From positions 152,740 to 216,739 of the forward strand of contig JAGOVG010000001.1 in assembly GCA_018060845.1 (NCBI GenBank): 64,000 bases of DNA, given 5' to 3'. This DNA is from Candidatus Woesebacteria bacterium (lineage in GTDB: Bacteria > Patescibacteriota > Microgenomatia > UBA1400 > UBA12108). Position 1 is the first letter of the stretch, and every line of letters starts with the position of its first letter. The notes under the pieces were generated by a model. The model was not told where the DNA came from and did no database searches. It worked only from the letters and a program-made list of their open reading frames with translations. The position numbers were made by a program, and so were the translations under genes. Positions 1 through 64,000 of the stretch are shown in pieces.

Positions 1-197
1 TTCTTCGGTTAGATTGGTAAACTCGGCAAACGGGTTGCTCACCGAATCTTCGCTATTTAGGTCGAGGGTGGTAGTAGTAGATGGCTGGCGTGAAGAGATG
101 ATAAGGATAATAAGCAGAATGGCAGCTGAGATGCTAACTGCAGTTAGGAGGAATTTGTTGGCAAAAAGCCTTTGGGTTAGTTGATTGATCATAATGT
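1..197 (-). CDS. Hypothetical membrane-anchored protein, N-terminal fragment; the gene continues beyond the window
   Basis: Minus-strand reading from an ATG at about 197 gives MINQLTQRLFANKFLLTAVSISAAILLIILII..., an N-terminal TM helix. It is open to the window edge. Confidence 0.3.
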
Positions 198-264
198 TTT
201 TATCCCACTTCGCCATAAGGCTTCGTTAGGGATGAGGTACTATTATATTTCTTAATATCGAACC

Positions 265-3135
265 TCAAAACCCTGGTAATTTGAGTATATCAGCAGCAAT
301 GAGGCGAAGGAGTGAGACAGAGAAGATGACTAGAAGTAGTCCGGCTATTCCGGCTGAGAAAAGGTCGCGACCGGACTGTATGGCTTTTGCATCACCAGAG
401 CTTGTCATGAGACGGAAGACGCCAGTTAGCATAACAGAGAGTGAGATGGCACCTGAGATACCTATAAGGAACTGCAGGAGCGCAGTAACAAATGGCTGGT
501 AAGTGTAGGGGAGACAGCCAAGCGCTGTTGCAAGACTACCCTCACCACAGGTGATGGGTCGGAAAGCAGCTAGACCAGTGCCTGGAGTCCCGGTGGTAGG
601 AGTAGTGGGGGAGCTAGCGGGATTTGTGCTCGGCGAGGCTGCTGGAGATCTAGTTTTGAGATATTCATGAACAACAAGCGCTGTTGGGAACACGCCCGGT
701 CGTTGACCGTAGGGTTTTGGAGGGATACAGGGTGTAAAGTCACCACAGTACAACAAATACATACTTTGATGCGTCCCGTCGACCATGTTCATGGCATATG
801 GATCATCTTCGCCCTGGAACTTTCTAGGACAGCCACCATAAGGGATGGTCCCACCAGGAAAGCCGATTTGGCAGTTGCTGTTACCACCACCATTAAAGTT
901 GCTGATTGCGGTTATTAGCTCTGGAGTTGTATCTATTGTGTGACGCAAGAGCCCGTTGGCCGCTGATCTAACTGTCGCCTCGAAGCCGCCCTGTTCACCG
1001 ACTGGGCCACCGTTGGCCGCAGAGCATTTTTCGGGGTTTCCTGTCGCAGTAAAGCAGGTTGTTGCTTCTTCAAAATGATGACCTGCTAGGACTTCGCAGG
1101 GGACACCCGTTTCTTCGGATATTTTGGCGTAGGCCTCTTCGAGTTTAGGATTAAGGATCCCACCCTCAAACATAGCTGAGTTTTGAATAATACTAGTTAC
1201 ATTACTTGGCGCAGTCTTCCAATCAGAGTCAGCGAGGATAGCTTCGAATTTGTCGGGTAGACACTGGCCAGTGGTACTGGTCCCAGGAGCACCCACAGTC
1301 CTGTCGCAGCCTATTCTAGTGCCGAGCGCATACTCTTCGACAGAGGTATCTAATTGACTAGAGAACATTGGATCTGCACAGGTATAGTACCCAAAGCGAC
1401 GTCTAGCGTCGGCAGGGTTCATGGATTTGCCAGCATATAAGAGCTCTGCTTCATCATCGACCGTACTACTTAAGTCTTCGTTAAAATCCTGGACACTTTC
1501 GAGATTTGCTAGGGTGTCCCTAGTATCGTAGTAACCTTTTTGGAGTTCGCTGATTGACTGACCCATCGCTTCTGGAACAGTGTAGAGGTGATATTTAACC
1601 TGCTCAACTTCGTCGATTTTGTCACCGCCACCCCAGCCAGTAAATGCTAATTGGAGGAACCATGAAAGATTGAGTTCGGGGTAGGCTCCGCCCTTATCTT
1701 TGGTAAGAGTGGGTTGGAGCTTGTAGTTAGGACACTCGCCGTTTGGCCCTAGCTTCATGTCATCTTCGAGGTAGTCGATCCACTGAGTAAAATATTTCCA
1801 GCTAGACCAAGGGATATATTTGAGACAACCATCCTTGAGTTCGCCGTAGAGCTTTTCGTGGATAAAACTGGGAATCCCAAACTCACTACTAACACTGGCA
1901 AAGCGAGCGAGAGGATTGACCGCCACAATGTTTTTGTAAATCCGCATAGCGTCACTAAGTGGATAGGTCATAAAGAGCTGGTCTAGGGCTGCATTAAATG
2001 ATTGTGAGATAGAGGTGTCGTAGAATAAGCCGCGCCGTATACCTACCAACATTTCATCTGGTACCCAACACTTGTCGGGATTTTTGGGACAACATACATT
2101 CCAGACACAAATAGTAGGCCTGATGTACCCCTGACGAAAAGAGGGGGGATAGAGTGGGGCAGACATTAGGTTAATAAACCATTCGTCTGGCTGCACTTTA
2201 CCGGCTTCTTTGTTGATCACATTACAGATCGCTTGTTGTGTTTCGCCCAGTCCTTCGAGGAGTGCGTAGTTGCCAGGATTAATATACATATCATCTAGCA
2301 TCTCAAGCATTCCAAAAGTTGGGGCAGCCACCGCGTCTGGGAGCTCATCGGAGATCTCGAGGAGGGTCTTGGTACCTACAGTTGGAGTGTCGGGATCTAG
2401 GTCGTGATCAATGCCGACTTGGTAGCCCCAGTCTACCCATCCTAGTGGCCACTCGCCGGTCTGTGCGAGAGTTGATTTGGTTTGCTTGGCGCGTTTGACG
2501 ACTATCACTTTGCGCAGAGCGACATCACAAAAACTAGAGTTGAGATATTGCGATCCCCAAGAGATATCATTACTTGTTCCTACATTAGTAAACGCAAGTG
2601 CTTCGCTTTGCAGTTTTGGGTAGGTTGGCTTTTCAGCTGAGAAATCGGTGCCTTTGACAGTACGGCTAATACTGGGTCTTTTTTTGTAACTACATTTACC
2701 CTTGGTGACCCCACCCAGATCAGGGTTGGCTTTGGCAGTACAGCTATCGTTTGGATCAGATGTCGCATCTTTGACATATTCGCCACTGTCGCGGTTGCAG
2801 AGACCTACTGTTCCACCCTCACACCCATCGACTAATTCTTCTGTTTGGTTGTCGACTGCACAGACATAATCGCGCTCATCACCACCTGGACAGAGCATGA
2901 GATTTTCGTATTCGCGACTACGATCACGGTTTTCGTATATTTTTAAAAAAGGAGCTCGGATGTATTTGTAGAGCGGAAAAAAAATCTCAAAGTGATACTC
3001 TTCATCAGGATTGCCCTCGACTGAAAAGGGGGCAAACGGTTCTGTTGATTCGGCACGAGCTGGAGCAATGGATAATGAGGAGTGAGCAAGGAGTAGAGCT
3101 AAGAGCGAAGTTGTGATAAGGCGCAGCAATCTCAT
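265..3135 (-). CDS. Large secreted Cys-rich protein (956 aa) with a C-terminal VirB2/TrbC-like pilin domain; putative adhesin-pilin fusion
   Basis: N-terminal signal peptide (MRLLRLITTSLLALLLAHSSLSIAPARA). About 850 aa of Cys-rich extracellular sequence. A Pro/Thr linker (PSTNPASSPTTPTTGTPGTG). The C-terminal 110 aa (ITCGEGSLATALGCLPY...TSSGDAKAIQSGRDLFSAGIAGLLLVIFSV) match the two-TM pilin core of the downstream paralogs. Confidence 0.7.
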   Translation of the reverse strand: MRLLRLITTSLLALLLAHSSLSIAPARAESTEPFAPFSVEGNPDEEYHFEIFFPLYKYIRAPFLKIYENRDRSREYENLMLCPGGDERDYVCAVDNQTEELVDGCEGGTVGLCNRDSGEYVKDATSDPNDSCTAKANPDLGGVTKGKCSYKKRPSISRTVKGTDFSAEKPTYPKLQSEALAFTNVGTSNDISWGSQYLNSSFCDVALRKVIVVKRAKQTKSTLAQTGEWPLGWVDWGYQVGIDHDLDPDTPTVGTKTLLEISDELPDAVAAPTFGMLEMLDDMYINPGNYALLEGLGETQQAICNVINKEAGKVQPDEWFINLMSAPLYPPSFRQGYIRPTICVWNVCCPKNPDKCWVPDEMLVGIRRGLFYDTSISQSFNAALDQLFMTYPLSDAMRIYKNIVAVNPLARFASVSSEFGIPSFIHEKLYGELKDGCLKYIPWSSWKYFTQWIDYLEDDMKLGPNGECPNYKLQPTLTKDKGGAYPELNLSWFLQLAFTGWGGGDKIDEVEQVKYHLYTVPEAMGQSISELQKGYYDTRDTLANLESVQDFNEDLSSTVDDEAELLYAGKSMNPADARRRFGYYTCADPMFSSQLDTSVEEYALGTRIGCDRTVGAPGTSTTGQCLPDKFEAILADSDWKTAPSNVTSIIQNSAMFEGGILNPKLEEAYAKISEETGVPCEVLAGHHFEEATTCFTATGNPEKCSAANGGPVGEQGGFEATVRSAANGLLRHTIDTTPELITAISNFNGGGNSNCQIGFPGGTIPYGGCPRKFQGEDDPYAMNMVDGTHQSMYLLYCGDFTPCIPPKPYGQRPGVFPTALVVHEYLKTRSPAASPSTNPASSPTTPTTGTPGTGLAAFRPITCGEGSLATALGCLPYTYQPFVTALLQFLIGISGAISLSVMLTGVFRLMTSSGDAKAIQSGRDLFSAGIAGLLLVIFSVSLLRLIAADILKLPGF

Positions 3136-3137
3136 GA

Positions 3138-3419
3138 TCAGAAGCCAAAGTTGAATTGAGTAACTGGTGCACCAGTGAGATTTTCGATTAAGAGTAAGAT
3201 CAGCCAGGAGACAATGGCAAGGACCAGGCCACCAACCGCATAGCCAACAGTTTGTTTGCCACCCTGCAACCCCTTAGGGTCTCCACCACTGGTTAAGATC
3301 TTAAAACCACCAACTAAGATCATGATAAAAGCTACCATGCCAATTAGTGGGATCATGGCGGATAGAACGTTGCCAAAGTAATCTGGTAGTTGGTCGAGGC
3401 GTGCGGCGTCTGAGTCCAT
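3138..3419 (-). CDS. Pilin-like small membrane protein (VirB2/TrbC-like, two TM)
   Basis: 93 aa. TM1 (LIGMVAFIMILVGGFKILTSGGDPKG), polar loop, TM2 (VGGLVLAIVSWLILLLIENL). It sits 2 nt upstream of the 956-aa gene, so the two are probably an operon. Confidence 0.6.
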   Translation of the reverse strand: MDSDAARLDQLPDYFGNVLSAMIPLIGMVAFIMILVGGFKILTSGGDPKGLQGGKQTVGYAVGGLVLAIVSWLILLLIENLTGAPVTQFNFGF

Positions 3420-3439
3420 GTCTGTAATTATAGTACAAA

Positions 3440-3470
3440 AACCCCGCTTACGCGGGGTTTATTGCAATGT
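3440..3470 (-). terminator. Rho-independent terminator (the hairpin is bidirectional) after the pilin gene 3486..3833
   Basis: Plus strand reads aaaaaCCCCGCttacGCGGGGtttatt. On the minus strand the stem CCCCGC/GCGGGG is followed by TTTTT. Confidence 0.6.
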
Positions 3471-3485
3471 TTGTAACAAAAAGTC

Positions 3486-3833
3486 TTAGTAAGCAGTTGG
3501 AGGCGTAATGTTGTCGTTGAGGATGCTGATACCAAAGAAGTATTGGATGATCAACATGACCGCCCAAGCAGAGGCTACGACTGCGAGACCAACTAGAGCT
3601 GCAGTGATGCGATCACGAGCTTCTTGGGTTTTGCCTTTGTCACCACCTGATGTAATCCATTGGATGCCACCCCAGATTAGATACATGAAGACGAGGAGAG
3701 CAGAAACGAGTAGTGCTCCCTGGACTGCACCCTTGATGAGAGTACCAATATTGGTGATTGCGACGTTGTCTGGCTTGCCAATTGAGAGGTCTGGAGCTGC
3801 TGGAGCTGCTAAGACTTTGGAAATTTCGAACAT
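3486..3833 (-). CDS. Pilin-like protein (VirB2/TrbC-like), paralog 1 of the array
   Basis: Conserved core YLIWGGIQWITSGGDKGKTQEARDRITAALVGLAVVASAWAV. Start moved to MFEISK because a strong RBS, AAAGGAGAAcatATG, sits just upstream. It has its own terminator. Confidence 0.7.
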   Translation of the reverse strand: MFEISKVLAAPAAPDLSIGKPDNVAITNIGTLIKGAVQGALLVSALLVFMYLIWGGIQWITSGGDKGKTQEARDRITAALVGLAVVASAWAVMLIIQYFFGISILNDNITPPTAY

Positions 3834-3891
3834 ATGTTCTCCTTTTATTACTTTATGATCTAAGTGTATCAATTATAGCAGGATTAGCAAG

Positions 3892-4266
3892 TTATTTGGT
3901 AATGCCAATCCCAAAGAAGTAGTCGACTAGTAAGTAGACGGCCCAAGCCGAGGCTACGATAGCTAGGCCAACTATAGCCTGGGTAATTTTGTTTCTAGCT
4001 TCTTCCAACTTTCCTTTGTCACCACCGGCCGTGATCCAGTTGATACCTCCGTAGACTAGGTACATAAAAGTGGCGAGCCCAGCTACTAGAATGACGGCCG
4101 AGAAGCTGCGGGAGACAAAAGTGCCAAGATCTTCGTTGATTGCCACGCGAGATTTGACTTGGTCATCCACATTGATGGCAAAGCTACCACCGGCGGCGAG
4201 TGCTACGGGCGTACTAGTTAAAAGTAGAAAGGTAAAAGTTGAAAGTCGGGTGAGTATTTTTTTCAT
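3892..4266 (-). CDS. Pilin-like protein (VirB2/TrbC-like), paralog 2
   Basis: Signal-peptide-like N-terminus, then YLVYGGINWITAGGDKGKLEEARNKITQAIVGLAIVASAWAV. Confidence 0.7.
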   Translation of the reverse strand: MKKILTRLSTFTFLLLTSTPVALAAGGSFAINVDDQVKSRVAINEDLGTFVSRSFSAVILVAGLATFMYLVYGGINWITAGGDKGKLEEARNKITQAIVGLAIVASAWAVYLLVDYFFGIGITK

Positions 4267-4304
4267 ATGTGGTCATTCCCGCCAATGCGGGACTTCGCTT
4301 ACGC

Positions 4305-4661
4305 TCAGCCTGCAGTGGGCCAGATAATGTTTAAGAGATCGACTCCGAGCGCTGATTCGATAAATTTGATTATGACGTAGCTTGCCGCGAGAACTGCAAG
4401 TCCAACTAAACCCTGAGTAATTTTGGCTCGACTCTCGTCAAGTTTTCCTTTGTCACCACCAGCCATAATCCAGTTGAGTCCACCCCAGAGGAAGTAAAGT
4501 AGAAAGGCGAGACCGCCTACGATAATGATGGTTTGCCAGAGCGTGGCCATGGTAATAGCAAATTGTTGAGGAGCACTATCAGGAGAGTCGCCCCCTGGCA
4601 CGGCTGTATTAGTTATCGCTGCGTGTACTTGAGTGACAAGTTGAAAGTTTGTAAAGTTCAT
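4305..4661 (-). CDS. Pilin-like protein, paralog 3
   Basis: FLWGGLNWIMAGGDKGKLDESRAKITQGLVGLAVLAASYVI. Variable N- and C-terminal tails. Confidence 0.7.
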   Translation of the reverse strand: MNFTNFQLVTQVHAAITNTAVPGGDSPDSAPQQFAITMATLWQTIIIVGGLAFLLYFLWGGLNWIMAGGDKGKLDESRAKITQGLVGLAVLAASYVIIKFIESALGVDLLNIIWPTAG

Positions 4662-4665
4662 AAAA

Positions 4666-5028
4666 TTAATTGAAGGTGATCCCCTGAATAATACTACCTG
4701 GTTCGAGGATGTTTAGACCTAGGGCAGAGCCCACGATCCAGACAATGGAGTAGGAGAGGACGATAATGATCAAACCTATGGCGCCACCCGTCATCATGCC
4801 CTTGGCTTTGTCGATCTTACCTTTGTCACCACCGGCCGTGATCCAGTTGAGGCCGCCAAGGAGGAAATAGAGGACAAAAGCAATGCCAGCAACTACGGTT
4901 AGCACAACTAGAGTATTGCTGATTAGTTTTTCAAAGGCACTAGTACTGCCCTCGATGCCACTACCAGGTTGGTATCCACCAGGAGTAGTAATCTGACTAA
5001 AGCTAGTGTCTGCCAAGATTTTTGACAT
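4666..5028 (-). CDS. Pilin-like protein, paralog 4
   Basis: FLLGGLNWITAGGDKGKIDKAKGMMTGGAIGLIIIVLSYSIV. Confidence 0.7.
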   Translation of the reverse strand: MSKILADTSFSQITTPGGYQPGSGIEGSTSAFEKLISNTLVVLTVVAGIAFVLYFLLGGLNWITAGGDKGKIDKAKGMMTGGAIGLIIIVLSYSIVWIVGSALGLNILEPGSIIQGITFN

Positions 5029-5031
5029 AAA

Positions 5032-5367
5032 TTAAAAACTCCCTGGTCCAGTAATGGTAGGAGATAAGATAGCTCCTGCATCGCCAAATAGGACAAAGGA
5101 GACAATGCCGGTAATCGCTGCTGCGCCTACCATGATGATTAAACCGAGGAGAGACATGTTGATTGAGTACATAGCAGCCTGGATCTTTTTCTCGTCCCCT
5201 CCGGCCGTGACGTAAGTAAAGCCAGAGATCATGAGATTAAAGAATGCGTACAATCCCGCTGCAACAAAAATAACGGTCACAATATTAGTGATAAAACTTG
5301 GTAACCCAGTGTTGACATCACCGTAGTTGGTTACTGGATTGTCGATGTTACCAAAGACGCTTGCCAT
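5032..5367 (-). CDS. Pilin-like protein, paralog 5 (diverged)
   Basis: Same two-TM topology. The motif is degenerated to TYVTAGGDEKKIQAAMYSINMSLLGLIIMVG. Confidence 0.6.
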   Translation of the reverse strand: MASVFGNIDNPVTNYGDVNTGLPSFITNIVTVIFVAAGLYAFFNLMISGFTYVTAGGDEKKIQAAMYSINMSLLGLIIMVGAAAITGIVSFVLFGDAGAILSPTITGPGSF

Positions 5368-5371
5368 AGAT

Positions 5372-5719
5372 TTATAGAATCTCTAGTCCGGTGACGATCT
5401 GAATAATCTGAATTATCCAGTACGAACCGAAGACTACTAATAGGCCCATTATAGCAAAAGTAATAGTTTTTTTGCCCTCTTCCATCTTGTGACTATCGCT
5501 GGCGCCACTTATCACATTAAATCCGCCGAGTACAAACATAAAAAAGAGCACTAGCCCTGCTGCGACATAGACGTTCGGGAGGATGGCGTTGATTAAGTCG
5601 CTCGCACTACCGTAGGTCGAGTCTGCGCTACTACCCTGGAAAATAAGCTTGTCACCTAAGTTAAATCCTGCCATGCCATTTATTATACCCTTTGGAGTAG
5701 AATATGGCACATGGAACAA
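5372..5719 (-). CDS. Pilin-like protein, paralog 6 (diverged)
   Basis: Two TM around the motif ISGASDSHKMEEGKKTITFAIMGLLVVFGSYWII. The real start may be the internal MAGFNLG at 5674, because 5711-5719 overlaps the divergent sigma gene. Confidence 0.55.
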   Translation of the reverse strand: MFHVPYSTPKGIINGMAGFNLGDKLIFQGSSADSTYGSASDLINAILPNVYVAAGLVLFFMFVLGGFNVISGASDSHKMEEGKKTITFAIMGLLVVFGSYWIIQIIQIVTGLEIL

Positions 5720-6250
5720 GTGATAAAGGAGATATTAAAAGGAAAAAAGGGTGCAGCAACTGTATTTTACCGAGAGTACTCACCTAAACTAAGGCGATTT
5801 TTGGTGGCTAAACTCCCGAGCGAAGCAGATGCGGAGGAGCTACTCCAAGACATATTTTTGTCTGTGTTTGACTCTCTGCCGATCTACCGGGGGGAGTGTA
5901 GCGTTATGTCATGGATTTACTCGATAGCACGACATGAGGTGGCCGACTTTTATCGCAAGCGCTACGTTCGAGAGCTGGTAGAGAAGACCAATCCTTTGTT
6001 TGAAGAGTTGATGGAGACGGTTGAGACCCCAGAAAAGGTTTTGGATAAAACTAAAAAGCGTGCTCAGTTTTTTGCGGTGTACAAAGGTCTTAATCAATCA
6101 TACCAAGATATACTGTCATACCGCTACGAATTATCTTTGTCAGTAAAAGAGATAGCGGCAAAAATGAAACTCACATTTAAGGCAACAGAGTCATTACTTT
6201 ATCGGGCGAGGACAGCTTTTGCCCTAGCTTACGAAACATATGCAGAGTGA
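5711..6250 (+). CDS. ECF-type RNA polymerase sigma factor (sigma-70 regions 2 and 4)
   Basis: Region 2-like DIFLSVFDSLPIYRGECSVMSWIYSIARHEVADFYRKR. Region 4-like LSYRYELSLSVKEIAAKMKLTFKATESLLYRARTAF. Divergent from the pilin array. Confidence 0.8.
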   Translation: MEQVIKEILKGKKGAATVFYREYSPKLRRFLVAKLPSEADAEELLQDIFLSVFDSLPIYRGECSVMSWIYSIARHEVADFYRKRYVRELVEKTNPLFEELMETVETPEKVLDKTKKRAQFFAVYKGLNQSYQDILSYRYELSLSVKEIAAKMKLTFKATESLLYRARTAFALAYETYAE

Positions 6251-6470
6251 AGCCAAATTTTTGCAAGTAATAGAAAAGAAAGCTGTGGAGGAGAGAAAAA
6301 TCCTAGATACCGAATTGATGCCAAGCTGGGCTCGGGGGGTAGGAGAGTGGTTGGTGGTGAATCCGTGGCGGGTGATGGTACCTGTTTCGGGTATTTCGTA
6401 TATATTGTTTCGGACAGCGCTTGGCACTAATTTTCGGGAGTTGATATTGGGATTGTTTGGAGGATATTAA
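6240..6470 (+). CDS. Small single-TM protein, possible anti-sigma factor
   Basis: Its start overlaps the sigma stop (ATGcagagTGA). One TM (VMVPVSGISYILF). Role inferred from position only. Confidence 0.3.
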   Translation: MQSEAKFLQVIEKKAVEERKILDTELMPSWARGVGEWLVVNPWRVMVPVSGISYILFRTALGTNFRELILGLFGGY

Positions 6471-6473
6471 TTC

Positions 6474-6535
6474 GGACAACCGGAATACTCGGAGAGACAA
6501 GATGAATCAGAATAATCAGAAAATCAGAACAGGAG
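6474..6535. repeat. CGGACAACC-family repeat, copy A (head plus a 3x 9-bp AATCAGAA tail)
   Basis: tcggacaaccggaatactcggagagacaagatgaatcagaataatcagaaaatcagaa. Matches the copies at 40511, 43801 and 63231. Confidence 0.6.
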
Positions 6536-6843
6536 GAATATTGTTGCTTGGAGTGTGGGCGAGTTATGTATGGGGGACGACTCTTGCGGGACTGGCAATC
6601 CATCCGTACCAATCAATCCGACGTATAGTGTTGGGTAAGAAAATATTGTTGCCAGTTACACTTTCACCTCTGATAGGCCTGATTGTATTGTTTGTAGCCG
6701 GCCGGATGGGGAGCTATGTTTTTACTCTAGGTAATATTGGTAGGGAACTAACGGCGCTAGTTCTGGGATCGACTCTCATTGGACTATTGATGTGGCAAGG
6801 ACTACTACTTCTGTTGGTGCTGAGGTTTTGGCGGGCGCGTTAG
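6503..6843 (+). CDS. Multi-TM membrane protein co-transcribed with the ECF sigma
   Basis: Three to four predicted TM helices (GILLLGVWASYVWGTTLAGL, LLPVTLSPLIGLIVLFVAG, LTALVLGSTLIGLLMWQGLLLLLVL). ATG at 6503. The ORF also stays open upstream through the CGGACAACC repeat. Confidence 0.4.
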
Positions 6844-7202
6844 AGGTGATCGACAATGGCGGTTTCCCCAAAGTATCCCAACTTAAGGAGGAGCTTGTCT
6901 CGTGTTAGAAAATATTGACACTTTCCTTGGGTTGCGGAGTGAAGTTGAAGATTATCTTCTAGGTCGTTGGTTGGGCCAACTAGTGCTCGCTGAAGAACGA
7001 CATTGGACAAGTTAACTATGCCCATGTTTTTTAATAATAAATCTAATTCTAGGGTAGGTATATTTGTTTTTGTTGCATAACATAAGATGTGACAAGAGAG
7101 GGGGGAGATGTAGAGTTTGTGTTCTGCAAGTTCTGCTAGTTTACTAGTATCACGCTTAAATAGGTCGATTAGGATGTTGGTATCAAGATATATGTTTGCC
7201 AT
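6840..7202 (-). CDS. vapC: PIN-domain toxin (VapC-like ribonuclease)
   Basis: MANIYLDTNILIDLF... is a classic PIN N-terminus. Start set at MANIY. Confidence 0.75.
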   Translation of the reverse strand: MANIYLDTNILIDLFKRDTSKLAELAEHKLYISPLSCHILCYATKTNIPTLELDLLLKNMGIVNLSNVVLQRALVGPTNDLEDNLQLHSATQGKCQYFLTRDKLLLKLGYFGETAIVDHL

Positions 7203-7455
7203 ACTTTTTTTGGATATATTCGTCGTAGTTCTTCTTTCTTTGTGCATCAGAAATTCTGGTAGTTTTGAGGTTTTTGGTGAGTTCTAGATATTTTTTGGCG
7301 TCAAAAGGCTGAGCAGGTTTATTTTCTGGCGGGGAGATAACACCAAGCACTTGAGAGCGGTGAATTAACTGGACAGAATGACCTGCCATGAGGGCATCAA
7401 CTAGTTTAGTAGTGTTGGTTCTTAGTTGAGTAGTGGTAATGTAGTTCATATACAC
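7183..7455 (-). CDS. Phd/YefM-type antitoxin
   Basis: ITTTQLRTNTTKLVDALMAGHSVQLI is a Phd/YefM-like N-terminus. It overlaps the PIN gene by about 20 nt. Confidence 0.6.
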   Translation of the reverse strand: MYMNYITTTQLRTNTTKLVDALMAGHSVQLIHRSQVLGVISPPENKPAQPFDAKKYLELTKNLKTTRISDAQRKKNYDEYIQKKYGKHIS

Positions 7456-7460
7456 TTAAA

Positions 7461-7478
7461 TATACATTTAAATGTATA
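7461..7478. promoter_or_regulatory. Perfect 18-bp palindrome, TATACATTTAAATGTATA, just upstream of the antitoxin start; candidate autoregulatory operator
   Basis: Read directly from the sequence. It lies 6 nt upstream of the antitoxin ATG at 7455 on the minus strand. Confidence 0.5.
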
Positions 7479-7525
7479 TTTGTCAAGCGACGAATGATTA
7501 AATCAGATGATGCGACATAATTAAC

Positions 7526-7762
7526 ATGAGCGGTGAAGAATTAACTCCTGGATGGAATATTCCGAGAATCTGGAGGAATAAGCAACAAAGATATGGACTA
7601 GTGGGAGAGGTGTGTCCTCACTGTGACCATAAGATATTTCCGCCGCGTGATGTTTGTCCATACTGTGGTGATGAGGCGAGATCTACAATCCAAGCAGTTG
7701 CTCAAGACGAGACTGGTGATACTACAATAGCTCTAGCCATGAGAGTAAATGTGAGCGAATGA
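7526..7762 (+). CDS. Small zinc-ribbon protein
   Basis: CPHCDHK...CPYCGDE, i.e. CxxC-x13-CxxC. Confidence 0.45.
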   Translation: MSGEELTPGWNIPRIWRNKQQRYGLVGEVCPHCDHKIFPPRDVCPYCGDEARSTIQAVAQDETGDTTIALAMRVNVSE

Positions 7763-7791
7763 TTTCTAAGAATTAGGCGACATCTATTTTT

Positions 7792-8460
7792 ATGCAGAAT
7801 ATGGACTACAGCGTATATCAGGGGAGGCAGGTAGTACTCGTGGATGAGAATGACAATGAGTTGGGGGTTGAGGATATTCTAGTAGCTCATCAGGGAGTAG
7901 GGAAGAAGCATAGAGCTTTGTCGGTTATTTTGTATAGACGAGTTGGTGACAGAACAGAAATCCTCATGCAGAAGCGGTCGCAGGCGAAGCCAGTTTTTAA
8001 AGGTCTATGGAGCAATACCTGCTGTACTAATTTGCGTCCTGGTGATACTTATATCGAGCGTGCAGTGTCGAGGCTAAAAGAAGAGATGGGGATAGAGATA
8101 AAACCAGAAGACTTGAGAATTCTTTATCGCTTTAGCTACGAAGCACCTGATCTAACCAATCCAGTCCATTCGGCCCATTCGACTAGCTCAGGGCAGGCAA
8201 GCTCAGGATCTACGAGCTGGTGTGAGAACGAAGTGGATACAGTAATAGTAGGGATGTGGGATCCTTCGGTTCATTCGACTAGCTCAGGACAGGCAAGCTC
8301 AGGACAGGCTGGAATGAAGTTAAACCCAGATGAAGCTGAGGATGCAAAATGGATGGAGTATGGAGAGATGAAAGAGGATATGGATAAGAACCCAGATATT
8401 TATTCACCCTGGCATAAATTAATTATTAACGATCCACGATTTGTGGAGGAGGTAGTATGA
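7792..8460 (+). CDS. idi: Isopentenyl-diphosphate delta-isomerase, type 1 (Nudix fold), with an in-frame low-complexity insertion
   Basis: ILVAHQGVGKKHRALSVILYRR, LMQKRSQAKPVFKGLWSNTCC and CENEV match the type 1 family. The STSSGQASSG segment is duplicated. Confidence 0.75.
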   Translation: MQNMDYSVYQGRQVVLVDENDNELGVEDILVAHQGVGKKHRALSVILYRRVGDRTEILMQKRSQAKPVFKGLWSNTCCTNLRPGDTYIERAVSRLKEEMGIEIKPEDLRILYRFSYEAPDLTNPVHSAHSTSSGQASSGSTSWCENEVDTVIVGMWDPSVHSTSSGQASSGQAGMKLNPDEAEDAKWMEYGEMKEDMDKNPDIYSPWHKLIINDPRFVEEVV

Positions 8461-8675
8461 GCGTTAGTAGTCCAATCTTTAATCCTACTGTGGGATTTTC
8501 GGCAGAATTTCGTGAAAATCGATGGGTGGCGGTTAATGATGGAACTCAGAATGTTGAGATGCTCCCAAATGGGACACCCGTGCCAGTTTTGATTTCAGAC
8601 GAACTAGACTCAGGAACAATTAATGACGGTAGCACTGGGACTATTTTGCAAATAATTATACATAACTATAGCTAA
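8457..8675 (+). CDS. Hypothetical protein
   Basis: ORF overlapping the idi stop by 4 nt. No recognisable motif. Confidence 0.3.
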   Translation: MSVSSPIFNPTVGFSAEFRENRWVAVNDGTQNVEMLPNGTPVPVLISDELDSGTINDGSTGTILQIIIHNYS

Positions 8676-8678
8676 TCC

Positions 8679-9125
8679 ATGACACAACGATCAGAAGGTG
8701 TTGTCGGAATTGTTAGAACTAGAAAAGGCTATCTATTGTTGCCTAATGGTAAAGAAAACGATGGAAAAACCGAGCGTCATTTAGCTCATCGAACTTTTTC
8801 TCCTGTGTCTGGACTAGAAAATTTAGGAGGTAAAGTAGAGCCTGGTCAGACTCGAATAGATGCATTAAAAGCAGAATCTTGGCAGGAAGGGTGGATATCG
8901 CTATATGACCATCAAGTGAATGACGCAGGGTTTGGGGTGATAGTTGAACAGGGAGGGCGAGGAACTTTCGACGTGACTGTGTATTTTCTTGAACTTTACT
9001 GGTGGCAAATAGCAATATTAAAAATATTTAAGAGAGCTAAAGAGATTGATCCCCTCAATCTTGACTCTACAGAGATTCGTATGAGAGATTTAGTTATTCT
9101 ACAGTTAGCAGAGGACAAAATATGA
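8679..9125 (+). CDS. Hypothetical protein; Nudix similarity is weak and unproven
   Basis: GGKVEPGQTRIDALKAESWQEGW loosely resembles a Nudix box but does not fit the consensus spacing. Confidence 0.35.
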   Translation: MTQRSEGVVGIVRTRKGYLLLPNGKENDGKTERHLAHRTFSPVSGLENLGGKVEPGQTRIDALKAESWQEGWISLYDHQVNDAGFGVIVEQGGRGTFDVTVYFLELYWWQIAILKIFKRAKEIDPLNLDSTEIRMRDLVILQLAEDKI

Positions 9126-9916
9126 AGCAAATGTTAATGGTAAAACTAGGTGGTGGGGTAATAACAGACAAGAATGTGCACTATGGACTTAGAGAAGATG
9201 TGTTAACGAGATTAGCTGGGGAGATCGCTCGAGGATACGCGAAGCTTGGAGAGACTAAACTGATTATTGGCAATGGTGCGGGTAGTTTTGCACATTTTTC
9301 GGCTCATAAATACAGGACTACTGAAGGTTTTGTAGACGAGAGCTCTCGGGTCGGGATGGGGTGGGTGAGGCATGATGCAGTTAAACTTAATCAAATCGTG
9401 TTTGAACAATTATTGTTAGCTAACGTCCCTGTTTTCTCCTATTCACCCTCATCTTTTATGAGCGTGTCCAATCGGACTACTAAGCAAATTTTTACTGAGT
9501 CGATTGAGGACGGACTCAAAAATGGAATTGTTCCCTTAGTCTATGGAGATGTAGTGGTGGACGCAGCGCGTGGGTGTGATGTTTACTCGACCGAGCGAGT
9601 GTTTGATGAGCTAGCCAAGTATTTTGCTAAAGATTACCAGGTTAAAGTAATCCATGTTAGTGCGGAGGAGGGGGTATATAAAACTGGCCAGGCAAGCGTG
9701 TTTGAAGAGATCACAAGAGAAAACTTTGAGGAAGTAAAACAACATCTAGGAGGATCAAAAGGCGTGGATGTTTCTGGTGGAATGTTACACAAAGTAGAGG
9801 AGTGTCTGGAGTTAACTAAATTGGGTATTAATAGTGTAATAGTTAGTGGGATGGTGGAGGGAAGGGTCGAGGAGGTGATTAGTGGAAAGAAAACAGTTGG
9901 AACAGTTATATGCTAG
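9122..9916 (+). CDS. Isopentenyl phosphate kinase (amino-acid kinase fold)
   Basis: MVKLGGGVITDK N-terminus, about 264 aa. Sits between idi and uppS. Confidence 0.7.
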   Translation: MKQMLMVKLGGGVITDKNVHYGLREDVLTRLAGEIARGYAKLGETKLIIGNGAGSFAHFSAHKYRTTEGFVDESSRVGMGWVRHDAVKLNQIVFEQLLLANVPVFSYSPSSFMSVSNRTTKQIFTESIEDGLKNGIVPLVYGDVVVDAARGCDVYSTERVFDELAKYFAKDYQVKVIHVSAEEGVYKTGQASVFEEITRENFEEVKQHLGGSKGVDVSGGMLHKVEECLELTKLGINSVIVSGMVEGRVEEVISGKKTVGTVIC

Positions 9917-10575
9917 ATACAAAAACGATACCAACACATATTGCGGTGATAATGGATGGAAACAGAAGGTGGGCTAAGGCAAAGGGACTACCTGCTATTG
10001 CCGGTCACGCATATGCAGTCGAGAAGACGGTCGAAGCACTGATAGAGCGAGCAGGAGAGACGGGAGTTAAACATCTTACGTTATGGGCATTTAGTACAGA
10101 GAATTGGGGGAGAGCAGAAGATGAGGTGACGGGACTGATGAATCTGTTTAGAAAAGCGATAGAGACCAAGGCGGGCCGGTTTATCGCAAAAGGGGCAAGA
10201 CTTAGATTGATCGGAGACATGAGCCGATTTAGCGAAGATATCCAGGTAGGAATGAAGCGAGTAATAGCTGAGAGCGAGAAAAATGAAAAGATCACAGTAA
10301 CATTTGCACTAAACTATGGCGGGAGAGATGAGATTAAGAGGGCGGTGCAAAAGGGTGGAGTGGATTTTGAAAACCAACTAGATACTGTAGGGATGCCTGA
10401 CCCTGACCTGATTATTAGAACAGGTGGAGATTACCGTCTATCTGGATTTTTGATGTGGCAGGCGGCGTATAGTGAACTGTATTTTACAGAGACCCTGTTC
10501 CCTGATTTTACGCCAGAGAAGTTTGATGAGGCGGTAGAGGAGTATCAGAGTAGACAGAGACGGTTTGGGAAGTAG
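9910..10575 (+). CDS. uppS: Undecaprenyl-diphosphate synthase (cis-prenyltransferase)
   Basis: HIAVIMDGNRRWAKAKGL and LWAFSTENWGR match the family. Confidence 0.85.
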   Translation: MLDTKTIPTHIAVIMDGNRRWAKAKGLPAIAGHAYAVEKTVEALIERAGETGVKHLTLWAFSTENWGRAEDEVTGLMNLFRKAIETKAGRFIAKGARLRLIGDMSRFSEDIQVGMKRVIAESEKNEKITVTFALNYGGRDEIKRAVQKGGVDFENQLDTVGMPDPDLIIRTGGDYRLSGFLMWQAAYSELYFTETLFPDFTPEKFDEAVEEYQSRQRRFGK

Positions 10576-10597
10576 TATTTTAGCTCGCCAGGTATAC

Positions 10598-10658
10598 GAT
10601 TTTGCAGTCCTCACAGCTATCTGACGTATCAGAGGAGACGCTCCGGGCTGAAAATCAT
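10598..10658. repeat. Intergenic repeat family A, copy 1
   Basis: gattttgcagtcctcacagctatctgacgtatcagaggagacgctccgggctgaaaatcat. Near-identical to 13144-13211 apart from loop length. Confidence 0.6.
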
Positions 10659-10716
10659 TCACCTGGTTCGCTATGGTCAGTAATATTTGAACTTGTGCAA
10701 ATAGTTCGTAGAAAAT

Positions 10717-11028
10717 TTACCCGACGATGTCGATCTTGAAGATAATCTGGAGGAGCTGGGCGATCCAGAAGGCTAGAAAGATAACGGCAAACCCAAATAG
10801 CGCACTAGTAATAGTTTTTTTACCTTTTTCTTGAGCTTCTTTGTCTGCCGCACCAGCGAGCATAGTAAAGCCACCTGAGACGAGCATGCCAAAGAGGATA
10901 ATCCCTGCGAGTGTTAGTAGGGTGGGGAGGATGGAGCTAATGATACTACCCACGTTACTAGTATCTACCTGGCCACCACCGAGGCCGATGGCATTCTCGT
11001 AGGCGTCGTAGTCTGCAAAATCTGCCAT
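10717..11028 (-). CDS. Pilin-like protein (VirB2/TrbC-like), second locus
   Basis: Two TM around GGFTMLAGAADKEAQEKGKKTITSALFGFAVIFLAFWI. Confidence 0.6.
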   Translation of the reverse strand: MADFADYDAYENAIGLGGGQVDTSNVGSIISSILPTLLTLAGIILFGMLVSGGFTMLAGAADKEAQEKGKKTITSALFGFAVIFLAFWIAQLLQIIFKIDIVG

Positions 11029-11036
11029 ATAATCCT

Positions 11037-11453
11037 TTAATTAAATCCTGGTAATTGAATGATATCACCTGCAATGATGCGCAGTAGTGTTACAGAGAAG
11101 ATGATAAACAGAAGTCCGGTTACGGCACTGGTAAAGAGCTCTTTACCTTTTTTGACTGCTTCAGCATTGTCGCCACCAGTCATGATCTGGACTGTTGCAA
11201 TGAGCATAATAACCAAAGAGATGGCTCCTGCCGTACCAGCAAGAAACGTAAGAAGGGAGACAGTGAAACCTTTAGTATCTACGCTTAAGCATCCTAGCGC
11301 CGTGTCGATTGCTGTATCACCGCAGCTGCCATTGGGATCGATCGCCTTGACTTGATTGGTCGAAAGTAGAAAGTAGAGGGTAGAGAGGAAGGGAGCAACT
11401 AGTCTTTGTGATAGGATGGATATATGTTTTCTGTCTGGAAAAAGCTTTTTCAT
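11037..11453 (-). CDS. Secreted Cys-motif protein with a C-terminal pilin-like domain; short homolog of the 956-aa protein's C-terminus
   Basis: NGSCGDTAIDTALGCLSV...ISLVIMLIATVQIMTGGDNAEAVKKGKELFTSAVTGLLFIIFSVTLLRIIAGDIIQLPGFN. Compare ITCGEGSLATALGCLPY...LKLPGF in the 956-aa protein. Confidence 0.6.
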   Translation of the reverse strand: MKKLFPDRKHISILSQRLVAPFLSTLYFLLSTNQVKAIDPNGSCGDTAIDTALGCLSVDTKGFTVSLLTFLAGTAGAISLVIMLIATVQIMTGGDNAEAVKKGKELFTSAVTGLLFIIFSVTLLRIIAGDIIQLPGFN

Positions 11454-13124
11454 AGCATAGTAATTGTACTGCTTCTTATCCTGACAATTGTATCACACCA
11501 GACAGCGCACGCTGAGACTCTGGAGGAGATAGAGAAGCAGCTAGCGGACCTTTCTAATCAGCTCCAGCTATCACAAGCAGCAACCACTCCACTCGAAGCC
11601 GAGGTCTCCAAGCTGCTTAAGCAGATTGGGACTATCCAGAGTCAGATCAAAGACTACGAGAGTAAAATCAAGGATTTAAGTCTAGATATTGATGAGAGGG
11701 AAGTAAAAATTAAGACCCAATATGTAGTATTGGGAGCAAAGGTTAGGGACTACTACAAAAAATCCAGGTTTTATTCCCCTCTACTGACACTACTATCCTC
11801 ACAAAGTGCGGGCGAGCTAACACGCGAACTTACGTATGCTGAGGCGACAGCGGATGAAGATAAAGAGATGATTGTCTCGATTACCAAAGAGATTATTGCT
11901 CTAGAGGATGATAAGACAAAGCTTGAATCTGACAAAGTCAGATTAGCTTCCTTACAAAAGAAGGTTGATGGTCAAAAAGCATTTTTTGAGAAAGAAATCG
12001 CGGGTGCTAAGAAGTGGCAACAAGAGCTCTCTGGCAAAATAGCGACTTTGACAGCCAAACAACAATCAATCCTTTCGGAGAAATCGGGGACATTTCAGAC
12101 TACGGTTGGAGACGTGCCTCTCGCAGATGACAAAGCATCAAGACCAGACTACAACCCAGGATTTTCACCAGCGTTTGCCGCATTTTCATTTGGAGCGCCG
12201 CACTTTAAAGGCATGAGTCAATACGGGGCATATGGCCGGGCCAAACAAGGACAGAGTTACGAGACTATATTGAAAGCTTATTATGGCAACGGTATCGAGA
12301 TTAGAGACCATAACCCAGACGCGCAGATAGTGGTCGAGGGATATGGGAGCTTTAGTTTGGAAGAATATGTAAAAAGAATCTATGAGATGCCGGGTTCATG
12401 GGGAGATGAGGGTGGGATGGAGGCACTTAAAGCGCAGGCGATAGCTGCACGCAGCTACGCACTAGCACGCGGTGGGACTATATGTGCTACTGAGGCATGT
12501 CAGGTATTTAAACCGAGTCCGAAAGGTGGGAGGTGGGAAGAAGCCGTAAATGCGACTAGAGGTAAGGTGGTATATGCAAACGGCAGTCCTTTTTCGACTT
12601 GGTATGCATCTACATCAGGAGGATACCAACTCAGCTACTCAGCTAACGGGCACTCAACTCCAGGATTTTGGGATACGCCATCAGGACAAGCTGGCTGGAC
12701 TGGCCAAGCATATGAAAAAGTGGCTGGCTCACCCTGGTTCTACAAAGCTTGGTATAAAACAAGATCAGGTGATTCGTGCGATAGATCACATCCATGGCTC
12801 AACTCCGAAGAAATGGCCGACATCTTAAACTCTTGGGTAGTTTTATTTAATGGAGGAGGGGATGCGGGGCGAGTGACCCCAGAGTCATCTTGTTGGGGAG
12901 GTAGCCCGTATAACCGAGCGGAACTCAGAGACATAGGTGGGTATAGTAGTGTCAGTGGAGTTAGCGTGAGCTACGGCAATAATGGTGTAACCGCGAACAT
13001 TACTTTTCAGACCAACAAAGGCAGCACTACTATCGCGGCAGCAGACTTTAAGAAGGCCTTTAATTTGCGAGCACCTGGTCGAATATCGATAAAGTCAAAC
13101 CTGTTTAATATTGAGAAAAAGTAG
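11424..13124 (+). CDS. SpoIID/LytB-domain protein with signal peptide and N-terminal coiled coil
   Basis: Signal peptide ending AHA. Coiled-coil-like 40-230. GMSQYGAYGRAKQGQSYETILKAYY and AQAIAARSYA match the SpoIID family. Confidence 0.7.
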   Translation: MFSVWKKLFHSIVIVLLLILTIVSHQTAHAETLEEIEKQLADLSNQLQLSQAATTPLEAEVSKLLKQIGTIQSQIKDYESKIKDLSLDIDEREVKIKTQYVVLGAKVRDYYKKSRFYSPLLTLLSSQSAGELTRELTYAEATADEDKEMIVSITKEIIALEDDKTKLESDKVRLASLQKKVDGQKAFFEKEIAGAKKWQQELSGKIATLTAKQQSILSEKSGTFQTTVGDVPLADDKASRPDYNPGFSPAFAAFSFGAPHFKGMSQYGAYGRAKQGQSYETILKAYYGNGIEIRDHNPDAQIVVEGYGSFSLEEYVKRIYEMPGSWGDEGGMEALKAQAIAARSYALARGGTICATEACQVFKPSPKGGRWEEAVNATRGKVVYANGSPFSTWYASTSGGYQLSYSANGHSTPGFWDTPSGQAGWTGQAYEKVAGSPWFYKAWYKTRSGDSCDRSHPWLNSEEMADILNSWVVLFNGGGDAGRVTPESSCWGGSPYNRAELRDIGGYSSVSGVSVSYGNNGVTANITFQTNKGSTTIAAADFKKAFNLRAPGRISIKSNLFNIEKK

Positions 13125-13143
13125 ACGCTTGTATAGCGTAAGA

Positions 13144-13211
13144 GATTTTGCAATCCTCACAGCTATCTGGCTGCTAACGCACCAGAGGAGACGCTCCGGG
13201 TTGAAAATCAT
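13144..13211. repeat. Intergenic repeat family A, copy 2
   Basis: gattttgcaatcctcacagctatctggctgctaacgcaccagaggagacgctccgggttgaaaatcat. Confidence 0.6.
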
Positions 13212-13262
13212 CTTACGCTATACCTTTTAATCAAGACGAGTTCTTTGTGATACGATATACAT

Positions 13263-13931
13263 ATGCCAGATGTGTACGTAGCACCAAAGCCTGAAGGATC
13301 AAAAATTATGGACAAGCACCCAGAACGCAAATCTGTTACACAGCTAAAGAAGATTATTGGCGCTGGTGGTGGTGACTCATTGTTTACTTCGTTTGCATCG
13401 TTTCCTACACACATCTGTTTTCAGACCCAAGAAGACGAAGAGGCAATAGTGCTCTTTATGAGACAACACTTTTTAGTAAACACTCCGTGGATTGTCCTCT
13501 CTGCGTTTATGTTGACCCTACCTTCAGTTTTTGCCTTTTTCCCGCCCTATGCAGCACTTTCAACTAGCTTCCAGTTTGTAGTATCACTCGGCTGGTATTT
13601 GTTTGTATCAGGCTATACTCTAGCCAAGTTGATGGGTTGGTTTTTTAATATTTATATCGTTACTGACGAGCGGATAGTAGACGTTGATTTTAAGAACATC
13701 TTTTTTAGAAAAGTCTCGACTGCCAAGATTGATGAGATCCAGGATATAAACGTTCTATCATCTGGATCTTTTCAAACCTTGTTTGGGTATGGGAGTGTTT
13801 TTATCCAGACTTCTGCTGAGGTGCCAGAGTTTGAGTTTATTGCGATCCCTCACCCTGACCGGGTAGGGAAAATTTTGAACCAGATGATTGATCATGAGGA
13901 GCAGGAAAAGATTGAGGGGAGGGTTAAATAG
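13263..13931 (+). CDS. Membrane protein with a bacterial PH-like domain (YdbS/YdbT-like)
   Basis: Two TM helices followed by IVTDERIVDVDF...SVFIQT. Confidence 0.5.
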   Translation: MPDVYVAPKPEGSKIMDKHPERKSVTQLKKIIGAGGGDSLFTSFASFPTHICFQTQEDEEAIVLFMRQHFLVNTPWIVLSAFMLTLPSVFAFFPPYAALSTSFQFVVSLGWYLFVSGYTLAKLMGWFFNIYIVTDERIVDVDFKNIFFRKVSTAKIDEIQDINVLSSGSFQTLFGYGSVFIQTSAEVPEFEFIAIPHPDRVGKILNQMIDHEEQEKIEGRVK

Positions 13932-13932
13932 T

Positions 13933-14163
13933 ATGGATCCAATATTATTTATGGACAACCTTAACTTGATGATGTTGGTTAAGTTTTTGTTGGTTACACT
14001 GCTTACAGTTTATGTAGTTTTTGCATTTCTAATGATGAGACAAATCACCGCAATGACAAAAGCTGTACAGATGCAAGATGACTATATTATTCGTGGCTTG
14101 GGAGCGCTGCACTTTGGGTTTGCTGTAGTAGTGTGGATACTCTCATGGCTTCCGTCGGTGTAA
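13933..14163 (+). CDS. Small two-TM membrane protein
   Basis: MDPILFMDNLNLMMLVKFLLVTLLTVYVVFAF...; in-frame ATG at 13933 used as start (directly after the upstream stop). Confidence 0.35.
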   Translation: MDPILFMDNLNLMMLVKFLLVTLLTVYVVFAFLMMRQITAMTKAVQMQDDYIIRGLGALHFGFAVVVWILSWLPSV

Positions 14164-14176
14164 AACTTGAATAACA

Positions 14177-15937
14177 ATGACAACTATAAATGCCCATAGT
14201 TTGGTAGGTAGCCCCACAAGAACCTGTTGGTCACAAGCGCAAAGTTTGAGTAATTCTGAACAATCGATCTCGTTGGTTTTGATGCTCAAAATACAAGGTG
14301 AAGAGGGAGTAGTTGAACTGTCCTCGATTGGTGGGGCAATATTTGAAAAATTTCATGAATATGGTGAGGTTACCCACACACCGCTAGAATGGCGGGACTT
14401 TGTGGACTCTGAGCTATCGGAGGTGTCCCCATCGGTCGAGCGGTCGATGATCATCGCGTGTTTGTACGAGGAGAATGTGTGGATCTTTGGGAGTGGTGAG
14501 GTCAGCGCTCAGCTATATCGTAATGAGCAGTTTGTAACTCTTACAACAGGCGAGAACTGGAGCCAAGGATTGACAGGCAAGATGCTCAATAACGACATCC
14601 TAATCCTCGGGACTAAGTGGGGGATGGAGGTAAGTCAATCTGATGGTGTTAAAGAATCTATTAGTACTGGGCTCGATAACTTTGTTGAGACATTAGCCCC
14701 CTTGATTCATCAAAAAACTGGTCAAGCCGAGATTGCTCTGTCTCTTCTAGGCTTCTCTAGTTCGGAGGTAGTTGTACCAACAGAAACTAATAGTGTAAAA
14801 GAAAAATTTCCCGAAATAGTGGTGCGGCGAATGAGGGAGGAGCCTAGACGATTTAATTTGATTGTTGGCTCTATCGTAAGTATTGGTTTAATCGTCTTAA
14901 TCATCACCGGAGCCATGGTTAGGATCGAGAAAAAAGCTAAGAGCGAGTATGAAGAGACGATCACTCGATCAACTGCGATGATTACCGAAGCAGAGAGTGT
15001 GGCGCAGAGCAACCCAGAGCGAGCCAAGATCCTACTTTCACAGAGTATAGAGCTCTTGGAGATTTATTTAGGGACTGAGCCAAAAGCAAATTACCAAAAG
15101 GAAGCGGTTGCAGCACTGTCGATCATTAAGAGCAAAGAACAGGAGATACTCAGGGTAAGGGGTATAGCACTAGAGCCTACACTTGAGCTATCCATACTCG
15201 CTGACGGACTAAAAGCAGATACCTTGGTAAATGATACTCTCGGATCGATGTATTTTTGGGACGATAGTAGTCGAAGTATTGTAGGTGTATCGACCAAGGA
15301 TCTCTCCAAAGTGAGTTTTAGTGTTGAGAATGAGCGATTTATTAGACCATTTAGCGTTATCGATAGTAAATACGTGGGTCTGGCGAGCGGTGGGGTGTGG
15401 AGTGGGAGTAAAGATGAGCAAAAAATAGTGATTCCAACTGATGAAGAATGGGGTGAAATAAGCCAGATCGCAACATTCGGGAACAATATTTATTTGTTAG
15501 ACAGAGGACAGGGAGAGATCTGGAAGTATGCGGCGACAGATGCAGGATATGGTGAACGCAAACGCTGGTTTGGGGCGGGCATAATACTAGACCTATCAAA
15601 AGTCGTGGACTGGGTGGTAGATGGCGATATTTGGCTACTAACTAGTAGTGGAAAGCTGGAGAAATACTCTCGTGGTGCGCCAGCTAAATTTGCCATGACA
15701 GGATTCCCCAGCAACAGTGACACGGGTGGATTTTTGGACCCTATTGCCGTGTCCATAGTTGATGAAAAAGTGTATGTGCTAGAGCGTGGAGCAAAGAGGG
15801 TGGTGGCACTTGATATAAGTGGTCAATACTTAGAGCAGTATGTGTCTGAGGACTTTGGGCGAGCTAGTGACATTATGGTGTATGGGGGGAAGGGGTATGT
15901 GCTCGTGGATAATGTGGTGAAAGAGTGGGGACTGTAG
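14177..15937 (+). CDS. Hypothetical membrane-anchored protein (586 aa) with a central TM and a C-terminal repeat or beta-propeller-like region
   Basis: TM at LIVGSIVSIGLIVLIITGAMV. Repeated YLLDRG/YVLERG strands near the C-terminus. Confidence 0.45.
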   Translation: MTTINAHSLVGSPTRTCWSQAQSLSNSEQSISLVLMLKIQGEEGVVELSSIGGAIFEKFHEYGEVTHTPLEWRDFVDSELSEVSPSVERSMIIACLYEENVWIFGSGEVSAQLYRNEQFVTLTTGENWSQGLTGKMLNNDILILGTKWGMEVSQSDGVKESISTGLDNFVETLAPLIHQKTGQAEIALSLLGFSSSEVVVPTETNSVKEKFPEIVVRRMREEPRRFNLIVGSIVSIGLIVLIITGAMVRIEKKAKSEYEETITRSTAMITEAESVAQSNPERAKILLSQSIELLEIYLGTEPKANYQKEAVAALSIIKSKEQEILRVRGIALEPTLELSILADGLKADTLVNDTLGSMYFWDDSSRSIVGVSTKDLSKVSFSVENERFIRPFSVIDSKYVGLASGGVWSGSKDEQKIVIPTDEEWGEISQIATFGNNIYLLDRGQGEIWKYAATDAGYGERKRWFGAGIILDLSKVVDWVVDGDIWLLTSSGKLEKYSRGAPAKFAMTGFPSNSDTGGFLDPIAVSIVDEKVYVLERGAKRVVALDISGQYLEQYVSEDFGRASDIMVYGGKGYVLVDNVVKEWGL

Positions 15938-16091
15938 GGATATTTAATCTGGAATGCAATTTATTGCTCCGGATTGCGCGTCAGTCAGGAAAAATCTCCT
16001 CAATTGCTAGCGCGCTTCGTCGATTTTTCTTTATCAGATGCTCGTATGTCGCCTAAATTGATCCCAGATTAGCATGAGGTAGAATATAAAT

Positions 16092-16523
16092 ATGATTGTA
16101 AATAAATTGGCCAGAAGAGACTACGACATTACTGACACGTGGGTGGCAGGGGTGGTTTTGACGGGCGCGGAGGTTAAGAGCTTGCGTGGGGAGCGAGGTA
16201 GCGTGCGCGAAGCATACGTCAAACTAATTGGTGGCGAACTATTCTTGGTTGGGGCTGATATCCCCATGTATGGACACTACTCGGGACAGACGTACGATGC
16301 CAAGCGGTCTCGCAAACTACTTTTAAAAGCCCACGAGATCGGCAAAATAGTGCAAAAAATAGAGGGAAAAAACCTGACATTGGTCCCGATGCGATTATTT
16401 TTTAAGGGCAGGTGGGCCAAGTGCGAGATAGGGCTTGGTAAGGGTAAAAAGGAGTGGGAAAAGAGAGCGGACATTAAGAAGAGGGACGTAGAGCGAGAGA
16501 TGGCAAAGGCGCTAAAAAACTAA
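16092..16523 (+). CDS. smpB: SsrA-binding protein SmpB
   Basis: ITDTWVAGVVLTGAEVKSLRG...AYVKL..GELFLVGADI matches the family. Confidence 0.85.
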   Translation: MIVNKLARRDYDITDTWVAGVVLTGAEVKSLRGERGSVREAYVKLIGGELFLVGADIPMYGHYSGQTYDAKRSRKLLLKAHEIGKIVQKIEGKNLTLVPMRLFFKGRWAKCEIGLGKGKKEWEKRADIKKRDVEREMAKALKN

Positions 16524-16756
16524 ACCAAGCGTTTGTTACGAAACGCAAATCCAGAGTGGGTTTTAAGATATTTTTCAAAATTTAAAGCTAGTATTTTAGA
16601 TACGAACGAAGAGTAATATATGAGCTTGATCGGACGCAACTTGCGAGTTTGGGGAACATTACCTAACATATGATCATTGATTCTAGTCTTTAGATCAGAC
16701 GAGAATCCTGTGTAATAAGTATTATCTGAGAGTTGAAGAATGTAGGTGTAGAACAT
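16520..16756 (-). CDS. GIY-YIG nuclease family protein (YhbQ/UPF0213-like)
   Basis: FYTYILQLSDNTYYTGFSSDLKTRINDHMLG...TRKLRPIKLIYYSSF. Confidence 0.6.
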   Translation of the reverse strand: MFYTYILQLSDNTYYTGFSSDLKTRINDHMLGNVPQTRKLRPIKLIYYSSFVSKILALNFEKYLKTHSGFAFRNKRLV

Positions 16757-17339
16757 TAGTGTAATTATAGCCCCACTCCGCATAAAGCTTCGCTAGGGAC
16801 ACACTTCGCCTGACATATAGAATCATGTTCCATGAATTAGTTTTGTGTGTGGCCGTGCCACTGCGTAGCTCCGTAGGAGCGAAGTGTGGAGACGGAGGGC
16901 AGTGAGCCCTCGTCCGGAGCGAGTTTTTAACACCATCTACATACATAGATAAATTTATTTTTTAACCTCTCAACTATTAGGTATTTATCAGACCAAGATA
17001 GTTTTGAGGGTAGTCGTTTATATGGCCACGCCTGACTAGGGCGGGGTTATGGCTCATGTTTGTTTCCACCTACACCATTGCCATGAGCGACTCGGGTGTA
17101 AATGTCCTGGTTAAGCTCTATTACCCGCGAGGGTGTAGTTACCAAACAAGGAAGCAATAGCGCGATCTGCACTCTCTAAGAGAGAAACAAATTTACTATA
17201 TGCTGTCTGTGCAGTTTTAGTGACAGATATTTTTTGACGCTGTTTTACGACTTCTCTCGTCAAAGTCGGTATGCAGATGTTAAAGAACTGTCGCCTCGTC
17301 AAAGCAAGACGTCCCCAATAGGCTGTATTATAGCATAGT

Positions 17340-17903
17340 ATGGCAATATTAGACTGGATATATCCGAAAAAATGCCTGGGATGTGGGGAGAGTGGTAGGT
17401 ATATTTGCCTGACCTGTCAGAGAGGGATCCAGAGGAGGGGCGAGAGCCTAAAATACACTGGAATAGTGCGAAAGACAATAAAGCAGGTTAAGTACCGTGG
17501 GAGCTACGACCTGGTGCATGAACTAGTTGAGTTGTGGGCGCCCATGAGGCCACTGGGCTTGGTTATAGTGACTAGTGTGCCCATGTGGGAGGGAAAGAAG
17601 AGAGTCAGGGGTTATAACCAAGCTGAGTTAATAGCCCGAGAAGTGGCTAGTCTATGGAGTGTGGAGTATCGTGAGCTACTAAACAGGAGTAGAGAGACTA
17701 AGCCGATGTACGGACTAGATAAACAAGCTCGTCTAGCTAATATTAGTGGGGCATTTGAAGTTAAATCACAAATCATTACAAATCAAAAAACCATTGTTTT
17801 GATTGACGATGTTTGGACGAGCGGGGCGACGATGCAGGAGTGTATGAGAGTACTCAAGCGTGCGGGATGGGAAAGGGTAATACCGATATCGCTTGCTAGC
17901 TAG
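17340..17903 (+). CDS. ComF-family phosphoribosyltransferase
   Basis: N-terminal CxxC..CxxC (CLGCGE..CLTCQ). NISGAFEV. PRTase motif IVLIDDVWTSGATM. Confidence 0.7.
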   Translation: MAILDWIYPKKCLGCGESGRYICLTCQRGIQRRGESLKYTGIVRKTIKQVKYRGSYDLVHELVELWAPMRPLGLVIVTSVPMWEGKKRVRGYNQAELIAREVASLWSVEYRELLNRSRETKPMYGLDKQARLANISGAFEVKSQIITNQKTIVLIDDVWTSGATMQECMRVLKRAGWERVIPISLAS

Positions 17904-17909
17904 AGTAAT

Positions 17910-18551
17910 TTATTCTTCGCTTGGCATGGTAGCGCCATATTTTTTGGCCATTTCTTCTAGAGCTTTCATATCGTATTCACCACTAGCGTTGGGTGAGGGG
18001 ATGGCCTTGGTCATCTCAGAGAGATCGGTGAATTTGACTGATTGAGGTGGGACGAAATCGGAGTCGGAGGCAGCTGACTTGTCGCAGTTTATGGTGTAGC
18101 CGTCTTCTTTTAGGGTGTCAAAGCCAGATTCGGAGTTAAAGTCGGGAGTTTCTGGAGTGTTTTTACTGTATTCTTTGGCGGATTCGGCCATTTTTTTGGC
18201 TTCCTCTTCGGTAGGGATTGCCATTTTGGTGCCTACTTCTTTTCCGTCTTCCCACATGTAGAGATACTTTTCGTCGTTGAGCATAAACGAAGTCATTTTG
18301 GTGGACTCGACCTGGGTAAGCATGGTTGCTTTCATCTTTTTACCTTTGATCAGGTACTCTGTTTTTTCTTCACCTTTGGTCATGGTGCAGAGAGTGGGGT
18401 TGCCTGAGGCGATAGCTGCTGCCCACTGAGTGGCCTCTTTGACTTGCTCTACAGCAGATTGGGGAGCGTCTGTTTTTTTATTGTTCATATAAAAATAGCC
18501 ACCAAAGGCTAAGAGGATAGCGACTAGTACTAAGGGGAGTGCTTTTTTCAT
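17910..18551 (-). CDS. Secreted or membrane-anchored hypothetical protein
   Basis: Signal/TM MKKALPLVLVAILLAFGGYFY, then a Lys/Glu-rich region. Confidence 0.4.
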   Translation of the reverse strand: MKKALPLVLVAILLAFGGYFYMNNKKTDAPQSAVEQVKEATQWAAAIASGNPTLCTMTKGEEKTEYLIKGKKMKATMLTQVESTKMTSFMLNDEKYLYMWEDGKEVGTKMAIPTEEEAKKMAESAKEYSKNTPETPDFNSESGFDTLKEDGYTINCDKSAASDSDFVPPQSVKFTDLSEMTKAIPSPNASGEYDMKALEEMAKKYGATMPSEE

Positions 18552-18563
18552 GAATGCCTTTCT

Positions 18564-18953
18564 TTAAACGTTAAGTTTATAGACAATTAGGACTGTGAGC
18601 ATGGTTAGGATGCCACCCCAGAACATGTCGGCGAGAGCGAGACTCCAGGTATAGCCGCGCATAACTGCGAGATTGGTTAGGTCGTAGGTAGCATATGCGG
18701 CAAACCCAAAGAGGAAGGACTGGGTGAGGAGGGTGTTGAGAGGTAGTTTGTTTGCTAGGGCTGGCATGAGGATGAGGTAGAGGAGAGTAGAGAGATAAAT
18801 TATATAAAATAAGCCGGCAGCGAGTAGATTGGGTGTAGCGGTCATAAGGTGGGGGACGACCTTTTTCATCCAAGGCGAGGCGACCTGGGTGATCCAGATA
18901 CTGTCGATAGCGAGGAATGCAACGAGGGATTGGAGCAATAACTTGATGAACAT
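18564..18953 (-). CDS. Hypothetical membrane protein
   Basis: Four hydrophobic helices, 129 aa. Confidence 0.4.
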   Translation of the reverse strand: MFIKLLLQSLVAFLAIDSIWITQVASPWMKKVVPHLMTATPNLLAAGLFYIIYLSTLLYLILMPALANKLPLNTLLTQSFLFGFAAYATYDLTNLAVMRGYTWSLALADMFWGGILTMLTVLIVYKLNV

Positions 18954-18971
18954 TAAATATACTATAGCAGA

Positions 18972-19448
18972 TTAGTATGCTCTGGGTGGGAGCTGGCGAG
19001 GACCTAGAGGTGAGAGAGTTAGCGAGCAGGCTTGGTTATAAATGAGCTCGATTTTTGAACTTAGGTCATCGATATTTATTCCTTGCGACTCAAGGCTCGT
19101 TACAACTTCTTTAATCCCTGCATCGTAGTCATTTTTGTGTTTGGTCATGATATCTTTCCAGACTATATTACTTAGTGGAGAGAGGAGTGAATGGTCGTAT
19201 GGGAGATCACCTCGTAGCATGAGGAGGGTAAGCATAGGATAGCTGATGCTGTGAGTATAGTAGGCAGTGTTATCATTGCTCATGATCTGCATGGTATGGG
19301 GATCGTATTTGACTGTGTAGAACTTGCCGCGGCTAGAGCTAAATAGTTTTAGCTCAGTATCACTCACTAGTTCATAACGTTTGTCGGCAATGGCGGTTAG
19401 AGCCTCGTAGATTTTGCTGATGTGGGGAGCGGCGTAGGGTTGAGACAT
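18972..19448 (-). CDS. Hypothetical protein
   Basis: 158-aa ORF with no recognisable motif. Confidence 0.35.
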   Translation of the reverse strand: MSQPYAAPHISKIYEALTAIADKRYELVSDTELKLFSSSRGKFYTVKYDPHTMQIMSNDNTAYYTHSISYPMLTLLMLRGDLPYDHSLLSPLSNIVWKDIMTKHKNDYDAGIKEVVTSLESQGINIDDLSSKIELIYNQACSLTLSPLGPRQLPPRAY

Positions 19449-19478
19449 AGGGATATAATAATCTAAGAAGGGATATTA

Positions 19479-19736
19479 ATGAAGAACGATAAATCCAATC
19501 TGTTACTAATAAGCGATGAAAAGAAGCGAGGGGCGGTAGAGGCGATTATTGCGTTTTATAAGCGGGAACGAGATGAAGAGATTGGAGTGATAGCAGCCGA
19601 AGAAATATTGGAGTTCGTGATCGATTTGGTAGGTAAAGACATTTTTAATAAAGGAATAGATGAGACAGTCCGACTCGTACAGGACAGGCTCTCGGGCGTG
19701 TGGATGGATGTTGAAGCAATTGTGAAGAAGGGCTAG
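19479..19736 (+). CDS. DUF2164-like small protein
   Basis: 85 aa, pattern EEILEFVIDLVGKDIFNKGIDE. Confidence 0.4.
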   Translation: MKNDKSNLLLISDEKKRGAVEAIIAFYKRERDEEIGVIAAEEILEFVIDLVGKDIFNKGIDETVRLVQDRLSGVWMDVEAIVKKG

Positions 19737-20033
19737 TTATAGATAGTGGGTATTATCCTCTGATTCCGCTGGGATCATGATGTTGAGAAATATTAGATCA
19801 GAGTTTGAGTCATTAACACCCTCGTGTACCGTACCCCTTTTGCGAAAGTAAAACTTGCCTTGTTTGTGAGTTTTGGTATTTCCGCGAAACACATACTCAA
19901 TCTCAGTCGCATCATGATAATGAGGCTTTTCGACCCCACCTGGAACCATAAAGTAGATGTAAATTGAAATAGGCTTAATATCTAGGATTTTTATAGATTT
20001 GCGGTAGGGAGTAGTAGTCATGTTTGGCTGCAC
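19737..20033 (-). CDS. Cupin-domain protein
   Basis: HYHDATEIEYVFRGN is a cupin motif 1-like sequence. Confidence 0.5.
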   Translation of the reverse strand: MQPNMTTTPYRKSIKILDIKPISIYIYFMVPGGVEKPHYHDATEIEYVFRGNTKTHKQGKFYFRKRGTVHEGVNDSNSDLIFLNIMIPAESEDNTHYL

Positions 20034-20051
20034 GATATCTAATGTAGGAAC

Positions 20052-20546
20052 CTATTTTACTGGTTTCATGAGCTCAATCCCGTACTCGTCAAAACCAAAT
20101 TTTTTGTAAAGATTTAGGGCTGGACTGTTTCTATAAAGGACTCCAAGCCCCACGTAAGTAAATCCAAGTTCTCTGGCTCGAGCTTCGGCAGTTTTAAGTA
20201 ATTCTGTAGCAATGCCTTGATTACGAAAACGACTATCGACATAAATAGAATTGATTCGGAGATATTTTTTGTAGGTGTTTTCGATTTCGTCTTCAGAACT
20301 AAACTCAATAAATCCAGATGGGACCCCTTCTGTAAAAGCAATATAGTATTCATAACTACTATTTTCCTGACTAGTTTTTACGTATTCTTGAAACATTAGC
20401 TCAGCCTGTGCTTCCGTGATATCTCGATTAGATTCGAATTCGTGTTCACCCATCTGCAAACCAAGATAAAAAAATTTGATGATATCGAAAAGTTCGGGAG
20501 TGGGGTAGGTGATTTTCTTAATAGTTGTTGCCATAAGGAGAAACAT
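20052..20546 (-). CDS. GNAT family N-acetyltransferase
   Basis: RFRNQGIATELLKTAEARARELGFTYVGLGV...LNLYKKFGF matches the acetyl-CoA binding motif. Confidence 0.75.
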   Translation of the reverse strand: MFLLMATTIKKITYPTPELFDIIKFFYLGLQMGEHEFESNRDITEAQAELMFQEYVKTSQENSSYEYYIAFTEGVPSGFIEFSSEDEIENTYKKYLRINSIYVDSRFRNQGIATELLKTAEARARELGFTYVGLGVLYRNSPALNLYKKFGFDEYGIELMKPVK

Positions 20547-20552
20547 ACTGGA

Positions 20553-20636
20553 TTTATAAGTTACCCTGGACTTTTTATAGTTTATTTATAAACTGCGGGG
20601 TACTATATACGATGTTATAACCTATCTTTCTAATGA
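20553..20636. repeat. About 85-bp leader repeat, copy 1, upstream of the GNAT gene
   Basis: ttataagttaccctggactttttatagtttatttataaactgcggggtactatatacgatgttataacctatc. About 85% identical to 21201-21280. Confidence 0.6.
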
Positions 20637-20646
20637 TGAAATTAGT

Positions 20647-21132
20647 TTAGCGAGATTGTAATACTCTATCGAGAATTGCGTGATAGTTAAACATATCATG
20701 GGAGCTACTTCTCTTGTCTATTTCTGCTTGAGTAATCATTTCTGTCGCCATCATTAGCCAAAGTGCATCAGGAATTTTGCTTTTTTCTAGTGCTTGCATT
20801 GCATTCCAGATGTCTACTTCAACAAAAGCTGTGGGTTCTATTGGTAGGTTAGTCGTGGTGAATTCTTGGAGTTTAAAATCTGGGTACCCGAGTTGTCTAG
20901 GGATAAATGTTTTAACTTTCTTTATAAACGATTTACTCACACCAGTTTCATATTTCGCAAAACTAACAGCTGCTTGAGCTGCTATTGTCCAAAAATCTCC
21001 GTCTACATATAGGAATTTTTCTGGGTTATCGTATTGTGAGTGGTCGGTAATTGGTTGATAAAATATAGAGAGACGAAAGTCTCTTCCTTGAGCGATAGGA
21101 TAGCGATGATTACAATCTACTGTATTTGTCAT
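20647..21132 (-). CDS. Hypothetical protein (161 aa), cassette-like gene
   Basis: ORF with no recognisable motif. Preceded by repeat copy 2. Confidence 0.4.
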   Translation of the reverse strand: MTNTVDCNHRYPIAQGRDFRLSIFYQPITDHSQYDNPEKFLYVDGDFWTIAAQAAVSFAKYETGVSKSFIKKVKTFIPRQLGYPDFKLQEFTTTNLPIEPTAFVEVDIWNAMQALEKSKIPDALWLMMATEMITQAEIDKRSSSHDMFNYHAILDRVLQSR

Positions 21133-21200
21133 ATTGTTCCTCCTTATGGCAGTGTGTATATTGTAGCAGGGTAGGCAAGAGAGGTTTTTTATAAATAGGT

Positions 21201-21280
21201 TATAAGTTACTCTGGTGTATTTATAGTTGATTTATAAACTGCGGAGAACTATATCCGATGTTGGAACCTATTTTTTGAAA
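21201..21280. repeat. About 85-bp leader repeat, copy 2
   Basis: ttataagttactctggtgtatttatagttgatttataaactgcggagaactatatccgatgttggaacctatttttt. Confidence 0.6.
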
Positions 21281-21804
21281 TAAATACTGCAAATCATGTC
21301 ATTTTTCCTAAATGGGCGAGAGGAAGTAATGATTGTGTAATTGGGATCTGGTGAGTGAGGAAATGTTTCAAGAATGGCAGTGATATCATCATAATGATTG
21401 ATTAACTGTTGTAAATTGTTTACCTGGAAGGGGAACCATTTTTTGAAGTTGCTTTTTTTGCGTAAATTCAAGAAAGCTCCGACAGTTGCATCTTCTGGAC
21501 ACATAAATCTTGTGTCAAAATCTCTAATCTTCAGAACATATTCTAGTCCTTGTATTCCATATAGTACGTCTACGGTACCTTTCTCCGGAATTTCTATTTG
21601 TGCAGAGACTCCTCCTTCAAAAACACTGATGATTTTGGTTTTTATTCCTGGAATAGTGGAGGCTTCTTTTGAGAATTTTTGTTCAGCATATTGATCTTGG
21701 AATGCAAGGACGACTATGACAATCGCCACTAAACCTATAAACGCGGCGAGCAGTAAAATACCAATTTTCTTAAGTATTGATTTGTATTTACCTGGTTTTT
21801 TCAT
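21271..21804 (-). CDS. Membrane-anchored hypothetical protein (177 aa)
   Basis: Start set at MKKPGKYKSILKKIGILLLAAFIGLVAIVIVV. The longer ORF would run across both tRNA genes and is rejected. Confidence 0.5.
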
Positions 21805-21805
21805 A

Positions 21806-21842
21806 GTTTGCTTGTAAACCACTCTGGGTGTTTTATAATCTG
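21806..21842. repeat. Leader repeat, copy 3 (partial), abutting the 3' end of tRNA-Ser
   Basis: ttgtaaaccactctgggtgttttataatctgcgg aligns with the 5' half of copies 1 and 2. Confidence 0.45.
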
Positions 21843-21928
21843 CGGAGACGGTGAGATTTGAACTCACGCGTGTCTTGCGACACAAGAGGTTAGCAACCTC
21901 TCGCAATGGGCCACTATGCGACGTCTCC
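21843..21928 (-). tRNA. tRNA-Ser (anticodon GCU), class II with a long variable arm
   Basis: Minus strand reads GGAGACG-tc-gca..tgc-g-AGAGG-ttGCTaa-CCTCT, a long variable arm, then GTGAG-TTCAAAT-CTCAC-CGTCTCC-g. CCA is not encoded. Confidence 0.8.
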
Positions 21929-21969
21929 TTTGATATTCTCTGAATGATTGAAATTATAGCATTGAACTG

Positions 21970-22054
21970 CGGAAGGGAAGGGATTCGAACCCTTGGTGAG
22001 TTTCCCCACGGAGGTTTAGTAAACCTCTGCACTAGGCCACTATGCGACCCCTCC
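21970..22054 (-). tRNA. Class II tRNA (Ser-like) whose anticodon loop reads ttACTaa, an apparent ACU anticodon, which is non-canonical
   Basis: Minus strand reads GGAGGGG-tc-gca..tgc-a-GAGGT-ttACTaa-ACCTC, a 16-nt variable arm, then AAGGG-TTCGAAT-CCCTT-CCCTTCC-g. Confidence 0.6.
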
Positions 22055-22081
22055 AGGCTTTTTATTTTAACACGTGAGATA

Positions 22082-22768
22082 ATGGCTTTCATGCAGACAA
22101 CCAAAATAGGTAAATACACGGTGTGGTACGAGAACTCGGAAGAGTTTAACGAGCTCAAAAGAGAGGTCTGGAGTCACCACGCATATTACCTAGAGGATCT
22201 GGACGAGCCAGAAAGAGTTGTCGATATTGGAGCACACATCGGACTCGCCACTCTTTACTTTGCCCAGATTTATCCTAGCGCCAAGATATTGGCTTATGAG
22301 CCAGATCCACAGAACTTTGAAATATTATTAAAAAACATAACAGAGAATGGCCTACTAAGTAGAGTTGAGTGTATAAACGCAGCGGTTGCACCTAAGAGTG
22401 GCAGAATCAAACTCCAAGCACCAATCTACCCAGATGAGTGGCGCAGTGGGGTGGGAATAATCCCTAAGGGATGGCGCGGCGTCCTGCATACCAAAGAGAT
22501 GGAAGTAGAGGCAGTCGGGATCGGCGAAATCCTAGAAGAGGGAGCTGACCTGATAAAGATGGATATGGAGGGCATGGAGTACGAGGTGATCACACATGGG
22601 ATATGGGATAGGGTCGAGAACTTGATAATGGAGGTCCATCCACGCGATGGTAAGCGAATAGGTGAGATAGAAAAATATCTAATTGACCAAGGCTACAAAT
22701 TAGAGAAGCGGATGGACGAGAGTAAGTATGGAGTGGGTCTGTGCACAATAGTCGCACATAAGGTATAA
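22082..22768 (+). CDS. FkbM-family SAM-dependent methyltransferase
   Basis: VVDIGAHIGLATLYFAQIYP...ILAYEPDPQNF. Start set at MAFMQTT, downstream of the tRNA genes. Confidence 0.6.
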   Translation: MAFMQTTKIGKYTVWYENSEEFNELKREVWSHHAYYLEDLDEPERVVDIGAHIGLATLYFAQIYPSAKILAYEPDPQNFEILLKNITENGLLSRVECINAAVAPKSGRIKLQAPIYPDEWRSGVGIIPKGWRGVLHTKEMEVEAVGIGEILEEGADLIKMDMEGMEYEVITHGIWDRVENLIMEVHPRDGKRIGEIEKYLIDQGYKLEKRMDESKYGVGLCTIVAHKV

Positions 22769-22774
22769 CTAGAA

Positions 22775-23188
22775 GTGATGGAGAACTTGTTTCAGCGGAT
22801 ATCAACTAAAGTGGCTGTATGGATGGGGAGTGCGGGTGCATTTGTCTGGTCGATGATGCTAGTTGCTGTGTGGGCCATAACCGGTCCCTGGTTTAATTAT
22901 TCTGATTCCTGGCAGCTAGTGATCAATACAGGTACCACTGTTGCGACATTTCTCATGGTTTTTTTGATTCAGAACACTCAAAATAGAGACGCAAAAGCTA
23001 TACATATTAAACTAGACGAACTGATCAAAGCAGAGGGTAAAGCCAGGAACGGTGTAGTTTCAGCAGAAGAGTTGTCAGAGAAAGAACTAGATCACTTGTT
23101 GGCTGAATTTCATGATATTCACGAAAAGTATGAGAAGGAAATTACTAAGAAAGGAGGTAAAAAAATTAAGGTTACATATAGTGAATAG
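22775..23188 (+). CDS. Low-affinity iron permease-like small membrane protein (PF04120-like)
   Basis: WQLVINTGTTVATFLMVFLIQNTQNRDAKAIHIKLDELI. Confidence 0.5.
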   Translation: MMENLFQRISTKVAVWMGSAGAFVWSMMLVAVWAITGPWFNYSDSWQLVINTGTTVATFLMVFLIQNTQNRDAKAIHIKLDELIKAEGKARNGVVSAEELSEKELDHLLAEFHDIHEKYEKEITKKGGKKIKVTYSE

Positions 23189-23209
23189 CCTGTAATGGAG
23201 GATTGTTGA

Positions 23210-23506
23210 ATGAGATTATCTTTTTTGTTTGATCGTGTAGAGAGTGTAGGAGATATTAAAATTAAAATTGCCCGCAAGATTGCCCTGTTAGATAAGTATT
23301 TAAAGCACGTTTCATCTGACTTACGAGCCGGAGTAGTTAAGCTATCTCGCGGAGAGCGCTGGGGTTACAAAGTTAAGGTAGACCTAAAAATCCCAGGCAA
23401 AGATGTGATCGCCGAATCACAGGAAACAGATTTACTGAGTGCCGTAGACAGTGTAATAGCAAAACTGAAGCGTGGGCTGCAGAAACGGAATAGAGGGAGA
23501 GCCTAG
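23210..23506 (+). CDS. hpf: Ribosome hibernation promoting factor (HPF/RaiA family)
   Basis: 98 aa. ...ERWGYKVKVDLKIPGKDVIAESQETDLLSAVDSVIAKLKRGLQK. Confidence 0.65.
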   Translation: MRLSFLFDRVESVGDIKIKIARKIALLDKYLKHVSSDLRAGVVKLSRGERWGYKVKVDLKIPGKDVIAESQETDLLSAVDSVIAKLKRGLQKRNRGRA

Positions 23507-24681
23507 TTGTTGCGGAGCGCCCCTAAGCGACGACTTAGGTATATAGAGGTGAGGATAAGGATGAGTGCGGATAGTTGAAAAGGTGAATTTTTGCCGATTA
23601 CAAAATATAGTTCACCTGCTAGAGCTGGTCCAATGATCCGTCCTAGAGAACTGGCTGATTGCAAAACTCCGAGAGTCTCACCGTACTCGCTTGGCTCGAT
23701 GTTTTCTGTTGCTAGGGCATTTAGAGTGGGGTTGGCGAGACTATTGCCGAGTACTATAAAAAAGTTTGCAAAAAGATGTAGTGGGAGAGAGCGAGTTAGT
23801 GATAGAAGTAAAAATCCCAACGCGAGGGTGGGGAGAGAGATGATTAAGAGTTTCTTTTCACCAAAATATGAGATAAGTCGCGGGAGTAACTGGGTTTGAG
23901 CAATAATTGAGAGGATGCCTATATAGGCAAAAATTGAGCCAACTTGTGACGGCCCCCAGTTAAAGGAGTCTTGTGCCCAGATTGCGTAGGTACCCTGCAT
24001 CCCAGCAAACCCTAGTGAGATTAAGAAAGAGACAACGATTAAAAGGCCAATAGGCTGCTTACTGAGTAGTAGGCGAAATTTGTCCCAAGTGAGTTTGGTG
24101 TTTGGCGAGCGAGTAGAGACTTTGAGGTTAACGGTTTCTTTGAGAAAGAAAACAGTCATGAGCGTAGTTATTGTGCCGATTATGGCTGCAACTAGTGCAG
24201 GGATAGCAAATCCAAATCTTGAGAGGTAGCCTCCTGTGGCAGGTCCGAGCATGAACCCTAATCCAAAGGCAGCACCTAGTAGTCCCATTCCCTTAGCTCG
24301 AGTTTTTTTATCGGTAATGTCGGCCATGTAGGCCTGCGCGATACTAATGTTCCCGCCTGTAATACCATCAATGATGCGAGATAAAAATAGTAGAGGCAGA
24401 GAGTTGGCGGTAGCTAAGAGTAAGTACCCTATGACTGACCCGATTTGAGAAATGATTAAGATTTTTTTGCGCCCATAGCGATCAGACAATCTCCCTAGTA
24501 TCGGTCCTGCTAAGAACTGAAATAGAGAATAGCTAGCTGACAGTAGTCCAATTACCAGAGGATTGGCGTTATAGTTTTCTGCTATATAGGGGAGTAAGGG
24601 GAGGATTAGTCCAAACCCTAGTAGATCGATAAATACTATGAGGAATATTGTTGTTAACCTTGAGTTGTTGTTACTTTGCAT
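23503..24681 (-). CDS. MFS transporter
   Basis: 12 TM helices. GLLSASYSLFQFLAGPILGRLSDRYGRKKIL is an MFS signature. Confidence 0.75.
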   Translation of the reverse strand: MQSNNNSRLTTIFLIVFIDLLGFGLILPLLPYIAENYNANPLVIGLLSASYSLFQFLAGPILGRLSDRYGRKKILIISQIGSVIGYLLLATANSLPLLFLSRIIDGITGGNISIAQAYMADITDKKTRAKGMGLLGAAFGLGFMLGPATGGYLSRFGFAIPALVAAIIGTITTLMTVFFLKETVNLKVSTRSPNTKLTWDKFRLLLSKQPIGLLIVVSFLISLGFAGMQGTYAIWAQDSFNWGPSQVGSIFAYIGILSIIAQTQLLPRLISYFGEKKLLIISLPTLALGFLLLSLTRSLPLHLFANFFIVLGNSLANPTLNALATENIEPSEYGETLGVLQSASSLGRIIGPALAGELYFVIGKNSPFQLSALILILTSIYLSRRLGALRNN

Positions 24682-24703
24682 ACAGTGGGATTATACTGTA
24701 GAT

Positions 24704-24979
24704 ATGAGCTGGCAACTGATATATTTTTGGAGTAAAAAAATTCATCGACTCGCGATGTGGTTCTCGATAGTTTTTGGCGTACCACTAGCGCTAAGTGGAG
24801 TCATGATCCACAAATTAATGGAGGGAGAGTTTTTCTTGATACCGTTTGATGAGCCCACTGTCAGGTTTGTTCATAATAAAGCTAGTAACCCCTTTGCACT
24901 CACGCTCGCCGTTATGATGGTCACGGGATTTTTGATGTGGCTTGTCCCTAAGATAATGAGTGCGAGAGCCAAGCGATGA
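24704..24979 (+). CDS. Small membrane hypothetical protein
   Basis: Two TM helices. Start set at MSWQLIYF to avoid overlapping the MFS start. Confidence 0.3.
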   Translation: MSWQLIYFWSKKIHRLAMWFSIVFGVPLALSGVMIHKLMEGEFFLIPFDEPTVRFVHNKASNPFALTLAVMMVTGFLMWLVPKIMSARAKR

Positions 24980-25824
24980 GTAAAACTACTCGGTTACAAC
25001 AACTGCTACTTCCGAATGACAAAATCGCGATTGCGGCGCTAGACCATAGGGGATCACTCAAAGAGAACCTGCACCCTGAAAACCCAGAAATCACTAGTGA
25101 CGCAGAGATACTAGAGTGGAAGAAGAGGATGATCGCCTTGTATAAAGATAGGGTATCAGGACTGTTGGTTGATCCAATTTATGGGAAGAAGCTGATTGAT
25201 ACATCACTCAAACCTGGTTGGATGATGTCGATGGAGAAGACAGGATATAAGGGAGGGAAAGAAGCGAGGGTGACCGAAATCCTAGAAAACTGGAGTGTGA
25301 AGCAAGCCAAAGAAATGGGTGCTTGTTCGGTCAAACTACTTTTGTACTATGACCCTGATAACTTGGAGCTAGCAAAAAAACAAAAAGAAATCGCACTAAA
25401 ACTCTCACAGGAGTGTGAGCGTGAGGGCATGGTGTTTTTGCTGGAGCCACTAAGCTATCTTGTTGAGGGCAGTCGCGAAGACGAGGTGATAAGGATTGTT
25501 AAAGACCTGGCTGACATCCCAGTCGACATCTATAAATCTGAGTATCCTGGGACTAGACGAGCATGCGAGGAGATAACTCGCCTGATCAAAGCACCGTGGG
25601 TGCTACTGTCAGCTGGGATGGAGTATTCGCAGTACAAATTAGCATTAGAGACTGCATGTCAGAGTGGAGCGTCCGGGTTTGCGGTAGGAAGAGCGCTATG
25701 GCAAGAGTTTGGGCAGTATGAGGGGGAGGCGCGAGAGCGTTACTTTAGCGAGATTGCATCGACTCGTATGGACGAACTCTTGGCGATAGTTGAGAGAGAT
25801 GGTATTAAGGTAGAACTCACATGA
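24976..25824 (+). CDS. Class I aldolase, DeoC/LacD (tagatose-bisphosphate aldolase-like) family
   Basis: The N-terminus, IAIAALDHRGSLKENL, resembles LacD's ALAFDQRGAL, and the fold looks like a TIM barrel. The substrate is uncertain. Confidence 0.5.
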   Translation: MSKTTRLQQLLLPNDKIAIAALDHRGSLKENLHPENPEITSDAEILEWKKRMIALYKDRVSGLLVDPIYGKKLIDTSLKPGWMMSMEKTGYKGGKEARVTEILENWSVKQAKEMGACSVKLLLYYDPDNLELAKKQKEIALKLSQECEREGMVFLLEPLSYLVEGSREDEVIRIVKDLADIPVDIYKSEYPGTRRACEEITRLIKAPWVLLSAGMEYSQYKLALETACQSGASGFAVGRALWQEFGQYEGEARERYFSEIASTRMDELLAIVERDGIKVELT

Positions 25825-26843
25825 ATCTAAAAAGTATCACCAAAGCTAATGTGTCAGGCCGACGCATAGTTGTACGGGTTGATTGGAATGTGACGACTGG
25901 GCGAGCTCTCCAAATAATTGATGATACGCGCATCGTTAGGACACTGCCAACGATAAAATGGTTAATGAGTAATGGGGCAAAGCAAATAACTTTGTTGTCA
26001 CACCTAGGTAAGGCAGAGGAGATGCGGAGTATAGAGCCGGTTGCTAAATACGCAGAACAACTACTCTCGGAGAATATTGCTCTTTATAAGACCATATATG
26101 AATGCAGCGCTGACAGCAATTCGCGTATCAAGATGCTAGAGAATGTGAGGTTGTGGGAGGGGGAGGATAGCAACGATGTAGACTTTTCACTGGAGTTAGC
26201 GAGTCTCGGAGAGATCTATGTGAACGAAGCATTTGGGGAGTGTCATCGAGAGAGCGCAAGTATTGTTGGGATCACCAAACATTTACCTAGTTATGCAGGA
26301 CTGTGGCTAGAAGATGAGGTAGAAGCGGTACTGAAAGTTAGGGAGAACCCTGAACACCCACTTGTGGTAGTGATGGGTGGGGCCAAAGTAGAGGACAAGT
26401 TACCTTTATTAAAACTACTCGCAGAGAGGGCAGATACCATACTGGTCGGCGGCAAGCTAGCTAATGAGCTGCAAGGTGAAAGGATAAAGTTAAGCGGTAA
26501 AGCAAAAGTATTATTACCATTAGAAGGTTCGGATATCCTAGATATAGGCGATGCGACTAGAAAGATTTTTGAAGCAGAAATAGATAAAGCCAAAACTATT
26601 GTGTGGAACGGGCCGATGGGTAGGGTAGAGGATGCGGAGTACAGAGCAGGGACAGAAGCGATATTTAATGCAATTGCGAGGAATGAGTGTGCATATACAC
26701 TAGTCGGTGGTGGTGATACGCTCTCTGCGGTTAGCCACGAGGAACAGATTAGTCGAATAGATCATGTCTCGACTGGGGGTGGGTCGATGCTAAAACTGCT
26801 AGAAAAAGGGAACTTGCCAGGTCTATCAGTGTTAGAATCATAG
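25821..26843 (+). CDS. pgk: Phosphoglycerate kinase
   Basis: VSGRRIVVRVDWNV at the N-terminus. LVGGGDTLSAV...VSTGGGSMLKLLEKGNLPGLSVL at the C-terminus. Confidence 0.8.
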   Translation: MNLKSITKANVSGRRIVVRVDWNVTTGRALQIIDDTRIVRTLPTIKWLMSNGAKQITLLSHLGKAEEMRSIEPVAKYAEQLLSENIALYKTIYECSADSNSRIKMLENVRLWEGEDSNDVDFSLELASLGEIYVNEAFGECHRESASIVGITKHLPSYAGLWLEDEVEAVLKVRENPEHPLVVVMGGAKVEDKLPLLKLLAERADTILVGGKLANELQGERIKLSGKAKVLLPLEGSDILDIGDATRKIFEAEIDKAKTIVWNGPMGRVEDAEYRAGTEAIFNAIARNECAYTLVGGGDTLSAVSHEEQISRIDHVSTGGGSMLKLLEKGNLPGLSVLES

Positions 26844-26846
26844 CGT

Positions 26847-27425
26847 ATGAAGCTATTAGTTTTTGATGTAGAGACAAAAAAAGCATTTGATGAGGTGGGT
26901 GGATATCATCCCGAAAAACTCGGAGTGAGCATCATTGGGACTTATTGGCGAGATGAGAGTATAGAGGAATATGTGGGCTACCGCGAAGGCAATTTTTCAC
27001 CATTTTGGCGAAAGCTAGAAACTGCGGATTTGGTAGTTGGTTTTAACATTATTAGTTTTGATTACGAGACGCTAAAACCGTATTACACAGGATCATTTAA
27101 ACAGTTCCCGAGTCTCGACATTATGGTCGAAATGGAGAAACATTTGGGACACAGAGTGTCCTTAGATGCAGTTGCCAAAGAGACACTAGGTGAGCAAAAG
27201 AATGGGCACGGACTCGATGCAATACGTTACTATCATGATGGAGATTGGGAATCGCTAGAGAAGTATTGTATGCAGGATGTCAAAGTGACAAAAGATATTT
27301 ATGAGTATGGGGTCGCTAATAAAGTGTTGAGATTTAAGAATAAATGGAACAACATAATTGAAGTGCCAGTCAACTTTGATAAGAGTGGGCAAGAAGAAAA
27401 AACAGTGCAGACTACACTTTTTTAA
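26847..27425 (+). CDS. DEDD-family 3'-5' exonuclease (RNase H-like fold)
   Basis: LVFDVETKKAF (Exo I), FNIISFDYE (Exo II) and YCMQDVKVT (Exo III-like). Confidence 0.55.
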   Translation: MKLLVFDVETKKAFDEVGGYHPEKLGVSIIGTYWRDESIEEYVGYREGNFSPFWRKLETADLVVGFNIISFDYETLKPYYTGSFKQFPSLDIMVEMEKHLGHRVSLDAVAKETLGEQKNGHGLDAIRYYHDGDWESLEKYCMQDVKVTKDIYEYGVANKVLRFKNKWNNIIEVPVNFDKSGQEEKTVQTTLF

Positions 27426-27496
27426 GTTAAAGTTCTTGATTTTTAATTAACTTGGATTATGATAGGTATAGTTTATTGGTAGTTGGAGGATCTTTT

Positions 27497-27901
27497 ATGT
27501 CTTCGTTTAGATTTCGGAAAAAAACAGAATACGGGCTAATGATGGTGGCCTTATTAGCTAAAGCGGGCGAAGGCAAACTAGTATCAGTTGCGAGCATGCA
27601 GGACTACGGATTACCCAGATCATTTTTGGTTAAGATTGCGCGTGATTTGATAAAAGCAAAACTAGTCGTTGCCAAAGAGGGCAGGGGTGGTGGTTACAGC
27701 CTGACACAAGACCCACAAAAGATTACTCTCAAGCATGTGGTCGAAGCGATAGAGGGGCAGGTAGCTACAGCATCATGTCTAGTGCATGGAGCTAAGAAAT
27801 GTCCGCTCGAGGGTAAGTGTCCTCACCGCAATGTCATGATCAAGCTAACTGAGCATCTAGGGTCCGTACTCTCGGAATACAAGCTGAGCGACCTAGGTTG
27901 A
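27497..27901 (+). CDS. Rrf2-family transcriptional regulator (IscR/SufR-like)
   Basis: FRFRKKTEYGLMMVALLAK...SFLVKIARDL and a Cys-containing C-terminus (C..GKCPH). Upstream of sufCB. Confidence 0.7.
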   Translation: MSSFRFRKKTEYGLMMVALLAKAGEGKLVSVASMQDYGLPRSFLVKIARDLIKAKLVVAKEGRGGGYSLTQDPQKITLKHVVEAIEGQVATASCLVHGAKKCPLEGKCPHRNVMIKLTEHLGSVLSEYKLSDLG

Positions 27902-28587
27902 GTATGAGTGAGCTACTCGAGGTCTCTGACCTCACGGGAAGTATTGGCGGAAAAAGCGTTTTAAAGAATATCTCTTTTCGGCTTAAGTCAGGATCGCTTC
28001 TTGCGATAGTGGGAGCTAATGGAGGTGGCAAGAGCAGCTTGGCACAAGTGTTAATGGGTAACCCTGATTACCAGATAGATCGTGGCAGAGTTTTGATTGA
28101 CAGGCAAGAGCTACAAGGTTTGACGGTTGATGAGCGAGCGAGGCTCGGGCTATATGTCGCCTGGCAGAACCCTATATCGATCCCCGGAGTTACAGTTTTT
28201 TCTTTGTGTAAAGCTGCGTACGAAGCAAATGGCCACACGATCAAGAAGTTGGTCGAGTTTAAAAAGTTACTCGAAGAACTGGCAGTATCGGTCGGATTGA
28301 CCACTGAACATGTTGCTCGTTTTGTAAACGATGGGTTTAGTGGGGGAGAGAAAAAGAGGCTAGAACTACTACAGCTATTGCTACTTAAACCCAAGCTTGT
28401 TGTACTCGATGAGATTGATTCTGGCTTAGATCAGGACGGGCGAGCGCTTATCGTAAAAGTTGTTAGAGAGCTAAGAGATAGTGGCGCCGGGTTGATTGTG
28501 ATATCACACTACGAACAGTTAATCAGTGAGTTAAAACCCGATGTGGTTATGGAGATGGCGAATGGACAACTACAACCTAGGGTTTAA
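27898..28587 (+). CDS. sufC: Fe-S cluster assembly ATPase SufC
   Basis: LEVSDLTGSIGGKSVLKNISF...IVGANGGGKSSLAQVLMGNPDY, plus an ABC signature and Walker B. Confidence 0.85.
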   Translation: MSMSELLEVSDLTGSIGGKSVLKNISFRLKSGSLLAIVGANGGGKSSLAQVLMGNPDYQIDRGRVLIDRQELQGLTVDERARLGLYVAWQNPISIPGVTVFSLCKAAYEANGHTIKKLVEFKKLLEELAVSVGLTTEHVARFVNDGFSGGEKKRLELLQLLLLKPKLVVLDEIDSGLDQDGRALIVKVVRELRDSGAGLIVISHYEQLISELKPDVVMEMANGQLQPRV

Positions 28588-29941
28588 AAGTAATACAGAT
28601 AAGTATCAATACATAGCTCCTCGGGGATTGTCGAGAGATATCGTGCAAGAAATATCCAAAAGAAAAGATGAGCCTGCGTGGATGCTCGACATACGCCTTG
28701 CGGCTCTTGAGCAATTTGAAAAAATGCCAATCCCCACGTGGGGAGCGGATCTAAGTAAGATTAAGTGGGAAGAGATTCATTATTACCTAAAGAGTGTGGA
28801 TAGACCATATAAGAGCTGGGACCAGGTGCCCGACGCGGTTAGGCGAGTATTTGACGAGATAGGGGTCCCGGCAGCTGAGCGAGAATACCTCGCGGGTGTG
28901 GGCGGCCAATATGATAGTGAGATGATTTATCATTCGCTCAAAACTACACTCTCCAAAAAAGGAGTGATATTTTTGTCAATGGACGAGGGGTTAAAACAAT
29001 ATCCAGAGATAGTAAAAGCGCACTTTGGCAAGGTTGTGCCTTATGGCGACAATAAGCTGGCTGCGTTAAATACGGCTGTCTGGAGCGGAGGTAGTTTTGT
29101 TTACATTCCTGAAGGAGTTAAGGTGGATCTACCACTGCAAGCCTATTTTAGAATTAACGCTGAGAACGCGGGACAGTTTGAGCGGACGCTAATAGTGGCT
29201 GAAGAGAACTCTAGTGTGCATTATGTAGAGGGTTGCTCGGCACCTGCATATTCTAGCGCTAGCTTGCATGCTGCTGTTGTTGAGGTAGTAGTTGAGCCAA
29301 CAGCCTTGGTTAGATATACGACCGTCCAGAACTGGTATAAGAATGTCTATAACCTAGTAACCAAGCGGGCGATGGTATCAACTGATGCACGGATGGAGTG
29401 GGTAGACTGTAATCTGGGTAGTTGTGTGACGATGAAGTATCCATCGTGTATATTGGCGGGCCCTCGGGCACATGGTGAGATGCTATCGATTGCAGTTGCA
29501 GGATCCGGGCAGCAATTAGATGCAGGGGCTAAGATGATACATCTAGCACCCAACACAACGAGTCGAATAGTGTCTAAGTCGATTAGTCAAAATGGCGGGA
29601 GGAGTAGTTATCGTGGGCAGGTTAAGATAACGCCTGCTGCTGTCGGATCGCGGAGTAAAGTGATATGTGATGCGCTGATTATGGATGAGCAATCCAGGTC
29701 CGATACTTATCCCAATAATCAAGTGATGACGGGGGATGCAACACTTGAGCATGAGGCGTTTGTTTCGCGGGTGGGGGCAGAACAGCTAATGTATTTGATG
29801 GGCAGAGGGCTGAGTGAAGCTGAAGCACAGACGATGATTATTAGAGGATTTTTGGAACCCATTGTGTCGGAGCTACCTCTTGAATATGCGGTAGAACTTA
29901 ATCGGCTAGTGAAGATGCAGATGGAGGGGAGCGTTGGATAA
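28562..29941 (+). CDS. sufB: Fe-S cluster assembly protein SufB
   Basis: SufBD-family C-terminus (...LMYLMGRGLSEAEAQTMIIRGFLEPIV), about 460 aa. Confidence 0.85.
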   Translation: MDNYNLGFKSNTDKYQYIAPRGLSRDIVQEISKRKDEPAWMLDIRLAALEQFEKMPIPTWGADLSKIKWEEIHYYLKSVDRPYKSWDQVPDAVRRVFDEIGVPAAEREYLAGVGGQYDSEMIYHSLKTTLSKKGVIFLSMDEGLKQYPEIVKAHFGKVVPYGDNKLAALNTAVWSGGSFVYIPEGVKVDLPLQAYFRINAENAGQFERTLIVAEENSSVHYVEGCSAPAYSSASLHAAVVEVVVEPTALVRYTTVQNWYKNVYNLVTKRAMVSTDARMEWVDCNLGSCVTMKYPSCILAGPRAHGEMLSIAVAGSGQQLDAGAKMIHLAPNTTSRIVSKSISQNGGRSSYRGQVKITPAAVGSRSKVICDALIMDEQSRSDTYPNNQVMTGDATLEHEAFVSRVGAEQLMYLMGRGLSEAEAQTMIIRGFLEPIVSELPLEYAVELNRLVKMQMEGSVG

Positions 29942-29965
29942 TATGAGTTTACTCGCTAATTTGAG

Positions 29966-30083
29966 TTCGATGTACTTCACGCAAAAAAGCGGTCTACCTG
30001 AGTCTGGTGACTCAGCTACCTCGATCTCGTCCCGCCGCGGGCGGGACTGCGATAAATTTTTTGACTGTGAAATACATCTCCAC
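29966..30083. repeat. Intergenic repeat family C, copy 1: two hairpins then a T-tract, between sufB and the SufD-like gene
   Basis: gttcgatgtacttcacgcaaaaaagcggtct-[CTGAGTCtggtGACTCAG]-cctcgatctcg-[TCCCGCCgcgGGCGGGA]-ctgcgataaattttttgactgtgaaatacatctccac. Confidence 0.65.
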
Positions 30084-30106
30084 TCTTCATGTTGCGAGAG
30101 ATTGAT

Positions 30107-30574
30107 ATGAAAAAAATTCTCAAGAGATATGACCAGCCAGGTAAGTGGGAAGTAGTAATCCCATTTGATGAGCAGGGGATAGAGCTGGAGTGGACGGGAA
30201 TAGTTGATGCAAGACTGCCTGGTGAATACAATTTAACTGTAATTACCGAGCATAGTATGGCAAAGACAAGAGGTAGAGTAACAGTGAGAGCGGTGTGTGG
30301 AGAGGAGTCGACTGTCTCGCTTAACGGGATAATACGGATCGCCAAAGAGGCCCAAGAAACTGATGACTTTTTGGAGCTTAGAGTGTTAACGCTCGGATCA
30401 AAATCACGCGCAACAGTTGAGCCTGAGCTAGAAATAGAAGCTAATAATGTCCGTGCCAGTCATGCGGCGAGTGTAGGGAAGATTGACCCAGAGCAGCTCT
30501 TGTATTTGCAAAGTCGAGGACTAAGTAAAAATGATGCACAAAAGCAGATCATAGAGGGTTGGTTAGGCGTATAA
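30107..30574 (+). CDS. Short SufD-like protein (SufBD-family C-terminal domain only)
   Basis: ...ASHAASVGKIDPEQLLYLQSRGLSKNDAQKQIIEGWL. At about 155 aa it is far shorter than a canonical SufD. Confidence 0.6.
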   Translation: MKKILKRYDQPGKWEVVIPFDEQGIELEWTGIVDARLPGEYNLTVITEHSMAKTRGRVTVRAVCGEESTVSLNGIIRIAKEAQETDDFLELRVLTLGSKSRATVEPELEIEANNVRASHAASVGKIDPEQLLYLQSRGLSKNDAQKQIIEGWLGV

Positions 30575-30585
30575 TTGGCTGCATG

Positions 30586-31806
30586 TTTGATCCAAAAGTT
30601 GTAAAAAAAGATTTCCCGATATTGTCGAGAATGGTTAATGGTAAGAGTTTGGTGTATCTAGACTCTGGTGCAACCTCGCAAAAACCCACAATGGTACTAG
30701 AGGCAGAACGCGATTACTACGAACAGCACAATGCCAATGTGCATCGTGGAGCGCATACTCTAGGGGACGAGGCGACCTCGCTCCTGGCAGAAGCGAGAGC
30801 AGCCGTTGCTGATTTTATCGGTGGCACACCCAGAGAGACCATTTTTGTTCGTAATACGACCGAAGCGATAAACTTAGTTGCCTATGGGTGGGGATTAGAT
30901 AACCTCAAAGAGGGTGATGTCATACTATCTACGGAGATGGAGCACCATTCTAACTTGGTACCATGGCAGCAGGTAGCAAAGAGGACGGGAGCGAGGGTAG
31001 AGCTCATTAAGATCACAGAAGCAGGGATATTGGACCAAGAAGACTATAAACAAAAGCTCAAACTAAAACCCAAATTAGTAGTGATAGTGCACGTGTCTAA
31101 CGCGCTAGGGACAATTAATCCCGTTCTTGAGATGACAAAGGCCGCACATAAGGTGGGTGCCTTAGTACTAGTTGACGGTGCGCAGGCAATGCCGCACATG
31201 AAGGTAGACGTAAGCGAAATAGGCTGCGATTTTTATGCGTTTTCGGGTCATAAAATGCTAGGTCCTATGGGGATCGGGGTATTGTGGGGTCGTCACGAAC
31301 TCCTTTCTGCCATGTCACCATTTTTATGTGGGGGAGGGATGATAAGCGAAGTCTATCCTGATCACTCTACCTGGGCAGATCTGCCTGACAAGTTTGAGGC
31401 AGGAACACCAAATGTAGCAGGCGCCGCTGGACTAATGGCAGCGATTAAATATCTAAATACTCTCGGCATGGAGCAGGTAAGGGAACATGACCGCCTACTC
31501 GTTTCTTATGCAATAGAGCGGATTGAGAGTATAGAGGGGATTAGGATACTCGGGAGTCGTGACAGCAATCTGCGCAGTGGGAGCGTTAGTTTTCTCTACC
31601 CAGGCGTCCATGCTCACGATGTGGCTACAATCCTAGATTCGGAGGGGGTAGCAGTTAGGTCAGGGCACCACTGTACTATGGTTTTACACAAAGCTCTAGG
31701 TATCGCCGCATCGGTTCGAGCTAGCTTTAACGTCTATACTACGAACGAAGATATCGATGCGCTAGTTACTGCCTTAGCTAAAGTACAAAAAGTATTTGGT
31801 AAATAA
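30586..31806 (+). CDS. sufS: Cysteine desulfurase SufS (class V aminotransferase)
   Basis: YLDSGATSQKP, the PLP-Lys region FSGHKMLGPMGIGVLWG, and the active Cys in RSGHHCT. Confidence 0.85.
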   Translation, partial: FDPKVVKKDFPILSRMVNGKSLVYLDSGATSQKPTMVLEAERDYYEQHNANVHRGAHTLGDEATSLLAEARAAVADFIGGTPRETIFVRNTTEAINLVAYGWGLDNLKEGDVILSTEMEHHSNLVPWQQVAKRTGARVELIKITEAGILDQEDYKQKLKLKPKLVVIVHVSNALGTINPVLEMTKAAHKVGALVLVDGAQAMPHMKVDVSEIGCDFYAFSGHKMLGPMGIGVLWGRHELLSAMSPFLCGGGMISEVYPDHSTWADLPDKFEAGTPNVAGAAGLMAAIKYLNTLGMEQVREHDRLLVSYAIERIESIEGIRILGSRDSNLRSGSVSFLYPGVHAHDVATILDSEGVAVRSGHHCTMVLHKALGIAASVRASFNVYTTNEDIDALVTALAKVQKVFGK

Positions 31807-31808
31807 AA

Positions 31809-32183
31809 ATGGATATATACCGCGAAGACGTGATGGATCATTACGAGCACCCTCGTAATCAAGGGTCCTTCGATGATACTCAGGATAAAGAGATTATTGA
31901 AGGTAGAGATAGTAATGCCTCATGTGGGGATATGGTGCAGTTTCAGCTTAGAGTTGAGGATGGCATAGTCGTAGAGGTTAAATGGAAGGGGATAGGGTGT
32001 GCGATTACGACGGCAGCAGCGAGCAAACTGTCTGAGTACCTACAAGGTCGGAATTTGAAGAAGTTGCGTGGGATGAGTGAGGATCAGTTAATTAAAGAAG
32101 CGATTGGATTTGAAGTAAACCCAGGGAGGATTAAGTGTTTGACGCTGCCTACTCGGGTAGTGTGGAAGCTTTTGCAAAATTAA
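31809..32183 (+). CDS. sufU: SufU/IscU-type Fe-S scaffold
   Basis: DHYEHPRNQG...ASCGDM...KGIGCAITTAAAS, the three conserved Cys of SufU. Confidence 0.8.
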   Translation: MDIYREDVMDHYEHPRNQGSFDDTQDKEIIEGRDSNASCGDMVQFQLRVEDGIVVEVKWKGIGCAITTAAASKLSEYLQGRNLKKLRGMSEDQLIKEAIGFEVNPGRIKCLTLPTRVVWKLLQN

Positions 32184-33207
32184 GATTGGGGAGTCGATCT
32201 AGCGAGGTGGGCTCTATAAAATCATTTCTAAGATATTGATGGTAAGCAGCGACACCGATCATGGCAGCGTTGTCAGTGATCATTTTTTTGGTGTAGGGAT
32301 AGTGCACTCTTAGACCATATTCTTTGGCTAGGTTGCGCGTAGACTCACGTAGCTCTGTGTTACTAACGACGCCACCACCCAAGAGGAGCATCTGTGGGGA
32401 ATATAAATCGATTGCACGGCGGAGCCGCTTCATTAAGTGTTTGAATACCGCCGATTGAAAGCTAGCGGCAAAGTCCTGGATAAATTCTTTTGTTAATTCT
32501 GGCTTTTCTCGTTCTAGATACTGGCGTGCAGCAGTTTTTAAACCAGAAAAACTAAAGTTAAGGTCTGGCCGTGTAGTCATGGGTTCGGGGAGGCGGACTC
32601 TCGGTGTTCCTGCTTTGGCCATCTCGGCAAGGATAGGGCCACCTGGGTAGCCGAGCATGAGCAACCGCGCTACTTTGTCATATGCTTCGCCTGCTGCATC
32701 ATCGAGAGTGGCGCCTAGGAGCTCATAATCGCCAATACCCTTCATGAGCACTAGCTCGGTGTGACCACCGGAGATCAGGAAGCCTATCGCTGGGTAGAGA
32801 GGGGAGACTAGGCCACGAGTACCATTTTTGGTTTGTGCAAAAGCACTTAGCAGGTGTCCCTCCATGTGGTTGACGGCGATTAGAGGTAGGTTGTGTTTGT
32901 TAGCTAGTACTTTGGCATAGGCAATACCCTGTTCGAGAGAAGGGGCGAGACCGGGGCCACGGGTCACGGCTATAGCATCTAATTGTCGTAAATCCTTAAT
33001 ACCAGCCTTGCGTAGGGCGAGGTCAACTACTTTTGGTAGCCATTCTTGGTGAAGCCGCTTGGCGATATCTGGCACAGTGCCACCCCAGTCGGCGTGGTAG
33101 CTGGTCTGGGTGGAGACAACGTTACTAATTACGTGGAGACCTCGGGTGACGGCGGCACAAGTGTCGTCGAGACTGGTTTCGATGCTGAGTATGGTTGGTT
33201 CTTGCAT
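32149..33207 (-). CDS. tsaD: tRNA N6-adenosine threonylcarbamoyltransferase TsaD
   Basis: ILSIETSLDDTCAAV..., HMEGHLLS and GGVVSN match the family. Confidence 0.85.
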   Translation of the reverse strand: MQEPTILSIETSLDDTCAAVTRGLHVISNVVSTQTSYHADWGGTVPDIAKRLHQEWLPKVVDLALRKAGIKDLRQLDAIAVTRGPGLAPSLEQGIAYAKVLANKHNLPLIAVNHMEGHLLSAFAQTKNGTRGLVSPLYPAIGFLISGGHTELVLMKGIGDYELLGATLDDAAGEAYDKVARLLMLGYPGGPILAEMAKAGTPRVRLPEPMTTRPDLNFSFSGLKTAARQYLEREKPELTKEFIQDFAASFQSAVFKHLMKRLRRAIDLYSPQMLLLGGGVVSNTELRESTRNLAKEYGLRVHYPYTKKMITDNAAMIGVAAYHQYLRNDFIEPTSLDRLPNLNFAKASTLPE

Positions 33208-33255
33208 AACTTGGTATTATACCTGGTTGTCATCTTGGTTTATGGTATTTTACTG

Positions 33256-33352
33256 GCGAGAATCTCGTGTCAGGTAAAAACTAAGTCGTTCGTAGAGCGC
33301 TGTCGTGGTACTCACTTGGTTAGTTTTTTACTTGATTGCTCGTACTTACGCT
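33256..33352. repeat. Intergenic repeat family B, copy 1 (about 97 bp), in the tsaD/HIT divergent region
   Basis: gcgagaatctcgtgtcaggtaaaaactaagtcgttcgtagagcgctgtcgtggtactcacttggttagttttttacttgattgctcgtacttacgctgcg. About 90% identical to 48178-48275. Confidence 0.65.
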
Positions 33353-33391
33353 GCGTAAAATCGCAACACCAATATGCTAATATCTACCTAT

Positions 33392-33763
33392 ATGTCAGAC
33401 TGTATTTTTTGTAAAGTAGTGGCAGGAGAGATCCCTTGCTACAAGATATATGAGGATGAGAAGTACTTAGCGTTTTTGGACCTATTCCCGAAAACTAGTT
33501 CTCAAATGTTGGTGATACCCAAAGTTCACACAGAGTGGGTGTGGGACGTACCAGAACTAGGAGAGTATTATGAGGTAGCCGGCAAGGTGGCTAGGCATGT
33601 TAGAGAGATCGATAATGGGGCGCCTGTTAGACAAATGGTGTTTGGTTTTCAAGTTCCACATGCACACATCCAATTACGACCTGGTAGAGACGATGACCGT
33701 GATGGATCACAAGCGAGTGCAGAAGAAATGGAGTCGTGGAGAGCTAAATATACAATGATTTAA
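33392..33763 (+). CDS. HIT-family (histidine triad) hydrolase
   Basis: MSDCIFCKVVAGEIPCYKIYEDEKYLAFLDLFPKT..., and HAHIQ in place of HxHxH. Confidence 0.7.
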   Translation: MSDCIFCKVVAGEIPCYKIYEDEKYLAFLDLFPKTSSQMLVIPKVHTEWVWDVPELGEYYEVAGKVARHVREIDNGAPVRQMVFGFQVPHAHIQLRPGRDDDRDGSQASAEEMESWRAKYTMI

Positions 33764-34848
33764 GTCCATTCAGGGTGTGAAACGGAATAGGTAATAGTAC
33801 GAGTAGAGACATCTTTTTCTTTTATTTCGATGTAAATTATTAAACAGATATCTTTGTATTCATTTAATAGATCATTTGCTTTGGCTGCCCACTCCATAGA
33901 GATAATATTTCCGGGTTTGAGGAGGGACGATATGTGGAGTGTCGACTCTAACTCAGCGCTTTCGGGCAGTCGCCAAGTATCCAGATGGTAGAACACTCCC
34001 TGGTATTTAGGCGTAGTGTATGGGTACTCGTGGAGGAGGGTATATGTAGGGGAGGCAACTGTCTCCTCGATACCAATAGCTTGGGCGATACCCTTGCTTA
34101 GCTGAGTTTTGCCGACTCCCAGATCACCTTGTAAGGCGAAGATGAGCGGATATTTGCGAGTAGCGTTGATATATTTTCCTGTCAGTTTTTTTCCTAATTC
34201 AATTGTCTCCTCAACACTCGTAGTAATAAGAGTGGTAGTTGGGGTATTGGGGAGAAAGATCTCACCCTGTCGCATGATCTCAGGCGCGTTGAGGGTGGTG
34301 TCGACTACCGTGCTGGTCGGGCGCTCCAAGAGAACCCCGGCGTCCAAAAAGAGATCTACCATCTCCTGTTTGGCAATGGTAGTATATTTTTGCCAATCTT
34401 TTAGAGAATAGGGTTCTTTTTTGCCACTCGTGTTAGCGCTAGTGGCAGTAATCGCGCTACCAAAAACCTTGATTAAGTCTAGGCAGTATTTATGATCAGG
34501 GATCCTGACGCCTAGGGTCTGGCTCGCTGATTCTAATCTCTGATCTACCACCTTTTTGGATTGAGAGATAACAGTGATAGGGCCAGGGAGAAACTGGGCA
34601 TAGAGATTATCGGCAATCGGATTGATTGATATGTATGTCTCTGCCATCGCTCTGTCTGAAACGGCAATGCTAATTTGGCGGTGCCTATCGCCTTTGTACT
34701 CTAGGAGTTTGGTAACAGCACTAGAGTTGGTTGCATCAACGGCGATGCCATAGCAGGTCTCGGTAGGGAAGATGACAAGGCCACCATCCCTCAATATTTT
34801 GATTGCGAGAGGTATTGAGTCGGGGTGGGATGTGGGGATTATTTGCAT
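33760..34848 (-). CDS. Fusion of TsaC/Sua5 (YrdC domain, N-terminal) and TsaE (P-loop ATPase, C-terminal)
   Basis: N-terminal ILRDGGLVIFPTETCYGIAVDATNSSAVTKLLEYKGDRHRQISIAV is a YrdC signature. C-terminal LQGDLGVGKTQLSKGIAQAIG...VASPTYTLLHEY...YHLDTWRL is a TsaE Walker A/SPT motif. Confidence 0.7.
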   Translation of the reverse strand: MQIIPTSHPDSIPLAIKILRDGGLVIFPTETCYGIAVDATNSSAVTKLLEYKGDRHRQISIAVSDRAMAETYISINPIADNLYAQFLPGPITVISQSKKVVDQRLESASQTLGVRIPDHKYCLDLIKVFGSAITATSANTSGKKEPYSLKDWQKYTTIAKQEMVDLFLDAGVLLERPTSTVVDTTLNAPEIMRQGEIFLPNTPTTTLITTSVEETIELGKKLTGKYINATRKYPLIFALQGDLGVGKTQLSKGIAQAIGIEETVASPTYTLLHEYPYTTPKYQGVFYHLDTWRLPESAELESTLHISSLLKPGNIISMEWAAKANDLLNEYKDICLIIYIEIKEKDVSTRTITYSVSHPEWT

Positions 34849-34874
34849 GAGAGTATTTTAGCAGGAGTATTTTT

Positions 34875-34930
34875 CTACTCGCTACCCGCTCTGCGATAAA
34901 TTTTTTGGTTGTGAGATACTCCTGCACCAC
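34875..34930. repeat. Intergenic repeat family C, copy 3 (3' half only)
   Basis: cgctacccgctctgcgataaattttttggttgtgagatactcctgcacc. Confidence 0.5.
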
Positions 34931-34943
34931 AGACTCGCTTTAA

Positions 34944-36173
34944 TTGCTCAGTCTGGGTTACTATATAGTCATGTGGAAGAGAGTTACAGCTTTTTTAATA
35001 ATATTATTTTTTGTGCTTTTGTCGGATGCTGTCTTATCTGATTGGGTGCCTGGATATCTTCAAAACACGTTAGGGTCACCGCTTGCGATGGGTCTGATGA
35101 TGGCATTATCGTCTGTGGTTGGGTTTGTGATGGACCTCATCTTCCCACAGCTACTGCGTAGTAGCGGGGTACGAAAACTCGCGGGTGGAGCGCTTCTTGG
35201 TGCCCTAATCTTTTTACTATCAATGCTATCTTCGACATGGTGGAGTTACTTAGCTATTTTGGCGATGGGGATGGCTGCTTGGGGGATCTATTACGAACTA
35301 GACTCTTTTATGACACAACAGTTTGTGGCAGGGGTCGCCCCAACGCATGAGAGATCCAGTGTGTGGGGAGTAGTGGGGGTGGTCCGCAACGCGGCGTATT
35401 TTTTGGGCCCGATTGTTGGGGGATATGTGGCATTTTATGGAGACCGTGCGGTAGTGCTGGGGGCGATGGGTGTACTAATACTCGCATACTTACTGTTCTT
35501 ATTTGTTCGATTGCCCAGAGAACATGAGATCAACCACCACGACAGCTCAATTAATCTTAAAGAAGAGATTAGTCACTGGTATAGACTTGGGATTAGAGTC
35601 TGGCCGATACTGCTCACTAGTTTTGTTGTCGGCTTAATTGATGCGACATTTTGGACTAGTGGGACAGTGCTCACTGATCGACTAGCGCAGGAGAGTAGTA
35701 TGGGTGGGATGTTTTTGTCTGCCTATATGTTCCCATTCCTCTTTGCTGGTCTTTTGGTTGCTAGGTGGGGAGTAGATGTGGGTAAGAAGAAGTGGGCAGC
35801 GAGGTTTTTGATGTTAGGTTCAATGTCACTCATGACTGTTGGTTTTGTCGACTCGGTATTCTTAATCCTGCTTGCGGTAGGACTCGCCGGGTTATTTATC
35901 GCGATGGCTTTCCCACTGATCGACTCGGTATATACAGACTTGGTAGCGAGAGCCCGCACAGGGCGAAAACACATTATTGGGATGTCATCTGCTACCTTTA
36001 GTCTGGCTTATGTGATAGGACCGATTATTTCTGGATTTGTGTCTGGGAGACTGGGGGAAGAGATGACATTTACGGCTGTTGGCGGACTAGTTACAATGGT
36101 CGCAATCTATTTGATGTGGGCGACTCCAAAAAAACTAAAATTACCCCAAGATGAGATACAATCATGGCAATGA
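34944..36173 (+). CDS. Multi-TM transporter-like membrane protein (MFS-like)
   Basis: About 12 hydrophobic helices, 409 aa. No strong signature motif. Confidence 0.5.
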   Translation: MLSLGYYIVMWKRVTAFLIILFFVLLSDAVLSDWVPGYLQNTLGSPLAMGLMMALSSVVGFVMDLIFPQLLRSSGVRKLAGGALLGALIFLLSMLSSTWWSYLAILAMGMAAWGIYYELDSFMTQQFVAGVAPTHERSSVWGVVGVVRNAAYFLGPIVGGYVAFYGDRAVVLGAMGVLILAYLLFLFVRLPREHEINHHDSSINLKEEISHWYRLGIRVWPILLTSFVVGLIDATFWTSGTVLTDRLAQESSMGGMFLSAYMFPFLFAGLLVARWGVDVGKKKWAARFLMLGSMSLMTVGFVDSVFLILLAVGLAGLFIAMAFPLIDSVYTDLVARARTGRKHIIGMSSATFSLAYVIGPIISGFVSGRLGEEMTFTAVGGLVTMVAIYLMWATPKKLKLPQDEIQSWQ

Positions 36174-36901
36174 TAATAAAAGCGAGACTAAGCGATAGAT
36201 ATTTTGTAAGCGATAATGAGCGATTTTTGCTCTTAAAATTTGAACTCGTTGAACCAAATGAAATAATTTTTGAAGCAGGTCAGTATGTATCCTTGAAGAT
36301 TAGTGACAAAGGGGAGAGGCGTAGCTACTCTATAGCTAGTACACCAGACAACAAACATGGCTTTAGTTTGCTCGCGGAGATAGTGCCGGAGGGCAAAGGA
36401 AGCAACTATCTAATGAGTCTCGTACCCGGTGACAGCGTGGAGATACTAGGGCCGATGGGTCGGTTTGTGGTCGCTCCTTCGTCGACTGTAGCCGGAGGCG
36501 GAGAAAAGAACAAGTTATTGTTCGTGGCTACTGGGTCTGGGATCGTGCCTATTTGGAGCATGATCAATGACTTACTGATAAACAAAAAAGTGTTGACACC
36601 CGTTAGGCTGCATTGGGGGATGAAGAAGGAAGAGGATCTATTCTGGATAGACAACTTGGAACGCCTGACTGAAGCGCATCCCAACTTTGTTTATGACGTC
36701 GTATTATCTAGAGGGAGTGATGAGTGGGAGTTATGTCGAGGACATGTACAAGAGTGTCTCACTAGAGATTTTGGAAACGGCGAACTATCAAAGTGGTCAG
36801 GATATGTTTGTGGAGCTAAGGAGATAGTGCTAGATATTTGTGCCAAGCTAGAGGAGCTCTCGATGCCAAGCGAAGTTATATATCATGAAAAGTTTACATA
36901 A
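36164..36901 (+). CDS. FNR-like oxidoreductase (FAD-binding and NAD(P)-binding domains)
   Basis: RRSYSIAS is the RxYS FAD motif. LLFVATGSGIVPIWSMI is the NAD(P) Rossmann segment. Confidence 0.65.
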   Translation: MAMIIKARLSDRYFVSDNERFLLLKFELVEPNEIIFEAGQYVSLKISDKGERRSYSIASTPDNKHGFSLLAEIVPEGKGSNYLMSLVPGDSVEILGPMGRFVVAPSSTVAGGGEKNKLLFVATGSGIVPIWSMINDLLINKKVLTPVRLHWGMKKEEDLFWIDNLERLTEAHPNFVYDVVLSRGSDEWELCRGHVQECLTRDFGNGELSKWSGYVCGAKEIVLDICAKLEELSMPSEVIYHEKFT

Positions 36902-37077
36902 TGGATAAAAAAATAATCTGTAAGAACTGTAATAATGGGTTTGTATGGAGCGTACAGGAACAGGATCTGTATAAACACAGAGAACTGCCCCCTCCAGATT
37001 ACTGTCCTATTTGTCGTGGTATTATAGAAGCTCGGAATAAAGATAATGCGAGGAGTAAATATGAACGACGAACCTAA
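36901..37077 (+). CDS. Small zinc-ribbon protein (58 aa); not in the supplied ORF track
   Basis: MDKKIICKNCNNGFVWSVQEQDLYKHRELPPPDYCPICRGIIEA..., i.e. CxxC-x26-CxxC. ATG overlaps the upstream stop (taATGg). Confidence 0.4.
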   Translation: MDKKIICKNCNNGFVWSVQEQDLYKHRELPPPDYCPICRGIIEARNKDNARSKYERRT

Positions 37078-37315
37078 AATAGTTAGGACGGTAGGTAAAT
37101 ACACAATCAAGGTAATTCAGAGTAAGTGTATTGCTGCTGCTAGTTGTGTTGCGATATCGCCTGACATATTTAAACTTAACGAAGCTAATCTGGTCGAGAT
37201 AATTGAAGGCGGAGTAGACGGCGAAGATAATATGCTACTAGCCGCACAATCTTGCCCCACTGGTGCGATAGAAATATACGAAGGGGACCTTAGGGTGTGG
37301 CCACCCACTGAGTAG
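37061..37315 (+). CDS. Mono-cluster [4Fe-4S]/[3Fe-4S] ferredoxin
   Basis: CIAAASC...CPTGAIE Cys pattern, about 84 aa. Confidence 0.65.
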   Translation: MNDEPKIVRTVGKYTIKVIQSKCIAAASCVAISPDIFKLNEANLVEIIEGGVDGEDNMLLAAQSCPTGAIEIYEGDLRVWPPTE

Positions 37316-37363
37316 AAAGTTAAAAGTATAAAGTAAAAAGAAGAAGATGAAAGGGAAAAGCAT

Positions 37364-37978
37364 ATGAACTTAAAAACGATGATGACATTTATGGGAGTGA
37401 CTATAGGGATACTCGTCGGGGTTGGGGCACTGCTCTGGCAGTTTGGTAGTGGGGCAGCTAAGCCCTTAGATGACGTAGCTGGCGATATGAGGCTCAAGCG
37501 AGGTGAGGGCAGTGTGGTAGTAGTTGAGTTTAGTGATTTTCAGTGTCCAGCGTGTGCATCAATCCACCAGCCACTCAAACAGGTGCTCGCAAAATTTGAA
37601 GGAAAAGTTACGTTTGTACATCGACATTTCCCACTCACGTCTATTCACAAAAATGCCTTGAGTTCATCGCAAGCAGCTGAGGCCGCTCACAACCAAGGGA
37701 AGTTCTTTGAGTATGGTGACGTCCTCTTTGCTAAACAAAGCGAGTGGGAAGGGTTAGCTAATCCAATAGACGCTTATGTGGCTTATGCCAAAGAGCTAGG
37801 TATGGACACTTCTAAATTTGAGTCAGACCTGAAGAGTAATGAGGTGGCCGAGCGAGTGAGCACTGATATGATTTATGCCAATAGAAACGCACTATCTGGA
37901 ACTCCTACATTTTTTGTTAACGGAGCCAAGGTAGACTTTACTAACCTGGAGACTAGGCTACTCGAACTAACCAAATGA
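37364..37978 (+). CDS. DsbA-family thiol:disulfide oxidoreductase (membrane-anchored)
   Basis: N-terminal TM, then VVVEFSDFQCPACA, a CPxC thioredoxin-fold motif. Confidence 0.7.
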   Translation: MNLKTMMTFMGVTIGILVGVGALLWQFGSGAAKPLDDVAGDMRLKRGEGSVVVVEFSDFQCPACASIHQPLKQVLAKFEGKVTFVHRHFPLTSIHKNALSSSQAAEAAHNQGKFFEYGDVLFAKQSEWEGLANPIDAYVAYAKELGMDTSKFESDLKSNEVAERVSTDMIYANRNALSGTPTFFVNGAKVDFTNLETRLLELTK

Positions 37979-38022
37979 TATCTTAGATATCAGTTAGTGT
38001 TATTTTTTATCAGCTTGCTAGG

Positions 38023-38052
38023 CTTGACACCAGATTACCACCAGGGTATAAC
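38023..38052 (+). promoter_or_regulatory. Near-consensus sigma-70-type promoter upstream of 38099
   Basis: TTGACA, 17 nt, TATAAC (cTTGACAccagattaccaccagggTATAACc). RBS GGAAGGGGG lies before the ATG at 38099. Confidence 0.45.
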
Positions 38053-38098
38053 CAGAGGTAGGTAACAATATTAATCTGGAAGGGGGTGAATCTACACA

Positions 38099-38296
38099 AT
38101 GGCACATTCATACACAAACAGTAAAGGTGACACTTATTATCTCCACGGTAAAAAAGTAACTCTTAAGAATGGTCGCACACAACAAATCTACTACTTCGCA
38201 CGCGACGTTCGTCCAGAGGCTCTCAATGAGGTTCCCGCCGGCTACCAAGTCGTCGAAACCAAAAGAACTGGCATGCCCGTTCTTAAAAAAGCCTAA
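38099..38296 (+). CDS. Small hypothetical protein (65 aa)
   Basis: ORF with good promoter and RBS context. No recognisable motif. Confidence 0.4.
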   Translation: MAHSYTNSKGDTYYLHGKKVTLKNGRTQQIYYFARDVRPEALNEVPAGYQVVETKRTGMPVLKKA

Positions 38297-38353
38297 ATGG
38301 TACAAAAAGCCAGTGGATACTCTAGCAATAGATTTCACTGGTTTTTTGATGGA

Positions 38354-39169
38354 TTAGAAGTCTTTGATTAGTTTTTGAATATTTTTTATGAATTTGTTTT
38401 TTGACTTGCGTGTTTTGTTGAAGAGGGTGCCTCCTAGCATAGGGTAGAGTTTTTTGGCTTGGATGTTGGTAAAGTCTTCGCCAAGTAGTTTAGACAACTC
38501 TAACCTAGCCATACGCCCGATGATGCCAACTAGGCCAAAACGTCTAATCCTACGGAAGGAGAAGGTGTAAGTAGGGTCACTTACTATCTGGATTTTGTAT
38601 CCATTACTCAGCATTGACTGGATAAAAGAGTCGCCTTCACCAAAATCAGATTTTTCGTTAAACCCTCCAGCAACTTTAAATGAAGTCTTGTTTACTACCA
38701 ATAGTGACTCTAGAATCCGAACAAACTTAAACGGTTTTTGTAAGTCAAAAAATGTGTTCACTGCATTTGCAATAGCGACATTTTGAGAAGTTTTTTTGTC
38801 TGGATCAAAATGAGTAGTCATCAACTCTACATGTTCTTTTTCCCATTGATATCTGATTCCTTGGAGGAAGTAGAGGGGTAGGCGGTTATCGGCATCAGAA
38901 AAGATCAGAACCTCAGCAGTCGCATGACTAGCACCAAGGTTTCTCTGTGTGCAGACATGTGCCCTGTGGGAGGTGAGGACAGTTAGCTTAGGCAGCTTGT
39001 CAACAAAACTATTGGCCATACTTATGGTTTTATCTTTTGAGCCACCATCAACCACGATGACCTCAAAGTCCCGGAAAGACTGCTCGCTCAGGTCACCAAG
39101 GAGTTTGGGTAGATATTTTTCCTCGTTAAGTGCAGGGATTATGATTGAGAAGAAAGGTGTTTTAGCCAT
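38354..39169 (-). CDS. Family 2 glycosyltransferase
   Basis: FSIIIPALNEEKYLPKLLGDLSEQSFRDFEVIVVDGGSKDKT and a DAD motif (IFSDADN). Confidence 0.8.
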   Translation of the reverse strand: MAKTPFFSIIIPALNEEKYLPKLLGDLSEQSFRDFEVIVVDGGSKDKTISMANSFVDKLPKLTVLTSHRAHVCTQRNLGASHATAEVLIFSDADNRLPLYFLQGIRYQWEKEHVELMTTHFDPDKKTSQNVAIANAVNTFFDLQKPFKFVRILESLLVVNKTSFKVAGGFNEKSDFGEGDSFIQSMLSNGYKIQIVSDPTYTFSFRRIRRFGLVGIIGRMARLELSKLLGEDFTNIQAKKLYPMLGGTLFNKTRKSKNKFIKNIQKLIKDF

Positions 39170-40221
39170 ATTTTTAGTTGATTAAATTGTGAGTCACTTA
39201 GTTTGAGTAGATTGTCGCCTACTCCTATTACTGGTGTCTGTATTGTATCCCAAAATTTGACAGTTTGAGGTGAGTCGAGACTAAACATGCGAACATCAGG
39301 ATCTAGGTTTAGTTTGGGTGGAAGGTCTGCTAGCAAAGTCTCTTTGAGCATGTTTACACGACTATAGTAGACAAGACGATTGATAATAGTAGGGACAAAT
39401 GGTGGTAAAGCAGTATCTTTGCTGACTCTAATGACATCGACCAATTCACTCGATTCTTTAAATGGTGCGCCACAAGCGATTGTTTCGACTTTTGGATATT
39501 CATCTTTGATATAGGATAGTAACCATGTCAGATGACCTGTTGGGACAATGGGTGAATCGTGATTTGGGTCAAAATATGGAGCATATAAGAAATCTAGTTT
39601 AATCAAATCTACTCCCCATTTTTCGACCGCTAGCTTAAGGTATTTTTTGGTATAGTTTTTGACTTCTGGTAGGTCAAAGTTAAGTAGATATCTCTGAGGG
39701 ATTAGAGACTCCCAGATTGGCATGGTTTTGAGACCTTGAACAGGTTTGTTTTTGTGTTTTACAAACCAGTCGGGGTGGGACTGGTAGAGGTCTGAGCCAC
39801 TATCTGCTAGAAATGGCGAGAACCATAACCCAGCTTTAAGTTTATATTCATGAATATCATCAATAGTTTGTTTTAAATCTGGGAATTTGGTCGGATCAGG
39901 GCTTAGCCAATCACCTCGTGTGGTCCAGCCGTCATCGATTAAGATGTGGGTAAATGACAACTCGTGTTTTTGGATCAATGAAAGAGTCTGTTTGATGATT
40001 GACTCATTAATCTTGGTGTCATGACCATACCATGAGCACCAATATATTATTTTTGATTTAATCGCTCTTCGAGACTTTAAATTACTATGATCTAGGACAG
40101 TTGTGTAGGGAGAGTAGTCCCAGCGAGGAAAACCGTGCCATGTAGGGTAGGGTGGGCTCCACGATTGCCAGCCTAGAGTTGGTTTTTGCATTTTATTAGT
40201 ATAATGTAGCTGTGATAACAA
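39139..40221 (-). CDS. Glycoside hydrolase, alpha-galactosidase/melibiase-like (GH27/36 clan)
   Basis: HILIDDGW resembles the LDDCW/IDDGW motif. A (beta/alpha)8-like pattern with KLDF. Confidence 0.45.
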   Translation of the reverse strand: MLSQLHYTNKMQKPTLGWQSWSPPYPTWHGFPRWDYSPYTTVLDHSNLKSRRAIKSKIIYWCSWYGHDTKINESIIKQTLSLIQKHELSFTHILIDDGWTTRGDWLSPDPTKFPDLKQTIDDIHEYKLKAGLWFSPFLADSGSDLYQSHPDWFVKHKNKPVQGLKTMPIWESLIPQRYLLNFDLPEVKNYTKKYLKLAVEKWGVDLIKLDFLYAPYFDPNHDSPIVPTGHLTWLLSYIKDEYPKVETIACGAPFKESSELVDVIRVSKDTALPPFVPTIINRLVYYSRVNMLKETLLADLPPKLNLDPDVRMFSLDSPQTVKFWDTIQTPVIGVGDNLLKLSDSQFNQLKIWLKHLSSQS

Positions 40222-40508
40222 AAGATATTGTAATGAATAAACTAAGAACTGTCATGGACCCAGAACTCCATATAAATATAGTGGACTTGGGGCTGATATA
40301 TGACGTGGTAATTAAGGGAAACGAGATTAGGGTGATTATGACACTGACTACTCCTGGATGTCCTCTAGCGCCTGTGATCGATAAACTAATCAAAAAGGCA
40401 CTCAGCGAACTAAAAGCGGATAGCGTGACTATTGAGCTCGTATGGGAGCCAGCATGGAGTGTTCGGAGGATGTCGGACGAGGGTAAGCTACAATTGGGGA
40501 TGATATAG
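40212..40508 (+). CDS. DUF59 / MIP18-family Fe-S assembly protein (SufT-like)
   Basis: VMDPELHINIVDLGLIYDV...TLTTPGCPLAPVI. Confidence 0.7.
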   Translation: MITKDIVMNKLRTVMDPELHINIVDLGLIYDVVIKGNEIRVIMTLTTPGCPLAPVIDKLIKKALSELKADSVTIELVWEPAWSVRRMSDEGKLQLGMI

Positions 40509-40510
40509 GT

Positions 40511-40575
40511 TGGACAACCAGAATACTCAGCGAATCGGAATGTCAGAATACCGGAATATCAGATACAATTATCAC
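40511..40575. repeat. CGGACAACC-family repeat, copy B
   Basis: ttggacaaccagaatactcagcgaatcggaatgtcagaataccggaatatcagatac. Confidence 0.6.
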
Positions 40576-40578
40576 ACT

Positions 40579-41094
40579 ATGCTAGTAATTGTTGGAAGTA
40601 CGAATCCAGTTAAAGTAGGAGCGGTCAGGGAAGCCTTTCAGTTATATTACCCAGATTGTGACGTGGTAGGTCAGCAGGTGTCCTCTGGTATTGCGGAACA
40701 ACCGATGAGTGAAGAGGAGACAGTGAAGGGTGCCACAAATCGAGCTATGGCAGCTAGTTTGCATGGTGATTTTGGAGTTGGGCTCGAGGGTGGGGTGACA
40801 ATGATAGATGGTGTTATGTTTGAGTGTGCGTGGTGTGTAGTAGTAGATAAAGATGGGCGAAAAGGGATAGGGGGAGGACTCTACTTTGAACTACCCAAAA
40901 AAGTGGCTGATAGGATCAAGGCAGGAGGAGAGCTCGGGCCTATTATGAATGAGCTAACTGGTGAAGATAATGTGAAAGAGAAGTCGGGTGCGATTGGGAT
41001 TTTTACTAAGGGCAAGTTAGATCGTAAAACTGCCTATGTTCAGCTCGTGACTTCGGCTCTTATTAAGTTTGTGAGCCCAGAGTGGTTTGTGTGA
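40579..41094 (+). CDS. YjjX/DUF84-family inosine/xanthosine triphosphatase
   Basis: MLVIVGSTNPVKVGAVREAF...SGIAEQP. The alternative TTG start at 40510 would read through the repeat. Confidence 0.6.
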   Translation: MLVIVGSTNPVKVGAVREAFQLYYPDCDVVGQQVSSGIAEQPMSEEETVKGATNRAMAASLHGDFGVGLEGGVTMIDGVMFECAWCVVVDKDGRKGIGGGLYFELPKKVADRIKAGGELGPIMNELTGEDNVKEKSGAIGIFTKGKLDRKTAYVQLVTSALIKFVSPEWFV

Positions 41095-41106
41095 TAGCAT
41101 AGAGAC

Positions 41107-41556
41107 ATGATTTATATAGGTGCTGACCACAGGGGATTTGAGTTAAAAGAGCAGTTAAAAGTCTGGTTAATTGAGCAAGGGTACGAGGTCGAGGATGTAG
41201 GCAATTTTTTGCTCGACCCTGAGGACGATTATATAGATCCTGCGATCAAGGTAGGGGAGATGGTACACGGTGGTGACGGGAGCGACTATGGAGTATTAAT
41301 CTGTGGTAGTGGTCACGGGGTGGATATGGTAGCAAACCGATTTTTGCGGGTTAGGGCAATAATTGGGTTTAACGACGAGGTGACTGTTCAGGGCAGAGAA
41401 CATGAAGATGCTAATGTGTTGGTGCTCCCGGTTAACTGGCTCACAACTGAGCAAGCGATAGAGCGTTTAAGATTATTTTTCTCAACTGATGCTAACAGTA
41501 ATGAACGCTACGTTCGAAGAAGGATGCGGATGGCCAATATGAGGGTCAATTTATGA
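41107..41556 (+). CDS. rpiB: Ribose-5-phosphate isomerase B (RpiB/LacAB family)
   Basis: MIYIGADHRGFELKEQLKVWL...GVLICGSGHGV. Confidence 0.8.
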   Translation: MIYIGADHRGFELKEQLKVWLIEQGYEVEDVGNFLLDPEDDYIDPAIKVGEMVHGGDGSDYGVLICGSGHGVDMVANRFLRVRAIIGFNDEVTVQGREHEDANVLVLPVNWLTTEQAIERLRLFFSTDANSNERYVRRRMRMANMRVNL

Positions 41557-42161
41557 TCACCCCGATTATAATGGAGTCTGATCTAGAGATAGTTAAGACT
41601 AAAATACTACAGCTTAAATCCAGTGGCGAGAAAAAAGTACATGTGGATATTGGTGACGGGTTATTTTCTGACTTACTATCAATCTCTCCAGCTGACTTGC
41701 AAGAATTAGATTTGACCAACCTGTCGATGGATTTACACTTGCTGGTTGATGACCCGACTGAATATATTGAGGAGTGTGTAGCGCTCTCTCCTACACGACT
41801 AATCTCACAAATAGAGCGAATGGGATCGCAGGTTAGATACCTCGAAGCAGTGCGAGAGTATGGCACAGATACACTAGGAGGGTTAGCGCTAAAAATAGAG
41901 ACTCCTATTGAAGAAATAGAGCCAGAAGCGCTAGAGCTCGCGAGTGCAATAATCTTACTAGAAATACCTCCGGGCACGAGTGGGTCACAATTTGATATGC
42001 GAGTACTGCCAAAAATAAAGGAATTGAGAAAAATTTATAGTGGTCAGATAATAGTGGACGGCGGCATTAATCCAGAGACATACAAGCTTGTCATGGAAGC
42101 TGGTGCTGACGAAGCTGGAGCTAATAGTAGTTATTGGAAAGGGCTTTTTAATAATGGCTAA
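41553..42161 (+). CDS. Ribulose-phosphate 3-epimerase-like (ribulose-phosphate binding barrel)
   Basis: HVDIGDGLFSDLLS resembles HxDxMDGxFVPN. IIVDGGINPET. Confidence 0.55.
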   Translation: MITPIIMESDLEIVKTKILQLKSSGEKKVHVDIGDGLFSDLLSISPADLQELDLTNLSMDLHLLVDDPTEYIEECVALSPTRLISQIERMGSQVRYLEAVREYGTDTLGGLALKIETPIEEIEPEALELASAIILLEIPPGTSGSQFDMRVLPKIKELRKIYSGQIIVDGGINPETYKLVMEAGADEAGANSSYWKGLFNNG

Positions 42162-42780
42162 GAAAAAACAGGTTAAATTTAAAAAGATCGCATTCTTTGG
42201 CGATGCTGCGGTTCTACCAGAACACCCAGCATACCAAGCTGCATTTCATGCAGCAAAAAAGTTGGCAAAACTTGGCTATGTTGTTGTAAATGGGGGTGGA
42301 CCTGGAGTAATGGATGCAGCAACGAGAGGAGCGGAGAGCGTAGATGGACAGACAGTGTCGGTCACATTCTATCCTGAGAACGCTACAGGGTTTGAGGGTA
42401 GATACCTCGCCAATAACACTGACCGAGAAGTTAAGACTAATAACTACATAGAGCGCATGTTTAAACTAATGGAAGAGTCTGACGTATTTTTACTATTTAA
42501 TGGTGGGACTGGGACGATATCGGAGCTCGGGACTGCGTGGGTTTTGGCCAAGTTATATTATGGTCATCATAAGCCATTTATCTTGGTTGGTTCTTTTTGG
42601 CGACCTGTCATTGGGGCAATTCACGAAAACCTGCTAATTGACGCGAAAGAAATGGATGTATTTAGGATAGTGGACGGGATAGATGATATTCTGCCTACCA
42701 TGAAAAAACTTGAAGACGCGCTAAACAAAGTAGATCATTCACACTGTCGTCACTGCGACGAGAGTGCATTTATGAGCTAA
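42157..42780 (+). CDS. LOG-family protein (TIGR00730, cytokinin riboside 5'-monophosphate phosphoribohydrolase-like)
   Basis: IAFFGDAA...VVNGGGPGVMDAATRGA and GGTGTISELGTAW. The N-terminus overlaps the upstream gene; start set at MAKKKQ. Confidence 0.7.
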   Translation, partial: AKKKQVKFKKIAFFGDAAVLPEHPAYQAAFHAAKKLAKLGYVVVNGGGPGVMDAATRGAESVDGQTVSVTFYPENATGFEGRYLANNTDREVKTNNYIERMFKLMEESDVFLLFNGGTGTISELGTAWVLAKLYYGHHKPFILVGSFWRPVIGAIHENLLIDAKEMDVFRIVDGIDDILPTMKKLEDALNKVDHSHCRHCDESAFMS

Positions 42781-42797
42781 GGTTTATTCTCGCAGTG

Positions 42798-42920
42798 GTT
42801 CGATGTACTTCACGCAAAAAAGCGGTCTGTCTCCGCATGGTTGCGGAGCGACCTCGATCTCGGACTTTCCCGTCCTGCGATAAATTTTTTGACAGTGAAA
42901 TACACCTGCACCAATATTGC
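42798..42920. repeat. Intergenic repeat family C, copy 2 (two hairpins with compensatory changes, then a T-tract)
   Basis: gttcgatgtacttcacgcaaaaaagcggtct-[CTCCGCAtggtTGCGGAG]-cgacctcgatctcg-[GGACtttcccGTCC]-tgcgataaattttttgacagtgaaatacacctgcacc. Confidence 0.65.
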
Positions 42921-42995
42921 TCGACTACTAACTCAACAAATAATTCATGTCACAAGACTTTTAATTCAACCAACGAGTCATGTTAGACTGAATGT

Positions 42996-43862
42996 ATGTC
43001 TGATATCGATATTAAGCGAACAGCGAATGGACTCCGTGCTGACACCCTCAAAATGGTACATGCAGCTGGAGCTGGACACATAGCGGGACCACTATCCTCG
43101 GCAGAAATCATTGCAACGCTATATTTTACTGATTTAGTAGACCTGGCCAAAGACAAGATAGTACTTTCGTGTGGCCACTACGTACCAGTGCAGTATGCGG
43201 CACTGTCGCGATTGGGATACATACCAAGGGGTGAGCTATCGAGCTTTATGCAAGCAGGTAGTAGATTGCCTGGCCACCCAGAGCGAGGGATGACACCAGG
43301 GATTGAAGTGTCGGCAGGACCGCTGGGGCAGGGCGTCTCAGTCGCAGTTGGTATGGCCTTGGGGATGAAGATGCGGCATCAGAAATCAGAGTTAAATAAT
43401 GAAAGAGAGGGGAGGGTGTACTGCATCGTGTCTGACGGAGAGATCCAAGAAGGACAGGTGTGGGAAGCATTTAACCTGGCAGTACGCAGGCAGTTAGATA
43501 ACCTAATTTTTATCTTAGACAGAAATAGAATCCAGATAGGACATTTTATTTCTGAGGTAGCTACGTACGGCAATGTCGAGGGTAGGTTTGAAGCTTTTGG
43601 GCTGCATACCCTAACAGTTGATGGGAATGATGGAGTTAGCGTTTATAGAACAATTGCGAATGTAAAAGGTGTAAAAGGATCGCCTTTCATGATTGTTGCA
43701 AATACAGTGGCAGGCAAAGGGGTGTCTTTTATGGAGAATGATCCCAAGTGGCATGATAAAGCTATTACTGATCAAGAGCTATCTGATGCACTATGTGAAC
43801 TCGGACAACCGGAAAACTCGGAGCGCCAGAAAGTCGGAACATCAGATCATCTGAACCTCTGA
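42996..43862 (+). CDS. Transketolase, N-terminal (TPP-binding) subunit of a split enzyme
   Basis: AGAGHIAGPLSSAEIIATLYF and GHP...GSLGQG-type motifs. The C-terminal tail (PENSERQKVGTSDHLNL) is encoded by the CGGACAACC repeat. Confidence 0.8.
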   Translation: MSDIDIKRTANGLRADTLKMVHAAGAGHIAGPLSSAEIIATLYFTDLVDLAKDKIVLSCGHYVPVQYAALSRLGYIPRGELSSFMQAGSRLPGHPERGMTPGIEVSAGPLGQGVSVAVGMALGMKMRHQKSELNNEREGRVYCIVSDGEIQEGQVWEAFNLAVRRQLDNLIFILDRNRIQIGHFISEVATYGNVEGRFEAFGLHTLTVDGNDGVSVYRTIANVKGVKGSPFMIVANTVAGKGVSFMENDPKWHDKAITDQELSDALCELGQPENSERQKVGTSDHLNL

Positions 43863-43908
43863 TTCTCTGGGTTACTGAATATCTGAGTGTTCTGATTGTC
43901 TGAAAGGA
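43801..43908. repeat. CGGACAACC-family repeat, copy C: head plus about seven phased ~9-10 bp TCTGAW units, spanning the tkt N/C intergenic spacer
   Basis: tcggacaaccggaaaactcggagcgccagaaagtcggaacatcagatcatctgaacctctgattctctgggttactgaatatctgagtgttctgattgtctgaaagg. Confidence 0.6.
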
Positions 43909-44883
43909 ATGAATATGTATAACAGCAAATTATTATTACCAGAGTGGAGAACGCCAACCCTCAAAGCAATTCGCAGTGGAGTAGCTGCAGGACTCGAGAG
44001 TATCGCGAGTGATGAGCGCGTGGTCGTCTTATCGGGCGACCTAGCAGAGAGCGTTAAGATCCAGGATTTTGCAGAAAAGTACCCGGAGCGATTTGTTGAA
44101 GTCGGGGTAGCAGAGCAAAACATGGCGGGGGTTGCGGCTGGGCTCTCATTTACCGGCCATATCCCGTTTATGGCGAGCTATGCTACTTTCTCACCTGGCC
44201 GTAACTGGGAACAGATCCGGGTGTCTATCGCTCTCTCAAAGGCGAACGTTAAGATAATTGGCAGCCATGCTGGTGTATCTGTAGGGGTTAACGGACCATC
44301 ACATATGGGGACTGAAGACATAGCTATTATGCGAGTGTTACCTAATATGGTGGTACTAGCTCCCGCTGATGCTAATGAGTGTGCGAGCGCAATAGCCGCG
44401 AGTTATCACCATGGTGGCCCAGTCTACATCCGGACTACTAGACCAGACACACCAGTGTTTTTGAAACCTAGAGATTTTGAGATAGGTAAAGCTTGGACCC
44501 TCCGAGAGGGGCGAGATTTAACGATTGTAGCCTGTGGGATCCAGGTTTATCAGAGTCTATTAATCGCTGAGCGATTGTCGAAGCTCGGGATAGAGTGTGA
44601 AGTAATTAATGCGAGTTCTATCAAACCAATAGATAGCGAAACTATACTCTATAGCGCTGAGCGAACTGGGCGAGTAGTAACCATCGAAGATCATCAAATA
44701 TCTGGTGGGTTAGGTGGGGCAGTAGCTGAAGTGTTGGGTGGTATTGGGGTGCCACAGCTTAGGCTCGGGATCAAGGATTCTTTTGGGATAAGTGGAAAGT
44801 GGGAAGAGGTGTATAAAGCGATGGGGATAGATCAAGTTAGCCTCGAGCAGGCTGTGATAGACTACTATCATGACAAATTATGA
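43909..44883 (+). CDS. Transketolase, C-terminal (pyrimidine-binding plus C-terminal domain) subunit
   Basis: VGVAEQNMAGVAAGLS...SYATFS...IGSHAGVSVGVNGPSHMG. Confidence 0.8.
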   Translation: MNMYNSKLLLPEWRTPTLKAIRSGVAAGLESIASDERVVVLSGDLAESVKIQDFAEKYPERFVEVGVAEQNMAGVAAGLSFTGHIPFMASYATFSPGRNWEQIRVSIALSKANVKIIGSHAGVSVGVNGPSHMGTEDIAIMRVLPNMVVLAPADANECASAIAASYHHGGPVYIRTTRPDTPVFLKPRDFEIGKAWTLREGRDLTIVACGIQVYQSLLIAERLSKLGIECEVINASSIKPIDSETILYSAERTGRVVTIEDHQISGGLGGAVAEVLGGIGVPQLRLGIKDSFGISGKWEEVYKAMGIDQVSLEQAVIDYYHDKL

Positions 44884-45823
44884 TGTGGTAACGGTCGGCG
44901 CTGCAGTACTCGATATTTTTATGCGTTCGGAGAAGTTTAAGGTAGTTCAATCCAATGACTTGCCTGGGGGAATTGCGATGTGTCAGGTGTACGGTGGCAA
45001 GATGGAGGTAGAGCAAGTAGTGATTACAACAGGGGGAGGAGCGACAAACACAGCAGTCTCTTTTGCCAGAAAAGAGCTAAAGACAGCTGTAATTGCAGAG
45101 ATGGGGAACGACCCTCAAGCACTCTTAGTTCACAAAGAGCTAGAAGAAGATGGGGTTGATACTCGCTACCTTGTGCAAGAAGCTGACGAGACGACAGCAG
45201 TGTCAGTGATTCTAATTGCTGATGATGGAGGTAGGAGTATTATGGTTCATCGCGGTGCATCGGCTATGCTGTCGAAGCGAGACATGCCCCTAGAAGATCT
45301 AGAGACTAAGTGGCTCTATATCTCATCGCTCGGCGGCAACATGGATCTACTTAAAAACCTCATCAACTGGGCTAACCTAAAAAAAATTAGAATTGCGCTA
45401 AATCCAGGTACTAAAGAGATCGAACACAGGGATAAATTGTTAAGCTTGCTCGCCAAGGTAGAAATACTTTTTGTTAATCGTGAGGAAGCGGGTAAGTTGT
45501 GGGGAATTGATTTTAGTGATGATGCTCTATGGAGCAGTCTTCAGCCACTACCTGGTGCACATGTGAGCGTGATTACTGATGGAGCACGAGGTGGCAAAGT
45601 GAGTATTGCTGGCAAAGTTCATTTTTATGAGGGTGAAAAAGTAAAGAAAGTAGTTGATACGACTGGTGCAGGCGATGCCTTTGCCTCGGGATATGTGGCA
45701 GCTGTGGTGTATGGCAAGAGTTATGAATCAGCTATCATGTGGGGCAAGAAGAATGCTACTGCGGTGCTCGGGGCTGTGGGGGCTAAAAAAGGGTTACTGA
45801 CTCTTTCGGAAATTAGTAGGTGA
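44870..45823 (+). CDS. PfkB-family carbohydrate kinase (ribokinase-like)
   Basis: VVTVGAAVLDIF near the N-terminus. DTTGAGDAFASGYVAA is the PfkB signature 2. Confidence 0.75.
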   Translation: MTNYDVVTVGAAVLDIFMRSEKFKVVQSNDLPGGIAMCQVYGGKMEVEQVVITTGGGATNTAVSFARKELKTAVIAEMGNDPQALLVHKELEEDGVDTRYLVQEADETTAVSVILIADDGGRSIMVHRGASAMLSKRDMPLEDLETKWLYISSLGGNMDLLKNLINWANLKKIRIALNPGTKEIEHRDKLLSLLAKVEILFVNREEAGKLWGIDFSDDALWSSLQPLPGAHVSVITDGARGGKVSIAGKVHFYEGEKVKKVVDTTGAGDAFASGYVAAVVYGKSYESAIMWGKKNATAVLGAVGAKKGLLTLSEISR

Positions 45824-45829
45824 TGGAAT

Positions 45830-47218
45830 ATGCAACCGGATATCATTGATCATGATAAAGATAGATCACGACAAGGCAAAGCAGAGTTTACAATAAATAA
45901 TTTGCCAGTTATTTATGAGTTCAATCAGTTAGATAGTGAGGAATTACATAGCAGTAGGAACTATACGGCTGTAGATGGAGTAGAAAATGGTTCGAGGATA
46001 TCTGATCTCAGTGTGAATGGTCATAAAGTTCCAATAGAGGGAGGTAACATTATTTTATCTTCTAATCTAGATCTCGCTATGCAAGTACCTGCTGACAATG
46101 CTTATGATCCACTCAGAGTACTTAAACAAAATCCAACCTGGGAAATACACCTTCCATGGGAAAGACTCGATTCACTTCTCAAGCTTGCCATCTTCTATCA
46201 TGAGCTTGGTCATCAACATGATCCAATAGAAGTAGAACAACCTGAGTTACCTGAGATAAATCATGATAATAATATTATTATAATCAATGGTCCTCAAGCG
46301 GCTGTAAACTCAATAATTTTCTCTGACATGGTAGTGCGTAGTGGTTTTGATGACTTAATACAAATCGTGCACACATTACACACTTTTTACAAGGACAGAT
46401 CTGAAGCTGAGTATAGGAGTGAAGCAAGAGCGAATGGTTATATGGTGCGGCTACTCAGAGAGCATTTTGGAAGTGGAAACGAAGACGTTGAGCGAGTAAT
46501 AAGCTCTGTCATTGGCGTTAATGTAATTCGGAACGTACTAAAAGGCAACCCATATAAGACAATTAGCATACCAGGCGGGAGACATATTGGAAAATGGGCG
46601 TTGGACAGGGGCTTAATGGCAATGGTTAATGAACTGGAAAATTCTAATACAATCATTCCTGAAATTAACCCAGATGGGTCTATACGCAGTTACATGAAGC
46701 CAATTGCTGAATTAAACTCAATAGAAGATCGGAAAATCGCACCAAACTTAAGGGAGCAACAACACTGGGCGTATTTAATAGGCAAAGACGACCCAGTATA
46801 TAACCCAGGTGTTAGTTTTACGCCTGATGACTCTAATATTGTGAACCTAGAAGACTATTTTCCCAAATCTGGAGATATTTTAACTATTTTTGACTCTGCT
46901 AACCGAGAGCTAGAATACATAATTGAGGATATGGGTTCACTCGATAATGAAGATCCATCGATAAAATTTAGGATTGTTTCTAATGACCCTTACCGTAGAG
47001 AGTATTCAATTACGTACGAAGCGTCAATTCATTCTTTTAACCTCAATGACTTCGATCCATACCCATATATAGTTACCCCAGACAACAAAATAACTAAGAT
47101 AAATATTCAACCTCGTCTTTACTCCCGAGATTTATTATCGAGAGCAAAGTTGCTCTTATCAGAGTTATATGAAGAAATGTTTCCTGAGGAAGACTATCTA
47201 GCTTCTTACATGGATTGA
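45830..47218 (+). CDS. Hypothetical protein with an HExxH motif (possible zinc metallopeptidase)
   Basis: FYHELGHQHDP. No other recognisable family signature. Confidence 0.4.
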   Translation: MQPDIIDHDKDRSRQGKAEFTINNLPVIYEFNQLDSEELHSSRNYTAVDGVENGSRISDLSVNGHKVPIEGGNIILSSNLDLAMQVPADNAYDPLRVLKQNPTWEIHLPWERLDSLLKLAIFYHELGHQHDPIEVEQPELPEINHDNNIIIINGPQAAVNSIIFSDMVVRSGFDDLIQIVHTLHTFYKDRSEAEYRSEARANGYMVRLLREHFGSGNEDVERVISSVIGVNVIRNVLKGNPYKTISIPGGRHIGKWALDRGLMAMVNELENSNTIIPEINPDGSIRSYMKPIAELNSIEDRKIAPNLREQQHWAYLIGKDDPVYNPGVSFTPDDSNIVNLEDYFPKSGDILTIFDSANRELEYIIEDMGSLDNEDPSIKFRIVSNDPYRREYSITYEASIHSFNLNDFDPYPYIVTPDNKITKINIQPRLYSRDLLSRAKLLLSELYEEMFPEEDYLASYMD

Positions 47219-48129
47219 CGGATTATTTTAGCGGAGTTGTGAAGGGCGGCTAGCTCGGACACTGATAGTGGGATATCTATGACCCGCTCTACTCCCCCAC
47301 GACCCAAAATACAGGGGAGTGAGAGGCTGACATTTGTTAGGCCGTATTGTCCTGTTAGCGGGGTTGATAGAGGAATAATTTTTTTACTGTCGCGCATGAT
47401 CGTTTCGACTATGTGAGTAACGGCGCTAGCGATGCCGTAGTAGGTAGCACCTTTGCCGCTAATGATTTTGTAGGCATCTTTGCGAGTCTGATCCTGTGCC
47501 CACTGGATGTGGTCGGGAGACATCTCAGGGAAGCTGAGGAGTGGTTTACCACCGATTGTTGCAGTACTCGTAGCTGCAAAACTAGAGTCACCGTGCTCAC
47601 CTAAGATGTAGGTGTGAATGCTCTTAGCACTAATTTTTACCCCCTTGCTTAGATGTAGTCTAAAACGAGCCGTGTCTAAGAGGGTGCCGCTGCCAAATAC
47701 TCTACCCTCAGCTAGTCCGGCCTTGGTGACGGCGCGATAAGTCATGATATCTACGGGGTTAGCGACCATGAGGATTAAGGTGTGAGGAGCATGTTTGACT
47801 ATGTTGGGGATGATCGAATCAACGATTGCGCAGTTGTTCTTAGCTAGGTCTAACCTAGTCTCACCTGGTTTTTGAGCGCAACCTGCGGTAAAGATCACTA
47901 GGTCGGTGCCTGCCAAATCCTCGTAATTACTGCTGGCGATAATGTTACATTTGGGGTAGAAGGGCATACCATGCTCTAAGTCAGCCTTCTCGCCCTCAGC
48001 TTTGCTTTTTTCGCGGCTAAAAAGGACTAGTTCTGTAGCTAGACCTTTGAGGAGGATGGCGTAGGCGGTGGTGATACCGACTCGACCTAGACCAACGATT
48101 GCGACTTTAAATGTTTCTTGTTTGAGCAT
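47206..48129 (-). CDS. L-lactate/malate dehydrogenase family enzyme
   Basis: KVAIVGLGRVGITTAY is the Rossmann segment. GEHGDSS is the catalytic His loop. The substrate (lactate vs malate) cannot be decided. Confidence 0.8.
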   Translation of the reverse strand: MLKQETFKVAIVGLGRVGITTAYAILLKGLATELVLFSREKSKAEGEKADLEHGMPFYPKCNIIASSNYEDLAGTDLVIFTAGCAQKPGETRLDLAKNNCAIVDSIIPNIVKHAPHTLILMVANPVDIMTYRAVTKAGLAEGRVFGSGTLLDTARFRLHLSKGVKISAKSIHTYILGEHGDSSFAATSTATIGGKPLLSFPEMSPDHIQWAQDQTRKDAYKIISGKGATYYGIASAVTHIVETIMRDSKKIIPLSTPLTGQYGLTNVSLSLPCILGRGGVERVIDIPLSVSELAALHNSAKIIRQSM

Positions 48130-48177
48130 TGATTACAGTATATCAGCTGCAGTACCAATTGGATTAACTGTTTGTTT

Positions 48178-48275
48178 GCGAGAATCTCGTATCAGGAAAA
48201 AACTAAGTCGTTCGTAGACCGCTCTCGCGATACTCACTTGGTTAGTTTTTTACTTGATTTCTCGTACTTACGCTG
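48178..48275. repeat. Intergenic repeat family B, copy 2, in the ldh/cmk divergent region
   Basis: gcgagaatctcgtatcaggaaaaaactaagtcgttcgtagaccgctctcgcgatactcacttggttagttttttacttgatttctcgtacttacgctgca. Confidence 0.65.
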
Positions 48276-48302
48276 CACAAACAATTAATCCAATGATTAC
48301 TC

Positions 48303-49037
48303 ATGTGTGGTACGATAATTAGCGTGAAGAAAACTTTTCATATCGCAATAGATGGGCCTGTGGCAGCAGGCAAGGGGACTACCGCAAAATTGGTTGCACA
48401 GAGATTGGGTTTTCTTTATGTTGATACTGGTGCAATGTATAGAGCACTAGCACTAAAGATGATTAGAGAAGGTATAACACTTACTGACGAGCTGAGCGTT
48501 GCCGCAAAACTAGCTGAGACCAACCCCCAAGTATCACTACGCGTCCCAGCTGATGAAGAGAGAGATGGTAGGCTATGTACGGTCATCCTGGACGGCGAAG
48601 ATGTGAGCTGGAAAGTGAGGACTGAGGAAGTATCTAAGGGTGTATCAGTAATTACTCAATATGCAGAGGTGCGGGATCTGATTACGCCAATGGCTCGCGC
48701 CATTGCAGAAACTAATAATGTGGTCATGGAGGGAAGAGATATTACGAGCGTGGTTTTGCCTAATGCCGACCTTAAGATATATATGGAAGCGGAGGCGATG
48801 GAGAGAGCACGGCGTAGACATCGAGAGCTCTTAATGAGAGGCGAGGATATAAGCTTAGAAATAGTTTATGCTGATTTGGTAGAACGAGACGAGCGGGACA
48901 GTAATCGGGAGATAGCGCCGCTCAAGAAGGTTCCAGGGGCCTGGATACTCGATACAACAGGCATGACAATAGATCTGGTCGCAGAAAAAATAGTTGAGAG
49001 AGTTAATGAGTTGATAAGCGGCGGACCTGTGGTATGA
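48303..49037 (+). CDS. cmk: Cytidylate kinase
   Basis: HIAIDGPVAAGKGTTAKLVAQRLGFLYVDTGAMYRA. Confidence 0.85.
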   Translation: MCGTIISVKKTFHIAIDGPVAAGKGTTAKLVAQRLGFLYVDTGAMYRALALKMIREGITLTDELSVAAKLAETNPQVSLRVPADEERDGRLCTVILDGEDVSWKVRTEEVSKGVSVITQYAEVRDLITPMARAIAETNNVVMEGRDITSVVLPNADLKIYMEAEAMERARRRHRELLMRGEDISLEIVYADLVERDERDSNREIAPLKKVPGAWILDTTGMTIDLVAEKIVERVNELISGGPVV

Positions 49038-49249
49038 GAAAAAATGATGCTGAGCTAGAGACAGCAGAACCAGAAGAAGTAAGCGAAAAAGAAGAAAAAA
49101 AAGCAAAGCGAAAAGAGGGTGCAGACAAGAGGCGTAATCAAAAGAAGAAAGACAAAATCGCTCGGTGGAGTGGTTTTATCCTACTATTGGTTGTGATTAT
49201 GGTTGGGTTTTTGATGTGGATTGCTGGAGAGATAAATACAGGTTATTAG
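49034..49249 (+). CDS. Small Lys-rich protein with a C-terminal TM
   Basis: EKEEKKAKRKEGADKRRNQKKKDK, then WSGFILLLVVIMVGFLMWIAG. Confidence 0.35.
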   Translation: MRKNDAELETAEPEEVSEKEEKKAKRKEGADKRRNQKKKDKIARWSGFILLLVVIMVGFLMWIAGEINTGY

Positions 49250-51459
49250 AGAACTTTCCCGGTTTCTGTTGAATCGCAATTTAGTTTAGGTTCTTGGCCA
49301 CGGATAAAGTATTCGTAATGCTTACTTTCGCAAGAGGCTCTGGCTCTTACAATACTATCTGGTTTGGTAAAGGGTGAGTCAGCGCGACCATCGAGCAAAC
49401 TCTGCATTGTACGACTCCAAATAGGACTAGCTCCTGTGATACCAGAGACCACGCTACTCATGGGCGAGTTGTCGTTGTTGCCGACCCAGGTCGCAACTAA
49501 ATAGTCGGGAGTGTAGCCGATTGTCCAGTTGTCGCGGAGGTTGTTGGTGGTGCCAGTTTTGACTGCCACTGTTTTGTTTTTGATATTTAAGACAGAATTG
49601 AAGCCAAAGGCAGGACTACGGGCGTTGTTGTCTGATAAAGTTTGGTTGATTTGAAAGGCGACAGTCTCAGGGATTACTTGAGACGACTCTTGAATACCTA
49701 GAACACTTAGTTGGTTTCCACTGGCATCTTGGACTCTGAGGATCGGATTAAGTGGTACCTTGGTGCCATTGTTGGCAAAGACTGAGTATGCTTGTGAGAG
49801 ATCGAGCATCGTCACTTCGCCTCCACCCAGAGTCAGAGCTAGGCCAAAACGAGAAGGGTCGTTCCAGGTATTTATACCCATTGATCTGGCTAGTTCGACC
49901 AAGTTTTCGACTCCCAAGCTATTTAAGAGCTTGATCGCAGGGATGTTGTATGAGCTACCGAGAGCCGTTTTTAGAGTTACTTTGCCATGAAAGTTCCCAT
50001 CATAGTTTTTTGGACAATAATCGCTCGTTCCCGCTTGTCTAAAACAGATTGGTGCATCTTCGATAGTACTACTCGGAGACATGCCGCGCATAAATGCTAG
50101 AGCATAAGTTAGTGGCTTGATTGAGCTACCGGGCTGTCTCTCAGAGAGAATGATGTTTACTTGACCATCATGCGTGGTGTCAAAGAAATTACGTGACCCA
50201 ACCATCGCCAATATTTCGCCGTTTTTTGGACTAATAATCAACCCAGCGCCATTGTTTACATTTAGATTATTTAGTTTGGCTAGTTCAACGTTTATTTCTT
50301 GCTGCATTTTATTTTGGAGATTGATATCGAGAGTAGTGGTCACAGTTAGTCCGCCGCGACTCAGCGTCGATTCCCCAAATTGCTTGGCGAGCAGGCTCCT
50401 GACATACATAACAAAATGGGGTGCGAGGATCTGGCTGCTACTAGCGCTTAAGTTAAGAGGTTCTGAGACAGCTTCTAGCTTCTCATTTTCGGTAATCATG
50501 TTTAGCTGTACCATACGCTCGAGCACCTGATGTTGTCTGACCTTTGACAAGTATGGGGTAGTACCAAATGGGGAGAGGGTGGTAGGTGAGACAGGGAGAC
50601 CAGTTAAGAACGCTGCTTCGGCAAGAGTTGTATCTTTGACGCTTTTACCGAGATATTGGCGCGAGGCTTCTTCGATACCGTATGCGGTACCGCCATACGG
50701 GACTTGGTTGAGATACATTTCTAAGATCTCATCTTTGGTAAACATTGACTCAGTACGCAGTGCTAAAACAACTTCTTTGAGTTTGCGAGTAATGGTTCGC
50801 TCTGAGGAGAGGAGAGTATTTTTGATTAGTTGTTGGGTAATAGTACTGCCGCCTTGAAGAGAGGAGGTACATGGTTCAAGGTTAAAGGTGCAAGAAAAAT
50901 TGTTGACAATAGCCCTAGCGATTCCTGAGAAATCAATCCCGGGATGGTTGTAAAAATTTTTGTCTTCGGCTGCGAGCGTGGCGTTAGTAATATTAGTCGG
51001 TAGCTCAGAGAGTGTGATTAATGACCTGTTTTCATCTTTGTAAATCTGGTACAACAGAGTACCATTGCGATCTAGAATTTTCGTTGAGAGTGCTGGGAGA
51101 TTGGCTTTTAACAGACTAGGGGAGGGTAGATCTTTGAGAATGAAATAGTAAAAACTAGCAACGAGTAAAAGACTCGTAGTGCCACCAATAATGAAGAGTG
51201 GTCGTATTTTTGGAAGAGTTAATTTGGGTATAGAGAGGTGGGGGAGACTTAAGCTTTTGACCTTTTTTGTCTTAACAATTTTTTTGTTTTTGTTTTTCTT
51301 GGATTTTCTGAGAGTTAGATTATGAATACTTTTTTTGATCAGTTGATATATAGCAAGGACAGTTACTAGACAGACTGTGAACAGCAAAAAGATTGGTTTA
51401 CCAATATATTCTAGTGCTTTTGCGAGGGAAAGTGGTGCTTTAATTTTCTTAGACTTCAT
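49246..51459 (-). CDS. Class A penicillin-binding protein (GT51 transglycosylase plus transpeptidase)
   Basis: N-terminal TM. LAAEDKNFYNHPGIDFSGIARA is a GT51 motif. SSIKP (SxxK) and KTGT motifs. Confidence 0.85.
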   Translation of the reverse strand: MKSKKIKAPLSLAKALEYIGKPIFLLFTVCLVTVLAIYQLIKKSIHNLTLRKSKKNKNKKIVKTKKVKSLSLPHLSIPKLTLPKIRPLFIIGGTTSLLLVASFYYFILKDLPSPSLLKANLPALSTKILDRNGTLLYQIYKDENRSLITLSELPTNITNATLAAEDKNFYNHPGIDFSGIARAIVNNFSCTFNLEPCTSSLQGGSTITQQLIKNTLLSSERTITRKLKEVVLALRTESMFTKDEILEMYLNQVPYGGTAYGIEEASRQYLGKSVKDTTLAEAAFLTGLPVSPTTLSPFGTTPYLSKVRQHQVLERMVQLNMITENEKLEAVSEPLNLSASSSQILAPHFVMYVRSLLAKQFGESTLSRGGLTVTTTLDINLQNKMQQEINVELAKLNNLNVNNGAGLIISPKNGEILAMVGSRNFFDTTHDGQVNIILSERQPGSSIKPLTYALAFMRGMSPSSTIEDAPICFRQAGTSDYCPKNYDGNFHGKVTLKTALGSSYNIPAIKLLNSLGVENLVELARSMGINTWNDPSRFGLALTLGGGEVTMLDLSQAYSVFANNGTKVPLNPILRVQDASGNQLSVLGIQESSQVIPETVAFQINQTLSDNNARSPAFGFNSVLNIKNKTVAVKTGTTNNLRDNWTIGYTPDYLVATWVGNNDNSPMSSVVSGITGASPIWSRTMQSLLDGRADSPFTKPDSIVRARASCESKHYEYFIRGQEPKLNCDSTETGKVL

Positions 51460-51514
51460 CTTAGTTGGTATTGTATCCCCCCTTGTAGCTGAGAGTCTAG
51501 GTATAACTTGTGTG

Positions 51515-52636
51515 TTAGCGGAGAGTTTTTAGGGTTGGCCAAAGCCAGGAAACATTGTTGTCATAGCCTAGAGCCCAGAGTGCAATCCCACCTAGACCAG
51601 AGGATTTGACTAGCTCTAGCTTGAGTCTAATCGAGGTTTCGTTCTCGAAATAAATCTGAGTGGGTGATCCCGACTCGGTACTGACACCATATGGGGTTAG
51701 TGAGTTGCGATCCCAGATCAGCTCTAATGTCCTGTCTTGCAACATAGACTCTATTCGTTCAAGGCTCGCTGTTACCCCTCTGCTCTCGGTTGGTGCGTAT
51801 TTACTGTCATCAACTGTGTCCCATAGAGGTATGCCTAGGAGTAGTTTGGAAGAGGGCACGCTACTCGCTAATTCACCTAGATTCTTGATAATAGAGTGCT
51901 CAAACTCACCAGAAAAATCTCGAAGAGGTGAGTTAGGACCAGCGCGCTCACTTTTGGGCATGGTGTAGTCATATGTCATGACTACAAAATAATCTACATA
52001 ACTCTCGAGCTTGGGTAGATCCCAGAGCCTTGGACGTGCGGCGGCTGAAGCATAGATGCTAACTGACAATAGCTTATCCATTTGATCAAGTTGTATATGA
52101 AGTTCTTTAATAAAGAGGGTGAAGTTGTCTCTAATAGTGGCTGTGGTAGCGCCGACTGGCTCTAGGTCAATGTTTACTCCGACGGCGTTTGCTTCTTTGA
52201 CAGTATTCACAATATTTTTAACTGCAGTTTGGCGTGAGGTGGGGGACGCGATCATGTTAACTAGTGCGTCTTCATCTTCTTGCATGAATGTTAGGATCAA
52301 GTTATTGTAAGGGGGAGCACTAAGTAGTCTTTTGTAGTTGGTATATCCTGGATCTTCTTCGCGAGCATTTACTTTTGTGTATATTTCGCCGTTCCCACGC
52401 AGATGGATTGCAAAGTATGCAAAGTGAGTAATAGTATCTAGCGACTCAGCTGATAATTTTTTCATGTTCCAGTACGGGGCAAACCCAAGAATGACGTAAT
52501 CCTTTTTGCCAGTAGGATTGTTGTCTAGGTCTATATTTGCTCCCAGTGGCGAGATGGGGATTTGGGGTGGGAGCAGGATATAGGTTGCAATCGAGCAGGT
52601 GACGACCAGAGCTACTAGAAGGAATAACTTCTTCAT
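51515..52636 (-). CDS. Secreted GH18-like (chitinase-fold) protein, possibly non-catalytic
   Basis: Signal peptide. ILGFAPYWN. GVNIDLEPV in place of DGxDxDWE, so the catalytic Glu context is altered. Confidence 0.5.
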   Translation of the reverse strand: MKKLFLLVALVVTCSIATYILLPPQIPISPLGANIDLDNNPTGKKDYVILGFAPYWNMKKLSAESLDTITHFAYFAIHLRGNGEIYTKVNAREEDPGYTNYKRLLSAPPYNNLILTFMQEDEDALVNMIASPTSRQTAVKNIVNTVKEANAVGVNIDLEPVGATTATIRDNFTLFIKELHIQLDQMDKLLSVSIYASAAARPRLWDLPKLESYVDYFVVMTYDYTMPKSERAGPNSPLRDFSGEFEHSIIKNLGELASSVPSSKLLLGIPLWDTVDDSKYAPTESRGVTASLERIESMLQDRTLELIWDRNSLTPYGVSTESGSPTQIYFENETSIRLKLELVKSSGLGGIALWALGYDNNVSWLWPTLKTLR

Positions 52637-54867
52637 GGCCCATCTACTTCGGAGTCATCACGAGGGAGGAAAAGGCCAGTGTAGGGGATGTCAATTGCCG
52701 GCTCTCGATACCCCTCTGGATATGGTCCGCAGGTTACGCAGTAGTCTCGAACAAACGGGTCGGAGGCGACAGTGTGAGCCTTTGCTTCGACGTCACCAAA
52801 CTCGCTCTCATTATGAGGGGGATGAAGAGTAGTTTTGTTTACGAACAATTCTTTTTGGACTAGCGTGCTAACGGTTGGGATTGTTCCCTCCAAGAAATAT
52901 TCGTAGCGGGTCTCGCAAGGTCGATCTGGGGTAGGGAGTGCACCAGAATCGGAGCAGACACTAGCACCCTCTATGCCACTCTCTGGTTTGGGCCAACCTG
53001 GAGTTTTTACACCTGTCAGAGCATAGCGCATAATCTTTTGCCAGATAGGAGAGGCTCCTGTGACACCACTTGCGACGTAGCTCATTGGGGAGTTATCGTT
53101 GTTGCCTACCCAGGTGGCAACTAGGAGATCCTGGGTATAGCCGATGGTCCAGTTGTCCCTGAGACTGTTGGTAGTACCCGTTTTGACTGCGACAGTTTTG
53201 CCTGGCACATTGAGGACAGAACTGGCTCCAAAGGCAGCGCTTCTGGCGTTGTTGTCGGAGAGGATATGGGAAATCAGAAATGATGTCTCGCTTGATAAAA
53301 CTCGCTCTCTAGTCGTATTCTCGGGACTGCGATCATAAAGTATCGTCCCACTACTATCTTCGACTTTGAGGAGGGGATCGAGGTCGACTCTTTCGCCCTC
53401 ATTTGCAAAGACTCCAAAAGAAGTTGCCATCTCGAGCATGGTTACTTCGCCACCACCGAGTGTTAGGGAGAGGCCATAATTCTTGGGATCGACAAAGCTT
53501 TTGATCCCCATTTTATTGGCGAACTCAATAAATGACTCGACCCCGTTTAGCGCCAAGACTTTGACTGCAGCAATATTTAGAGAGTTACCTAGTGCAAATC
53601 TAATCTGAGTTAGTCCACGGAAAGTGTTGTCGTAGTTCTTGGGACAGTATTTAGGGCTCCCAGGACTCGTAAAGCAGATAGGAGTATCGAGGAGCATGGT
53701 AGAGGGGGTGATGACACGATTCTCTATACCTAGCGCGTAGTTAATAGGCTTGATAGAACTACCGGGTTGCCTGAGACTAGTTGTAACATTGAACTTGCCG
53801 TCTATGTCTTCGCTCCAATAGTCTTTACTGCCGATCATGGCTAAGATCTCGCCTGTCCCTGGGTTTGTGACTACAGCTGCACCATTGCTAATTTTGAGGC
53901 GACCCAGATTTTTGAGTTCTGCTGAGAGAGTGGCCTCAGCTGATTCTTGCAAGTTGATGTCTAGAGTTGTTGTGACTTTGAGTCCACCCTTGGTTACTAA
54001 TTCAGTCCCATACTTATTCTCAATGATGTCTCTGACATACATAACAAAATGAGGCGCTCTGATATCGACTCCAGCACTACCATAGATTAGTTCTGTTTCT
54101 TTGGCCTTGGTCGCATCTTCGCTACTAATAAAACCCTCTTCTTGCATTCTACTAATAACCTGAGCCTGTCTTGATTTGGCTGAGTCAGGAGCACTCCAGG
54201 GTGAGAAGCGTGAGGGTGCTTGTGGTAGCCCGGCCAGGAGACTAGCTTCGGCGAGTGTTAATTCTTTGGCACTTTTGTCAAAATACCTCTTTGAGGCAGC
54301 CTCGATACCATAGGTAGTGCCACCGTAGGGGATGTGGTTAACATACATCTCAAGAATCTGATCTTTGGTGTAGAGTACTTCGGTCGCAATAGTTAGAATA
54401 GCTTCTTTGATCTTGCGACTGATGGTGCGCTCAGGGGTGAGCAAGGTCACTTTGACTAGTTGTTGGGTAATAGTGCTACCACCCTCTAGCCTTTGACCGG
54501 TCAAGGTTTTGTATAGAGCTCGCAAGATGCCACCTGTATCAAAACCGTTGTGGGTATAGAAATTCTTATCTTCGATTGCAATGGTCGCCTGAGTGACATA
54601 TTTGGGTAGCTCGCTGATTTTGATAGGAGTGCGATTTTGATCTGCGTAGATCTCATATAGTAGAGTTCCTTTTCGATCGAGTATTTTTGAGCTCACAGGG
54701 AAAGCAAGTGGGCGGGCAAGTTTGGCTGGAGAGGGGAGATCCCTAAGAAAAAGGTACAGACCGCCAAGAATCAAAGAGACTAGAACCAGCGTGACTCCGA
54801 GCTGCTTGGGAGAGAGCTTGGGTAACAATGGCTTGCTCTTAAAGAATGAAAATTTGGGTTTCCACAT
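52633..54867 (-). CDS. Class A penicillin-binding protein, second paralog
   Basis: ATIAIEDKNFYTHNGFDTGGILRALY (GT51), SSIKP and KTGT. Confidence 0.85.
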   Translation of the reverse strand: MWKPKFSFFKSKPLLPKLSPKQLGVTLVLVSLILGGLYLFLRDLPSPAKLARPLAFPVSSKILDRKGTLLYEIYADQNRTPIKISELPKYVTQATIAIEDKNFYTHNGFDTGGILRALYKTLTGQRLEGGSTITQQLVKVTLLTPERTISRKIKEAILTIATEVLYTKDQILEMYVNHIPYGGTTYGIEAASKRYFDKSAKELTLAEASLLAGLPQAPSRFSPWSAPDSAKSRQAQVISRMQEEGFISSEDATKAKETELIYGSAGVDIRAPHFVMYVRDIIENKYGTELVTKGGLKVTTTLDINLQESAEATLSAELKNLGRLKISNGAAVVTNPGTGEILAMIGSKDYWSEDIDGKFNVTTSLRQPGSSIKPINYALGIENRVITPSTMLLDTPICFTSPGSPKYCPKNYDNTFRGLTQIRFALGNSLNIAAVKVLALNGVESFIEFANKMGIKSFVDPKNYGLSLTLGGGEVTMLEMATSFGVFANEGERVDLDPLLKVEDSSGTILYDRSPENTTRERVLSSETSFLISHILSDNNARSAAFGASSVLNVPGKTVAVKTGTTNSLRDNWTIGYTQDLLVATWVGNNDNSPMSYVASGVTGASPIWQKIMRYALTGVKTPGWPKPESGIEGASVCSDSGALPTPDRPCETRYEYFLEGTIPTVSTLVQKELFVNKTTLHPPHNESEFGDVEAKAHTVASDPFVRDYCVTCGPYPEGYREPAIDIPYTGLFLPRDDSEVDGP

Positions 54868-54914
54868 AAGTATTTACCATTATACCTTGGTTAGCATGTT
54901 ATACTACTTAAACT

Positions 54915-55553
54915 ATGGATGAACACGTTCCTGAAGATGTAGTAGTCGAGCTAGAACGAGCAAAAAAAAGAGGAGTATTACTCGTCTTATCAGGTCCATC
55001 TGGCGTTGGTAAAGATAGTGTGATGCTAGAGCTACTTGAAAAATATCCCAAAACGCAGAAGCTAGTTACTACTAATAGTAGGCCAATGCGTGAGGGAGAG
55101 CAGGATGGTTTTGATTACCATTTTGTAAGCCGAGAAGAATTTGAAAAACTAATTGCTGAAGAAGCGTTTTTTGAATGGGTAGAATATAGAGGTCACTATA
55201 GAGGTGGCCAAAAGCGTCATGTACAAGAAGCGCTGGATTCTGGTCGCGATGTAATATGGCGCATAGATGTCAGAGGTGTTATGAACATCCGCGCAAAAGT
55301 TAAGGAGACATTTCCTCATTCTGCTTTTGTAATGCTTGCTGTCTCTGATCTGGATATACTGAGAAAAAGGATGGAAGAGAGGGAGAGTGAGACCCAGGGA
55401 GATCTGGAATGGAGCGTGGATATCGCTATGTGGGAACAGAGGCAGTGGCATCGTTTTGACTTTGTAGTGAATAACGAAGAAGATAAGCTCCGAGAGACAG
55501 TCGAAGCTGTTGCTGACATTGTTGAAGCAACTAGAATGAAGGTAGCTGAGTAA
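54915..55553 (+). CDS. gmk: Guanylate kinase
   Basis: VLLVLSGPSGVGKDSV...GFDYHFVSREEF. Confidence 0.85.
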   Translation: MDEHVPEDVVVELERAKKRGVLLVLSGPSGVGKDSVMLELLEKYPKTQKLVTTNSRPMREGEQDGFDYHFVSREEFEKLIAEEAFFEWVEYRGHYRGGQKRHVQEALDSGRDVIWRIDVRGVMNIRAKVKETFPHSAFVMLAVSDLDILRKRMEERESETQGDLEWSVDIAMWEQRQWHRFDFVVNNEEDKLRETVEAVADIVEATRMKVAE

Positions 55554-55595
55554 AATTGCACTAGCCTTGACCCTAGGTGTACAATACTTTTTAAC

Positions 55596-56819
55596 GTGCC
55601 AGGGATAATCAGTAAAGCATCTATTGCCCGAGCTGTTAAAGCGTCTTTTGATGAAGAAGTAGCGTTTGTTTCGACCCTGGTCAAAGCCCCAAGTCCCAAC
55701 CCATACACTCCTCAAGATAGTCCTCTGCATACCGCAGTCGAAGGTGAAGTCCCAACTTTAATCCATGACAAACTCAAAGAAATAGGTTTGTCCCCTAAAT
55801 ATGTTGGAGCTAGTCGTGAACGGATGAACGTGGTTGCAGAGTGGGGCGAAAAGAGGGGGCGGAGTGTACTCATGCTAAACGGGCACATGGACACGGCAGC
55901 GTTAGACATTCGTCAAAGTGGCGGCAGCTCATCTGGTATTGTTCGAGACGGAAAGATCTATGGACATGGTGTACTAGACATGAAGGCAACTCTCGCTGCA
56001 TATATTTATGCAGTTAAGGCATTACATAGTTTGGATATAAAACTTTCTGGCAAGCTGCTACTCGCATTTGTGGTAGATGAAGAATCGGGGGCATGTAGTA
56101 AATTAGGCACTCATCACTTACTCGAAAATGGCTGCTTACCAAAAGCATGTTTGATAGGTGAGCATGGGAGCAACTATATACGCGTCGGACAGAGAGGAAT
56201 TTATCGGTTTTTGATAAGAGTTAAAGGAACTGCAGTTCATACTGGGATGAGTGCGTGGGAGAAAAAAGAGGAGGGTAGAAATGCTGTTGTGGATATGGCC
56301 CGGGTGATTACAGCAATACAAGATTTACATATACCATTTAAAGCCTCGAAGATGTTTGAAGGTCGGAGACCTGTCTTGACATTCCCCACTCGTATAAACG
56401 GAGGCACAGGATTAAATATTGTGCCAGACGAATGTGTGGCGTATGGTGATGTACGACTGTTACCTGGCAACTCTGACTCGCAGATCAAACTCTTGATGAT
56501 CGAAAAACTATCTCCACTTGGAGTTAAGTATGAGATTGAAGACTTGTCATATGCTCCAGCAGTCGAAGTAGATCCTCACGAAGAAGTGGTTGTTAGTTTG
56601 CAAAAGGCAGCAAAGACAGTGCTTGGTCGACTGCCTGCACCAAAAGTATCAGGGCCAGCAACTGATGCGTGGATGTTTGTAAAGCGAGACATCCCAACCA
56701 TCATGGGTTTTGGACCAGATGGAGGGGGAGCGCACGAGCGTAAAGAATGGGTAGACATAGAGTCGCTTAGAGAGATTACCGAAGTGTACGCCAACTTTAT
56801 TGCCGATTATTTGGGTTAG
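55596..56819 (+). CDS. M20-family metallopeptidase (ArgE/DapE-like deacylase)
   Basis: LMLNGHMDTAAL, DMKATLAAYIYA and FVVDEESG match the family. Confidence 0.75.
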   Translation: MPGIISKASIARAVKASFDEEVAFVSTLVKAPSPNPYTPQDSPLHTAVEGEVPTLIHDKLKEIGLSPKYVGASRERMNVVAEWGEKRGRSVLMLNGHMDTAALDIRQSGGSSSGIVRDGKIYGHGVLDMKATLAAYIYAVKALHSLDIKLSGKLLLAFVVDEESGACSKLGTHHLLENGCLPKACLIGEHGSNYIRVGQRGIYRFLIRVKGTAVHTGMSAWEKKEEGRNAVVDMARVITAIQDLHIPFKASKMFEGRRPVLTFPTRINGGTGLNIVPDECVAYGDVRLLPGNSDSQIKLLMIEKLSPLGVKYEIEDLSYAPAVEVDPHEEVVVSLQKAAKTVLGRLPAPKVSGPATDAWMFVKRDIPTIMGFGPDGGGAHERKEWVDIESLREITEVYANFIADYLG

Positions 56820-56828
56820 AATAGCCTC

Positions 56829-57395
56829 ATGAAGAAGACTAACTATCTACTAGTGCTGTTTTTGTTGTTCGTAGGTTTTTGTATATTCATATTCTCGTTA
56901 TATAACGCGTCACTAGTTGGACTTAAGAGGCAACTCGGGCTGGTGGGAGGTGATCTGACTCAGAGCGTCGACGTCAATCGACTTTACCGCGCGGTGTTAG
57001 AGGTGGGTGGAGTGCCGAGCTGTGAATACTGGCGGTCTGTTGCTCCCATACCGAGATATATCTTTGCAGAGGATAATGAAAAGATGGAGCTTGGCCGCGA
57101 TCTTTCTAACCAGCGTATTAACTGCTCGATAGACTATCTCTTGTCTGGTAACACTGAGCGTGGGGTTTATTCGATGCTCAAAGCGGTGCGCTACGAATTA
57201 GCGGGTGCACAGATTATGGAGCGAACGATAAAGAGCAATCCTAGTCTGTGTGGGAAGCTACAGACTAATGCGTCGTACGGCCTGATTGAGGCATATCTGG
57301 AGTCTGTAGAGGGTAATGCGCGAGGGATAATAGAGCGTGAGTACGAAGAGCTACAACGAGTAAATCGTCAAAACCTAGAAACGTGTGGTTTGTAA
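56829..57395 (+). CDS. Membrane-anchored hypothetical protein
   Basis: N-terminal TM (YLLVLFLLFVGFCIFIFSLY). Confidence 0.4.
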   Translation: MKKTNYLLVLFLLFVGFCIFIFSLYNASLVGLKRQLGLVGGDLTQSVDVNRLYRAVLEVGGVPSCEYWRSVAPIPRYIFAEDNEKMELGRDLSNQRINCSIDYLLSGNTERGVYSMLKAVRYELAGAQIMERTIKSNPSLCGKLQTNASYGLIEAYLESVEGNARGIIEREYEELQRVNRQNLETCGL

Positions 57396-57581
57396 GATTT
57401 TGATCTAGAAGCGCTAGATTGACCAACAACTCTCGAAGTTCTAGAGTGAATGTAGGTTTAACAATTTAACGAGATATTGGATAAGGAAGTAGGGTGAAAT
57501 ACCCTCACTGTGCCGCAACGGTTAAAGTCCGGAACTTGCCAATATTCTCGCCTTATTACGCATCCTCCGCGCGAGAGGATG

Positions 57582-58889
57582 AAGGAGAGTTTTGTGGGTA
57601 GATTTTTAGAAGTATTTGATCATCAAGTTGGCGTTGAAACATTTAAGATTTCGAACGCTGATGGAACTCTCGCTGCGACTGAGTCAAACTTGCATCTTTG
57701 GTATAGCCAGGTAGCAAATAGAGATACTAAGGATGTTAATAGGTTTGGTGAGAATAAAGGCGAGAGCGAAAAGATGTTTTCCTTATGGTTGTATTACTGG
57801 ATGATAGACCACGAAAGTTTGGCAACAAATGATTTAGAGAGCAGGCTATATATTGACGGAATGACATATCTAGCAGAGAGAGTATTCGAGTTGCCTTACA
57901 ACGAACTTAAACTACATTTTACTGATGAAGAAATATATGGAGTTGGGTTTGGAGACAAAGGAGTACTGAATATCTGTCGAGACGGAGTTGACTTAAGGAG
58001 AGCAGAGCAGGAGTCTACTAATAGAGTAATGCATGAAGGATTAGGGATGTGGAACTTAGTACAACTCTTGCAGACACTTAAGGTTGGTGAAAGTGCAATG
58101 TTGATTAGTCCTCCTGATCCCGACGATCCCAATATGGGCGGGTACAACTTGATTTATTTGTACGAGAAAACTAGCGAAAATAATCTAAGAATGGGGGTTA
58201 TTACAGATAATGTGAATGACATTGAATACTGGAGAAATAATGCCAGTACTTTTTCAAGATACAGAAACGACTTTAGTCAATATGATCACAATCAATTTGT
58301 AGCACACCCATTTATTACGAAGCAGAGTTTAGTTGAAATAAAGTCGACTATTTTACATACGGATGATAAATATGTGCCTGATTGGGCGCTCGAGAAATTA
58401 CGCAAAGTCATCCCCTCAGTAAGAAAAGCTCTCTATGAAGGAAATGTAAAGCGGGCAGAAGAGCTTTTTAACGCGTTCAAAATAGCTACTACTGCCAAAC
58501 TTCTCAATAAAGATAAAGATGTAAACATGGAAAGACTTGTCGACGATATTGAGTATTTCATGGTCATCTCAGGATGGTATATCCATAATGGAGGTGATAA
58601 ATATATAAACAAAAAGACAGGATGTAGCTTAGATAGAATTAACCTGGGAGATCGAGACCTATTTAATAACCAATGGGATAGATACACTAAGTTTGACATG
58701 AATTCGGTTGGAACGGATAAACCTGAGGACGAGACATATAGTTTTGACATAAGGGGAAAATGTGTAGGTAGTTGTTTTGATGAGGTTTTAGAAGATGGAA
58801 CCAAGGTTAAACACGAAAGAGATCTCGGTCCATGTCACCTATGTAGAGAGTGTGATGCAGAGGCGAAGAAGAACTCCCAGACTAGCTAA
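57582..58889 (+). CDS. Hypothetical protein (about 435 aa)
   Basis: Long ORF. Start uncertain (57510 or the ATG at 57582, which sits inside a hairpin). C-terminal Cys cluster CHLCRECD. Confidence 0.4.
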   Translation, partial: KESFVGRFLEVFDHQVGVETFKISNADGTLAATESNLHLWYSQVANRDTKDVNRFGENKGESEKMFSLWLYYWMIDHESLATNDLESRLYIDGMTYLAERVFELPYNELKLHFTDEEIYGVGFGDKGVLNICRDGVDLRRAEQESTNRVMHEGLGMWNLVQLLQTLKVGESAMLISPPDPDDPNMGGYNLIYLYEKTSENNLRMGVITDNVNDIEYWRNNASTFSRYRNDFSQYDHNQFVAHPFITKQSLVEIKSTILHTDDKYVPDWALEKLRKVIPSVRKALYEGNVKRAEELFNAFKIATTAKLLNKDKDVNMERLVDDIEYFMVISGWYIHNGGDKYINKKTGCSLDRINLGDRDLFNNQWDRYTKFDMNSVGTDKPEDETYSFDIRGKCVGSCFDEVLEDGTKVKHERDLGPCHLCRECDAEAKKNSQTS

Positions 58890-59004
58890 AGTAATTGCCC
58901 CTATTTGATACAGTCATTGCTAGTTGACGACCCCTGCCAGTAGGGGGTACGGTAGATAGGCCCTACTATATGTAGGGTTTTGGTTCTAAAAGGAGCTACC
59001 AGAT

Positions 59005-59463
59005 ATGCAATGTCCATACTGCCATCACGAGGATACTTCCGTCCTCGAGTCGCGTATCACAGCCGAAGGTGGTGCGATGAGGCGCAGACGTGAGTGTGTT
59101 AAGTGTAGTAAGCGTTTTACCACCTACGAGCGAGCTGAGGGAGTAGATATTAGAGTGGTCAAAAAGACAGGCAAGGTAGAGGACTTTGATAGAGAGAAGC
59201 TAAAAAGAGGGGTGATGAAGGCTACCTGGAAACGTCCAGTCTCTATGGAGCAGATCGAGGCAATGGTTGACGAGATAGAAAGGATCCTTAGGCGTAAGAC
59301 TACAACTGAAGTTAGGAGTTGGGAGGTAGGTAATCTTGTGATCAATAGATTAAAAAAGATTGATCCACTGGCATATTTACTATTTGCTAGTGTGTACAGA
59401 GAATTTGAGAACTTGTCTGATTTTGAAGAAGAAATTAAAAAACTAAAGGAACCTGCCCAATGA
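59005..59463 (+). CDS. nrdR: Transcriptional repressor NrdR (zinc ribbon plus ATP cone)
   Basis: MQCPYCHHEDTSVLESR...RRRECVKCSKRFTTYE. Confidence 0.85.
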   Translation: MQCPYCHHEDTSVLESRITAEGGAMRRRRECVKCSKRFTTYERAEGVDIRVVKKTGKVEDFDREKLKRGVMKATWKRPVSMEQIEAMVDEIERILRRKTTTEVRSWEVGNLVINRLKKIDPLAYLLFASVYREFENLSDFEEEIKKLKEPAQ

Positions 59464-61481
59464 AAATCACCAAACTGAACAAAAATGCTGCTGCTATTAT
59501 GGTAAATCGCTATAGCTTGAGGGATGACTCAGGGCACCCTGTTGAGTCACCTGCAGAGATTTTGATGCGTACTGCTAGAGTAGTCGCAGAAGCCGAGAAC
59601 AACTACAGAAGCAGTGGTGACACCTCGATGGAAGTGAGAGAAAAGTTTTTTGAGATGTTATACGAGATGAGGTTTGTGCCAAATGGTCGTACTATGGCTA
59701 ACGCAGGGACTAAGTATGGCCAGCTAGCAAACTGTTTTGTATTGCCGGTTGAAGATGATCTAGGCAAAGGAACTGACTCGATATTTTCTGTGCTTCGCAA
59801 GGCTATCCTAACACTGCAAACTGGCGGGGGAGTAGGTTTTTCTTTTGGGCGGATAAGGCCGAAAGAGGCATCAATTAGCACAACCAAAGGTAAAGCAACT
59901 GGAGCTGTATCTTTTATCAAGGTGTATGACACAGCTTTTTGGGTAATCGGCCAAGGTGGGGGTAGGCGTAGTGCGGCTATGGCTGTCCTACCTGTATGGC
60001 ATCCAGACATTTACGAATTTGTGAGATGTAAAGCGACAGAGGGACAGATTACCAACTTTAATATCTCAGTTGGGATAACAGATGAGTTTATGACGGCAGT
60101 TGCCAAGGATGAGGATTTTTCACTGCGCCACCCTGAAAATGGAGAACTATATCGAATGGTTCCGGCACGAGAATTATTTGCGGAGATTGTAAAGTTTGCT
60201 CATAAAAATGGCGAACCAGGTGTACTGTTTCTTGATGCTGCCAATAGAAGTAATCCTGTTCCACATCTATACAAACTCGAGGCAACAAACCCATGTGGAG
60301 AACAGTTCTTGGGTCCATACGAAAACTGCTGTTTGGGGAGTTTGAATCTTAGAGAACATGTAAAGTTAGCAAAAAATGATAAGTTAAAAGTTAAAAGTTA
60401 TATTGTGGATTGGGAAAAGTTAGCAGAGACGGTGGAATTATCGGTTAGATTTTTGGACAATGTGGTCGATGCTAATAAATATGTCTCGGCAGTACCAGAG
60501 CTCGAAGAAGCTGCCCACAAAGTGCGCCGCATTGGTTTGTCTGTGATGGGGTTATCAGACATGATGTATATGACCAATGTTCGATATGGTTGTGATAAAG
60601 GCCAGGAGCTGGCATCACAACTCATGGAGTTTATACGCTACCACTCGATGAGAGCTTCGATAGAACTCGCTCGGGTTAGAGGACCATTCCCTGGTATAAA
60701 CGGCAGTATTTACGATCCACAAAAAGTAACCTGGACAGTACCAAAGCCAAGAGTCGTTCATAAATCTGACTTTGGAAGACCAGAACTAGATTGGAAACTA
60801 ATTACAAAAGGATTAAAGTCTAACGGGATTCGAAATGGGGCTCAGACTACAGTTGCTCCAACCGGAAGCATTGCCACTATATCAGGACTTGAGGGGTATG
60901 GATGTGAGCCAGTATTTGCATTATCTTATATCCGCCACACGAGAGAGGGTGCAGAAAAAGAAGGCAAAGAATGGCGTGAAATGTACTACGAGAGTAGTCT
61001 TTTTGAATCTGCGATGAAGCGAGAGGGCATGAGTAAAAGCCAGAGGAACCAACTGTTTGCCGAAGTAAGAGACAATGGAGGGAGTTTGAAGGGAATAAAA
61101 GGTGTACCCAAACAGATTGCTGACACTTATGTAGTGTCATCTGACCTTAGTGTCGAAGAACACGTCCGGATGCAGGCCGTGATGCAGGCATGGATTGATA
61201 ACTCGATCAGTAAGACCATTAACTTCCCCAGTACTGCGACAGTTGACGAAGTGGCAGAGGCTTATCAACTAGGCTGGAAGCTGGGACTTAAGGGCATGAC
61301 AGTCTATGTAGAGGGGTCAAGAGAGCAGGTAGTACTAGAGAAGAAGAGTGCTCCATTTGAAACAAAAGAAGACAAGCAAGTAACATCTGAGGAGCTGTGT
61401 CCAGAATGTGGAACACCCATGCGGAGAGAAGAGGGGTGTTCTACTTGCCCTAGTTGTGCGTACTCTAAATGTGATAAATAG
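59460..61481 (+). CDS. nrdJ: Class II (adenosylcobalamin-dependent) ribonucleotide reductase, paralog a (no ATP cone)
   Basis: [44 protein letters not shown] and a C-terminal CPECG...CSTCPSC zinc ribbon. Confidence 0.8.
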
Positions 61482-61490
61482 GACATTTAT

Positions 61491-63380
61491 ATGACAAAAC
61501 CAAAAATAATTGAACCAAAACTGACGAAAAATGCGCAAGAAGTAGCTAAGAAGCGTTATTTGCGGACAGATATGAATGGAGTTGTTGTTGAGACTCCGGG
61601 AGAAATGTTGTGGCGAGTAGCCTATCACATGGCCAAACCAGAAGTTGCCTGGGGGACTAATGGCATAGTGATGGAGACAGCCGCTCGGTTTTATGAGCGA
61701 ATGGCGTCTCTCAAGATGGTATGTGCTGGCAAGGCAATGTTTGAGGCGGGGAACCCTGGGGGGACCGGACAATTATCTTCTTGTTTTGTGTTGCCAATAG
61801 AGGATTCGATCGGCAAGATTTTTAAGACTTTGGGTGATGCGGCGGTTGTACATAAAAATAACGGGGGTACTGGCTTTAACTTTAGCAAAATTAGGCCACA
61901 CGGGGATAAGGTAAAGAACGTGCCGGGTGCATCATCGGGACCGGTTGATTTTATCAAGGCGTACTCGGCAGCACTGGCTCAGATTTTGCAGGGCGCAAAA
62001 AGACAGGGCGCCAACATCGCAATTTTAAATGCGAACCACCCGGACATAGAGGAGTTTATTGATCTAAAAGCACAGGACGGGACGATTAAAAACTTTAATG
62101 TGTCGGTGGGTGTAACTGACTCATTTATGGAGGCAGTGGAAGGTGACAAATATTGGAATTTGGTAAACCCAAGAAATGGAGAGGTAGTTAAGAAAATTAA
62201 GGCAAAAACACTATTTAATAAGATTGCAGAAGCTGCGTGGAGGACGGGCGACCCAGGTCTTATGTTCTTGGACAATACAGAGCGTGGCAACACTGTTCCT
62301 AATTTTGGCAAACTAGATGCCACTAATCCGTGTGGGGAGATTGCACTGTTTCCTTATGAATCATGTAACTTAACTAGTATTGATTTGGCGAGACACCTTA
62401 AGAAGAGTAAGAAGGGGTATGAGATAGACTACAAAGAGCTTGGTGAGACAGTGCGACTAGGGGTTAGATTCCTCGACAACATGATAGAAGTGAATGCGTA
62501 CCCAGTCTCTGAGATTGAGGCAACGGTTAAAAATGGTAATCGGAGGATTGGACTAGGTGTCATGGGATTTGCGCATGTACTGTACAGGATGGGGATTCCT
62601 TACAACAGTAGCGACGCAGTAAAACTAGCCAAGGAAATGTCCAAATTTATATACGAGACTGCAGCTGAAATGTCATCTGAGCTAGCTGAAGTGAGAGGAA
62701 ACTTTAACAACTGGGATCTCTCAATCTACCCTGCAAAAGGACAGCCGATGCGCAACTGCGCGGTGACGATGATTGCGCCTACTGGGACGATTTCGATCCT
62801 AGCGGACACGAGTAGTGGAATAGAGCCAGTTTTTAGTTTGGTCACGAAGCGCAGAACTTTTTATGAAGATGATAAGTCTAACCACTCAACAAAAGAGCTT
62901 CTCATGGTTGACCCTGTTTTTGAAGAATATATTGGAAAGAGAAAAGATATTCTAGAACAAGTAGCAAATGGAGATTACTCAGGACTAACTCCTTTGGAGC
63001 GAAAGTTGTTTGTCACTACACACCAGATAGAACCCGAGTGGCATGTGAAGATACAAGCGGCGTGGCAGAAGTATTTTGATAACTCGATTAGCAAGACAGT
63101 TAATTTTGGACACGAGGCGAAGGTTGAAGATGTTAAGACTGTATATATGCAGGCATGGAAGCTGGGATGTAAGGGTGTCACGATTTATCGAGACGGGAGT
63201 AAGGGAGATCAAGTTTTGAGTACTGTAAAATCGGACAACCAGAATACTCAGAGTGTCGGTGACTCAGAACAATCTGAGAGCCAAAGTGAAGAGTTGGTAT
63301 GTCCTGAGTGTGGTGGGAAGCTACACAAACAAGATGGCTGCTCAAAGTGTATTGATTGTGGATATAGCGTATGCGGATAA
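61491..63380 (+). CDS. nrdJ: Class II ribonucleotide reductase, paralog b (no ATP cone)
   Basis: SSCFVLPIEDS, NPCGEIALFPYESCNLTSIDL and a C-terminal CPECGG...CSKCIDC. Its linker carries CGGACAACC repeat copy D. Confidence 0.8.
   Translation: MTKPKIIEPKLTKNAQEVAKKRYLRTDMNGVVVETPGEMLWRVAYHMAKPEVAWGTNGIVMETAARFYERMASLKMVCAGKAMFEAGNPGGTGQLSSCFVLPIEDSIGKIFKTLGDAAVVHKNNGGTGFNFSKIRPHGDKVKNVPGASSGPVDFIKAYSAALAQILQGAKRQGANIAILNANHPDIEEFIDLKAQDGTIKNFNVSVGVTDSFMEAVEGDKYWNLVNPRNGEVVKKIKAKTLFNKIAEAAWRTGDPGLMFLDNTERGNTVPNFGKLDATNPCGEIALFPYESCNLTSIDLARHLKKSKKGYEIDYKELGETVRLGVRFLDNMIEVNAYPVSEIEATVKNGNRRIGLGVMGFAHVLYRMGIPYNSSDAVKLAKEMSKFIYETAAEMSSELAEVRGNFNNWDLSIYPAKGQPMRNCAVTMIAPTGTISILADTSSGIEPVFSLVTKRRTFYEDDKSNHSTKELLMVDPVFEEYIGKRKDILEQVANGDYSGLTPLERKLFVTTHQIEPEWHVKIQAAWQKYFDNSISKTVNFGHEAKVEDVKTVYMQAWKLGCKGVTIYRDGSKGDQVLSTVKSDNQNTQSVGDSEQSESQSEELVCPECGGKLHKQDGCSKCIDCGYSVCG
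63231..63290. repeat. CGGACAACC-family repeat, copy D, in-frame inside nrdJ paralog b
   Basis: tcggacaaccagaatactcagagtgtcggtgactcagaacaatctgagagcc, encoding SDNQNTQSVGDSEQSES. Confidence 0.6.
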
Positions 63381-64000
63381 ATAAAATTCTTAAAAGAGAT
63401 GGTAGGGAAGTGGAGTTCTCGTTGCCAAAACTATCGGATGCGATCTGGAAGGCAGGGCGAGAAACTCACGAATTTGATGAAAAAGAAGCCAAGCGCCTAG
63501 CGGAAATAACAAGTGCTCTAGTTGAGAAGTCGCTAAAAGATAAAGAGATAGTAACGGTTGAAAAAGTGCAGGATTTTGTAGAGCAAGTCCTCATGGCGGC
63601 AGGACATTATCAGACAGCAAAGGCCTACATCCTGTATCGCGCAGCGAGGAGTGAGGAGAGGCGAGTAGAGCGGATTATTGGCGTTAAGGATGATCTTGAT
63701 CTTTCCCCTAACCAACTAAAAGTGTTGCGTAATCGATATTTACTAAAAGATGAAGATGGCAGAGTGATTGAGACGCCGTCGGAAATGTTTAGAAGAGTAG
63801 CCAAGAACCTGGCAATTGTTGAAAAGACAAATAAGAGAAAGAAAATAGAAGACGATTTTTATGAGGTAATGGCTCGTTTGGAGTTTCTGCCTGCCGGTAG
63901 AACTCTCAATAATGCGGGCACTCCCCAATCACAGCTGGCTAACTGTTTTGTATTGCCTGTTGAAGATTCGATGGAGGGGATATTTGACGCGGTTAAGTGG
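63371..64000 (+). CDS. nrdJ: Class II ribonucleotide reductase, paralog c, with an N-terminal ATP cone; partial, continues past the window end
   Basis: MRINKILKRDGREVEFSLPKLSDAIWKA is an ATP cone. ...[28 protein letters not shown]. Confidence 0.7.
   Translation, partial: MRINKILKRDGREVEFSLPKLSDAIWKAGRETHEFDEKEAKRLAEITSALVEKSLKDKEIVTVEKVQDFVEQVLMAAGHYQTAKAYILYRAARSEERRVERIIGVKDDLDLSPNQLKVLRNRYLLKDEDGRVIETPSEMFRRVAKNLAIVEKTNKRKKIEDDFYEVMARLEFLPAGRTLNNAGTPQSQLANCFVLPVEDSMEGIFDAVKW

Follow-up and report, generated by a model that had tools for sequence, protein, structure and literature searches.

Seven adjacent genes of a Candidatus Woesebacteria bacterium (GCA_018060845.1, contig JAGOVG010000001.1, positions 152,740 to 216,739) are best explained as encoding PF18895 pilin-like subunits of a chromosomal, origin-proximal type IV secretion system (T4SS) of the Patescibacteria type, and we hold this reading, taken as a whole, to be reasonably probable. 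Comparison of the sequences shows that the seven are ancient, strongly conserved paralogs of fixed order that are under strong purifying selection. The stretch of 64,000 nucleotides that was analysed is called the window, and positions are counted from its first letter (Table 1).

Organization of the array and properties of its products

The seven ORFs are consecutive on the minus strand (3138-5674), as originally predicted, and the product of each is a hairpin of two helices whose loop is of the GGDKGK type. The original prediction placed them downstream of the gene for the giant protein, which is wrong: on the minus coding strand it is the giant gene that lies downstream of the array. The proposed size range of 93-128 aa stands at its lower end and not at its upper end, which becomes 124 aa with better-supported start codons. 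For pil6, the ATG behind AAAGGAG is preferred to a less likely TTG at 3872 (128 aa), and the ATG of pil1 agrees with the NCBI gene call. A TTG start of pil1 at 5719 was rejected: it would run into the divergent sigma-factor gene.

Table 1. Features of the window (strand, position and properties; identities are those of orthologs in other genomes, and bits are PF18895 scores)
Feature	Position	Strand	Properties	PF18895 (bits)	Ortholog identity
Next operon gene, 5' part	1..216	-	186-aa bitopic protein; T4SS locus goes on past the window		
Giant secreted protein	265..3135	-	956 aa; signal peptide, Cys-rich ectodomain, lysozyme/lytic-transglycosylase-like module, pilin-like C-terminal hairpin		
pil7, pilin-like	3138..3419	-	93 aa; degenerate loop motif LTSGGDPKG; apparently translationally coupled to the giant gene	33.3	63-94%
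Intrinsic terminator after pil6	3434..3466	-	stem CCCCGC 3457-3452 / GCGGGG 3447-3442, U-run 3441-3437 (U5)		
pil6, candidate major subunit	3486..3833	-	115 aa; core GGIQWITSGGDKGK	34.6-35	81-97%
pil5, pilin-like	3892..4266	-	124 aa; classical signal peptide (..VALA↓AGGSF); third hydrophobic segment, residues 13-31	36.4	67-93%
pil4, pilin-like	4305..4661	-	118 aa; core GGLNWIMAGGDKGK; short degenerate leader, end VHA↓AITNT	18.5 (under cut-off)	72-86%
pil3, pilin-like	4666..5028	-	120 aa; core GGLNWITAGGDKGK	30.5	70-85%
pil2, pilin-like	5032..5367	-	111 aa; degenerate loop motif VTAGGDEKK	23.3 (under cut-off)	66-84% (1:1 orthologs)
pil1, first pilin-like gene of the array	5372..5674	-	100 aa from ATG 5674; degenerate loop motif ISGASDSHK	32.2 (longer translation from TTG 5719)	57-95% (5 genomes)
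Promoter-like site ahead of pil1	5682..5710	-	GTGCCA-17-TATAAT; 10/12 positions; consensus match only		
ECF-type sigma-70 factor, divergent, candidate array regulator	5711..6250	+	179 aa; Sigma70_r2, Sigma70_r4_2		
Eighth simple pilin, second small locus	10717..11028	-	103 aa	38.4	65-90%
Signal-peptide protein with giant-type module	11037..11453	-	138 aa; Cys-loop, hairpin and LPGF	19.5	

The shared architecture that had been proposed (hydrophobic segment, loop, hydrophobic segment) is confirmed by hydropathy and charge counts: all seven products have two 19-residue hydrophobic segments (Kyte-Doolittle mean 1.9-2.7), an intervening loop with two to four Lys/Arg residues, and tails that are either neutral or acidic. 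According to the positive-inside rule, proteins with charges so distributed should have the loop in the cytoplasm and the tails facing outward; the conserved N-tails are 17-40 and the C-tails 9-21 residues long. The near-identical core attributed to four paralogs is present in its strict form, GGxxWI(T/M)(A/S)GGDKGK, in exactly pil3-pil6, and the motif is degenerate in the other three. Some pil4 orthologs carry a full signal peptide ahead of the same conserved AITNTAVPGG start. Between paralogs of this genome, identity is 19-46% and the tails are not alignable.

Membership in the Pfam family T4SS_pilin (PF18895, cut-off 26.6 bits) is supported by five of the seven proteins, with pil2 and pil4 scoring just under the cut-off, and the matches are far beyond chance; at E <= 10 the model matches 43/43 members of the pil6 alignment (best 5.7e-11). 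The AlphaFold2 model of pil6 has the anticipated helical-hairpin fold (helices 29-61 and 66-100, core pLDDT >95). Such a hairpin is a generic fold, and a Foldseek search with the model returned no pilus subunit (top match E 0.87). The classical VirB2/TrbC homology that had also been suggested was not detected: a Pfam search with PF04956 gave nothing at E <= 1, and the hhalign probability with six MPF_T VirB2/TrbC proteins was 0.6%. None of the PHROGs families, holins included, matched any pilin at E <= 0.01.

The pilin domain is also found outside the array. The C-terminus of the giant protein, whose hairpin follows the pattern CGx9GC ... LPGF, is homologous to it and represents a tenth copy. 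The giant's lysozyme/lytic-transglycosylase-like module spans approximately residues 625-830 with an invariant E681; its fold matches lysozyme and lytic transglycosylases, and neither an SLT or lysozyme Pfam match nor a PDB sequence match was obtained for the protein. The second small locus, which contains the eighth simple pilin beside a SpoIID gene, is conserved in the relative loci L005, L006 and L009, and its 138-aa product matches residues 862-956 of the giant (BLASTP E 1e-31) and the pilin HMM (E 2.3e-6).

The type IV secretion locus

The array heads a chromosomal Patescibacteria T4SS locus that extends beyond the left end of the window. The order of the locus (L001/L003) is: the 186-aa protein, a 523-aa polytopic membrane protein, a 1328-aa protein (opposite strand), a 948-aa CHAP protein, a 201-aa protein, a 340-aa PrgI protein, a 212-aa TrsD-like protein, a 627-aa VirB4, dnaN and dnaA. 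The VirB4 belongs to the CD1110 family (401.9 bits; cut-off 325), and the 523-aa polytopic protein is a VirB6 candidate. Scores below the curated cut-offs were obtained for the TrsD-like protein (E 5.7e-6), the PrgI/VirB3-like protein (23 bits) and the CHAP protein (E 7e-4). The pilin genes are co-oriented and contiguous with those of the giant, the VirB6 candidate and the CHAP, PrgI/VirB3-like, TrsD-like and VirB4 proteins, and the inspected stretch of the T4SS cluster contains no relaxase or coupling protein.

Expression signals

The strong ribosome-binding site and the individual terminator originally ascribed to pil6 are both present. The site AAAGGAG is directly readable at 3845-3839 with a 5-nt spacer, behind a TATAAT at 3877-3872, and its AGGAG is kept in 6/6 genomes. 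The terminator was undetected by a pattern scan; its RNA folds with -20.6 kcal/mol (z = -4.05; 0/200 shuffles equally stable), and an identical element exists in relative locus L006, although the terminator is common to only 2/6 genomes. As pil6 is also the most conserved paralog, its proposed candidacy as major subunit is upheld: it is the best candidate, an assignment that draws on expression signals and conservation.

A TATAAT lies at 5687-5682, 7 nt ahead of the pil1 ATG, and a TATAAT/TATACT box precedes this ATG by 7-8 nt in 6/6 genomes; another TATAAT (3432-3427) is found 7 nt ahead of the pil7 ATG. Gene spacers in the array, such as the 4 nt between pil1 and pil2, are conserved among the six genomes. 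The pil7 stop codon (3140-3138) is 2 nt from the ATG of the giant gene at 3135, and this spacer is -4 to +2 nt in 6/6 genomes. The divergently transcribed sigma-factor gene (TIGR02937, 74.7 bits against a cut-off of 42.9) is present in 57/80 related loci, nearly always upstream and on the opposite strand, and its product probably controls the array.

Conservation of the seven paralogs

In 35/35 cross-genome comparisons the best match of a pilin was the gene at the same array position, i.e., the genes are 1:1 orthologs, with 57-97% identity as against 28-46% for the next-best paralog. The 1-to-7 gene order is kept in 55 of the 65 complete arrays found in 80 species-level genomes, across Microgenomatia orders, and 27 arrays consist of exactly genes 1-7. 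The dN/dS values of the pilins (0.02-0.09) are at the level of UppS, an amino-acid kinase and the sigma factor, and their dN is below that of the giant protein. In close relatives whose giant proteins are 92-93% identical, the pilins are 88-100% identical. The tails, which the original prediction described as hypervariable, do differ between paralogs, yet they are conserved between genomes (N-tails 55-85%, C-tails 61-90% identity within orthogroups). The fast evolvers at the locus are other genes, namely the ones for the 523-aa polytopic, 1328-aa and 948-aa proteins, and nothing among the pilin paralogs indicated that they had recently been duplicated, had silent cassettes or had undergone gene conversion. 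Fixed order, 1:1 orthology and purifying selection together point to non-redundant subunits.

Alternative explanations

The original prediction took the diversity of the array as a sign of antigenic or host-range variation. In this view the paralogs are alternative, diversified forms of a single surface subunit, a model put forward for VirB2 paralogs in Bartonella and Anaplasma. The low identity and unalignable tails of paralogs within one genome would agree with this, and the same idea is raised in a published survey of Patescibacteria arrays (PMC12102498). It is contradicted by the finding that each paralog has a conserved 1:1 ortholog in its own array position throughout the compared genomes, by the dN/dS values, by tails that are 55-90% identical within orthogroups, by a gene order kept across orders, by the lack of any trace of duplication, cassettes or conversion, and by the location of rapid evolution in other genes of the locus. 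Variation of this kind is, on these sequence comparisons, strongly disfavoured and very improbable. Even less credible, and effectively disfavoured, is the idea that the proteins are holin-like or bacteriocin-like membrane peptides that are unrelated to secretion and act with the lysozyme-like giant: small two-TM proteins do lie beside a protein of muralytic fold, but they belong to PF18895, match no PHROGs family at E <= 0.01, are constantly linked to VirB4, PrgI, TrsD and the replication origin, and show housekeeping-level conservation in reduced genomes, and equivalent genes are essential inside the Southlakia T4SS cluster (PMC10633639).

An unlikely alternative that deserves more weight than these two is that the hairpins are T4SS parts that form no extracellular pilus. 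They would instead make up a channel or ring of the secretion machine that is embedded in the membrane or spans the wall, as might be expected of an MPF_FATA-type system in a monoderm. VirB4 belongs to the CD1110 type of monoderms, relatives of which function without pili (PMC12102498); the nearest named relative of the pilins, below its cut-off, comes from a Mycoplasma ICE, i.e., from a host without a cell wall; and a fixed set of seven subunits that looks stoichiometric is reminiscent of a machine part. In no Patescibacterium have these proteins been observed to form a pilus or any other assembly, and the literature speaks only of a "potential to elaborate" pili (PMC12857230). Against the channel stand the conserved tails predicted to face outward, the signals for much higher expression of one paralog, which fit a polymer, and the pilin-like anchor on a large ectodomain, which fits a displayed structure.

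Relation to known systems

Patescibacteria arrays of 2-11 pilin genes have been described from 383 assemblies in a survey that covered 441 arrays, with the T4SS near dnaA, and are reported to be especially abundant in Microgenomatia (Quinonero-Coronel et al. 2025, PMC12102498); thus the present array belongs to a known kind. Like it, the surveyed arrays and that of Southlakia epibionticum ML1 (SEML1_0006-0019) consist of PF18895 proteins and lie beside dnaA/dnaN, in T4SS clusters of monoderm type that include VirB4, TrsD and PrgI, and their tandem copies are reported to be similarly divergent (mean 25%, maximum 54% identity). The pilin series is reported as essential in S. epibionticum (Wang et al. 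2023, PMC10633639; PMC12857230), so the earlier remark that the function of such proteins is largely untested is out of date. Six genes are reported for Southlakia; here there are seven and a pilin-anchored 956-aa protein. In the text consulted of these papers there is no mention of a coupling of pil7 to the giant gene, of a divergent ECF sigma factor or of a second locus of two genes.

The likeness to classical VirB2/TrbC/TraA pilins (PF04956; T-pilus, F-pilus) extends to several features: the proteins are small, a short basic loop joins their two hydrophobic helices, some copies have a leader peptide, VirB3-/VirB4-type genes adjoin, and the topology is expected to have termini out and loop in. 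In contrast to the classical systems, which have one major pilin, there are here seven conserved paralogs, a monoderm host and no VirB5, VirB7, VirB9 or VirB10 partners, and sequence homology is not detectable. Among named NCBIfam families, the best relative of 9/10 pilin-domain proteins is NF045849, the Mbov_0395 family pilin-like conjugal transfer protein of a Mycoplasma ICE (E 4e-7 to 0.03), with 14-30 bits, all below the curated cut-off of 40 bits, which makes it a lead and not a membership. The locus VirB4 has as its second-best match the model for the partner ATPase from that ICE (Mbov_0397), and both systems are of the monoderm type; the ICE is mobile and conjugative, whereas the present locus lies in the chromosome close to the origin.

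A functional analogy only is offered by the minor pilins of type IV pili and the pseudopilins of type II secretion (for example GspH-K, PilVWX, TcpB/CofB with large tip domains): they too comprise several conserved, non-interchangeable paralogs in fixed order, one abundant major subunit and large extra domains on some pilin-fold proteins, but their fold and machinery are unrelated, and the sequences of the array proteins show neither a class III signal peptide nor a G↓F prepilin site, nor the single helix at the N-terminus. Compared with T4SS peptidoglycan hydrolases of the VirB1/PrgK/TraG type, the two activities are here on separate proteins, and the giant's muralytic module, for which no SLT or lysozyme Pfam match and no PDB sequence match was obtained, follows about 600 residues of Cys-rich ectodomain and is anchored by a pilin-like hairpin.

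Proposed organization of the assembly

Under the preferred reading, short and poorly conserved leaders ending in A-x-A would be cut off ahead of the conserved mature N-terminus, and VirB4, with TrsD, PrgI and the polytopic protein, would pull the hairpins from the membrane and stack them to form a filament or conduit, as Gram-negative VirB2 systems suggest by analogy. The abundant structural subunit would be pil6, because of its conserved strong ribosome-binding site, its own terminator in this genome, its highest conservation and its low synonymous divergence; pil1-5 and pil7 may be specialised subunits of low copy number that serve in initiation or at the tip or base, much as minor pilins or pseudopilins do. 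The ECF sigma factor probably controls the array, and pil7 would be co-produced with the giant protein, whose pilin-like hairpin would allow it to enter the assembly or dock there; its muralytic domain could then open peptidoglycan, either of the own cell or of the host. Divergence within published arrays has been read in the literature as possible host versatility; the fixed order, 1:1 orthology and purifying selection seen here point to non-redundant subunits, and the seven pilins would each contribute a different part to one assembly instead of being variants of a single part.

The pilin family and its fold

The seven consecutive pilin-like genes that the original prediction had described on the minus strand were recovered in the ORF listing and the minus-strand sequence, and we refer to them as pil1 to pil7 in the order of their transcription. 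The starts chosen for pil1 and pil6 differ from those of the longest ORFs. For pil1, the ATG at position 5674 agrees with the NCBI gene call, and a TTG start at 5719 was rejected because of its overlap with the divergent sigma-factor gene; pil6 is taken to begin at the ATG at 3833, with AAAGGAG located 5 nt upstream of it. The array had been placed downstream of the gene encoding a giant secreted protein, which is wrong: the giant gene is 3′ of the array, on the same strand, and starts 2 nt after the pil7 stop codon and is therefore itself located downstream of the array.

Features of the pilin array, its flanks and the window (positions are those of the window unless another locus is named; L001 continues past window position 1, and L007 and L008 are related loci from other genomes)
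Feature	Position	Strand	Length	Basis or remark
Giant protein	265-3135	-	956 aa	
Lysozyme-like module of giant	~646-1263	-		residues ~625-830
pil7	3138-3419	-	93 aa	ORF listing, minus-strand sequence
Box before pil7	3420-3432	-		TATAAT/TATACT consensus match only
pil6	3486-3833	-	115 aa	ORF listing, minus-strand sequence
pil5	3892-4266	-	124 aa	ORF listing, minus-strand sequence
pil4	4305-4661	-	118 aa	ORF listing, minus-strand sequence
pil3	4666-5028	-	120 aa	ORF listing, minus-strand sequence
pil2	5032-5367	-	111 aa	ORF listing, minus-strand sequence
pil1	5372-5674	-	100 aa	ORF listing, minus-strand sequence
Box before pil1	5675-5687	-		TATAAT/TATACT consensus match only
ECF-type sigma factor	5711-6250	+		divergent from pil1
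Second pilin locus	10717-11453	-		
103-aa pilin	10717-11028	-	103 aa	
138-aa protein	11037-11453	-	138 aa	
SpoIID-like gene	11424-13124	+		
tmRNA	16884-17316	-		
AdoCbl-II riboswitch	57474-57545	+		
459-aa ORF and reductase genes	57510-63380			
186-aa bitopic protein	first past window position 1	as array	186 aa	
523-aa protein	L001 13554-15125	as array	523 aa	hydrophobic N-terminus and 7 further hydrophobic segments; no family match
1328-aa protein	L001 15179-19165	-	1328 aa	antisense to the locus; no TM segment, signal peptide or family match
948-aa membrane protein	L001 19214-22060	+	948 aa	C-terminal CHAP, E 7e-4, below cut-off
Big_5-like protein	after 948-aa protein	as array	201 aa	
PrgI/VirB3-like protein		as array	340 aa	23 bits (cut-off 27)
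TrsD-like protein		as array	212 aa	E 5.7e-6, 26 bits (cut-off 200)
VirB4	12 kb further along	as array	627 aa	NF045971 (CD1110 family), 401.9 bits (cut-off 325)
pil6-pil7 spacer	L007 9511-9702			
pil6-pil7 spacer	L008 9478-9702			

Each of the seven proteins has two 19-residue hydrophobic segments, separated by a loop with two to four Lys/Arg residues and flanked by neutral or acidic tails; by the positive-inside rule, this charge pattern would place the loop in the cytoplasm and both tails outward. The strict core GGxxWI(T/M)(A/S)GGDKGK is present only in pil3-pil6, and pil1, pil2 and pil7 carry degenerate forms of it. Membership in the T4SS_pilin family (PF18895), as predicted, was confirmed: PF18895 is the top match for all seven proteins, and five exceed its gathering cut-off of 26.6 bits (pil1, 32.2; pil3, 30.5; pil5, 36.4; pil6, 34.6; pil7, 33.3 bits), while pil2 (23.3 bits) and pil4 (18.5 bits) fall below it with PF18895 still their best or sole match. 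The 103-aa pilin encoded elsewhere in the window is also above the cut-off (38.4 bits), and each of the 43 sequences in the pil6 alignment is matched by PF18895 at E <= 10 (best 5.7e-11). This family is characterized by a two-TM hairpin with a short polar loop: hydropathy gives two segments in all paralogs, and in the AlphaFold2 model of pil6 built from the 43-sequence alignment helices 29-61 and 66-100 form the hairpin, core pLDDT is above 95 and the tails are flexible.

A pilin HMM made from the pil6 relatives and the simple pilins of the window was run on all 407 window ORFs and matched exactly ten proteins, eight of which (the array and the 103-aa pilin) match by construction. The two matches from outside the model are the C-terminus of the giant (E 2.6e-8) and a 138-aa protein (E 2.3e-6), which are 48% identical to each other over 95 residues (E 1e-31) and define a second domain type with a CGx9GC loop, a hairpin and a C-terminal LPGF. 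The nearest named relative for nine of the ten proteins is the 'Mbov_0395 pilin-like conjugal transfer protein' of a Mycoplasma ICE, with matches below cut-off (E 4e-7 to 0.03). We also came across a 487-aa protein (P0342) in which three T4SS_pilin domains are arranged head to tail in one polypeptide (80 bits, three stretches).

Relation to other pilin and membrane-protein families

Homology to the TrbC/VirB2 family (PF04956), for which an HMM search had been suggested, was not found: none of the ten pilin-domain proteins of the window match PF04956 at E <= 1, the 12 weak matches among the 43 pil6 relatives (best E 0.005) are no better than those to unrelated membrane families, and when hhalign compared the pilin profile with six VirB2/TrbC proteins of the MPF_T type from plasmids, the probability was 0.6%. 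A tblastn search of 72,556 plasmids with pil6 gave zero matches. In the PDB, a sequence search with the pilin profile returned no pilin, only chance matches to TM helices, and Foldseek with pil6 returned only helical hairpins of a generic kind, none of them a pilus subunit (best E 0.87), the fold being too simple to discriminate. Type IV pilins have a short basic leader, are cleaved at G↓F(M)xxxE and contain just one hydrophobic helix, at the N-terminus. A type IV pilin (T4P/T2SS) reading was rejected, since there is no class III signal motif in the printed sequences and the hydrophobic helices are internal and number two per protein. A holin or another phage membrane protein was rejected because a PHROGs search with the array proteins found nothing at E <= 0.01 and because the genes stand in a T4SS operon context; a bacteriocin-like reading was rejected together with it, the search itself being of phage families.

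The giant protein and its anchor

The giant opens with a signal peptide (..APARA↓E), followed by a Cys-rich ectodomain in which many cysteines are invariant, an all-alpha module of ~200 residues, a Pro/Thr/Ser linker and, at its end, the pilin-like hairpin; its AlphaFold2 model has a mean pLDDT of 74.8. Two of its motifs are invariant, ETGVPCE(V/I)LAG..., which contains E681, and S(R/N)(Y/F)NGGGN(S/A)NCQ; E681 would fit a catalytic Glu, and the second motif would fit an SLT-like third motif. The assignment of the all-alpha module as lysozyme-like is putative and comes from the fold of the model: Pfam searches with thirds of the giant returned nothing, and PDB sequence searches with the whole protein and with the module returned nothing useful. 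A profile search with the giant of 1.84 billion representative proteins gave 10,654 matches. Among the best 150, most of the matches other than full-length relatives cover profile positions ~595-800 alone, and others, proteins of 111-260 aa, cover positions 820-934, i.e., the anchor, alone. The partial matches at ~595-800 thus indicate a wide distribution of the lysozyme-like module, for which Pfam has no model; it is found in thousands of representative protein clusters and is also fused to Peptidase_M23 and GH5. We consider the giant to be a pilin-anchored putative wall hydrolase.

The second pilin locus of the window, beside the SpoIID-like gene, encodes the 138-aa protein, with the same Cys-loop/hairpin/LPGF anchor as the giant, followed by the 103-aa pilin. 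This locus is kept in relatives, where its first gene encodes 138, 184 or 265 aa, and from this variation in length the anchor seems to carry different ectodomains.

Orthology and constraint of the array

The loci of five giant homologs, 40-79% identical to the giant of the window, were compared, and all five have the same layout, with a divergent sigma factor, seven pilins, the giant and the same set of genes downstream (in L008, one pilin is merely missing from the gene calls and is present as sequence). In all 35 comparisons, the pilin at a given position best matches the window pilin at the same position, with ortholog identity of 57-97% versus 28-46% for the second-best paralog. The pilins are about as conserved as UppS, the amino-acid kinase and the sigma factor, and the giant and the 186-aa protein (36-71% identity) are both less conserved than the pilins. 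Pilin dN is 0.03-0.15 versus 0.16-0.28 for the giant, and the Nei-Gojobori dN/dS of the pilins is 0.02-0.09 where dS is unsaturated; since many gene pairs show saturated dS (pS > 0.75), several of the ratios are undefined and the others are upper-bound-like estimates. Two nearer relatives, whose giants are 92-93% identical, have pilins that are 88-100% identical.

The tails, described in the original prediction as hypervariable, turned out to be conserved within orthogroups (N-tails 55-85%, C-tails 61-90% identical). The variable part is limited to a short stretch before a conserved A-x-A boundary (13-40% identity in pil3-pil6), which suggests a cleaved leader, and in some genomes pil4 and pil5 have full signal peptides in front of this same mature start. 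In a scan of one genome per species, 80 loci were collected from Woesebacteria, Gottesmanbacteria, Collierbacteria, Beckwithbacteria, Chisholmbacteria and others, and every pilin ORF in them was classified by orthogroup HMMs; of the 65 arrays uncut by contig ends, 55 keep the 1-to-7 order and 27 are exactly 1-2-3-4-5-6-7. One-to-one orthology, low dN/dS, conserved tails and fixed order mean that the seven genes are old, subfunctionalised paralogs, and they contradict the antigenic or host-range variation that had been proposed for the array; an antigenically variable array of the Bartonella/Anaplasma VirB2 or pilE/pilS type was rejected on the same grounds. As far as sequence comparison can tell, the seven pilins behave like distinct parts of one machine and unlike a wardrobe of surface variants.

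Many of the contigs (those of L016, L018-L021, L058, L061 and others) bear the record title 'uncultured Pseudomonadales bacterium' or 'uncultured Gammaproteobacteria bacterium' despite a Microgenomatia-type locus, and further titles name one Bathyarchaeia and one Omnitrophota; such contigs are probably mislabelled or mis-binned MAGs.

Expression signals

Across six genomes (L005-L009 and the window), the gaps between pil1 and pil5 are mostly 0-6 nt, ~60 nt precede pil6 and 45-223 nt follow it, and the pil7-giant gap is -4 to +2 nt in all six. AGGAG is found 5-8 nt upstream of pil6 in every one of these genomes, and so is a TATAAT/TATACT box 7-10 nt before the ATG of both pil1 and pil7. There is no convincing Shine-Dalgarno sequence before pil1 or pil7 in this genome (pil1 has a weak AAGGG ~9 nt upstream), and the boxes, as consensus matches only, suggest that the pil1 and pil7 mRNAs are leaderless. 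A strong intrinsic terminator, common to L006 only, follows pil6 in this genome; it was missed by a terminator pattern scan, probably because the stem is over-extended into the U-run, and was confirmed by folding. In L007 and L008 the pil6-pil7 spacers are 190-223 nt long and form highly stable folds of -60 and -79 kcal/mol, and Rfam has no family for either of them, the structured L008 spacer included.

The pil6 protein is the most conserved paralog, and synonymous divergence is lowest in pil1, pil6, pil7 and the 103-aa pilin. Its ribosome-binding site, terminator, conservation and low synonymous divergence combined make pil6 the best candidate for the major subunit, so that its earlier nomination for this role was reasonable. 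The promoter-like site of the array abuts the start codon of the divergent ECF-type sigma factor gene, which is found upstream of the array in 57 of the 80 related loci, nearly always on the opposite strand. This sigma factor is a candidate dedicated regulator of the array, and the T4SS papers that we consulted do not mention it.

The T4SS locus

The flank beyond the window was read from JAHZTO010000034.1 (GCA_020049755.1, Candidatus Woesebacteria bacterium), which carries the exact giant protein. The search for VirB4 that had been suggested succeeded: a CD1110-family VirB4, which also carries DUF87/AAA_10/P-loop_TraG, is encoded in the same locus, directly followed by dnaN and dnaA. A VirB4 of MPF_FATA-related type is expected in the locus of a monoderm-type Patescibacteria T4SS. 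No relaxase or coupling-protein family is present among the genes listed at the locus, which is an origin-proximal, relaxase-less, monoderm-type Patescibacteria T4SS (PMC12102498). In an annotated sample of the larger ORFs of the rest of the window we found nothing belonging to a T4SS; the sample included SpoIID, two PBP1, GH18 and two RNRs behind an AdoCbl riboswitch, and the window also has a tmRNA. The riboswitch, of the AdoCbl-II type, precedes a 459-aa ORF without a family match and two tandem ribonucleotide reductase large-subunit genes.

Surveys find VirB6 to be scarce in Microgenomatia. The polytopic 523-aa protein, whose gene lies 3′ of the array in 59 of the 80 loci, is a candidate for it; in one genome its identity is 54%, compared with 93-99% for the pilins and 92% for the giant. 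Between genomes in which it is retained at this place, the 1328-aa protein is ~22-24% identical, and the 948-aa CHAP protein has five homologs among 5.8 billion proteins. Judging from these comparisons, variability in the locus resides in the 1328-aa and 948-aa proteins and not in the pilins. These two proteins may act as effectors or in host specificity, and the three fast-evolving proteins (523, 1328 and 948 aa) are likelier host-specificity determinants than the pilins.

What the locus may build

In the mechanism that we find most likely, the hairpins would be inserted with their tails outward and their leaders removed, and VirB4, TrsD, PrgI and the polytopic protein would extract and stack them. 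The bulk of the assembly would be made of pil6, with the other six pilins in fixed specialised places, and the giant would dock via its pilin-like module, a position from which its muralytic domain could act on the wall of the host or at the envelope. We tentatively propose, as a reading whose chances of being right in full we consider low, that the Microgenomatia T4SS builds an obligately heteromeric surface filament or conduit of seven fixed pilins, pil6 being the major one and six specialised, and that its tip or collar carries the giant, a pilin-anchored, disulfide-rich lytic enzyme co-translated with pil7 that breaches the host wall. Alternatively, the same parts could form a membrane- or wall-spanning channel rather than a filament, which is a serious alternative even if we also think it improbable.

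Patescibacteria account for a large fraction of uncultured bacteria, and they live in attachment to other microbes. The array itself is no discovery but one more example of a published class: 441 arrays of 2-11 VirB2-like pilin genes were described in 383 Patescibacteria assemblies, most commonly in Microgenomatia and Saccharimonadia, with a mean identity of 25% and a maximum of 54% (Quinonero-Coronel et al., PMC12102498). The pilin series of Southlakia epibionticum is essential (Wang et al., PMC10633639), and the Patescibacteria T4SS is essential in the sole species tested. The value added here lies in the evidence that the pilin heptad is fixed, in a lysozyme-like protein with a pilin anchor, in the sigma factor linked to the array and in the VirB6 candidate. 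The targets for experiments are pil6, the pil7-giant pair (the muralytic module near E681), the polytopic VirB6 candidate and the ECF sigma factor.

The fixed order, the one-to-one orthology and the housekeeping-level constraint of the pilins argue against the published idea that such arrays provide versatility toward hosts. If the heteromeric filament or conduit is real, no ordered multi-pilin T4SS pilus would precede it, nor any in a monoderm; it would also be a functional replacement for VirB5 and VirB1, and the pilin-like anchor would be a general CPR device for mounting different ectodomains on the structure.

What the first reader, a model, noticed from the sequence alone, without database searches (positions are those of the whole stretch)
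265..3135. 956-aa Cys-rich extracellular protein whose C-terminus is itself a pilin domain (adhesin-pilin fusion)
The protein has a cleavable signal peptide and about 850 residues with many Cys. A Pro/Thr-rich linker follows, and then a C-terminal about 110 aa carrying the same two-TM pilin core as the downstream paralogs (..MLTGVFRLMTSSGDAKAIQSGRDLFSAGIAGLLLVIFSV..LPGF). A large globular domain covalently fused to a polymerising pilin module would be displayed on the filament, as a tip or decorating subunit. That is not how canonical VirB2/VirB5 systems are built, and it is a strong candidate for a host-attachment factor.
Basis: partly seen in the sequence, partly recalled or inferred. Interest (0 to 1): 0.8.

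Follow-up and report, generated by a model that had tools for sequence, protein, structure and literature searches.

The report
Pilin-anchored cell-wall-cutting protein of T4SS
A 956-residue secreted protein of an uncultivated ultrasmall (Patescibacteria) bacterium really does end in a conjugative-type pilin module, but the large part it carries includes a lysozyme-like cell-wall-cutting domain, so it looks like a wall-cutting enzyme mounted on the type IV secretion pilin machinery and not a simple adhesin.

Summary
ORF 265-3135 (minus strand) encodes a 956-aa protein with a signal peptide, 26 mostly conserved Cys, a Pro/Thr/Ser linker and a C-terminal two-helix hairpin. The hairpin is homologous to Pfam PF18895 T4SS_pilin (hhalign 97.5%, E 9e-12 against the window's own pilins; 48% identity to the 138-aa pilin at 11037-11453). 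The fusion is not an artefact: about 60 full-length homologues share it, as do 11 GTDB species representatives.

Best reading (about 0.5): a peptidoglycan-cleaving head, with a lineage-specific N-terminal module, is carried into the T4SS pilus pathway by its own pilin module. Polymerisation, catalysis and adhesion are all untested. I rate it a new variant of a known kind, interest about 0.6.

The parts
265..3135 (-). Whole ORF, 956 aa plus stop codon (265-267). It starts 2 nt after the stop of the last array pilin, which suggests translational coupling.
   Evidence: Identical to NCBI KBD69_00790.
3052..3135 (-). Residues 1-28: Sec-type signal peptide MRLLRLITTSLLALLLAHSSLSIAPARA, with an A-x-A cleavage motif.
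   Evidence: Read directly from the sequence. No signal-peptide predictor was available.
1294..3051 (-). Residues 29-614: lineage-specific N-terminal ectodomain module. It contains a beta-rich subdomain (about 66-160) with six conserved Cys, followed by mixed alpha/beta structure. Fold and function are unknown.
640..1293 (-). Residues 615-832: lysozyme-like (lytic transglycosylase / goose-type lysozyme fold) domain. It belongs to a widespread family with no Pfam model.
1066..1068 (-). Codon of Glu690 (motif H-F-E-E690-A): candidate catalytic glutamate of the lysozyme-like domain.
   Evidence: Invariant in 25 diverse domain copies and in the 11-sequence ectodomain alignment; at least 90% conserved in 64 full-length homologues. 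It aligns by eye with the 'WSVET' Glu of the SLT-like replacement domain in P0326. Codon checked.
559..639 (-). Residues 833-859: Pro/Thr/Ser/Ala-rich flexible linker.
   Evidence: pLDDT below 50 for residues 830-859. Composition. Variable in sequence and length among homologues.
268..558 (-). Residues 860-956: 'class-B' T4SS_pilin (VirB2-like) module. It has a Cys863-x10-Cys874 loop, TM helix 1, a short charged loop (SSGDAKAIQSGRD), TM helix 2 and the C-terminal end ..KLPGF.
3138..5719 (-). Array of seven 'class-A' T4SS_pilin genes (3138-3419, 3486-3872, 3892-4266, 4305-4661, 4666-5028, 5032-5367, 5372-5719) directly upstream, on the same strand.
   Evidence: PF18895 hits, five of the seven above the Pfam cut-off. 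NCBIfam Mbov_0395 pilin-like model below its cut-off. A 7-gene array followed by a large protein is conserved in 24 species representatives.
11037..11453 (-). Stand-alone 138-aa class-B pilin, the closest paralogue of the fused module and its likely duplication source or co-polymerisation partner.
   Evidence: 48% identity, E 2e-31. Weak PF18895 hit. This subfamily is abundant as 100-165 aa stand-alone proteins. The NJ tree separates fused modules from stand-alone ones of the same genomes.
10717..11028 (-). 103-aa class-A pilin paired with the stand-alone class-B pilin.
   Evidence: PF18895 E 1.3e-9. The pairing is conserved in L003, L009, L010, L015 and L026-L036.
1..216 (-). Start of the next gene of the operon (186-aa single-TM protein, cut by the window edge). 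Beyond it, off the window, lie the remaining T4SS genes.
   Evidence: The gene order continues in L001/L005 as: 6-TM 523-aa protein, 1328-aa protein (opposite strand), 948-aa protein with a sub-threshold CHAP hit, 201-aa protein, PrgI/VirB3-like protein, split VirB4, dnaN, dnaA.

Best explanation
The gene encodes a Sec-exported, disulfide-stabilised component of the origin-proximal type IV secretion system of a Woesebacteria-like (Microgenomatia, Patescibacteria) bacterium. It has five parts:
1. A signal peptide.
2. A lineage-specific module of about 590 aa with unknown fold.
3. A lysozyme/lytic-transglycosylase-like domain of about 215 aa with an invariant Glu690.
4. A flexible Pro/Thr/Ser linker of about 27 residues.
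5. A C-terminal VirB2-like pilin hairpin of a distinct subclass (Cys-x10-Cys ... LPGF).

Proposed mechanism:
- After export, the hairpin inserts in the membrane with pilin topology (both ends outside, charged loop inside), leaving the ectodomain on the cell surface. The domains are shown; the topology is inferred.
- Because the hairpin is a close paralogue of a stand-alone pilin encoded nearby, it enters the same T4SS-driven pilin pathway as the 7+2 small pilins. It would be incorporated sparsely or terminally into the pilus-like structure. This step is inferred and untested.
- The filament or channel end would then carry a peptidoglycan-cleaving head that opens the cell wall, either the bacterium's own or, for an epibiont, that of the host cell. 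The fold and the invariant Glu are shown; activity and target are inferred.
- The variable N-terminal module would supply target binding or specificity. This is inferred only from its lineage-specific replacement.

Functionally it would combine the role of VirB1 (wall lysis for T4SS/pilus assembly) with that of a tip or minor pilin. The flagellar FlgJ offers an analogy from textbook knowledge, since it couples a rod-tip module to a muramidase.
For: - The fusion is real and conserved: about 60 clusters and 11 species representatives.
- The C-terminus is homologous to PF18895 pilins.
- It forms a two-helix hairpin preceded by a disordered linker.
- Residues 615-832 have a lysozyme-like fold with an invariant Glu.
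- In P0326 the same position is occupied by a domain with canonical SLT motifs (WSVET...GATQIMQ), still followed by the class-B pilin.
- An independent reverse-order fusion exists: P0426 has a PF18895 pilin at the N-terminus and the same LT-like domain at the C-terminus.
- The gene starts 2 nt after the last of seven pilin genes.
- '7-pilin array followed by a large protein ending in this LT-like domain' is conserved across 24 species representatives, including Collierbacteria.
- The locus contains a candidate CHAP-domain hydrolase (sub-threshold hit), PrgI/VirB3 and VirB4, next to dnaA.
- The published survey found pilin arrays but few VirB1 homologues in Patescibacteria and no adhesins (PMC12102498). 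In Saccharibacteria the pilin array and the lysozyme/peptidase genes of the T4SS locus are essential (PMC10633639 and PMC12102498).
- Fused genomes keep the stand-alone class-B pilin, which points to duplication and leaves a potential co-polymerisation partner.
Against: - No PF18895 protein has been shown to polymerise, and there is no sequence link to solved conjugative pilins.
- Three species have the orthologous ectodomain without any pilin module, and ten more have the LT-like protein unfused. Covalent attachment is therefore optional, and the hairpin could be a mere anchor.
- An ectodomain of roughly 90 kDa on every subunit is sterically incompatible with a homopolymer, so only sparse or terminal incorporation is possible.
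- The window's own pilin module fails the Pfam threshold.
- The LT-like domain has no sequence match to SLT or lysozyme families.
- I could not inspect the structural superposition to confirm that E690 occupies the catalytic position. Its place in the helix differs between the two models.
- The locus already has another candidate wall hydrolase, the 948-aa protein with a CHAP hit at E 7e-4, below the Pfam cut-off.
Confidence: 0.5

Rival explanations
1. Membrane-anchored VirB1/PrgK-type wall hydrolase. The pilin-derived hairpin serves only as a C-terminal membrane anchor and never leaves the membrane. The enzyme locally opens the bacterium's own peptidoglycan so that the T4SS channel or pilus can assemble.
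For: - Lysozyme-like fold with an invariant Glu.
- T4SS locus context.
- From general knowledge and PMC12102498, T4SS hydrolases of monoderm bacteria are membrane-anchored multidomain proteins.
- Unfused orthologues exist, so polymerisation is not required for the ectodomain's core function.
- VirB1 homologues are otherwise rarely detected in Patescibacteria.
Against: - A single TM helix would suffice as an anchor. Instead a complete pilin module, with the subclass-specific Cys loop and the LPGF end, is strongly conserved (67% mean column identity).
- The module remains a close paralogue of a stand-alone pilin.
- A second, reverse-order pilin plus LT fusion arose independently.
- The roughly 590-aa variable N-module and the long linker are unexplained by a housekeeping wall-remodelling role.
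Confidence: 0.3
2. One reading: an adhesin-pilin. The ectodomain is a host-attachment factor displayed on the pilus. The lysozyme-like domain acts as a non-catalytic glycan or peptidoglycan-binding module.
For: - Large, Cys-rich, exported ectodomain on a flexible linker.
- The N-module is lineage-specific and replaced by unrelated sequence in sister lineages, as expected for host-specificity determinants.
- No PrgB-like adhesins have been found in Patescibacteria T4SS loci (PMC12102498).
Against: - No adhesin, lectin or Ig-like fold or family was detected.
- The Glu of the lysozyme-like domain is invariant across very divergent copies that co-occur with other wall hydrolase domains (M23, C39-like, GH5). 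That argues for catalysis over mere binding.
Confidence: 0.12
3. Artefact: a frameshift, a lost stop codon or a chimeric assembly joined a secreted protein gene to a neighbouring pilin gene.
For: Orthologues without the pilin module exist (P0079, P0080; L019-L021).
Against: - The same continuous ORF is found in independent assemblies from NCBI, JGI, ENA and Logan at 38-100% identity.
- It occurs in 11 different species representatives.
- The linker and pilin module are in frame everywhere.
- In the unfused genomes the next gene overlaps the stop codon, so no pilin remnant is present.
Confidence: 0.01

Closest known systems
VirB2/TrbC-like conjugative pilins, specifically Pfam PF18895 T4SS_pilin and the published VirB2-like pilin arrays of Patescibacteria (PMC12102498; Wang et al. 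2023, PMC10633639)
   Same: - The C-terminal 97 residues are a signal-peptide-dependent two-TM helical hairpin with a short charged loop.
- They are homologous at profile level to PF18895 pilins.
- The gene lies in a T4SS locus next to a multi-gene pilin array near dnaA, exactly the context described for Microgenomatia.
   Different: - It carries an N-terminal extension of about 830 residues; known members are about 90-170 aa.
- It belongs to a distinct subclass with a Cys-x10-Cys loop and a ..LPGF C-terminal end.
- The window's copy is below the Pfam threshold.
- Polymerisation is not shown for any member.
T4SS-associated peptidoglycan hydrolases: VirB1 (Agrobacterium), PrgK (pCF10), TraG (pIP501), CwlT (ICEBs1), Tn916-like CTn1-Orf17
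   Same: - Lysozyme-like (SLT/GEWL) fold with a conserved Glu.
- Encoded inside a T4SS gene cluster.
- Multidomain and membrane-tethered, like the monoderm examples.
   Different: - No detectable sequence similarity to Pfam SLT or any other model.
- Anchored by a C-terminal pilin hairpin; from general knowledge, the monoderm T4SS hydrolases use an N-terminal TM helix.
- Preceded by a large unknown module.
- A separate protein with a sub-threshold CHAP hit is also present in the locus.
FlagelIar FlgJ, and the T3SS pair EtgA-EscI
   Same: - Working analogy: a wall-cleaving glycosidase is physically coupled (fused in FlgJ, bound in EtgA-EscI) to a subunit at the growing end of an envelope-spanning filament, so lysis is confined to where the structure must pass.
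   Different: - The filament systems are unrelated.
- The carrier here is a VirB2-type pilin module, not a rod-cap or rod protein.
- The analogy is functional only and untested.
VirB5-type pilus-tip proteins, and the large-headed minor pilins of type IV pili / T2SS (GspK, TcpB, CofB)
   Same: Conceptually the same solution: a bulky functional domain joined to, or associated with, a pilin-like assembly module and placed at the filament tip.
   Different: - No sequence or fold similarity to VirB5.
- Type IV pilins are a different pilin superfamily with one N-terminal helix.
- A tip location for this protein is purely inferred.

Membership tests
Pfam PF18895 T4SS_pilin (VirB2-like pilins) | Direct match of the protein to the Pfam model above its gathering score (26.6 bits) | tested here: not met
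   The full protein has no Pfam family at E <= 0.1. The isolated 100-aa C-terminus has no family at E <= 0.01 (member 1).
Pfam PF18895 T4SS_pilin (VirB2-like pilins) | Homology to bona fide members at profile level | tested here: met
   hhalign of the C-terminal alignment A3 against the window's eight PF18895-positive pilins (A4): probability 97.5%, E 8.8e-12, 73 columns. 26 of 30 orthologous C-termini hit PF18895 at E <= 0.01, best 8.6e-9. Several full-length homologues carry a precomputed PF18895 hit. 48% identity to the 138-aa pilin, which itself hits PF18895 at E 1e-3.
Pfam PF18895 T4SS_pilin (VirB2-like pilins) | Two hydrophobic helices forming a hairpin with a short polar or charged loop, behind a signal peptide | tested here: met
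   Helices 879-911 and 916-950. Hydropathy peaks at 881-909 and 922-954. Loop SSGDAKAIQSGRD. N-terminal signal peptide read from the sequence.
Pfam PF18895 T4SS_pilin (VirB2-like pilins) | Genomic association with T4SS core genes (VirB4, VirB3/PrgI) | tested here: met
   In the same contig (L001) and in the 78%-identical orthologue's contig (L005): PrgI-like, AAA_10/P-loop_TraG VirB4-like, dnaN and dnaA lie within about 12 kb downstream.
Pfam PF18895 T4SS_pilin (VirB2-like pilins) | Assembly into an extracellular pilus | not testable with these tools
Lysozyme-like superfamily: lytic transglycosylases / goose-type lysozymes (functional class of VirB1) | Lysozyme-like alpha+beta fold | tested here: met
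Lysozyme-like superfamily: lytic transglycosylases / goose-type lysozymes (functional class of VirB1) | Conserved catalytic glutamate at the active-site helix | tested here: inconclusive
   Glu690 is invariant in 25 highly diverged copies and matches by eye the Glu of the 'WSVET' motif in P0326. The tools gave no residue-level superposition. The residue lies at a helix end in one model (H680-690) and within a continuous helix in the other (H66-84 of the domain model).
Lysozyme-like superfamily: lytic transglycosylases / goose-type lysozymes (functional class of VirB1) | Sequence match to a curated SLT, lysozyme or glucosaminidase family | tested here: not met
   No Pfam family matched any of 25 domain copies beyond six unrelated chance hits, each in a single member (E 0.011-0.19). 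The profile search against PDB sequences found nothing at E <= 10. NCBIfam found nothing relevant.
Lysozyme-like superfamily: lytic transglycosylases / goose-type lysozymes (functional class of VirB1) | Peptidoglycan-cleaving activity | not testable with these tools
   Needs a biochemical assay.
VirB5-type pilus-tip adhesins | Sequence or fold similarity to VirB5/TraC/CagL | tested here: not met
Sortase-anchored (LPXTG) Gram-positive surface adhesins such as PrgB | LPXTG motif followed by a hydrophobic segment and a positively charged tail | tested here: not met
   The protein ends ..KLPGF with nothing after it in most homologues, or with 1-3 residues in some. The hydrophobic helices come before the motif, not after it.

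The most novel reading that the evidence does not exclude
The fused protein is the terminal 'drill-head' subunit of a pilus built by a monoderm-type T4SS. Its pilin module nucleates or caps the filament made of the small pilins. Its lytic-transglycosylase-like domain cuts through the peptidoglycan of the host bacterium that the epibiont sits on. Its variable N-module recognises that host's surface. This would be the first conjugative-type pilin that carries an enzyme, and a direct molecular handle on how Patescibacteria breach their hosts. The same LT-like family, fused or unfused, would be the overlooked VirB1/VirB5-equivalent of Microgenomatia T4SSs.
Probability: 0.25. Interest if true: 0.85.

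Novelty: new variant of a known kind. Interest (0 to 1): 0.6.

Why it matters
- Patescibacteria T4SSs are essential for the epibiotic lifestyle in the one species tested. They are unusual among monoderm systems in having VirB2-like pilin arrays, yet what the pilins build and what the system does is unknown (PMC10633639, PMC12857230, PMC11665869).
- The 2025 survey found few VirB1 homologues, scarce VirB6 in Microgenomatia and no adhesins (PMC12102498).
- This locus shows a conserved large exported protein directly after the pilin array. Its C-terminal globular domain is a previously unrecognised lysozyme-like family. In one clade that protein is covalently joined to a pilin module.
- That physically links wall cleavage to the pilin pathway and gives a candidate for the missing wall-opening or host-contact component.
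- It also provides a large antigenic handle to ask whether these T4SSs make a filament and where it ends.
- The unannotated LT-like domain family (more than 100 representative clusters, often with M23, C39-like or GH5 partners) is itself worth a family definition.

Tried and rejected
- Pfam and NCBIfam on the whole protein and on 11 ectodomain orthologues gave nothing except a chance antiporter hit over the TM hairpin.
- Profile searches of PDB sequences with the full-length alignment, the LT-domain alignment and the pilin alignments gave nothing or only chance GPCR/TM hits.
- Homology between the N-terminal module and the N-parts of the Collierbacteria-type proteins in the same slot is rejected (hhalign probability 0.15%).
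- LPGF as a sortase signal is rejected, because it lies at the extreme C-terminus after the TM helices.
- Fusion as a frameshift or assembly artefact is rejected.
- A check whether the unfused 778-aa orthologue is followed by a split-off pilin gene was negative. The next gene overlaps its stop codon and is the orthologue of the 186-aa membrane protein.
- The promoter and terminator scan of 1-6400 gave counts no higher than chance. One promoter-like site lies upstream of the array, and there is no convincing terminator between the array and the gene.
- An attempt to scan all 64 homologues against Pfam exceeded the size limit.
Full report
**1. What is in the window**

ORF 265..3135 on the minus strand is a continuous 956-codon frame. 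It is identical to NCBI 'hypothetical protein KBD69_00790 [Candidatus Woesebacteria bacterium]' (P0001) on a 226-kb contig of GCA_020049755.1.

Its ATG lies 2 nt after the stop codon of a 93-aa gene (3138-3419). That gene is the last of seven same-strand small genes (3138-5719), all of which hit Pfam PF18895 T4SS_pilin, five of them above the cut-off. Two more small pilin genes lie at 10717-11028 and 11037-11453.

The protein begins with MRLLRLITTSLLALLLAHSSLSIAPARA|E, a Sec-type signal peptide by inspection. It contains 26 Cys, of which 22 are conserved in at least 57 of 64 homologues. It has only two further hydrophobic segments, at 881-909 and 922-954.

**2. The C-terminal module is a pilin module**

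- Residues 862-956 are 48% identical (E 2e-31) to the 138-aa ORF at 11037-11453.
- Identity to the seven array pilins is only 15-29%.
- An alignment of 30 orthologous C-termini (A3) matches an alignment of the window's eight clear PF18895 pilins (A4) with hhalign probability 97.5%, E 8.8e-12.
- 26 of those 30 C-termini hit PF18895 on their own, best E 8.6e-9. The window's copy does not.
- AlphaFold2 with 64 homologues (pLDDT 84.4) gives a helical hairpin at 879-911 and 916-950, behind a disordered Pro/Thr/Ser linker at 830-859.

The module defines a subclass that I call class B. It has an invariant Cys-x10-Cys loop before helix 1 and a ..(K/R)LPGF end. A profile search shows this subclass is common as stand-alone 100-165 aa proteins (371 hits).

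**3. The fusion is not an artefact**

Eighty homologues were found. About 60 of them are 918-967 aa long, cover about 100% of the query at 38-82% identity and end in ..LPGF. They come from NCBI, JGI, ENA and Logan assemblies.

Among GTDB species representatives the picture is as follows:
- 11 carry the fused form.
- Two are cut by contig ends.
- Three (L019, L020, L021) carry the orthologous ectodomain with no pilin module. In those genomes the next gene overlaps the stop codon, so nothing has been split off.

Fused genomes still keep the stand-alone class-B pilin. In a neighbour-joining tree the fused modules group apart from the stand-alone ones of the same genomes. This is consistent with a duplication followed by one ancient fusion. 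The tree is coarse.

**4. The ectodomain**

No Pfam, NCBIfam or PDB sequence match exists for the ectodomain. An exhaustive profile search with the ectodomain alone (A5) found 387 proteins and split it into two modules.

*N-terminal module.* Profile positions 1-570 (residues about 29-614) occur only in this family and a few relatives.

*C-terminal globular module.* Positions about 570-778 (residues about 615-832) form a mobile domain:
- It sits at the C-terminus of more than 100 representative proteins of 200-2400 aa.
- In some of them it accompanies Peptidase_M23, GH5 or Peptidase_C39_2 domains.
- Across 25 diverged copies one Glu (E690 here, motif HxxE) is invariant, together with N748, G751, N752, Y780, H789, M792 and D799.

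*Fold of the C-terminal module.*
- The result was MltF 10.3, SltB1 9.5 (20% identity), g-type lysozyme 9.4, Slt70 7.2, MltE 6.9, FlgJ 6.8, MltC/MltD 6.8, EtgA 6.4 and Tn916-like CTn1-Orf17 5.6. About thirty top hits are all lysozyme-superfamily glycosidases.
- Residues 615-832 are therefore a lysozyme/lytic-transglycosylase-like domain that no current sequence model recognises.

*Two relatives reinforce the link.*
- P0326 has the same N-module and class-B pilin, but a middle domain with canonical SLT motifs (WSVET...GATQIMQ).
- P0426 is a 336-aa protein with a PF18895 pilin at the N-terminus, a linker and the same LT-like domain at the C-terminus. It is a solitary gene, seen once.

*N-terminal module, continued.* It remains unidentified. 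It has a beta-rich, three-disulfide subdomain (about 66-160) followed by mixed structure.

**5. Context**

Downstream of the gene, off the window but on the same contig (L001) and in a 78%-identical relative (L005), the order is:
1. A 186-aa single-TM protein.
2. A 523-aa protein with about 6 TM segments, a possible VirB6 analogue by inference.
3. A 1328-aa cytoplasmic protein on the other strand.
4. A 948-aa membrane protein with a C-terminal CHAP hit (E 7e-4, below the Pfam cut-off).
5. A 201-aa protein.
6. A PrgI/VirB3-like protein.
7. A VirB4-like ATPase (AAA_10/P-loop_TraG), apparently split.
8. dnaN and dnaA.

This is the origin-proximal, monoderm-type T4SS described for Patescibacteria, including the multi-gene VirB2-like arrays that are especially common in Microgenomatia (PMC12102498).

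The arrangement 'seven pilin genes, then a large exported protein ending in the LT-like domain' is conserved well beyond the fused clade. Ten further species representatives (Collierbacteria and others) have it, with an 860-1085 aa protein. The N-part of that protein is not detectably related to the one here (hhalign probability 0.15%). So the catalytic-type domain is constant, the N-terminal part is lineage-specific, and the pilin tail is clade-specific.

**6. Mechanism**

*Shown:*
- The domain architecture.
- Homology of the tail to pilins.
- The lysozyme-like fold with an invariant Glu.
- Conserved placement after the pilin array, inside a T4SS locus.

*Inferred:*
- Pilin topology, with the ectodomain outside.
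- Entry of the hairpin into the pilin assembly pathway, and sparse or terminal incorporation into a pilus-like structure.
- Peptidoglycan cleavage.
- A binding or specificity role for the N-module.

I favour (about 0.5) a pilus-borne wall-cleaving head, functionally VirB1 plus a minor or tip pilin, analogous in logic to FlgJ. The main rival (about 0.3) is that the hairpin is only a membrane anchor for a VirB1/PrgK-like hydrolase. The existence of unfused orthologues keeps that rival alive. The strong conservation of a complete pilin module and the independent reverse-order fusion argue against it. The pure adhesin reading (about 0.12) has no positive evidence beyond the variability of the N-module.

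**7. Comparison with what is known, and novelty**

Pilin arrays in Patescibacteria T4SSs are published. So are their essentiality in Southlakia and the essentiality there of lysozyme and peptidase genes in the locus (PMC10633639, PMC12102498, PMC12857230).

I found no description of any of the following in the searchable literature:
- A VirB2-type pilin fused to a large ectodomain.
- This LT-like domain family.
- Its fixed position after the arrays.

The 2025 survey states that most VirB2-bearing genomes lack VirB1 and that no adhesins were detected. This protein family is a candidate for both gaps in Microgenomatia. I classify it as a new variant of a known kind. The parts (a VirB2-like pilin and a T4SS-associated lytic-transglycosylase-like enzyme) belong to known kinds, while their covalent combination and the domain family are new.

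**8. Limits**

- There is no experimental evidence for polymerisation, catalysis or adhesion.
- The organism is uncultivated.
- Catalytic-site superposition could not be inspected.
- The signal peptide was judged by eye.
- The N-module was not searched against AlphaFold-scale libraries.

Noticed in passing
window 11037-11453 (-), overlapping 11424-13124 (+): The 138-aa class-B pilin ORF overlaps the 5' end of the divergent SpoIID-like gene by 30 nt. The public gene call (L001 1929-2099, 56 aa) truncates it and loses the signal peptide, the Cys loop and the first TM helix. The stand-alone class-B pilin is probably mis-annotated in this genome.
   Followed up: partly
window 5711-6250 (+), next to the pilin array at 3138-5719 (-): An ECF-type sigma-70 factor gene (Sigma70_r2/r4_2) is divergent from the first pilin gene. 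The same pairing is conserved in L003/L004. A promoter-like site lies at 5710->5682 on the minus strand, though the count of such sites is not above chance. This may be a dedicated regulator of the pilin/T4SS operon.
   Followed up: partly
L037 4393-5403 (protein P0426): A solitary 336-aa protein has the reverse architecture: a PF18895 pilin hairpin at the N-terminus (28.9 bits, above the cut-off), a Pro-rich linker, then the same lysozyme-like domain at the C-terminus. It is not in a T4SS locus and was seen on one contig only.
   Followed up: partly
protein P0326 (902 aa): It has the same N-terminal module and class-B pilin tail, but the lysozyme-like domain is replaced by a different domain with canonical SLT motifs (WSVET ... 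GATQIMQ). Pfam does not detect it.
   Followed up: no
L008 1007-1747: One 246-aa ORF contains a class-B pilin module (aa 54-144) followed by a class-A pilin module (aa 176-245). This is either a tandem pilin-pilin fusion or a lost stop codon in that assembly.
   Followed up: no
C-termini of pilins: window 268-282 and homologues: Class-B modules end almost invariably in (K/R)LPGF, sometimes followed by 1-3 extra residues (GG, GR, K, TR, QGP). Several class-A pilins also end in PG..F or FGF. This could be a processing or recognition motif, by loose analogy with the C-terminal processing of TrbC/VirB2, but nothing tests that.
   Followed up: no
L001 19214-22060 (off window, same contig): A 948-aa membrane protein has a C-terminal CHAP hit (E 7e-4, 20.5 bits, below the Pfam cut-off of 26). 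It is a second candidate wall hydrolase in the same T4SS cluster. A 523-aa protein with about 6 TM segments (L001 13554-15125) could be the VirB6 analogue reported as scarce in Microgenomatia.
   Followed up: partly
window 49246-54867 (-) and 59460-63380 (+): Two class-A penicillin-binding proteins (transglycosylase plus transpeptidase) flank a GH18 glycosyl hydrolase gene. Further on, two ribonucleotide-reductase large-subunit paralogues lie in tandem.
   Followed up: no
window 7792-8460 (+): The NUDIX-family ORF carries an internal duplicated Ser/Gly-rich insert (..HSTSSGQASSG.. twice). Neighbouring genes (isopentenyl phosphate kinase-like AA_kinase at 9122-9916, prenyltransferase at 9910-10575) suggest an isoprenoid cluster between the two pilin loci.
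   Followed up: no
window 20001-22000: G+C drops to 0.374 against about 0.45 elsewhere. This was not examined.
   Followed up: no

What the first reader, a model, noticed from the sequence alone, without database searches (positions are those of the whole stretch)
10717..11453. Second mini-locus repeating the theme: a pilin paralog plus a short Cys-motif protein ending in a pilin domain
The pilin-like gene 10717..11028 is followed by a 138-aa secreted protein. Its CG(D/E)-x(6-8)-ALGCL motif and C-terminal pilin domain (..GGDNAEAVKKGKELFTSAVTGLLFIIFSVTLLRIIAGDIIQLPGFN) are clearly homologous to the C-terminus of the 956-aa protein, including the terminal LPGF(N). The module CxxC-knot plus pilin domain is therefore reused, with a tiny or a giant N-terminal passenger. 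This supports a modular family of passenger-pilin fusions.
Basis: seen in the sequence. Interest (0 to 1): 0.65.

Follow-up and report, generated by a model that had tools for sequence, protein, structure and literature searches.

The report
Passenger-carrying VirB2-like pilin module in CPR
The small gene pair is real. It is one copy of a conserved cassette in ultra-small (CPR) bacteria, in which a conjugation-type pilin domain with a cysteine loop and a terminal PGF motif carries anything from no cargo to an 850-residue extracellular cargo, and this arrangement does not appear in the literature I could search.

Summary
The 138-aa protein (11037-11453, minus strand) and the last 95 residues of the 956-aa protein (265-3135, minus strand) are 48% identical without gaps (E 1e-31). 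Both Cys, the TALGC motif and the terminal LPGF align.

The shared module ('class B') has four parts:
- a Cys-x10-Cys beta-hairpin;
- two long hydrophobic helices joined by a GGD..KKGK turn;
- a C-terminus of (L/I)PGF plus 0-3 residues;
- a two-helix core homologous to the window's eight plain PF18895 T4SS pilins ('class A'; hhalign 97%, E 1e-10).

A profile search of 1.84 billion representative proteins gave 5,942 hits at E<=1e-10. In the 132 single-module hits among the best 150, the module is C-terminal. It follows 8-835 Cys-rich residues that have no Pfam domain.

The mini-locus is a conserved cassette: a divergent SpoIID-like wall enzyme (30-nt head-to-head overlap), then class B, then class A. 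The giant protein closes a seven-pilin array at the head of a T4SS cluster.

The most likely mechanism is inferred, not shown: class-B proteins are minor or tip subunits of the CPR T4SS pilus, or anchors, that display passengers. This is a new variant of a known kind.

The parts
11037..11453 (-). Class-B pilin-domain protein, 138 aa, the passenger-less member of the family. It has a leader, a Cys loop, a two-helix pilin core and an LPGFN end.
   Evidence: ORF. BLASTP to the giant's C-terminus gives E 1e-31. There are 161 homologues, all from Microgenomates or unnamed CPR. PF18895 scores E 0.001, below the gathering score. The AF2 model has pLDDT 83.
11343..11453 (-). Predicted long leader or signal peptide (residues 1-37, MKKLFPDRKH...NQVKA|I).
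   Evidence: Read directly from the sequence. The N-terminal MKKxFPxRKHxSILT is conserved in orthologues. Cleavage is inferred, not tested.
11289..11324 (-). Cys44-x10-Cys55 loop (CGDTAIDTALGC). It is predicted to form a beta-hairpin and probably a disulfide on the outer face of the membrane.
   Evidence: Both Cys are at least 90% conserved in 144 representatives. AF2 places strands at residues 48-51 and 54-57. Total Cys count is even in 114 of 132 family members.
11061..11276 (-). Two-helix pilin core: helix 60-92, GGDN turn followed by KKGK, helix 97-131.
   Evidence: AF2 model. hhalign against the plain PF18895 pilins aligns columns 27-93 at 97% probability, E 1e-10.
11040..11054 (-). C-terminal LPGFN tail, specific to class B.
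   Evidence: P135, G136 and F137 are invariant in orthologues. PG[FLI] is followed by only 0-3 residues in 108 of 116 representatives.
10717..11028 (-). Class-A plain T4SS pilin, 103 aa. It lies 8 nt downstream of the class-B gene, has an AGGA ribosome-binding site, and has neither Cys nor PGF.
   Evidence: PF18895 E 1.3e-9. NCBIfam NF045849 (Mbov_0395 pilin-like) E 3.9e-7, below its cutoff. Sequence read. A class-A gene directly follows 58 of 82 class-B genes elsewhere.
11424..13124 (+). Divergent SpoIID-like secreted peptidoglycan enzyme, 566 aa, with a coiled-coil N-terminal half. It is the third member of the conserved cassette.
   Evidence: Pfam SpoIID E 1.4e-13. A divergent SpoIID-like gene lies directly upstream of 37 of 50 small or medium class-B genes (Pfam confirmation in L022, L057 and L081).
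11424..11453 (.). 30-nt head-to-head overlap of the class-B and SpoIID-like coding regions (ATG...CAT). The His10 codon of each gene is the reverse complement of the other gene's start codon.
   Evidence: Sequence read. The same ATG...CAT arrangement occurs in 14 further loci (13 distinct sequences) and in an independent JGI gene call.
265..3135 (-). Giant class-B protein, 956 aa: signal peptide, a Cys-rich passenger of about 830 aa with no known domain, a Pro/Thr/Ser linker, and a class-B module (residues about 854-956, window 268-576).
   Evidence: No Pfam family other than C-terminal PF18895 was found in 36 of 43 orthologues.
3138..5719 (-). Array of seven class-A plain pilin paralogues immediately upstream of the giant. 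Each has a 1:1 orthologue in other genomes.
   Evidence: PF18895 hits. Local HMM scan. Orthologue identities of 47-99% in nine genomes, except 31% for one paralogue in the most distant genome, whose locus is cut within the array.
5711..6250 (+). ECF-type sigma factor gene, divergent from the pilin array. It is a candidate regulator.
   Evidence: NCBIfam sigma70-ECF E 6e-21. The same position is occupied in L001 and L083.

Best explanation
The window comes from a Candidatus Woesebacteria (Microgenomates, CPR/Patescibacteria) genome.

SHOWN:
- The 138-aa protein and the C-terminus of the 956-aa protein carry the same 'class-B' module.
- The module is a disulfide-type Cys loop, a VirB2/TrbC-type (PF18895) two-helix pilin core, and a (L/I)PGF C-terminus.
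- It is a distinct, very widespread subfamily of T4SS pilin domains.
- It sits at the C-terminus of Cys-rich proteins with signal-peptide-like N-termini, whose N-terminal parts range from nothing to about 850 residues.
- The class-B gene is nearly always co-transcribed with a plain 'class-A' pilin gene and is sometimes fused to it.
- The small and medium versions sit head-to-head with a SpoIID-like peptidoglycan enzyme gene.
- The giant version closes a seven-pilin array at the head of a T4SS gene cluster.

INFERRED mechanism:
1. The precursor is exported by Sec.
2. The passenger and the Cys loop stay outside the membrane.
3. The hairpin inserts with its lysine-rich turn in the cytoplasm and its PGF end outside, which is the VirB2 topology.
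4. The class-B hairpin pairs with its class-A partner.
5. The T4SS machinery incorporates it as a low-copy (tip or initiating) subunit of the pilus, or of the envelope-spanning stalk.
6. The passenger is thereby displayed towards the host cell, while the SpoIID-like enzyme opens the cell wall locally.

On this reading the 138-aa protein is the bare, highly conserved form of this subunit.
For: - Homology of the two window proteins: E 1e-31.
- Conservation of Cys, TALGC and PGF in 65 orthologues and in 144 representatives.
- Pilin core: hhalign 97%, E 1e-10 against the plain PF18895 paralogues. PF18895 is hit by 130 of 144 and 36 of 43 family members.
- Predicted structure: a beta-hairpin plus two helices of 33-35 residues, in both the small protein (pLDDT 83) and the giant.
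- Family size and modularity: 5,942 representative clusters at E<=1e-10. The module is C-terminal in 132 of the 144 best representatives analysed, with N-terminal lengths of 8-835 residues.
- Extracellular character: even Cys count in 114 of 132, 3.9% Cys in passengers, and signal-peptide-like N-termini in 97 of 127.
- Partnering with class A: 58 of 82 class-B genes are directly followed by a class-A gene and 8 are preceded by one. Natural B+A and B+A+A fusions preserve an N-out/C-out topology.
- SpoIID-like partner: 37 of 50, with a conserved 30-nt overlap.
- T4SS context: genes downstream of the giant encode a PrgI/VirB3-like protein, a CHAP-domain protein and a 7-TM protein. A VirB4-like ATPase lies about 3.5 kb from a class-B/class-A group in L078.
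- Conservation pattern: the small class-B protein and every array paralogue have 1:1 orthologues, while the giant passenger evolves fastest.
- Literature: VirB2-like pilin arrays are known in Patescibacteria and essential in Southlakia epibionticum (PMC12102498, PMC10633639, PMC12857230).
Against: - No experimental or structural evidence shows that any PF18895 protein forms a pilus in Microgenomates.
- The 138-aa protein alone scores below the PF18895 gathering score (19.5 bits against 26.6).
- Foldseek finds only generic helical hairpins, with no VirB2 or TraA structure among the matches.
- A PDB sequence-profile search finds nothing.
- The mini-locus is separated from the array and T4SS cluster by about 5 kb of housekeeping genes.
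- No VirB4 lies within the sequence held for this genome.
- An 830-residue passenger on every subunit would be sterically incompatible with a packed pilus, so incorporation would have to be rare or terminal. That is an assumption.
- The passenger's function is unknown: no Pfam, NCBIfam, PDB or fold match.
Confidence: 0.55

Rival explanations
1. Membrane anchor only. The class-B module descends from a pilin but now serves merely as a two-helix C-terminal anchor that tethers secreted Cys-rich proteins to the CPR cell membrane. The downstream class-A protein may act as a four-helix partner. The module is never extracted into a filament.
For: - The module always sits at the C-terminus of otherwise unrelated extracellular passengers, as other anchoring signals do.
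- Helices of 33-35 hydrophobic residues fit a membrane hairpin.
- The mini-locus is not inside the T4SS cluster.
- B+A fusions would give a stable 4-TM protein.
Against: - A simple anchor would not need near-invariant extracellular elements (Cys loop, TALGC, PGF at the very end) across thousands of different passengers.
- It would not need an obligatory class-A partner gene.
- The giant is embedded in the pilin array and T4SS cluster.
- The core retains the pilin-family GGD..K turn.
Confidence: 0.3
2. The small class-B protein is the true major, processed pilin. Like VirB2 and TrbC it has a long cleaved leader, and its conserved PGF(+0-3) end is a C-terminal processing or cyclisation site. The plain class-A proteins would then be the accessory subunits.
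For: - A long conserved leader and extreme conservation of the mature part (the aligned mature parts differ at few positions; whole-protein identity is 53-84%).
- A conserved end with 0-3 trailing residues.
- From memory: TrbC of RP4 loses four C-terminal residues during cyclisation by TraF, and VirB2 is cyclised head to tail.
Against: - The same module carries passengers of up to 835 residues, which cannot be head-to-tail cyclised major subunits.
- No good Shine-Dalgarno sequence precedes the 138-aa gene, whereas the downstream class-A gene has AGGA. This is a weak argument.
- No TraF-like peptidase was looked for or seen.
Confidence: 0.12
3. The resemblance is only compositional (two hydrophobic segments), and the 'family' is an artefact.
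For: Both proteins are hydrophobic, and weak hits to unrelated membrane families appear in Pfam scans.
Against: - E 1e-31 with composition-based statistics, 48% identity and no gaps.
- Invariant Cys, TALGC and PGF in non-hydrophobic positions.
- Conserved synteny.
Confidence: 0.01

Closest known systems
VirB2/TrbC-type T4SS pilins, specifically Pfam PF18895 T4SS_pilin and the VirB2-like pilin arrays of Patescibacteria (Wang et al. 2023, PMC10633639; Quinonero-Coronel et al. 2025, PMC12102498)
   Same: Both have a two-helix hydrophobic hairpin with a short basic GGD..K turn. They are homologous by profile comparison. Both occur in tandem arrays next to T4SS genes in CPR genomes, and the seven-gene array in the window is exactly what those papers describe.
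   Different: Class B adds a Cys-x(9-12)-Cys beta-hairpin before helix 1 and an invariant (L/I)PGF at the extreme C-terminus. It also carries N-terminal passengers of up to about 850 residues. None of this is mentioned in the papers I could search. Those papers interpret arrays as variable paralogues (about 25% identity). Here each paralogue has a conserved 1:1 orthologue.
VirB5/TraC-type pilus-tip adhesins of Gram-negative T4SSs (from memory and PMC12857230)
   Same: The proposed role is the same: a low-copy subunit at the pilus tip that initiates assembly and contacts the target cell. No PrgB-type adhesin was found in Patescibacteria (PMC12102498), and the review says VirB5 is not found in Gram-positive T4SSs, with Patescibacteria noted as the one recent exception for VirB2/VirB5 (PMC12857230). 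A missing adhesin function is therefore plausible.
   Different: There is no sequence or fold similarity, and VirB5 is not a pilin-domain fusion. This is an analogy only.
Minor pilins with large globular domains in type IV pili and type II secretion (for example GspK, TcpB/CofB; from memory)
   Same: The design principle is the same: a pilin-type assembly handle fused to a larger functional domain and present in low copy at the filament tip. They are also encoded beside several small pilin paralogues.
   Different: The fold and the machinery are unrelated. Type IV pilins have one N-terminal helix, a prepilin-peptidase G|FxxxE site and a C-terminal globular domain. Here the handle is C-terminal, has two helices, and no prepilin-peptidase motif is present.
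Mbov_0395-family pilin-like conjugal transfer protein of Mycoplasma ICEs (NCBIfam NF045849)
   Same: The window's class-A pilins (103 aa and 93 aa) match it weakly (E 4e-7 and 2e-6, below its cutoff). This shows that VirB2-like hairpins also occur in other wall-less or monoderm T4SSs.
   Different: Class-B proteins do not match it at all. It has no passenger, no Cys loop and no PGF.
C-terminal sorting signals (LPXTG/sortase, PGF-CTERM/archaeosortase, PEP-CTERM/exosortase; from memory)
   Same: Both are short conserved motifs (PGF here) close to a C-terminal hydrophobic segment on many unrelated secreted proteins.
   Different: In those signals the motif precedes one TM helix and a basic tail. 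Here PGF follows the second of two helices and is itself the C-terminus, so the architecture does not fit.

Membership tests
PF18895 T4SS_pilin (VirB2/TrbC-like) | The single sequence reaches the Pfam gathering score | tested here: not met
   The 138-aa protein scores 19.5 bits against a cutoff of 26.6 (E 0.001). The 956-aa protein has no hit. The neighbouring 103-aa protein scores 38.4 bits, which meets the cutoff.
PF18895 T4SS_pilin (VirB2/TrbC-like) | Family-level or profile homology to bona fide members | tested here: met
   hhalign of the class-B profile against the window's plain pilins gives 97% probability and E 1e-10 over 67 columns. PF18895 is hit by 130 of 144 representatives (best E 2e-67) and by 36 of 43 giant orthologues.
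PF18895 T4SS_pilin (VirB2/TrbC-like) | Two hydrophobic helices joined by a short, positively charged turn | tested here: met
   AF2 places helices at 60-92 and 97-131, with a GGDN turn followed by KKGK. The giant has the same layout at residues 879-911 and 916-950.
PF18895 T4SS_pilin (VirB2/TrbC-like) | Structural match to solved conjugative pilins | tested here: inconclusive
PF18895 T4SS_pilin (VirB2/TrbC-like) | Encoded with T4SS machinery (VirB4, VirB3/PrgI, VirB6, and so on) | tested here: inconclusive
   Genes for a PrgI-like protein, a CHAP-domain protein and a 7-TM protein lie 0-10 kb beyond the giant. A VirB4-like ATPase lies near a class-B gene in L078. No VirB4 is present in the sequence held for this genome, and the mini-locus itself lies about 5 kb from the array.
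PF18895 T4SS_pilin (VirB2/TrbC-like) | Polymerises into an extracellular pilus | not testable with these tools
   This needs microscopy or proteomics.
Type IV pilus (T4P) pilins | Class III leader with a prepilin-peptidase site (G|F/M-x-x-x-E) followed by a single N-terminal hydrophobic helix | tested here: not met
   The sequence reading shows no such motif. The hydrophobic helices are C-terminal and paired.
PGF-CTERM / LPXTG-type sorting signals | A motif, then one TM helix, then a basic tail at the C-terminus | tested here: not met
   PGF is at the extreme C-terminus after helix 2, with 0-3 residues following it in 108 of 116 representatives.
VirB5-type tip adhesin | Sequence or fold similarity to VirB5/TraC | tested here: not met
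   No Pfam or NCBIfam hit for either class-B protein and no PDB fold hit. The resemblance is functional analogy only.

The most novel reading that the evidence does not exclude
The class-B module is a general 'pilus-display handle'. Thousands of different Cys-rich passengers are carried covalently on a VirB2-like subunit and presented at the tip of the T4SS pilus, the system shown to be essential in one Saccharibacterium. Assembly would be seeded together with the downstream class-A subunit and a dedicated SpoIID-like wall-cutting enzyme. On this reading class B is the missing adhesin or VirB5 equivalent of CPR T4SSs and a main determinant of host range in episymbiotic bacteria.
Probability: 0.3. 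Interest if true: 0.85.

Novelty: new variant of a known kind. Interest (0 to 1): 0.62.

Why it matters
The T4SS and its VirB2-like pilin array are essential for the epibiotic life of the one genetically tractable Patescibacterium. What the system does, and how it recognises a host, is unknown, and no PrgB-type adhesin has been found.

A very large and so far undescribed subfamily of pilin-domain proteins carries variable, fast-evolving, disulfide-rich extracellular passengers. It supplies concrete candidates for the host-contact components. It also gives a simple sequence signature for finding them in any CPR genome: C-x(9-12)-TALGC, then two helices, then PGF at the C-terminus.

The 1:1 orthology of every array paralogue argues for a multi-subunit structure rather than antigenic variation.

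The conserved SpoIID-like / class-B / class-A cassette links the system to cell-wall remodelling.

The work also exposes an annotation problem. NCBI calls the 138-aa gene as a 56-aa fragment because of the head-to-head overlap.

Tried and rejected
1. Function of the 830-residue passenger of the giant. All of these found nothing:
- Pfam on the window protein and on 43 orthologues, and NCBIfam.
- A PDB sequence-profile search.
- Foldseek against the PDB with a pLDDT-79 model. Only weak GH73 or lytic-transglycosylase-like hits appeared (7pj4, 4pia, 3bkh) at E>1.

I had thought residues about 670-760 (PCE...YNGGGNSNCQ) might be an SLT-like lysozyme domain. Nothing supports that, and I dropped it.

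3. Promoter and terminator scan of 10500-11800. The promoter-like count was within chance expectation. Four terminator-like sites were found against about one expected, none at the 3' end of the gene pair.

4. Compositional-similarity explanation. Rejected.

5. Sortase or PGF-CTERM-type signal. Rejected because the motif is in the wrong place.

6. Type IV pilus pilin. Rejected because there is no prepilin-peptidase motif.

7. Walker-A ORFs near class-B genes in 80 loci. Most were housekeeping proteins (ClpB, FtsH, RecG) or SpoIID-like. Only L078 gave a VirB4-like ATPase.

8. The third homologous-protein search, the metagenome scan and the viral scans were not used, because the answer did not depend on them.

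Full report
**1. What is at the coordinates**

ORF listing shows two adjacent minus-strand genes. The first is 11037-11453 (138 aa). After an 8-nt spacer containing AGGA, the second is 10717-11028 (103 aa).

The 103-aa protein is a clear member of Pfam PF18895 T4SS_pilin (38.4 bits, E 1.3e-9).

BLASTP of the 138-aa protein against the 956-aa protein (265-3135, minus strand) gives one ungapped segment. Residues 43-137 align to residues 862-956 with 48% identity and 74% positives, at E 1e-31 with composition-based statistics. The two cysteines, TALGC and the terminal LPGF all align.

The window belongs to a Candidatus Woesebacteria MAG. The 956-aa protein is identical to NCBI KBD69_00790, on a 226.7-kb contig.

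**2. Anatomy of the shared module ('class B')**

Orthologue alignments used 24 relatives of the small protein and 41 of the giant. They show an invariant or nearly invariant pattern:
- C-x(9-12)-TALGC(L/I)P, followed by two hydrophobic segments;
- a GGD-x-x-x-x-KKGK turn between the segments;
- a C-terminus of (L/I)PGF.

AlphaFold2 on the mature 138-aa protein, with a 60-sequence alignment, gives pLDDT 83. The predicted elements are:
- a beta-hairpin at residues 48-51 and 54-57, inside the Cys44..Cys55 loop;
- helix 60-92;
- a turn at 93-96;
- helix 97-131;
- a coil tail (QLPGFN).

The giant's C-terminus is predicted with the same layout.

Profile-profile comparison with the window's eight plain pilins aligns only the two-helix core (columns 27-93; 97% probability, E 1e-10). 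The Cys loop and the PGF tail are therefore class-B-specific additions to a VirB2/TrbC-type hairpin.

A six-frame HMM scan finds exactly two class-B modules and eight plain 'class-A' pilins in the 64 kb.

**3. How large and how modular the family is**

A profile of the module (A3) was searched against 1.84 billion representative proteins. It gave 14,769 hits at E<=1e-3, 5,942 at E<=1e-10 and 30 at E<=1e-30.

By my calibration from the listed scores, E 1e-10 corresponds to about 56 bits. Class-A cross-scores seen locally were at most 45 bits. Most of the 5,942 hits should therefore be class B, but I could inspect only the best 150.

Among the 144 new representatives:
- 132 have a single module, and it lies at the extreme C-terminus;
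- the region before the module is 8-835 residues long, with a median of 180;
- 97 of 127 have a signal-peptide-like N-terminus by a crude hydrophobicity rule;
- passengers contain 3.9% Cys;
- the total Cys count is even in 114 of 132, the classic signature of disulfide-bonded extracellular proteins;
- PG[FLI] is followed by only 0-3 residues in 108 of 116.

Pfam finds PF18895 in 130 of 144, and almost nothing in the passengers (fn3 in two).

Some orthologues of the small protein carry a 50-residue Cys-rich insert exactly between the leader and the Cys loop (P0061, P0097, P0120). That position therefore looks like the point where passengers are inserted.

**4. Genomic grammar**

In 80 loci from GTDB species representatives, the module occurs in Woese-, Levyi-, Roizman- and Gottesmanbacteria, in Paceibacteria, and in unnamed Patescibacteria. 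Many of the TPA MAGs are evidently mislabelled as Pseudomonadales or Gammaproteobacteria.

Of 82 class-B ORFs:
- 58 are followed directly by a class-A gene on the same strand;
- 8 (the giants) are preceded by the class-A array;
- most of the remaining 16 are cut by contig ends or are themselves B+A fusions.

Natural B+A fusions exist (P0104, P0225, P0237, and an ORF in L005), as do B+A+A fusions (P0208 and others). Their junctions read ...PGF-x-x-P-x-x-(A/V)YA-Q.... That resembles a signal-peptidase AxA site placed after an in-to-out helix. It fits a topology of N-out / turn-in / C-out for both hairpins.

A divergent SpoIID-like gene lies directly upstream of 37 of 50 small or medium class-B genes, and of none of the 17 large ones (Pfam confirmation).

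In the window the SpoIID-like gene (11424-13124, plus strand; SpoIID E 1.4e-13) overlaps the class-B gene head-to-head by 30 nt. The same ATG...CAT arrangement occurs in 14 further loci (13 distinct sequences). This explains the conserved His10 of both proteins.

The mini-locus is therefore one instance of a conserved three-gene cassette: SpoIID-like, then class B, then class A.

**5. Relation to the T4SS**

The contig beyond the window's left edge (L083) shows these genes downstream of the giant:
- a bitopic 186-aa protein;
- a 523-aa protein with seven TM-like segments;
- a 948-aa protein with a weak C-terminal CHAP match (E 7e-4);
- a PrgI/VirB3-like gene (weak precomputed Pfam hit).

These are typical components of the monoderm-type T4SS described for Patescibacteria (PMC12102498). 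In a Levyibacteriota locus a VirB4-like ATPase (P-loop_TraG, E 7e-30) lies about 3.5 kb from a class-B plus class-A group.

An ECF sigma factor gene is divergent from the array, and the same holds in other genomes. The order of the whole region is conserved in a 964-kb contig of a distant Microgenomate: SpoIID-like, class B, class A, UppS and isoprenoid genes, ECF sigma, pilin array. The giant (P0160) lies on the same contig.

**6. Conservation pattern**

Across nine genomes, the small class-B protein, its class-A partner and each of the seven array paralogues have 1:1 orthologues (mostly 60-98% identity). The giant is the fastest-evolving component, at 38-66% in all but the closest genome (92%). 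The 49% value for the 964-kb contig covers only 9% of the protein.

This argues for a multi-subunit structure with dedicated roles for each paralogue. It argues against simple antigenic variation, and it fits a passenger that faces a changing partner.

**7. Mechanism (inference)**

The following model fits every feature seen:
1. Sec exports the precursor.
2. The passenger and the Cys loop stay outside the membrane.
3. The hairpin sits in the membrane in VirB2 topology.
4. The hairpin pairs with the class-A partner.
5. It is incorporated in low copy at the tip or start of a T4SS pilus or stalk.
6. A SpoIID-like enzyme opens the wall locally.

None of these steps has been demonstrated.

The main rival is that the module is only a membrane anchor. 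Against that rival stand the near-invariant extracellular juxtamembrane elements, the obligatory class-A partner, and the giant's position inside the array.

**8. Comparison with what is known**

VirB2-like pilin arrays of 2-11 genes in Patescibacteria are published, as is their essentiality in Southlakia (PMC12102498, PMC10633639, PMC12857230).

Full-text searches found no description of a Cys-loop/PGF subfamily, of N-terminal passengers on VirB2-like domains, or of the SpoIID-linked cassette. The library is incomplete, so this is absence of evidence only.

I file the finding as a new variant of a known kind.

**9. Limits**

- There was no signal-peptide or TM predictor.
- No taxonomy is available for the representative hits.
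- Only the best 150 of thousands of hits were examined.
- Fold searches were restricted to Foldseek against the PDB.
- The passenger's function remains unknown.

Noticed in passing
window 11424-11453 (and L001, L003-L012, L016, L033, L036): The class-B gene and the divergent SpoIID-like gene overlap head-to-head by exactly 30 nt (ATG...CAT). The tenth codon (His, CAT) of each gene is the reverse complement of the other's start codon. The arrangement is conserved in 14 further loci. It implies overlapping 5' transcript ends and possibly mutually exclusive expression.
   Followed up: partly
L083 1929-2099 (= window about 11037-11207): The NCBI annotation of this genome calls the 138-aa gene only as a 56-aa fragment starting at Met83. 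This is presumably because of the overlap with the SpoIID-like gene. The family is therefore probably under-annotated in public genomes.
   Followed up: partly
window 3138-5719 and loci L017, L020, L023-L025, L028-L030: Each of the seven array pilins has a recognisable 1:1 orthologue with a conserved C-terminal signature (for example ...NISWPTAG, ...NITPPKAY, ...TQFKFGF) in other Microgenomates. Published accounts describe the arrays as highly variable paralogues.
   Followed up: partly
P0204 (820 aa), P0250, P0271 (representative-library proteins): These are 'polypilins'. Single polypeptides carry 6-8 tandem class-A-like hairpins without Cys or PGF (one search shows eight regular repeats in P0204).
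   Followed up: no
L083 12920-22871 (left of the window): Downstream of the giant lie a 186-aa bitopic protein, a 523-aa 7-TM protein, a 1328-aa protein with no TM segment or domain (opposite strand), a 948-aa protein with a weak CHAP match, and a PrgI-like gene. This is a probable T4SS cluster in which most components have no Pfam match.
   Followed up: partly
window 21842-21928 and 21969-22054: Two tandem tRNA-Ser genes are present. ARAGORN assigns one the anticodon ACT, which is unusual for bacteria (A34). Both pass the Rfam tRNA threshold.
   Followed up: no
window 57474-57545, 59460-61481, 61491-63380: An AdoCbl-II riboswitch overlaps the start of a 459-aa ORF that has no Pfam match. Two tandem ribonucleotide reductase large-subunit paralogues lie just downstream.
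   Followed up: no
window 49246-54867: Two class-A penicillin-binding proteins (737 and 744 aa) flank a GH18 chitinase-like gene on the minus strand.
   Followed up: no
window 7792-8460: The NUDIX/IPP-isomerase-like ORF contains a duplicated low-complexity insert (HSTSSGQASSG, twice). Compared with L001, the HMG-CoA reductase, synthase and thiolase genes of this region are absent here, and a PIN-domain and antitoxin-like pair (6840-7455) is present.
   Followed up: no
loci L005-L013, L034-L081 (record titles): Many TPA MAG records are titled 'uncultured Pseudomonadales' or 'Gammaproteobacteria'. One is titled 'Bathyarchaeia' (L076). They carry CPR-type class-B/class-A cassettes with up to 90% identity to the Woesebacteria window, so the organism labels are evidently wrong.
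   Followed up: no
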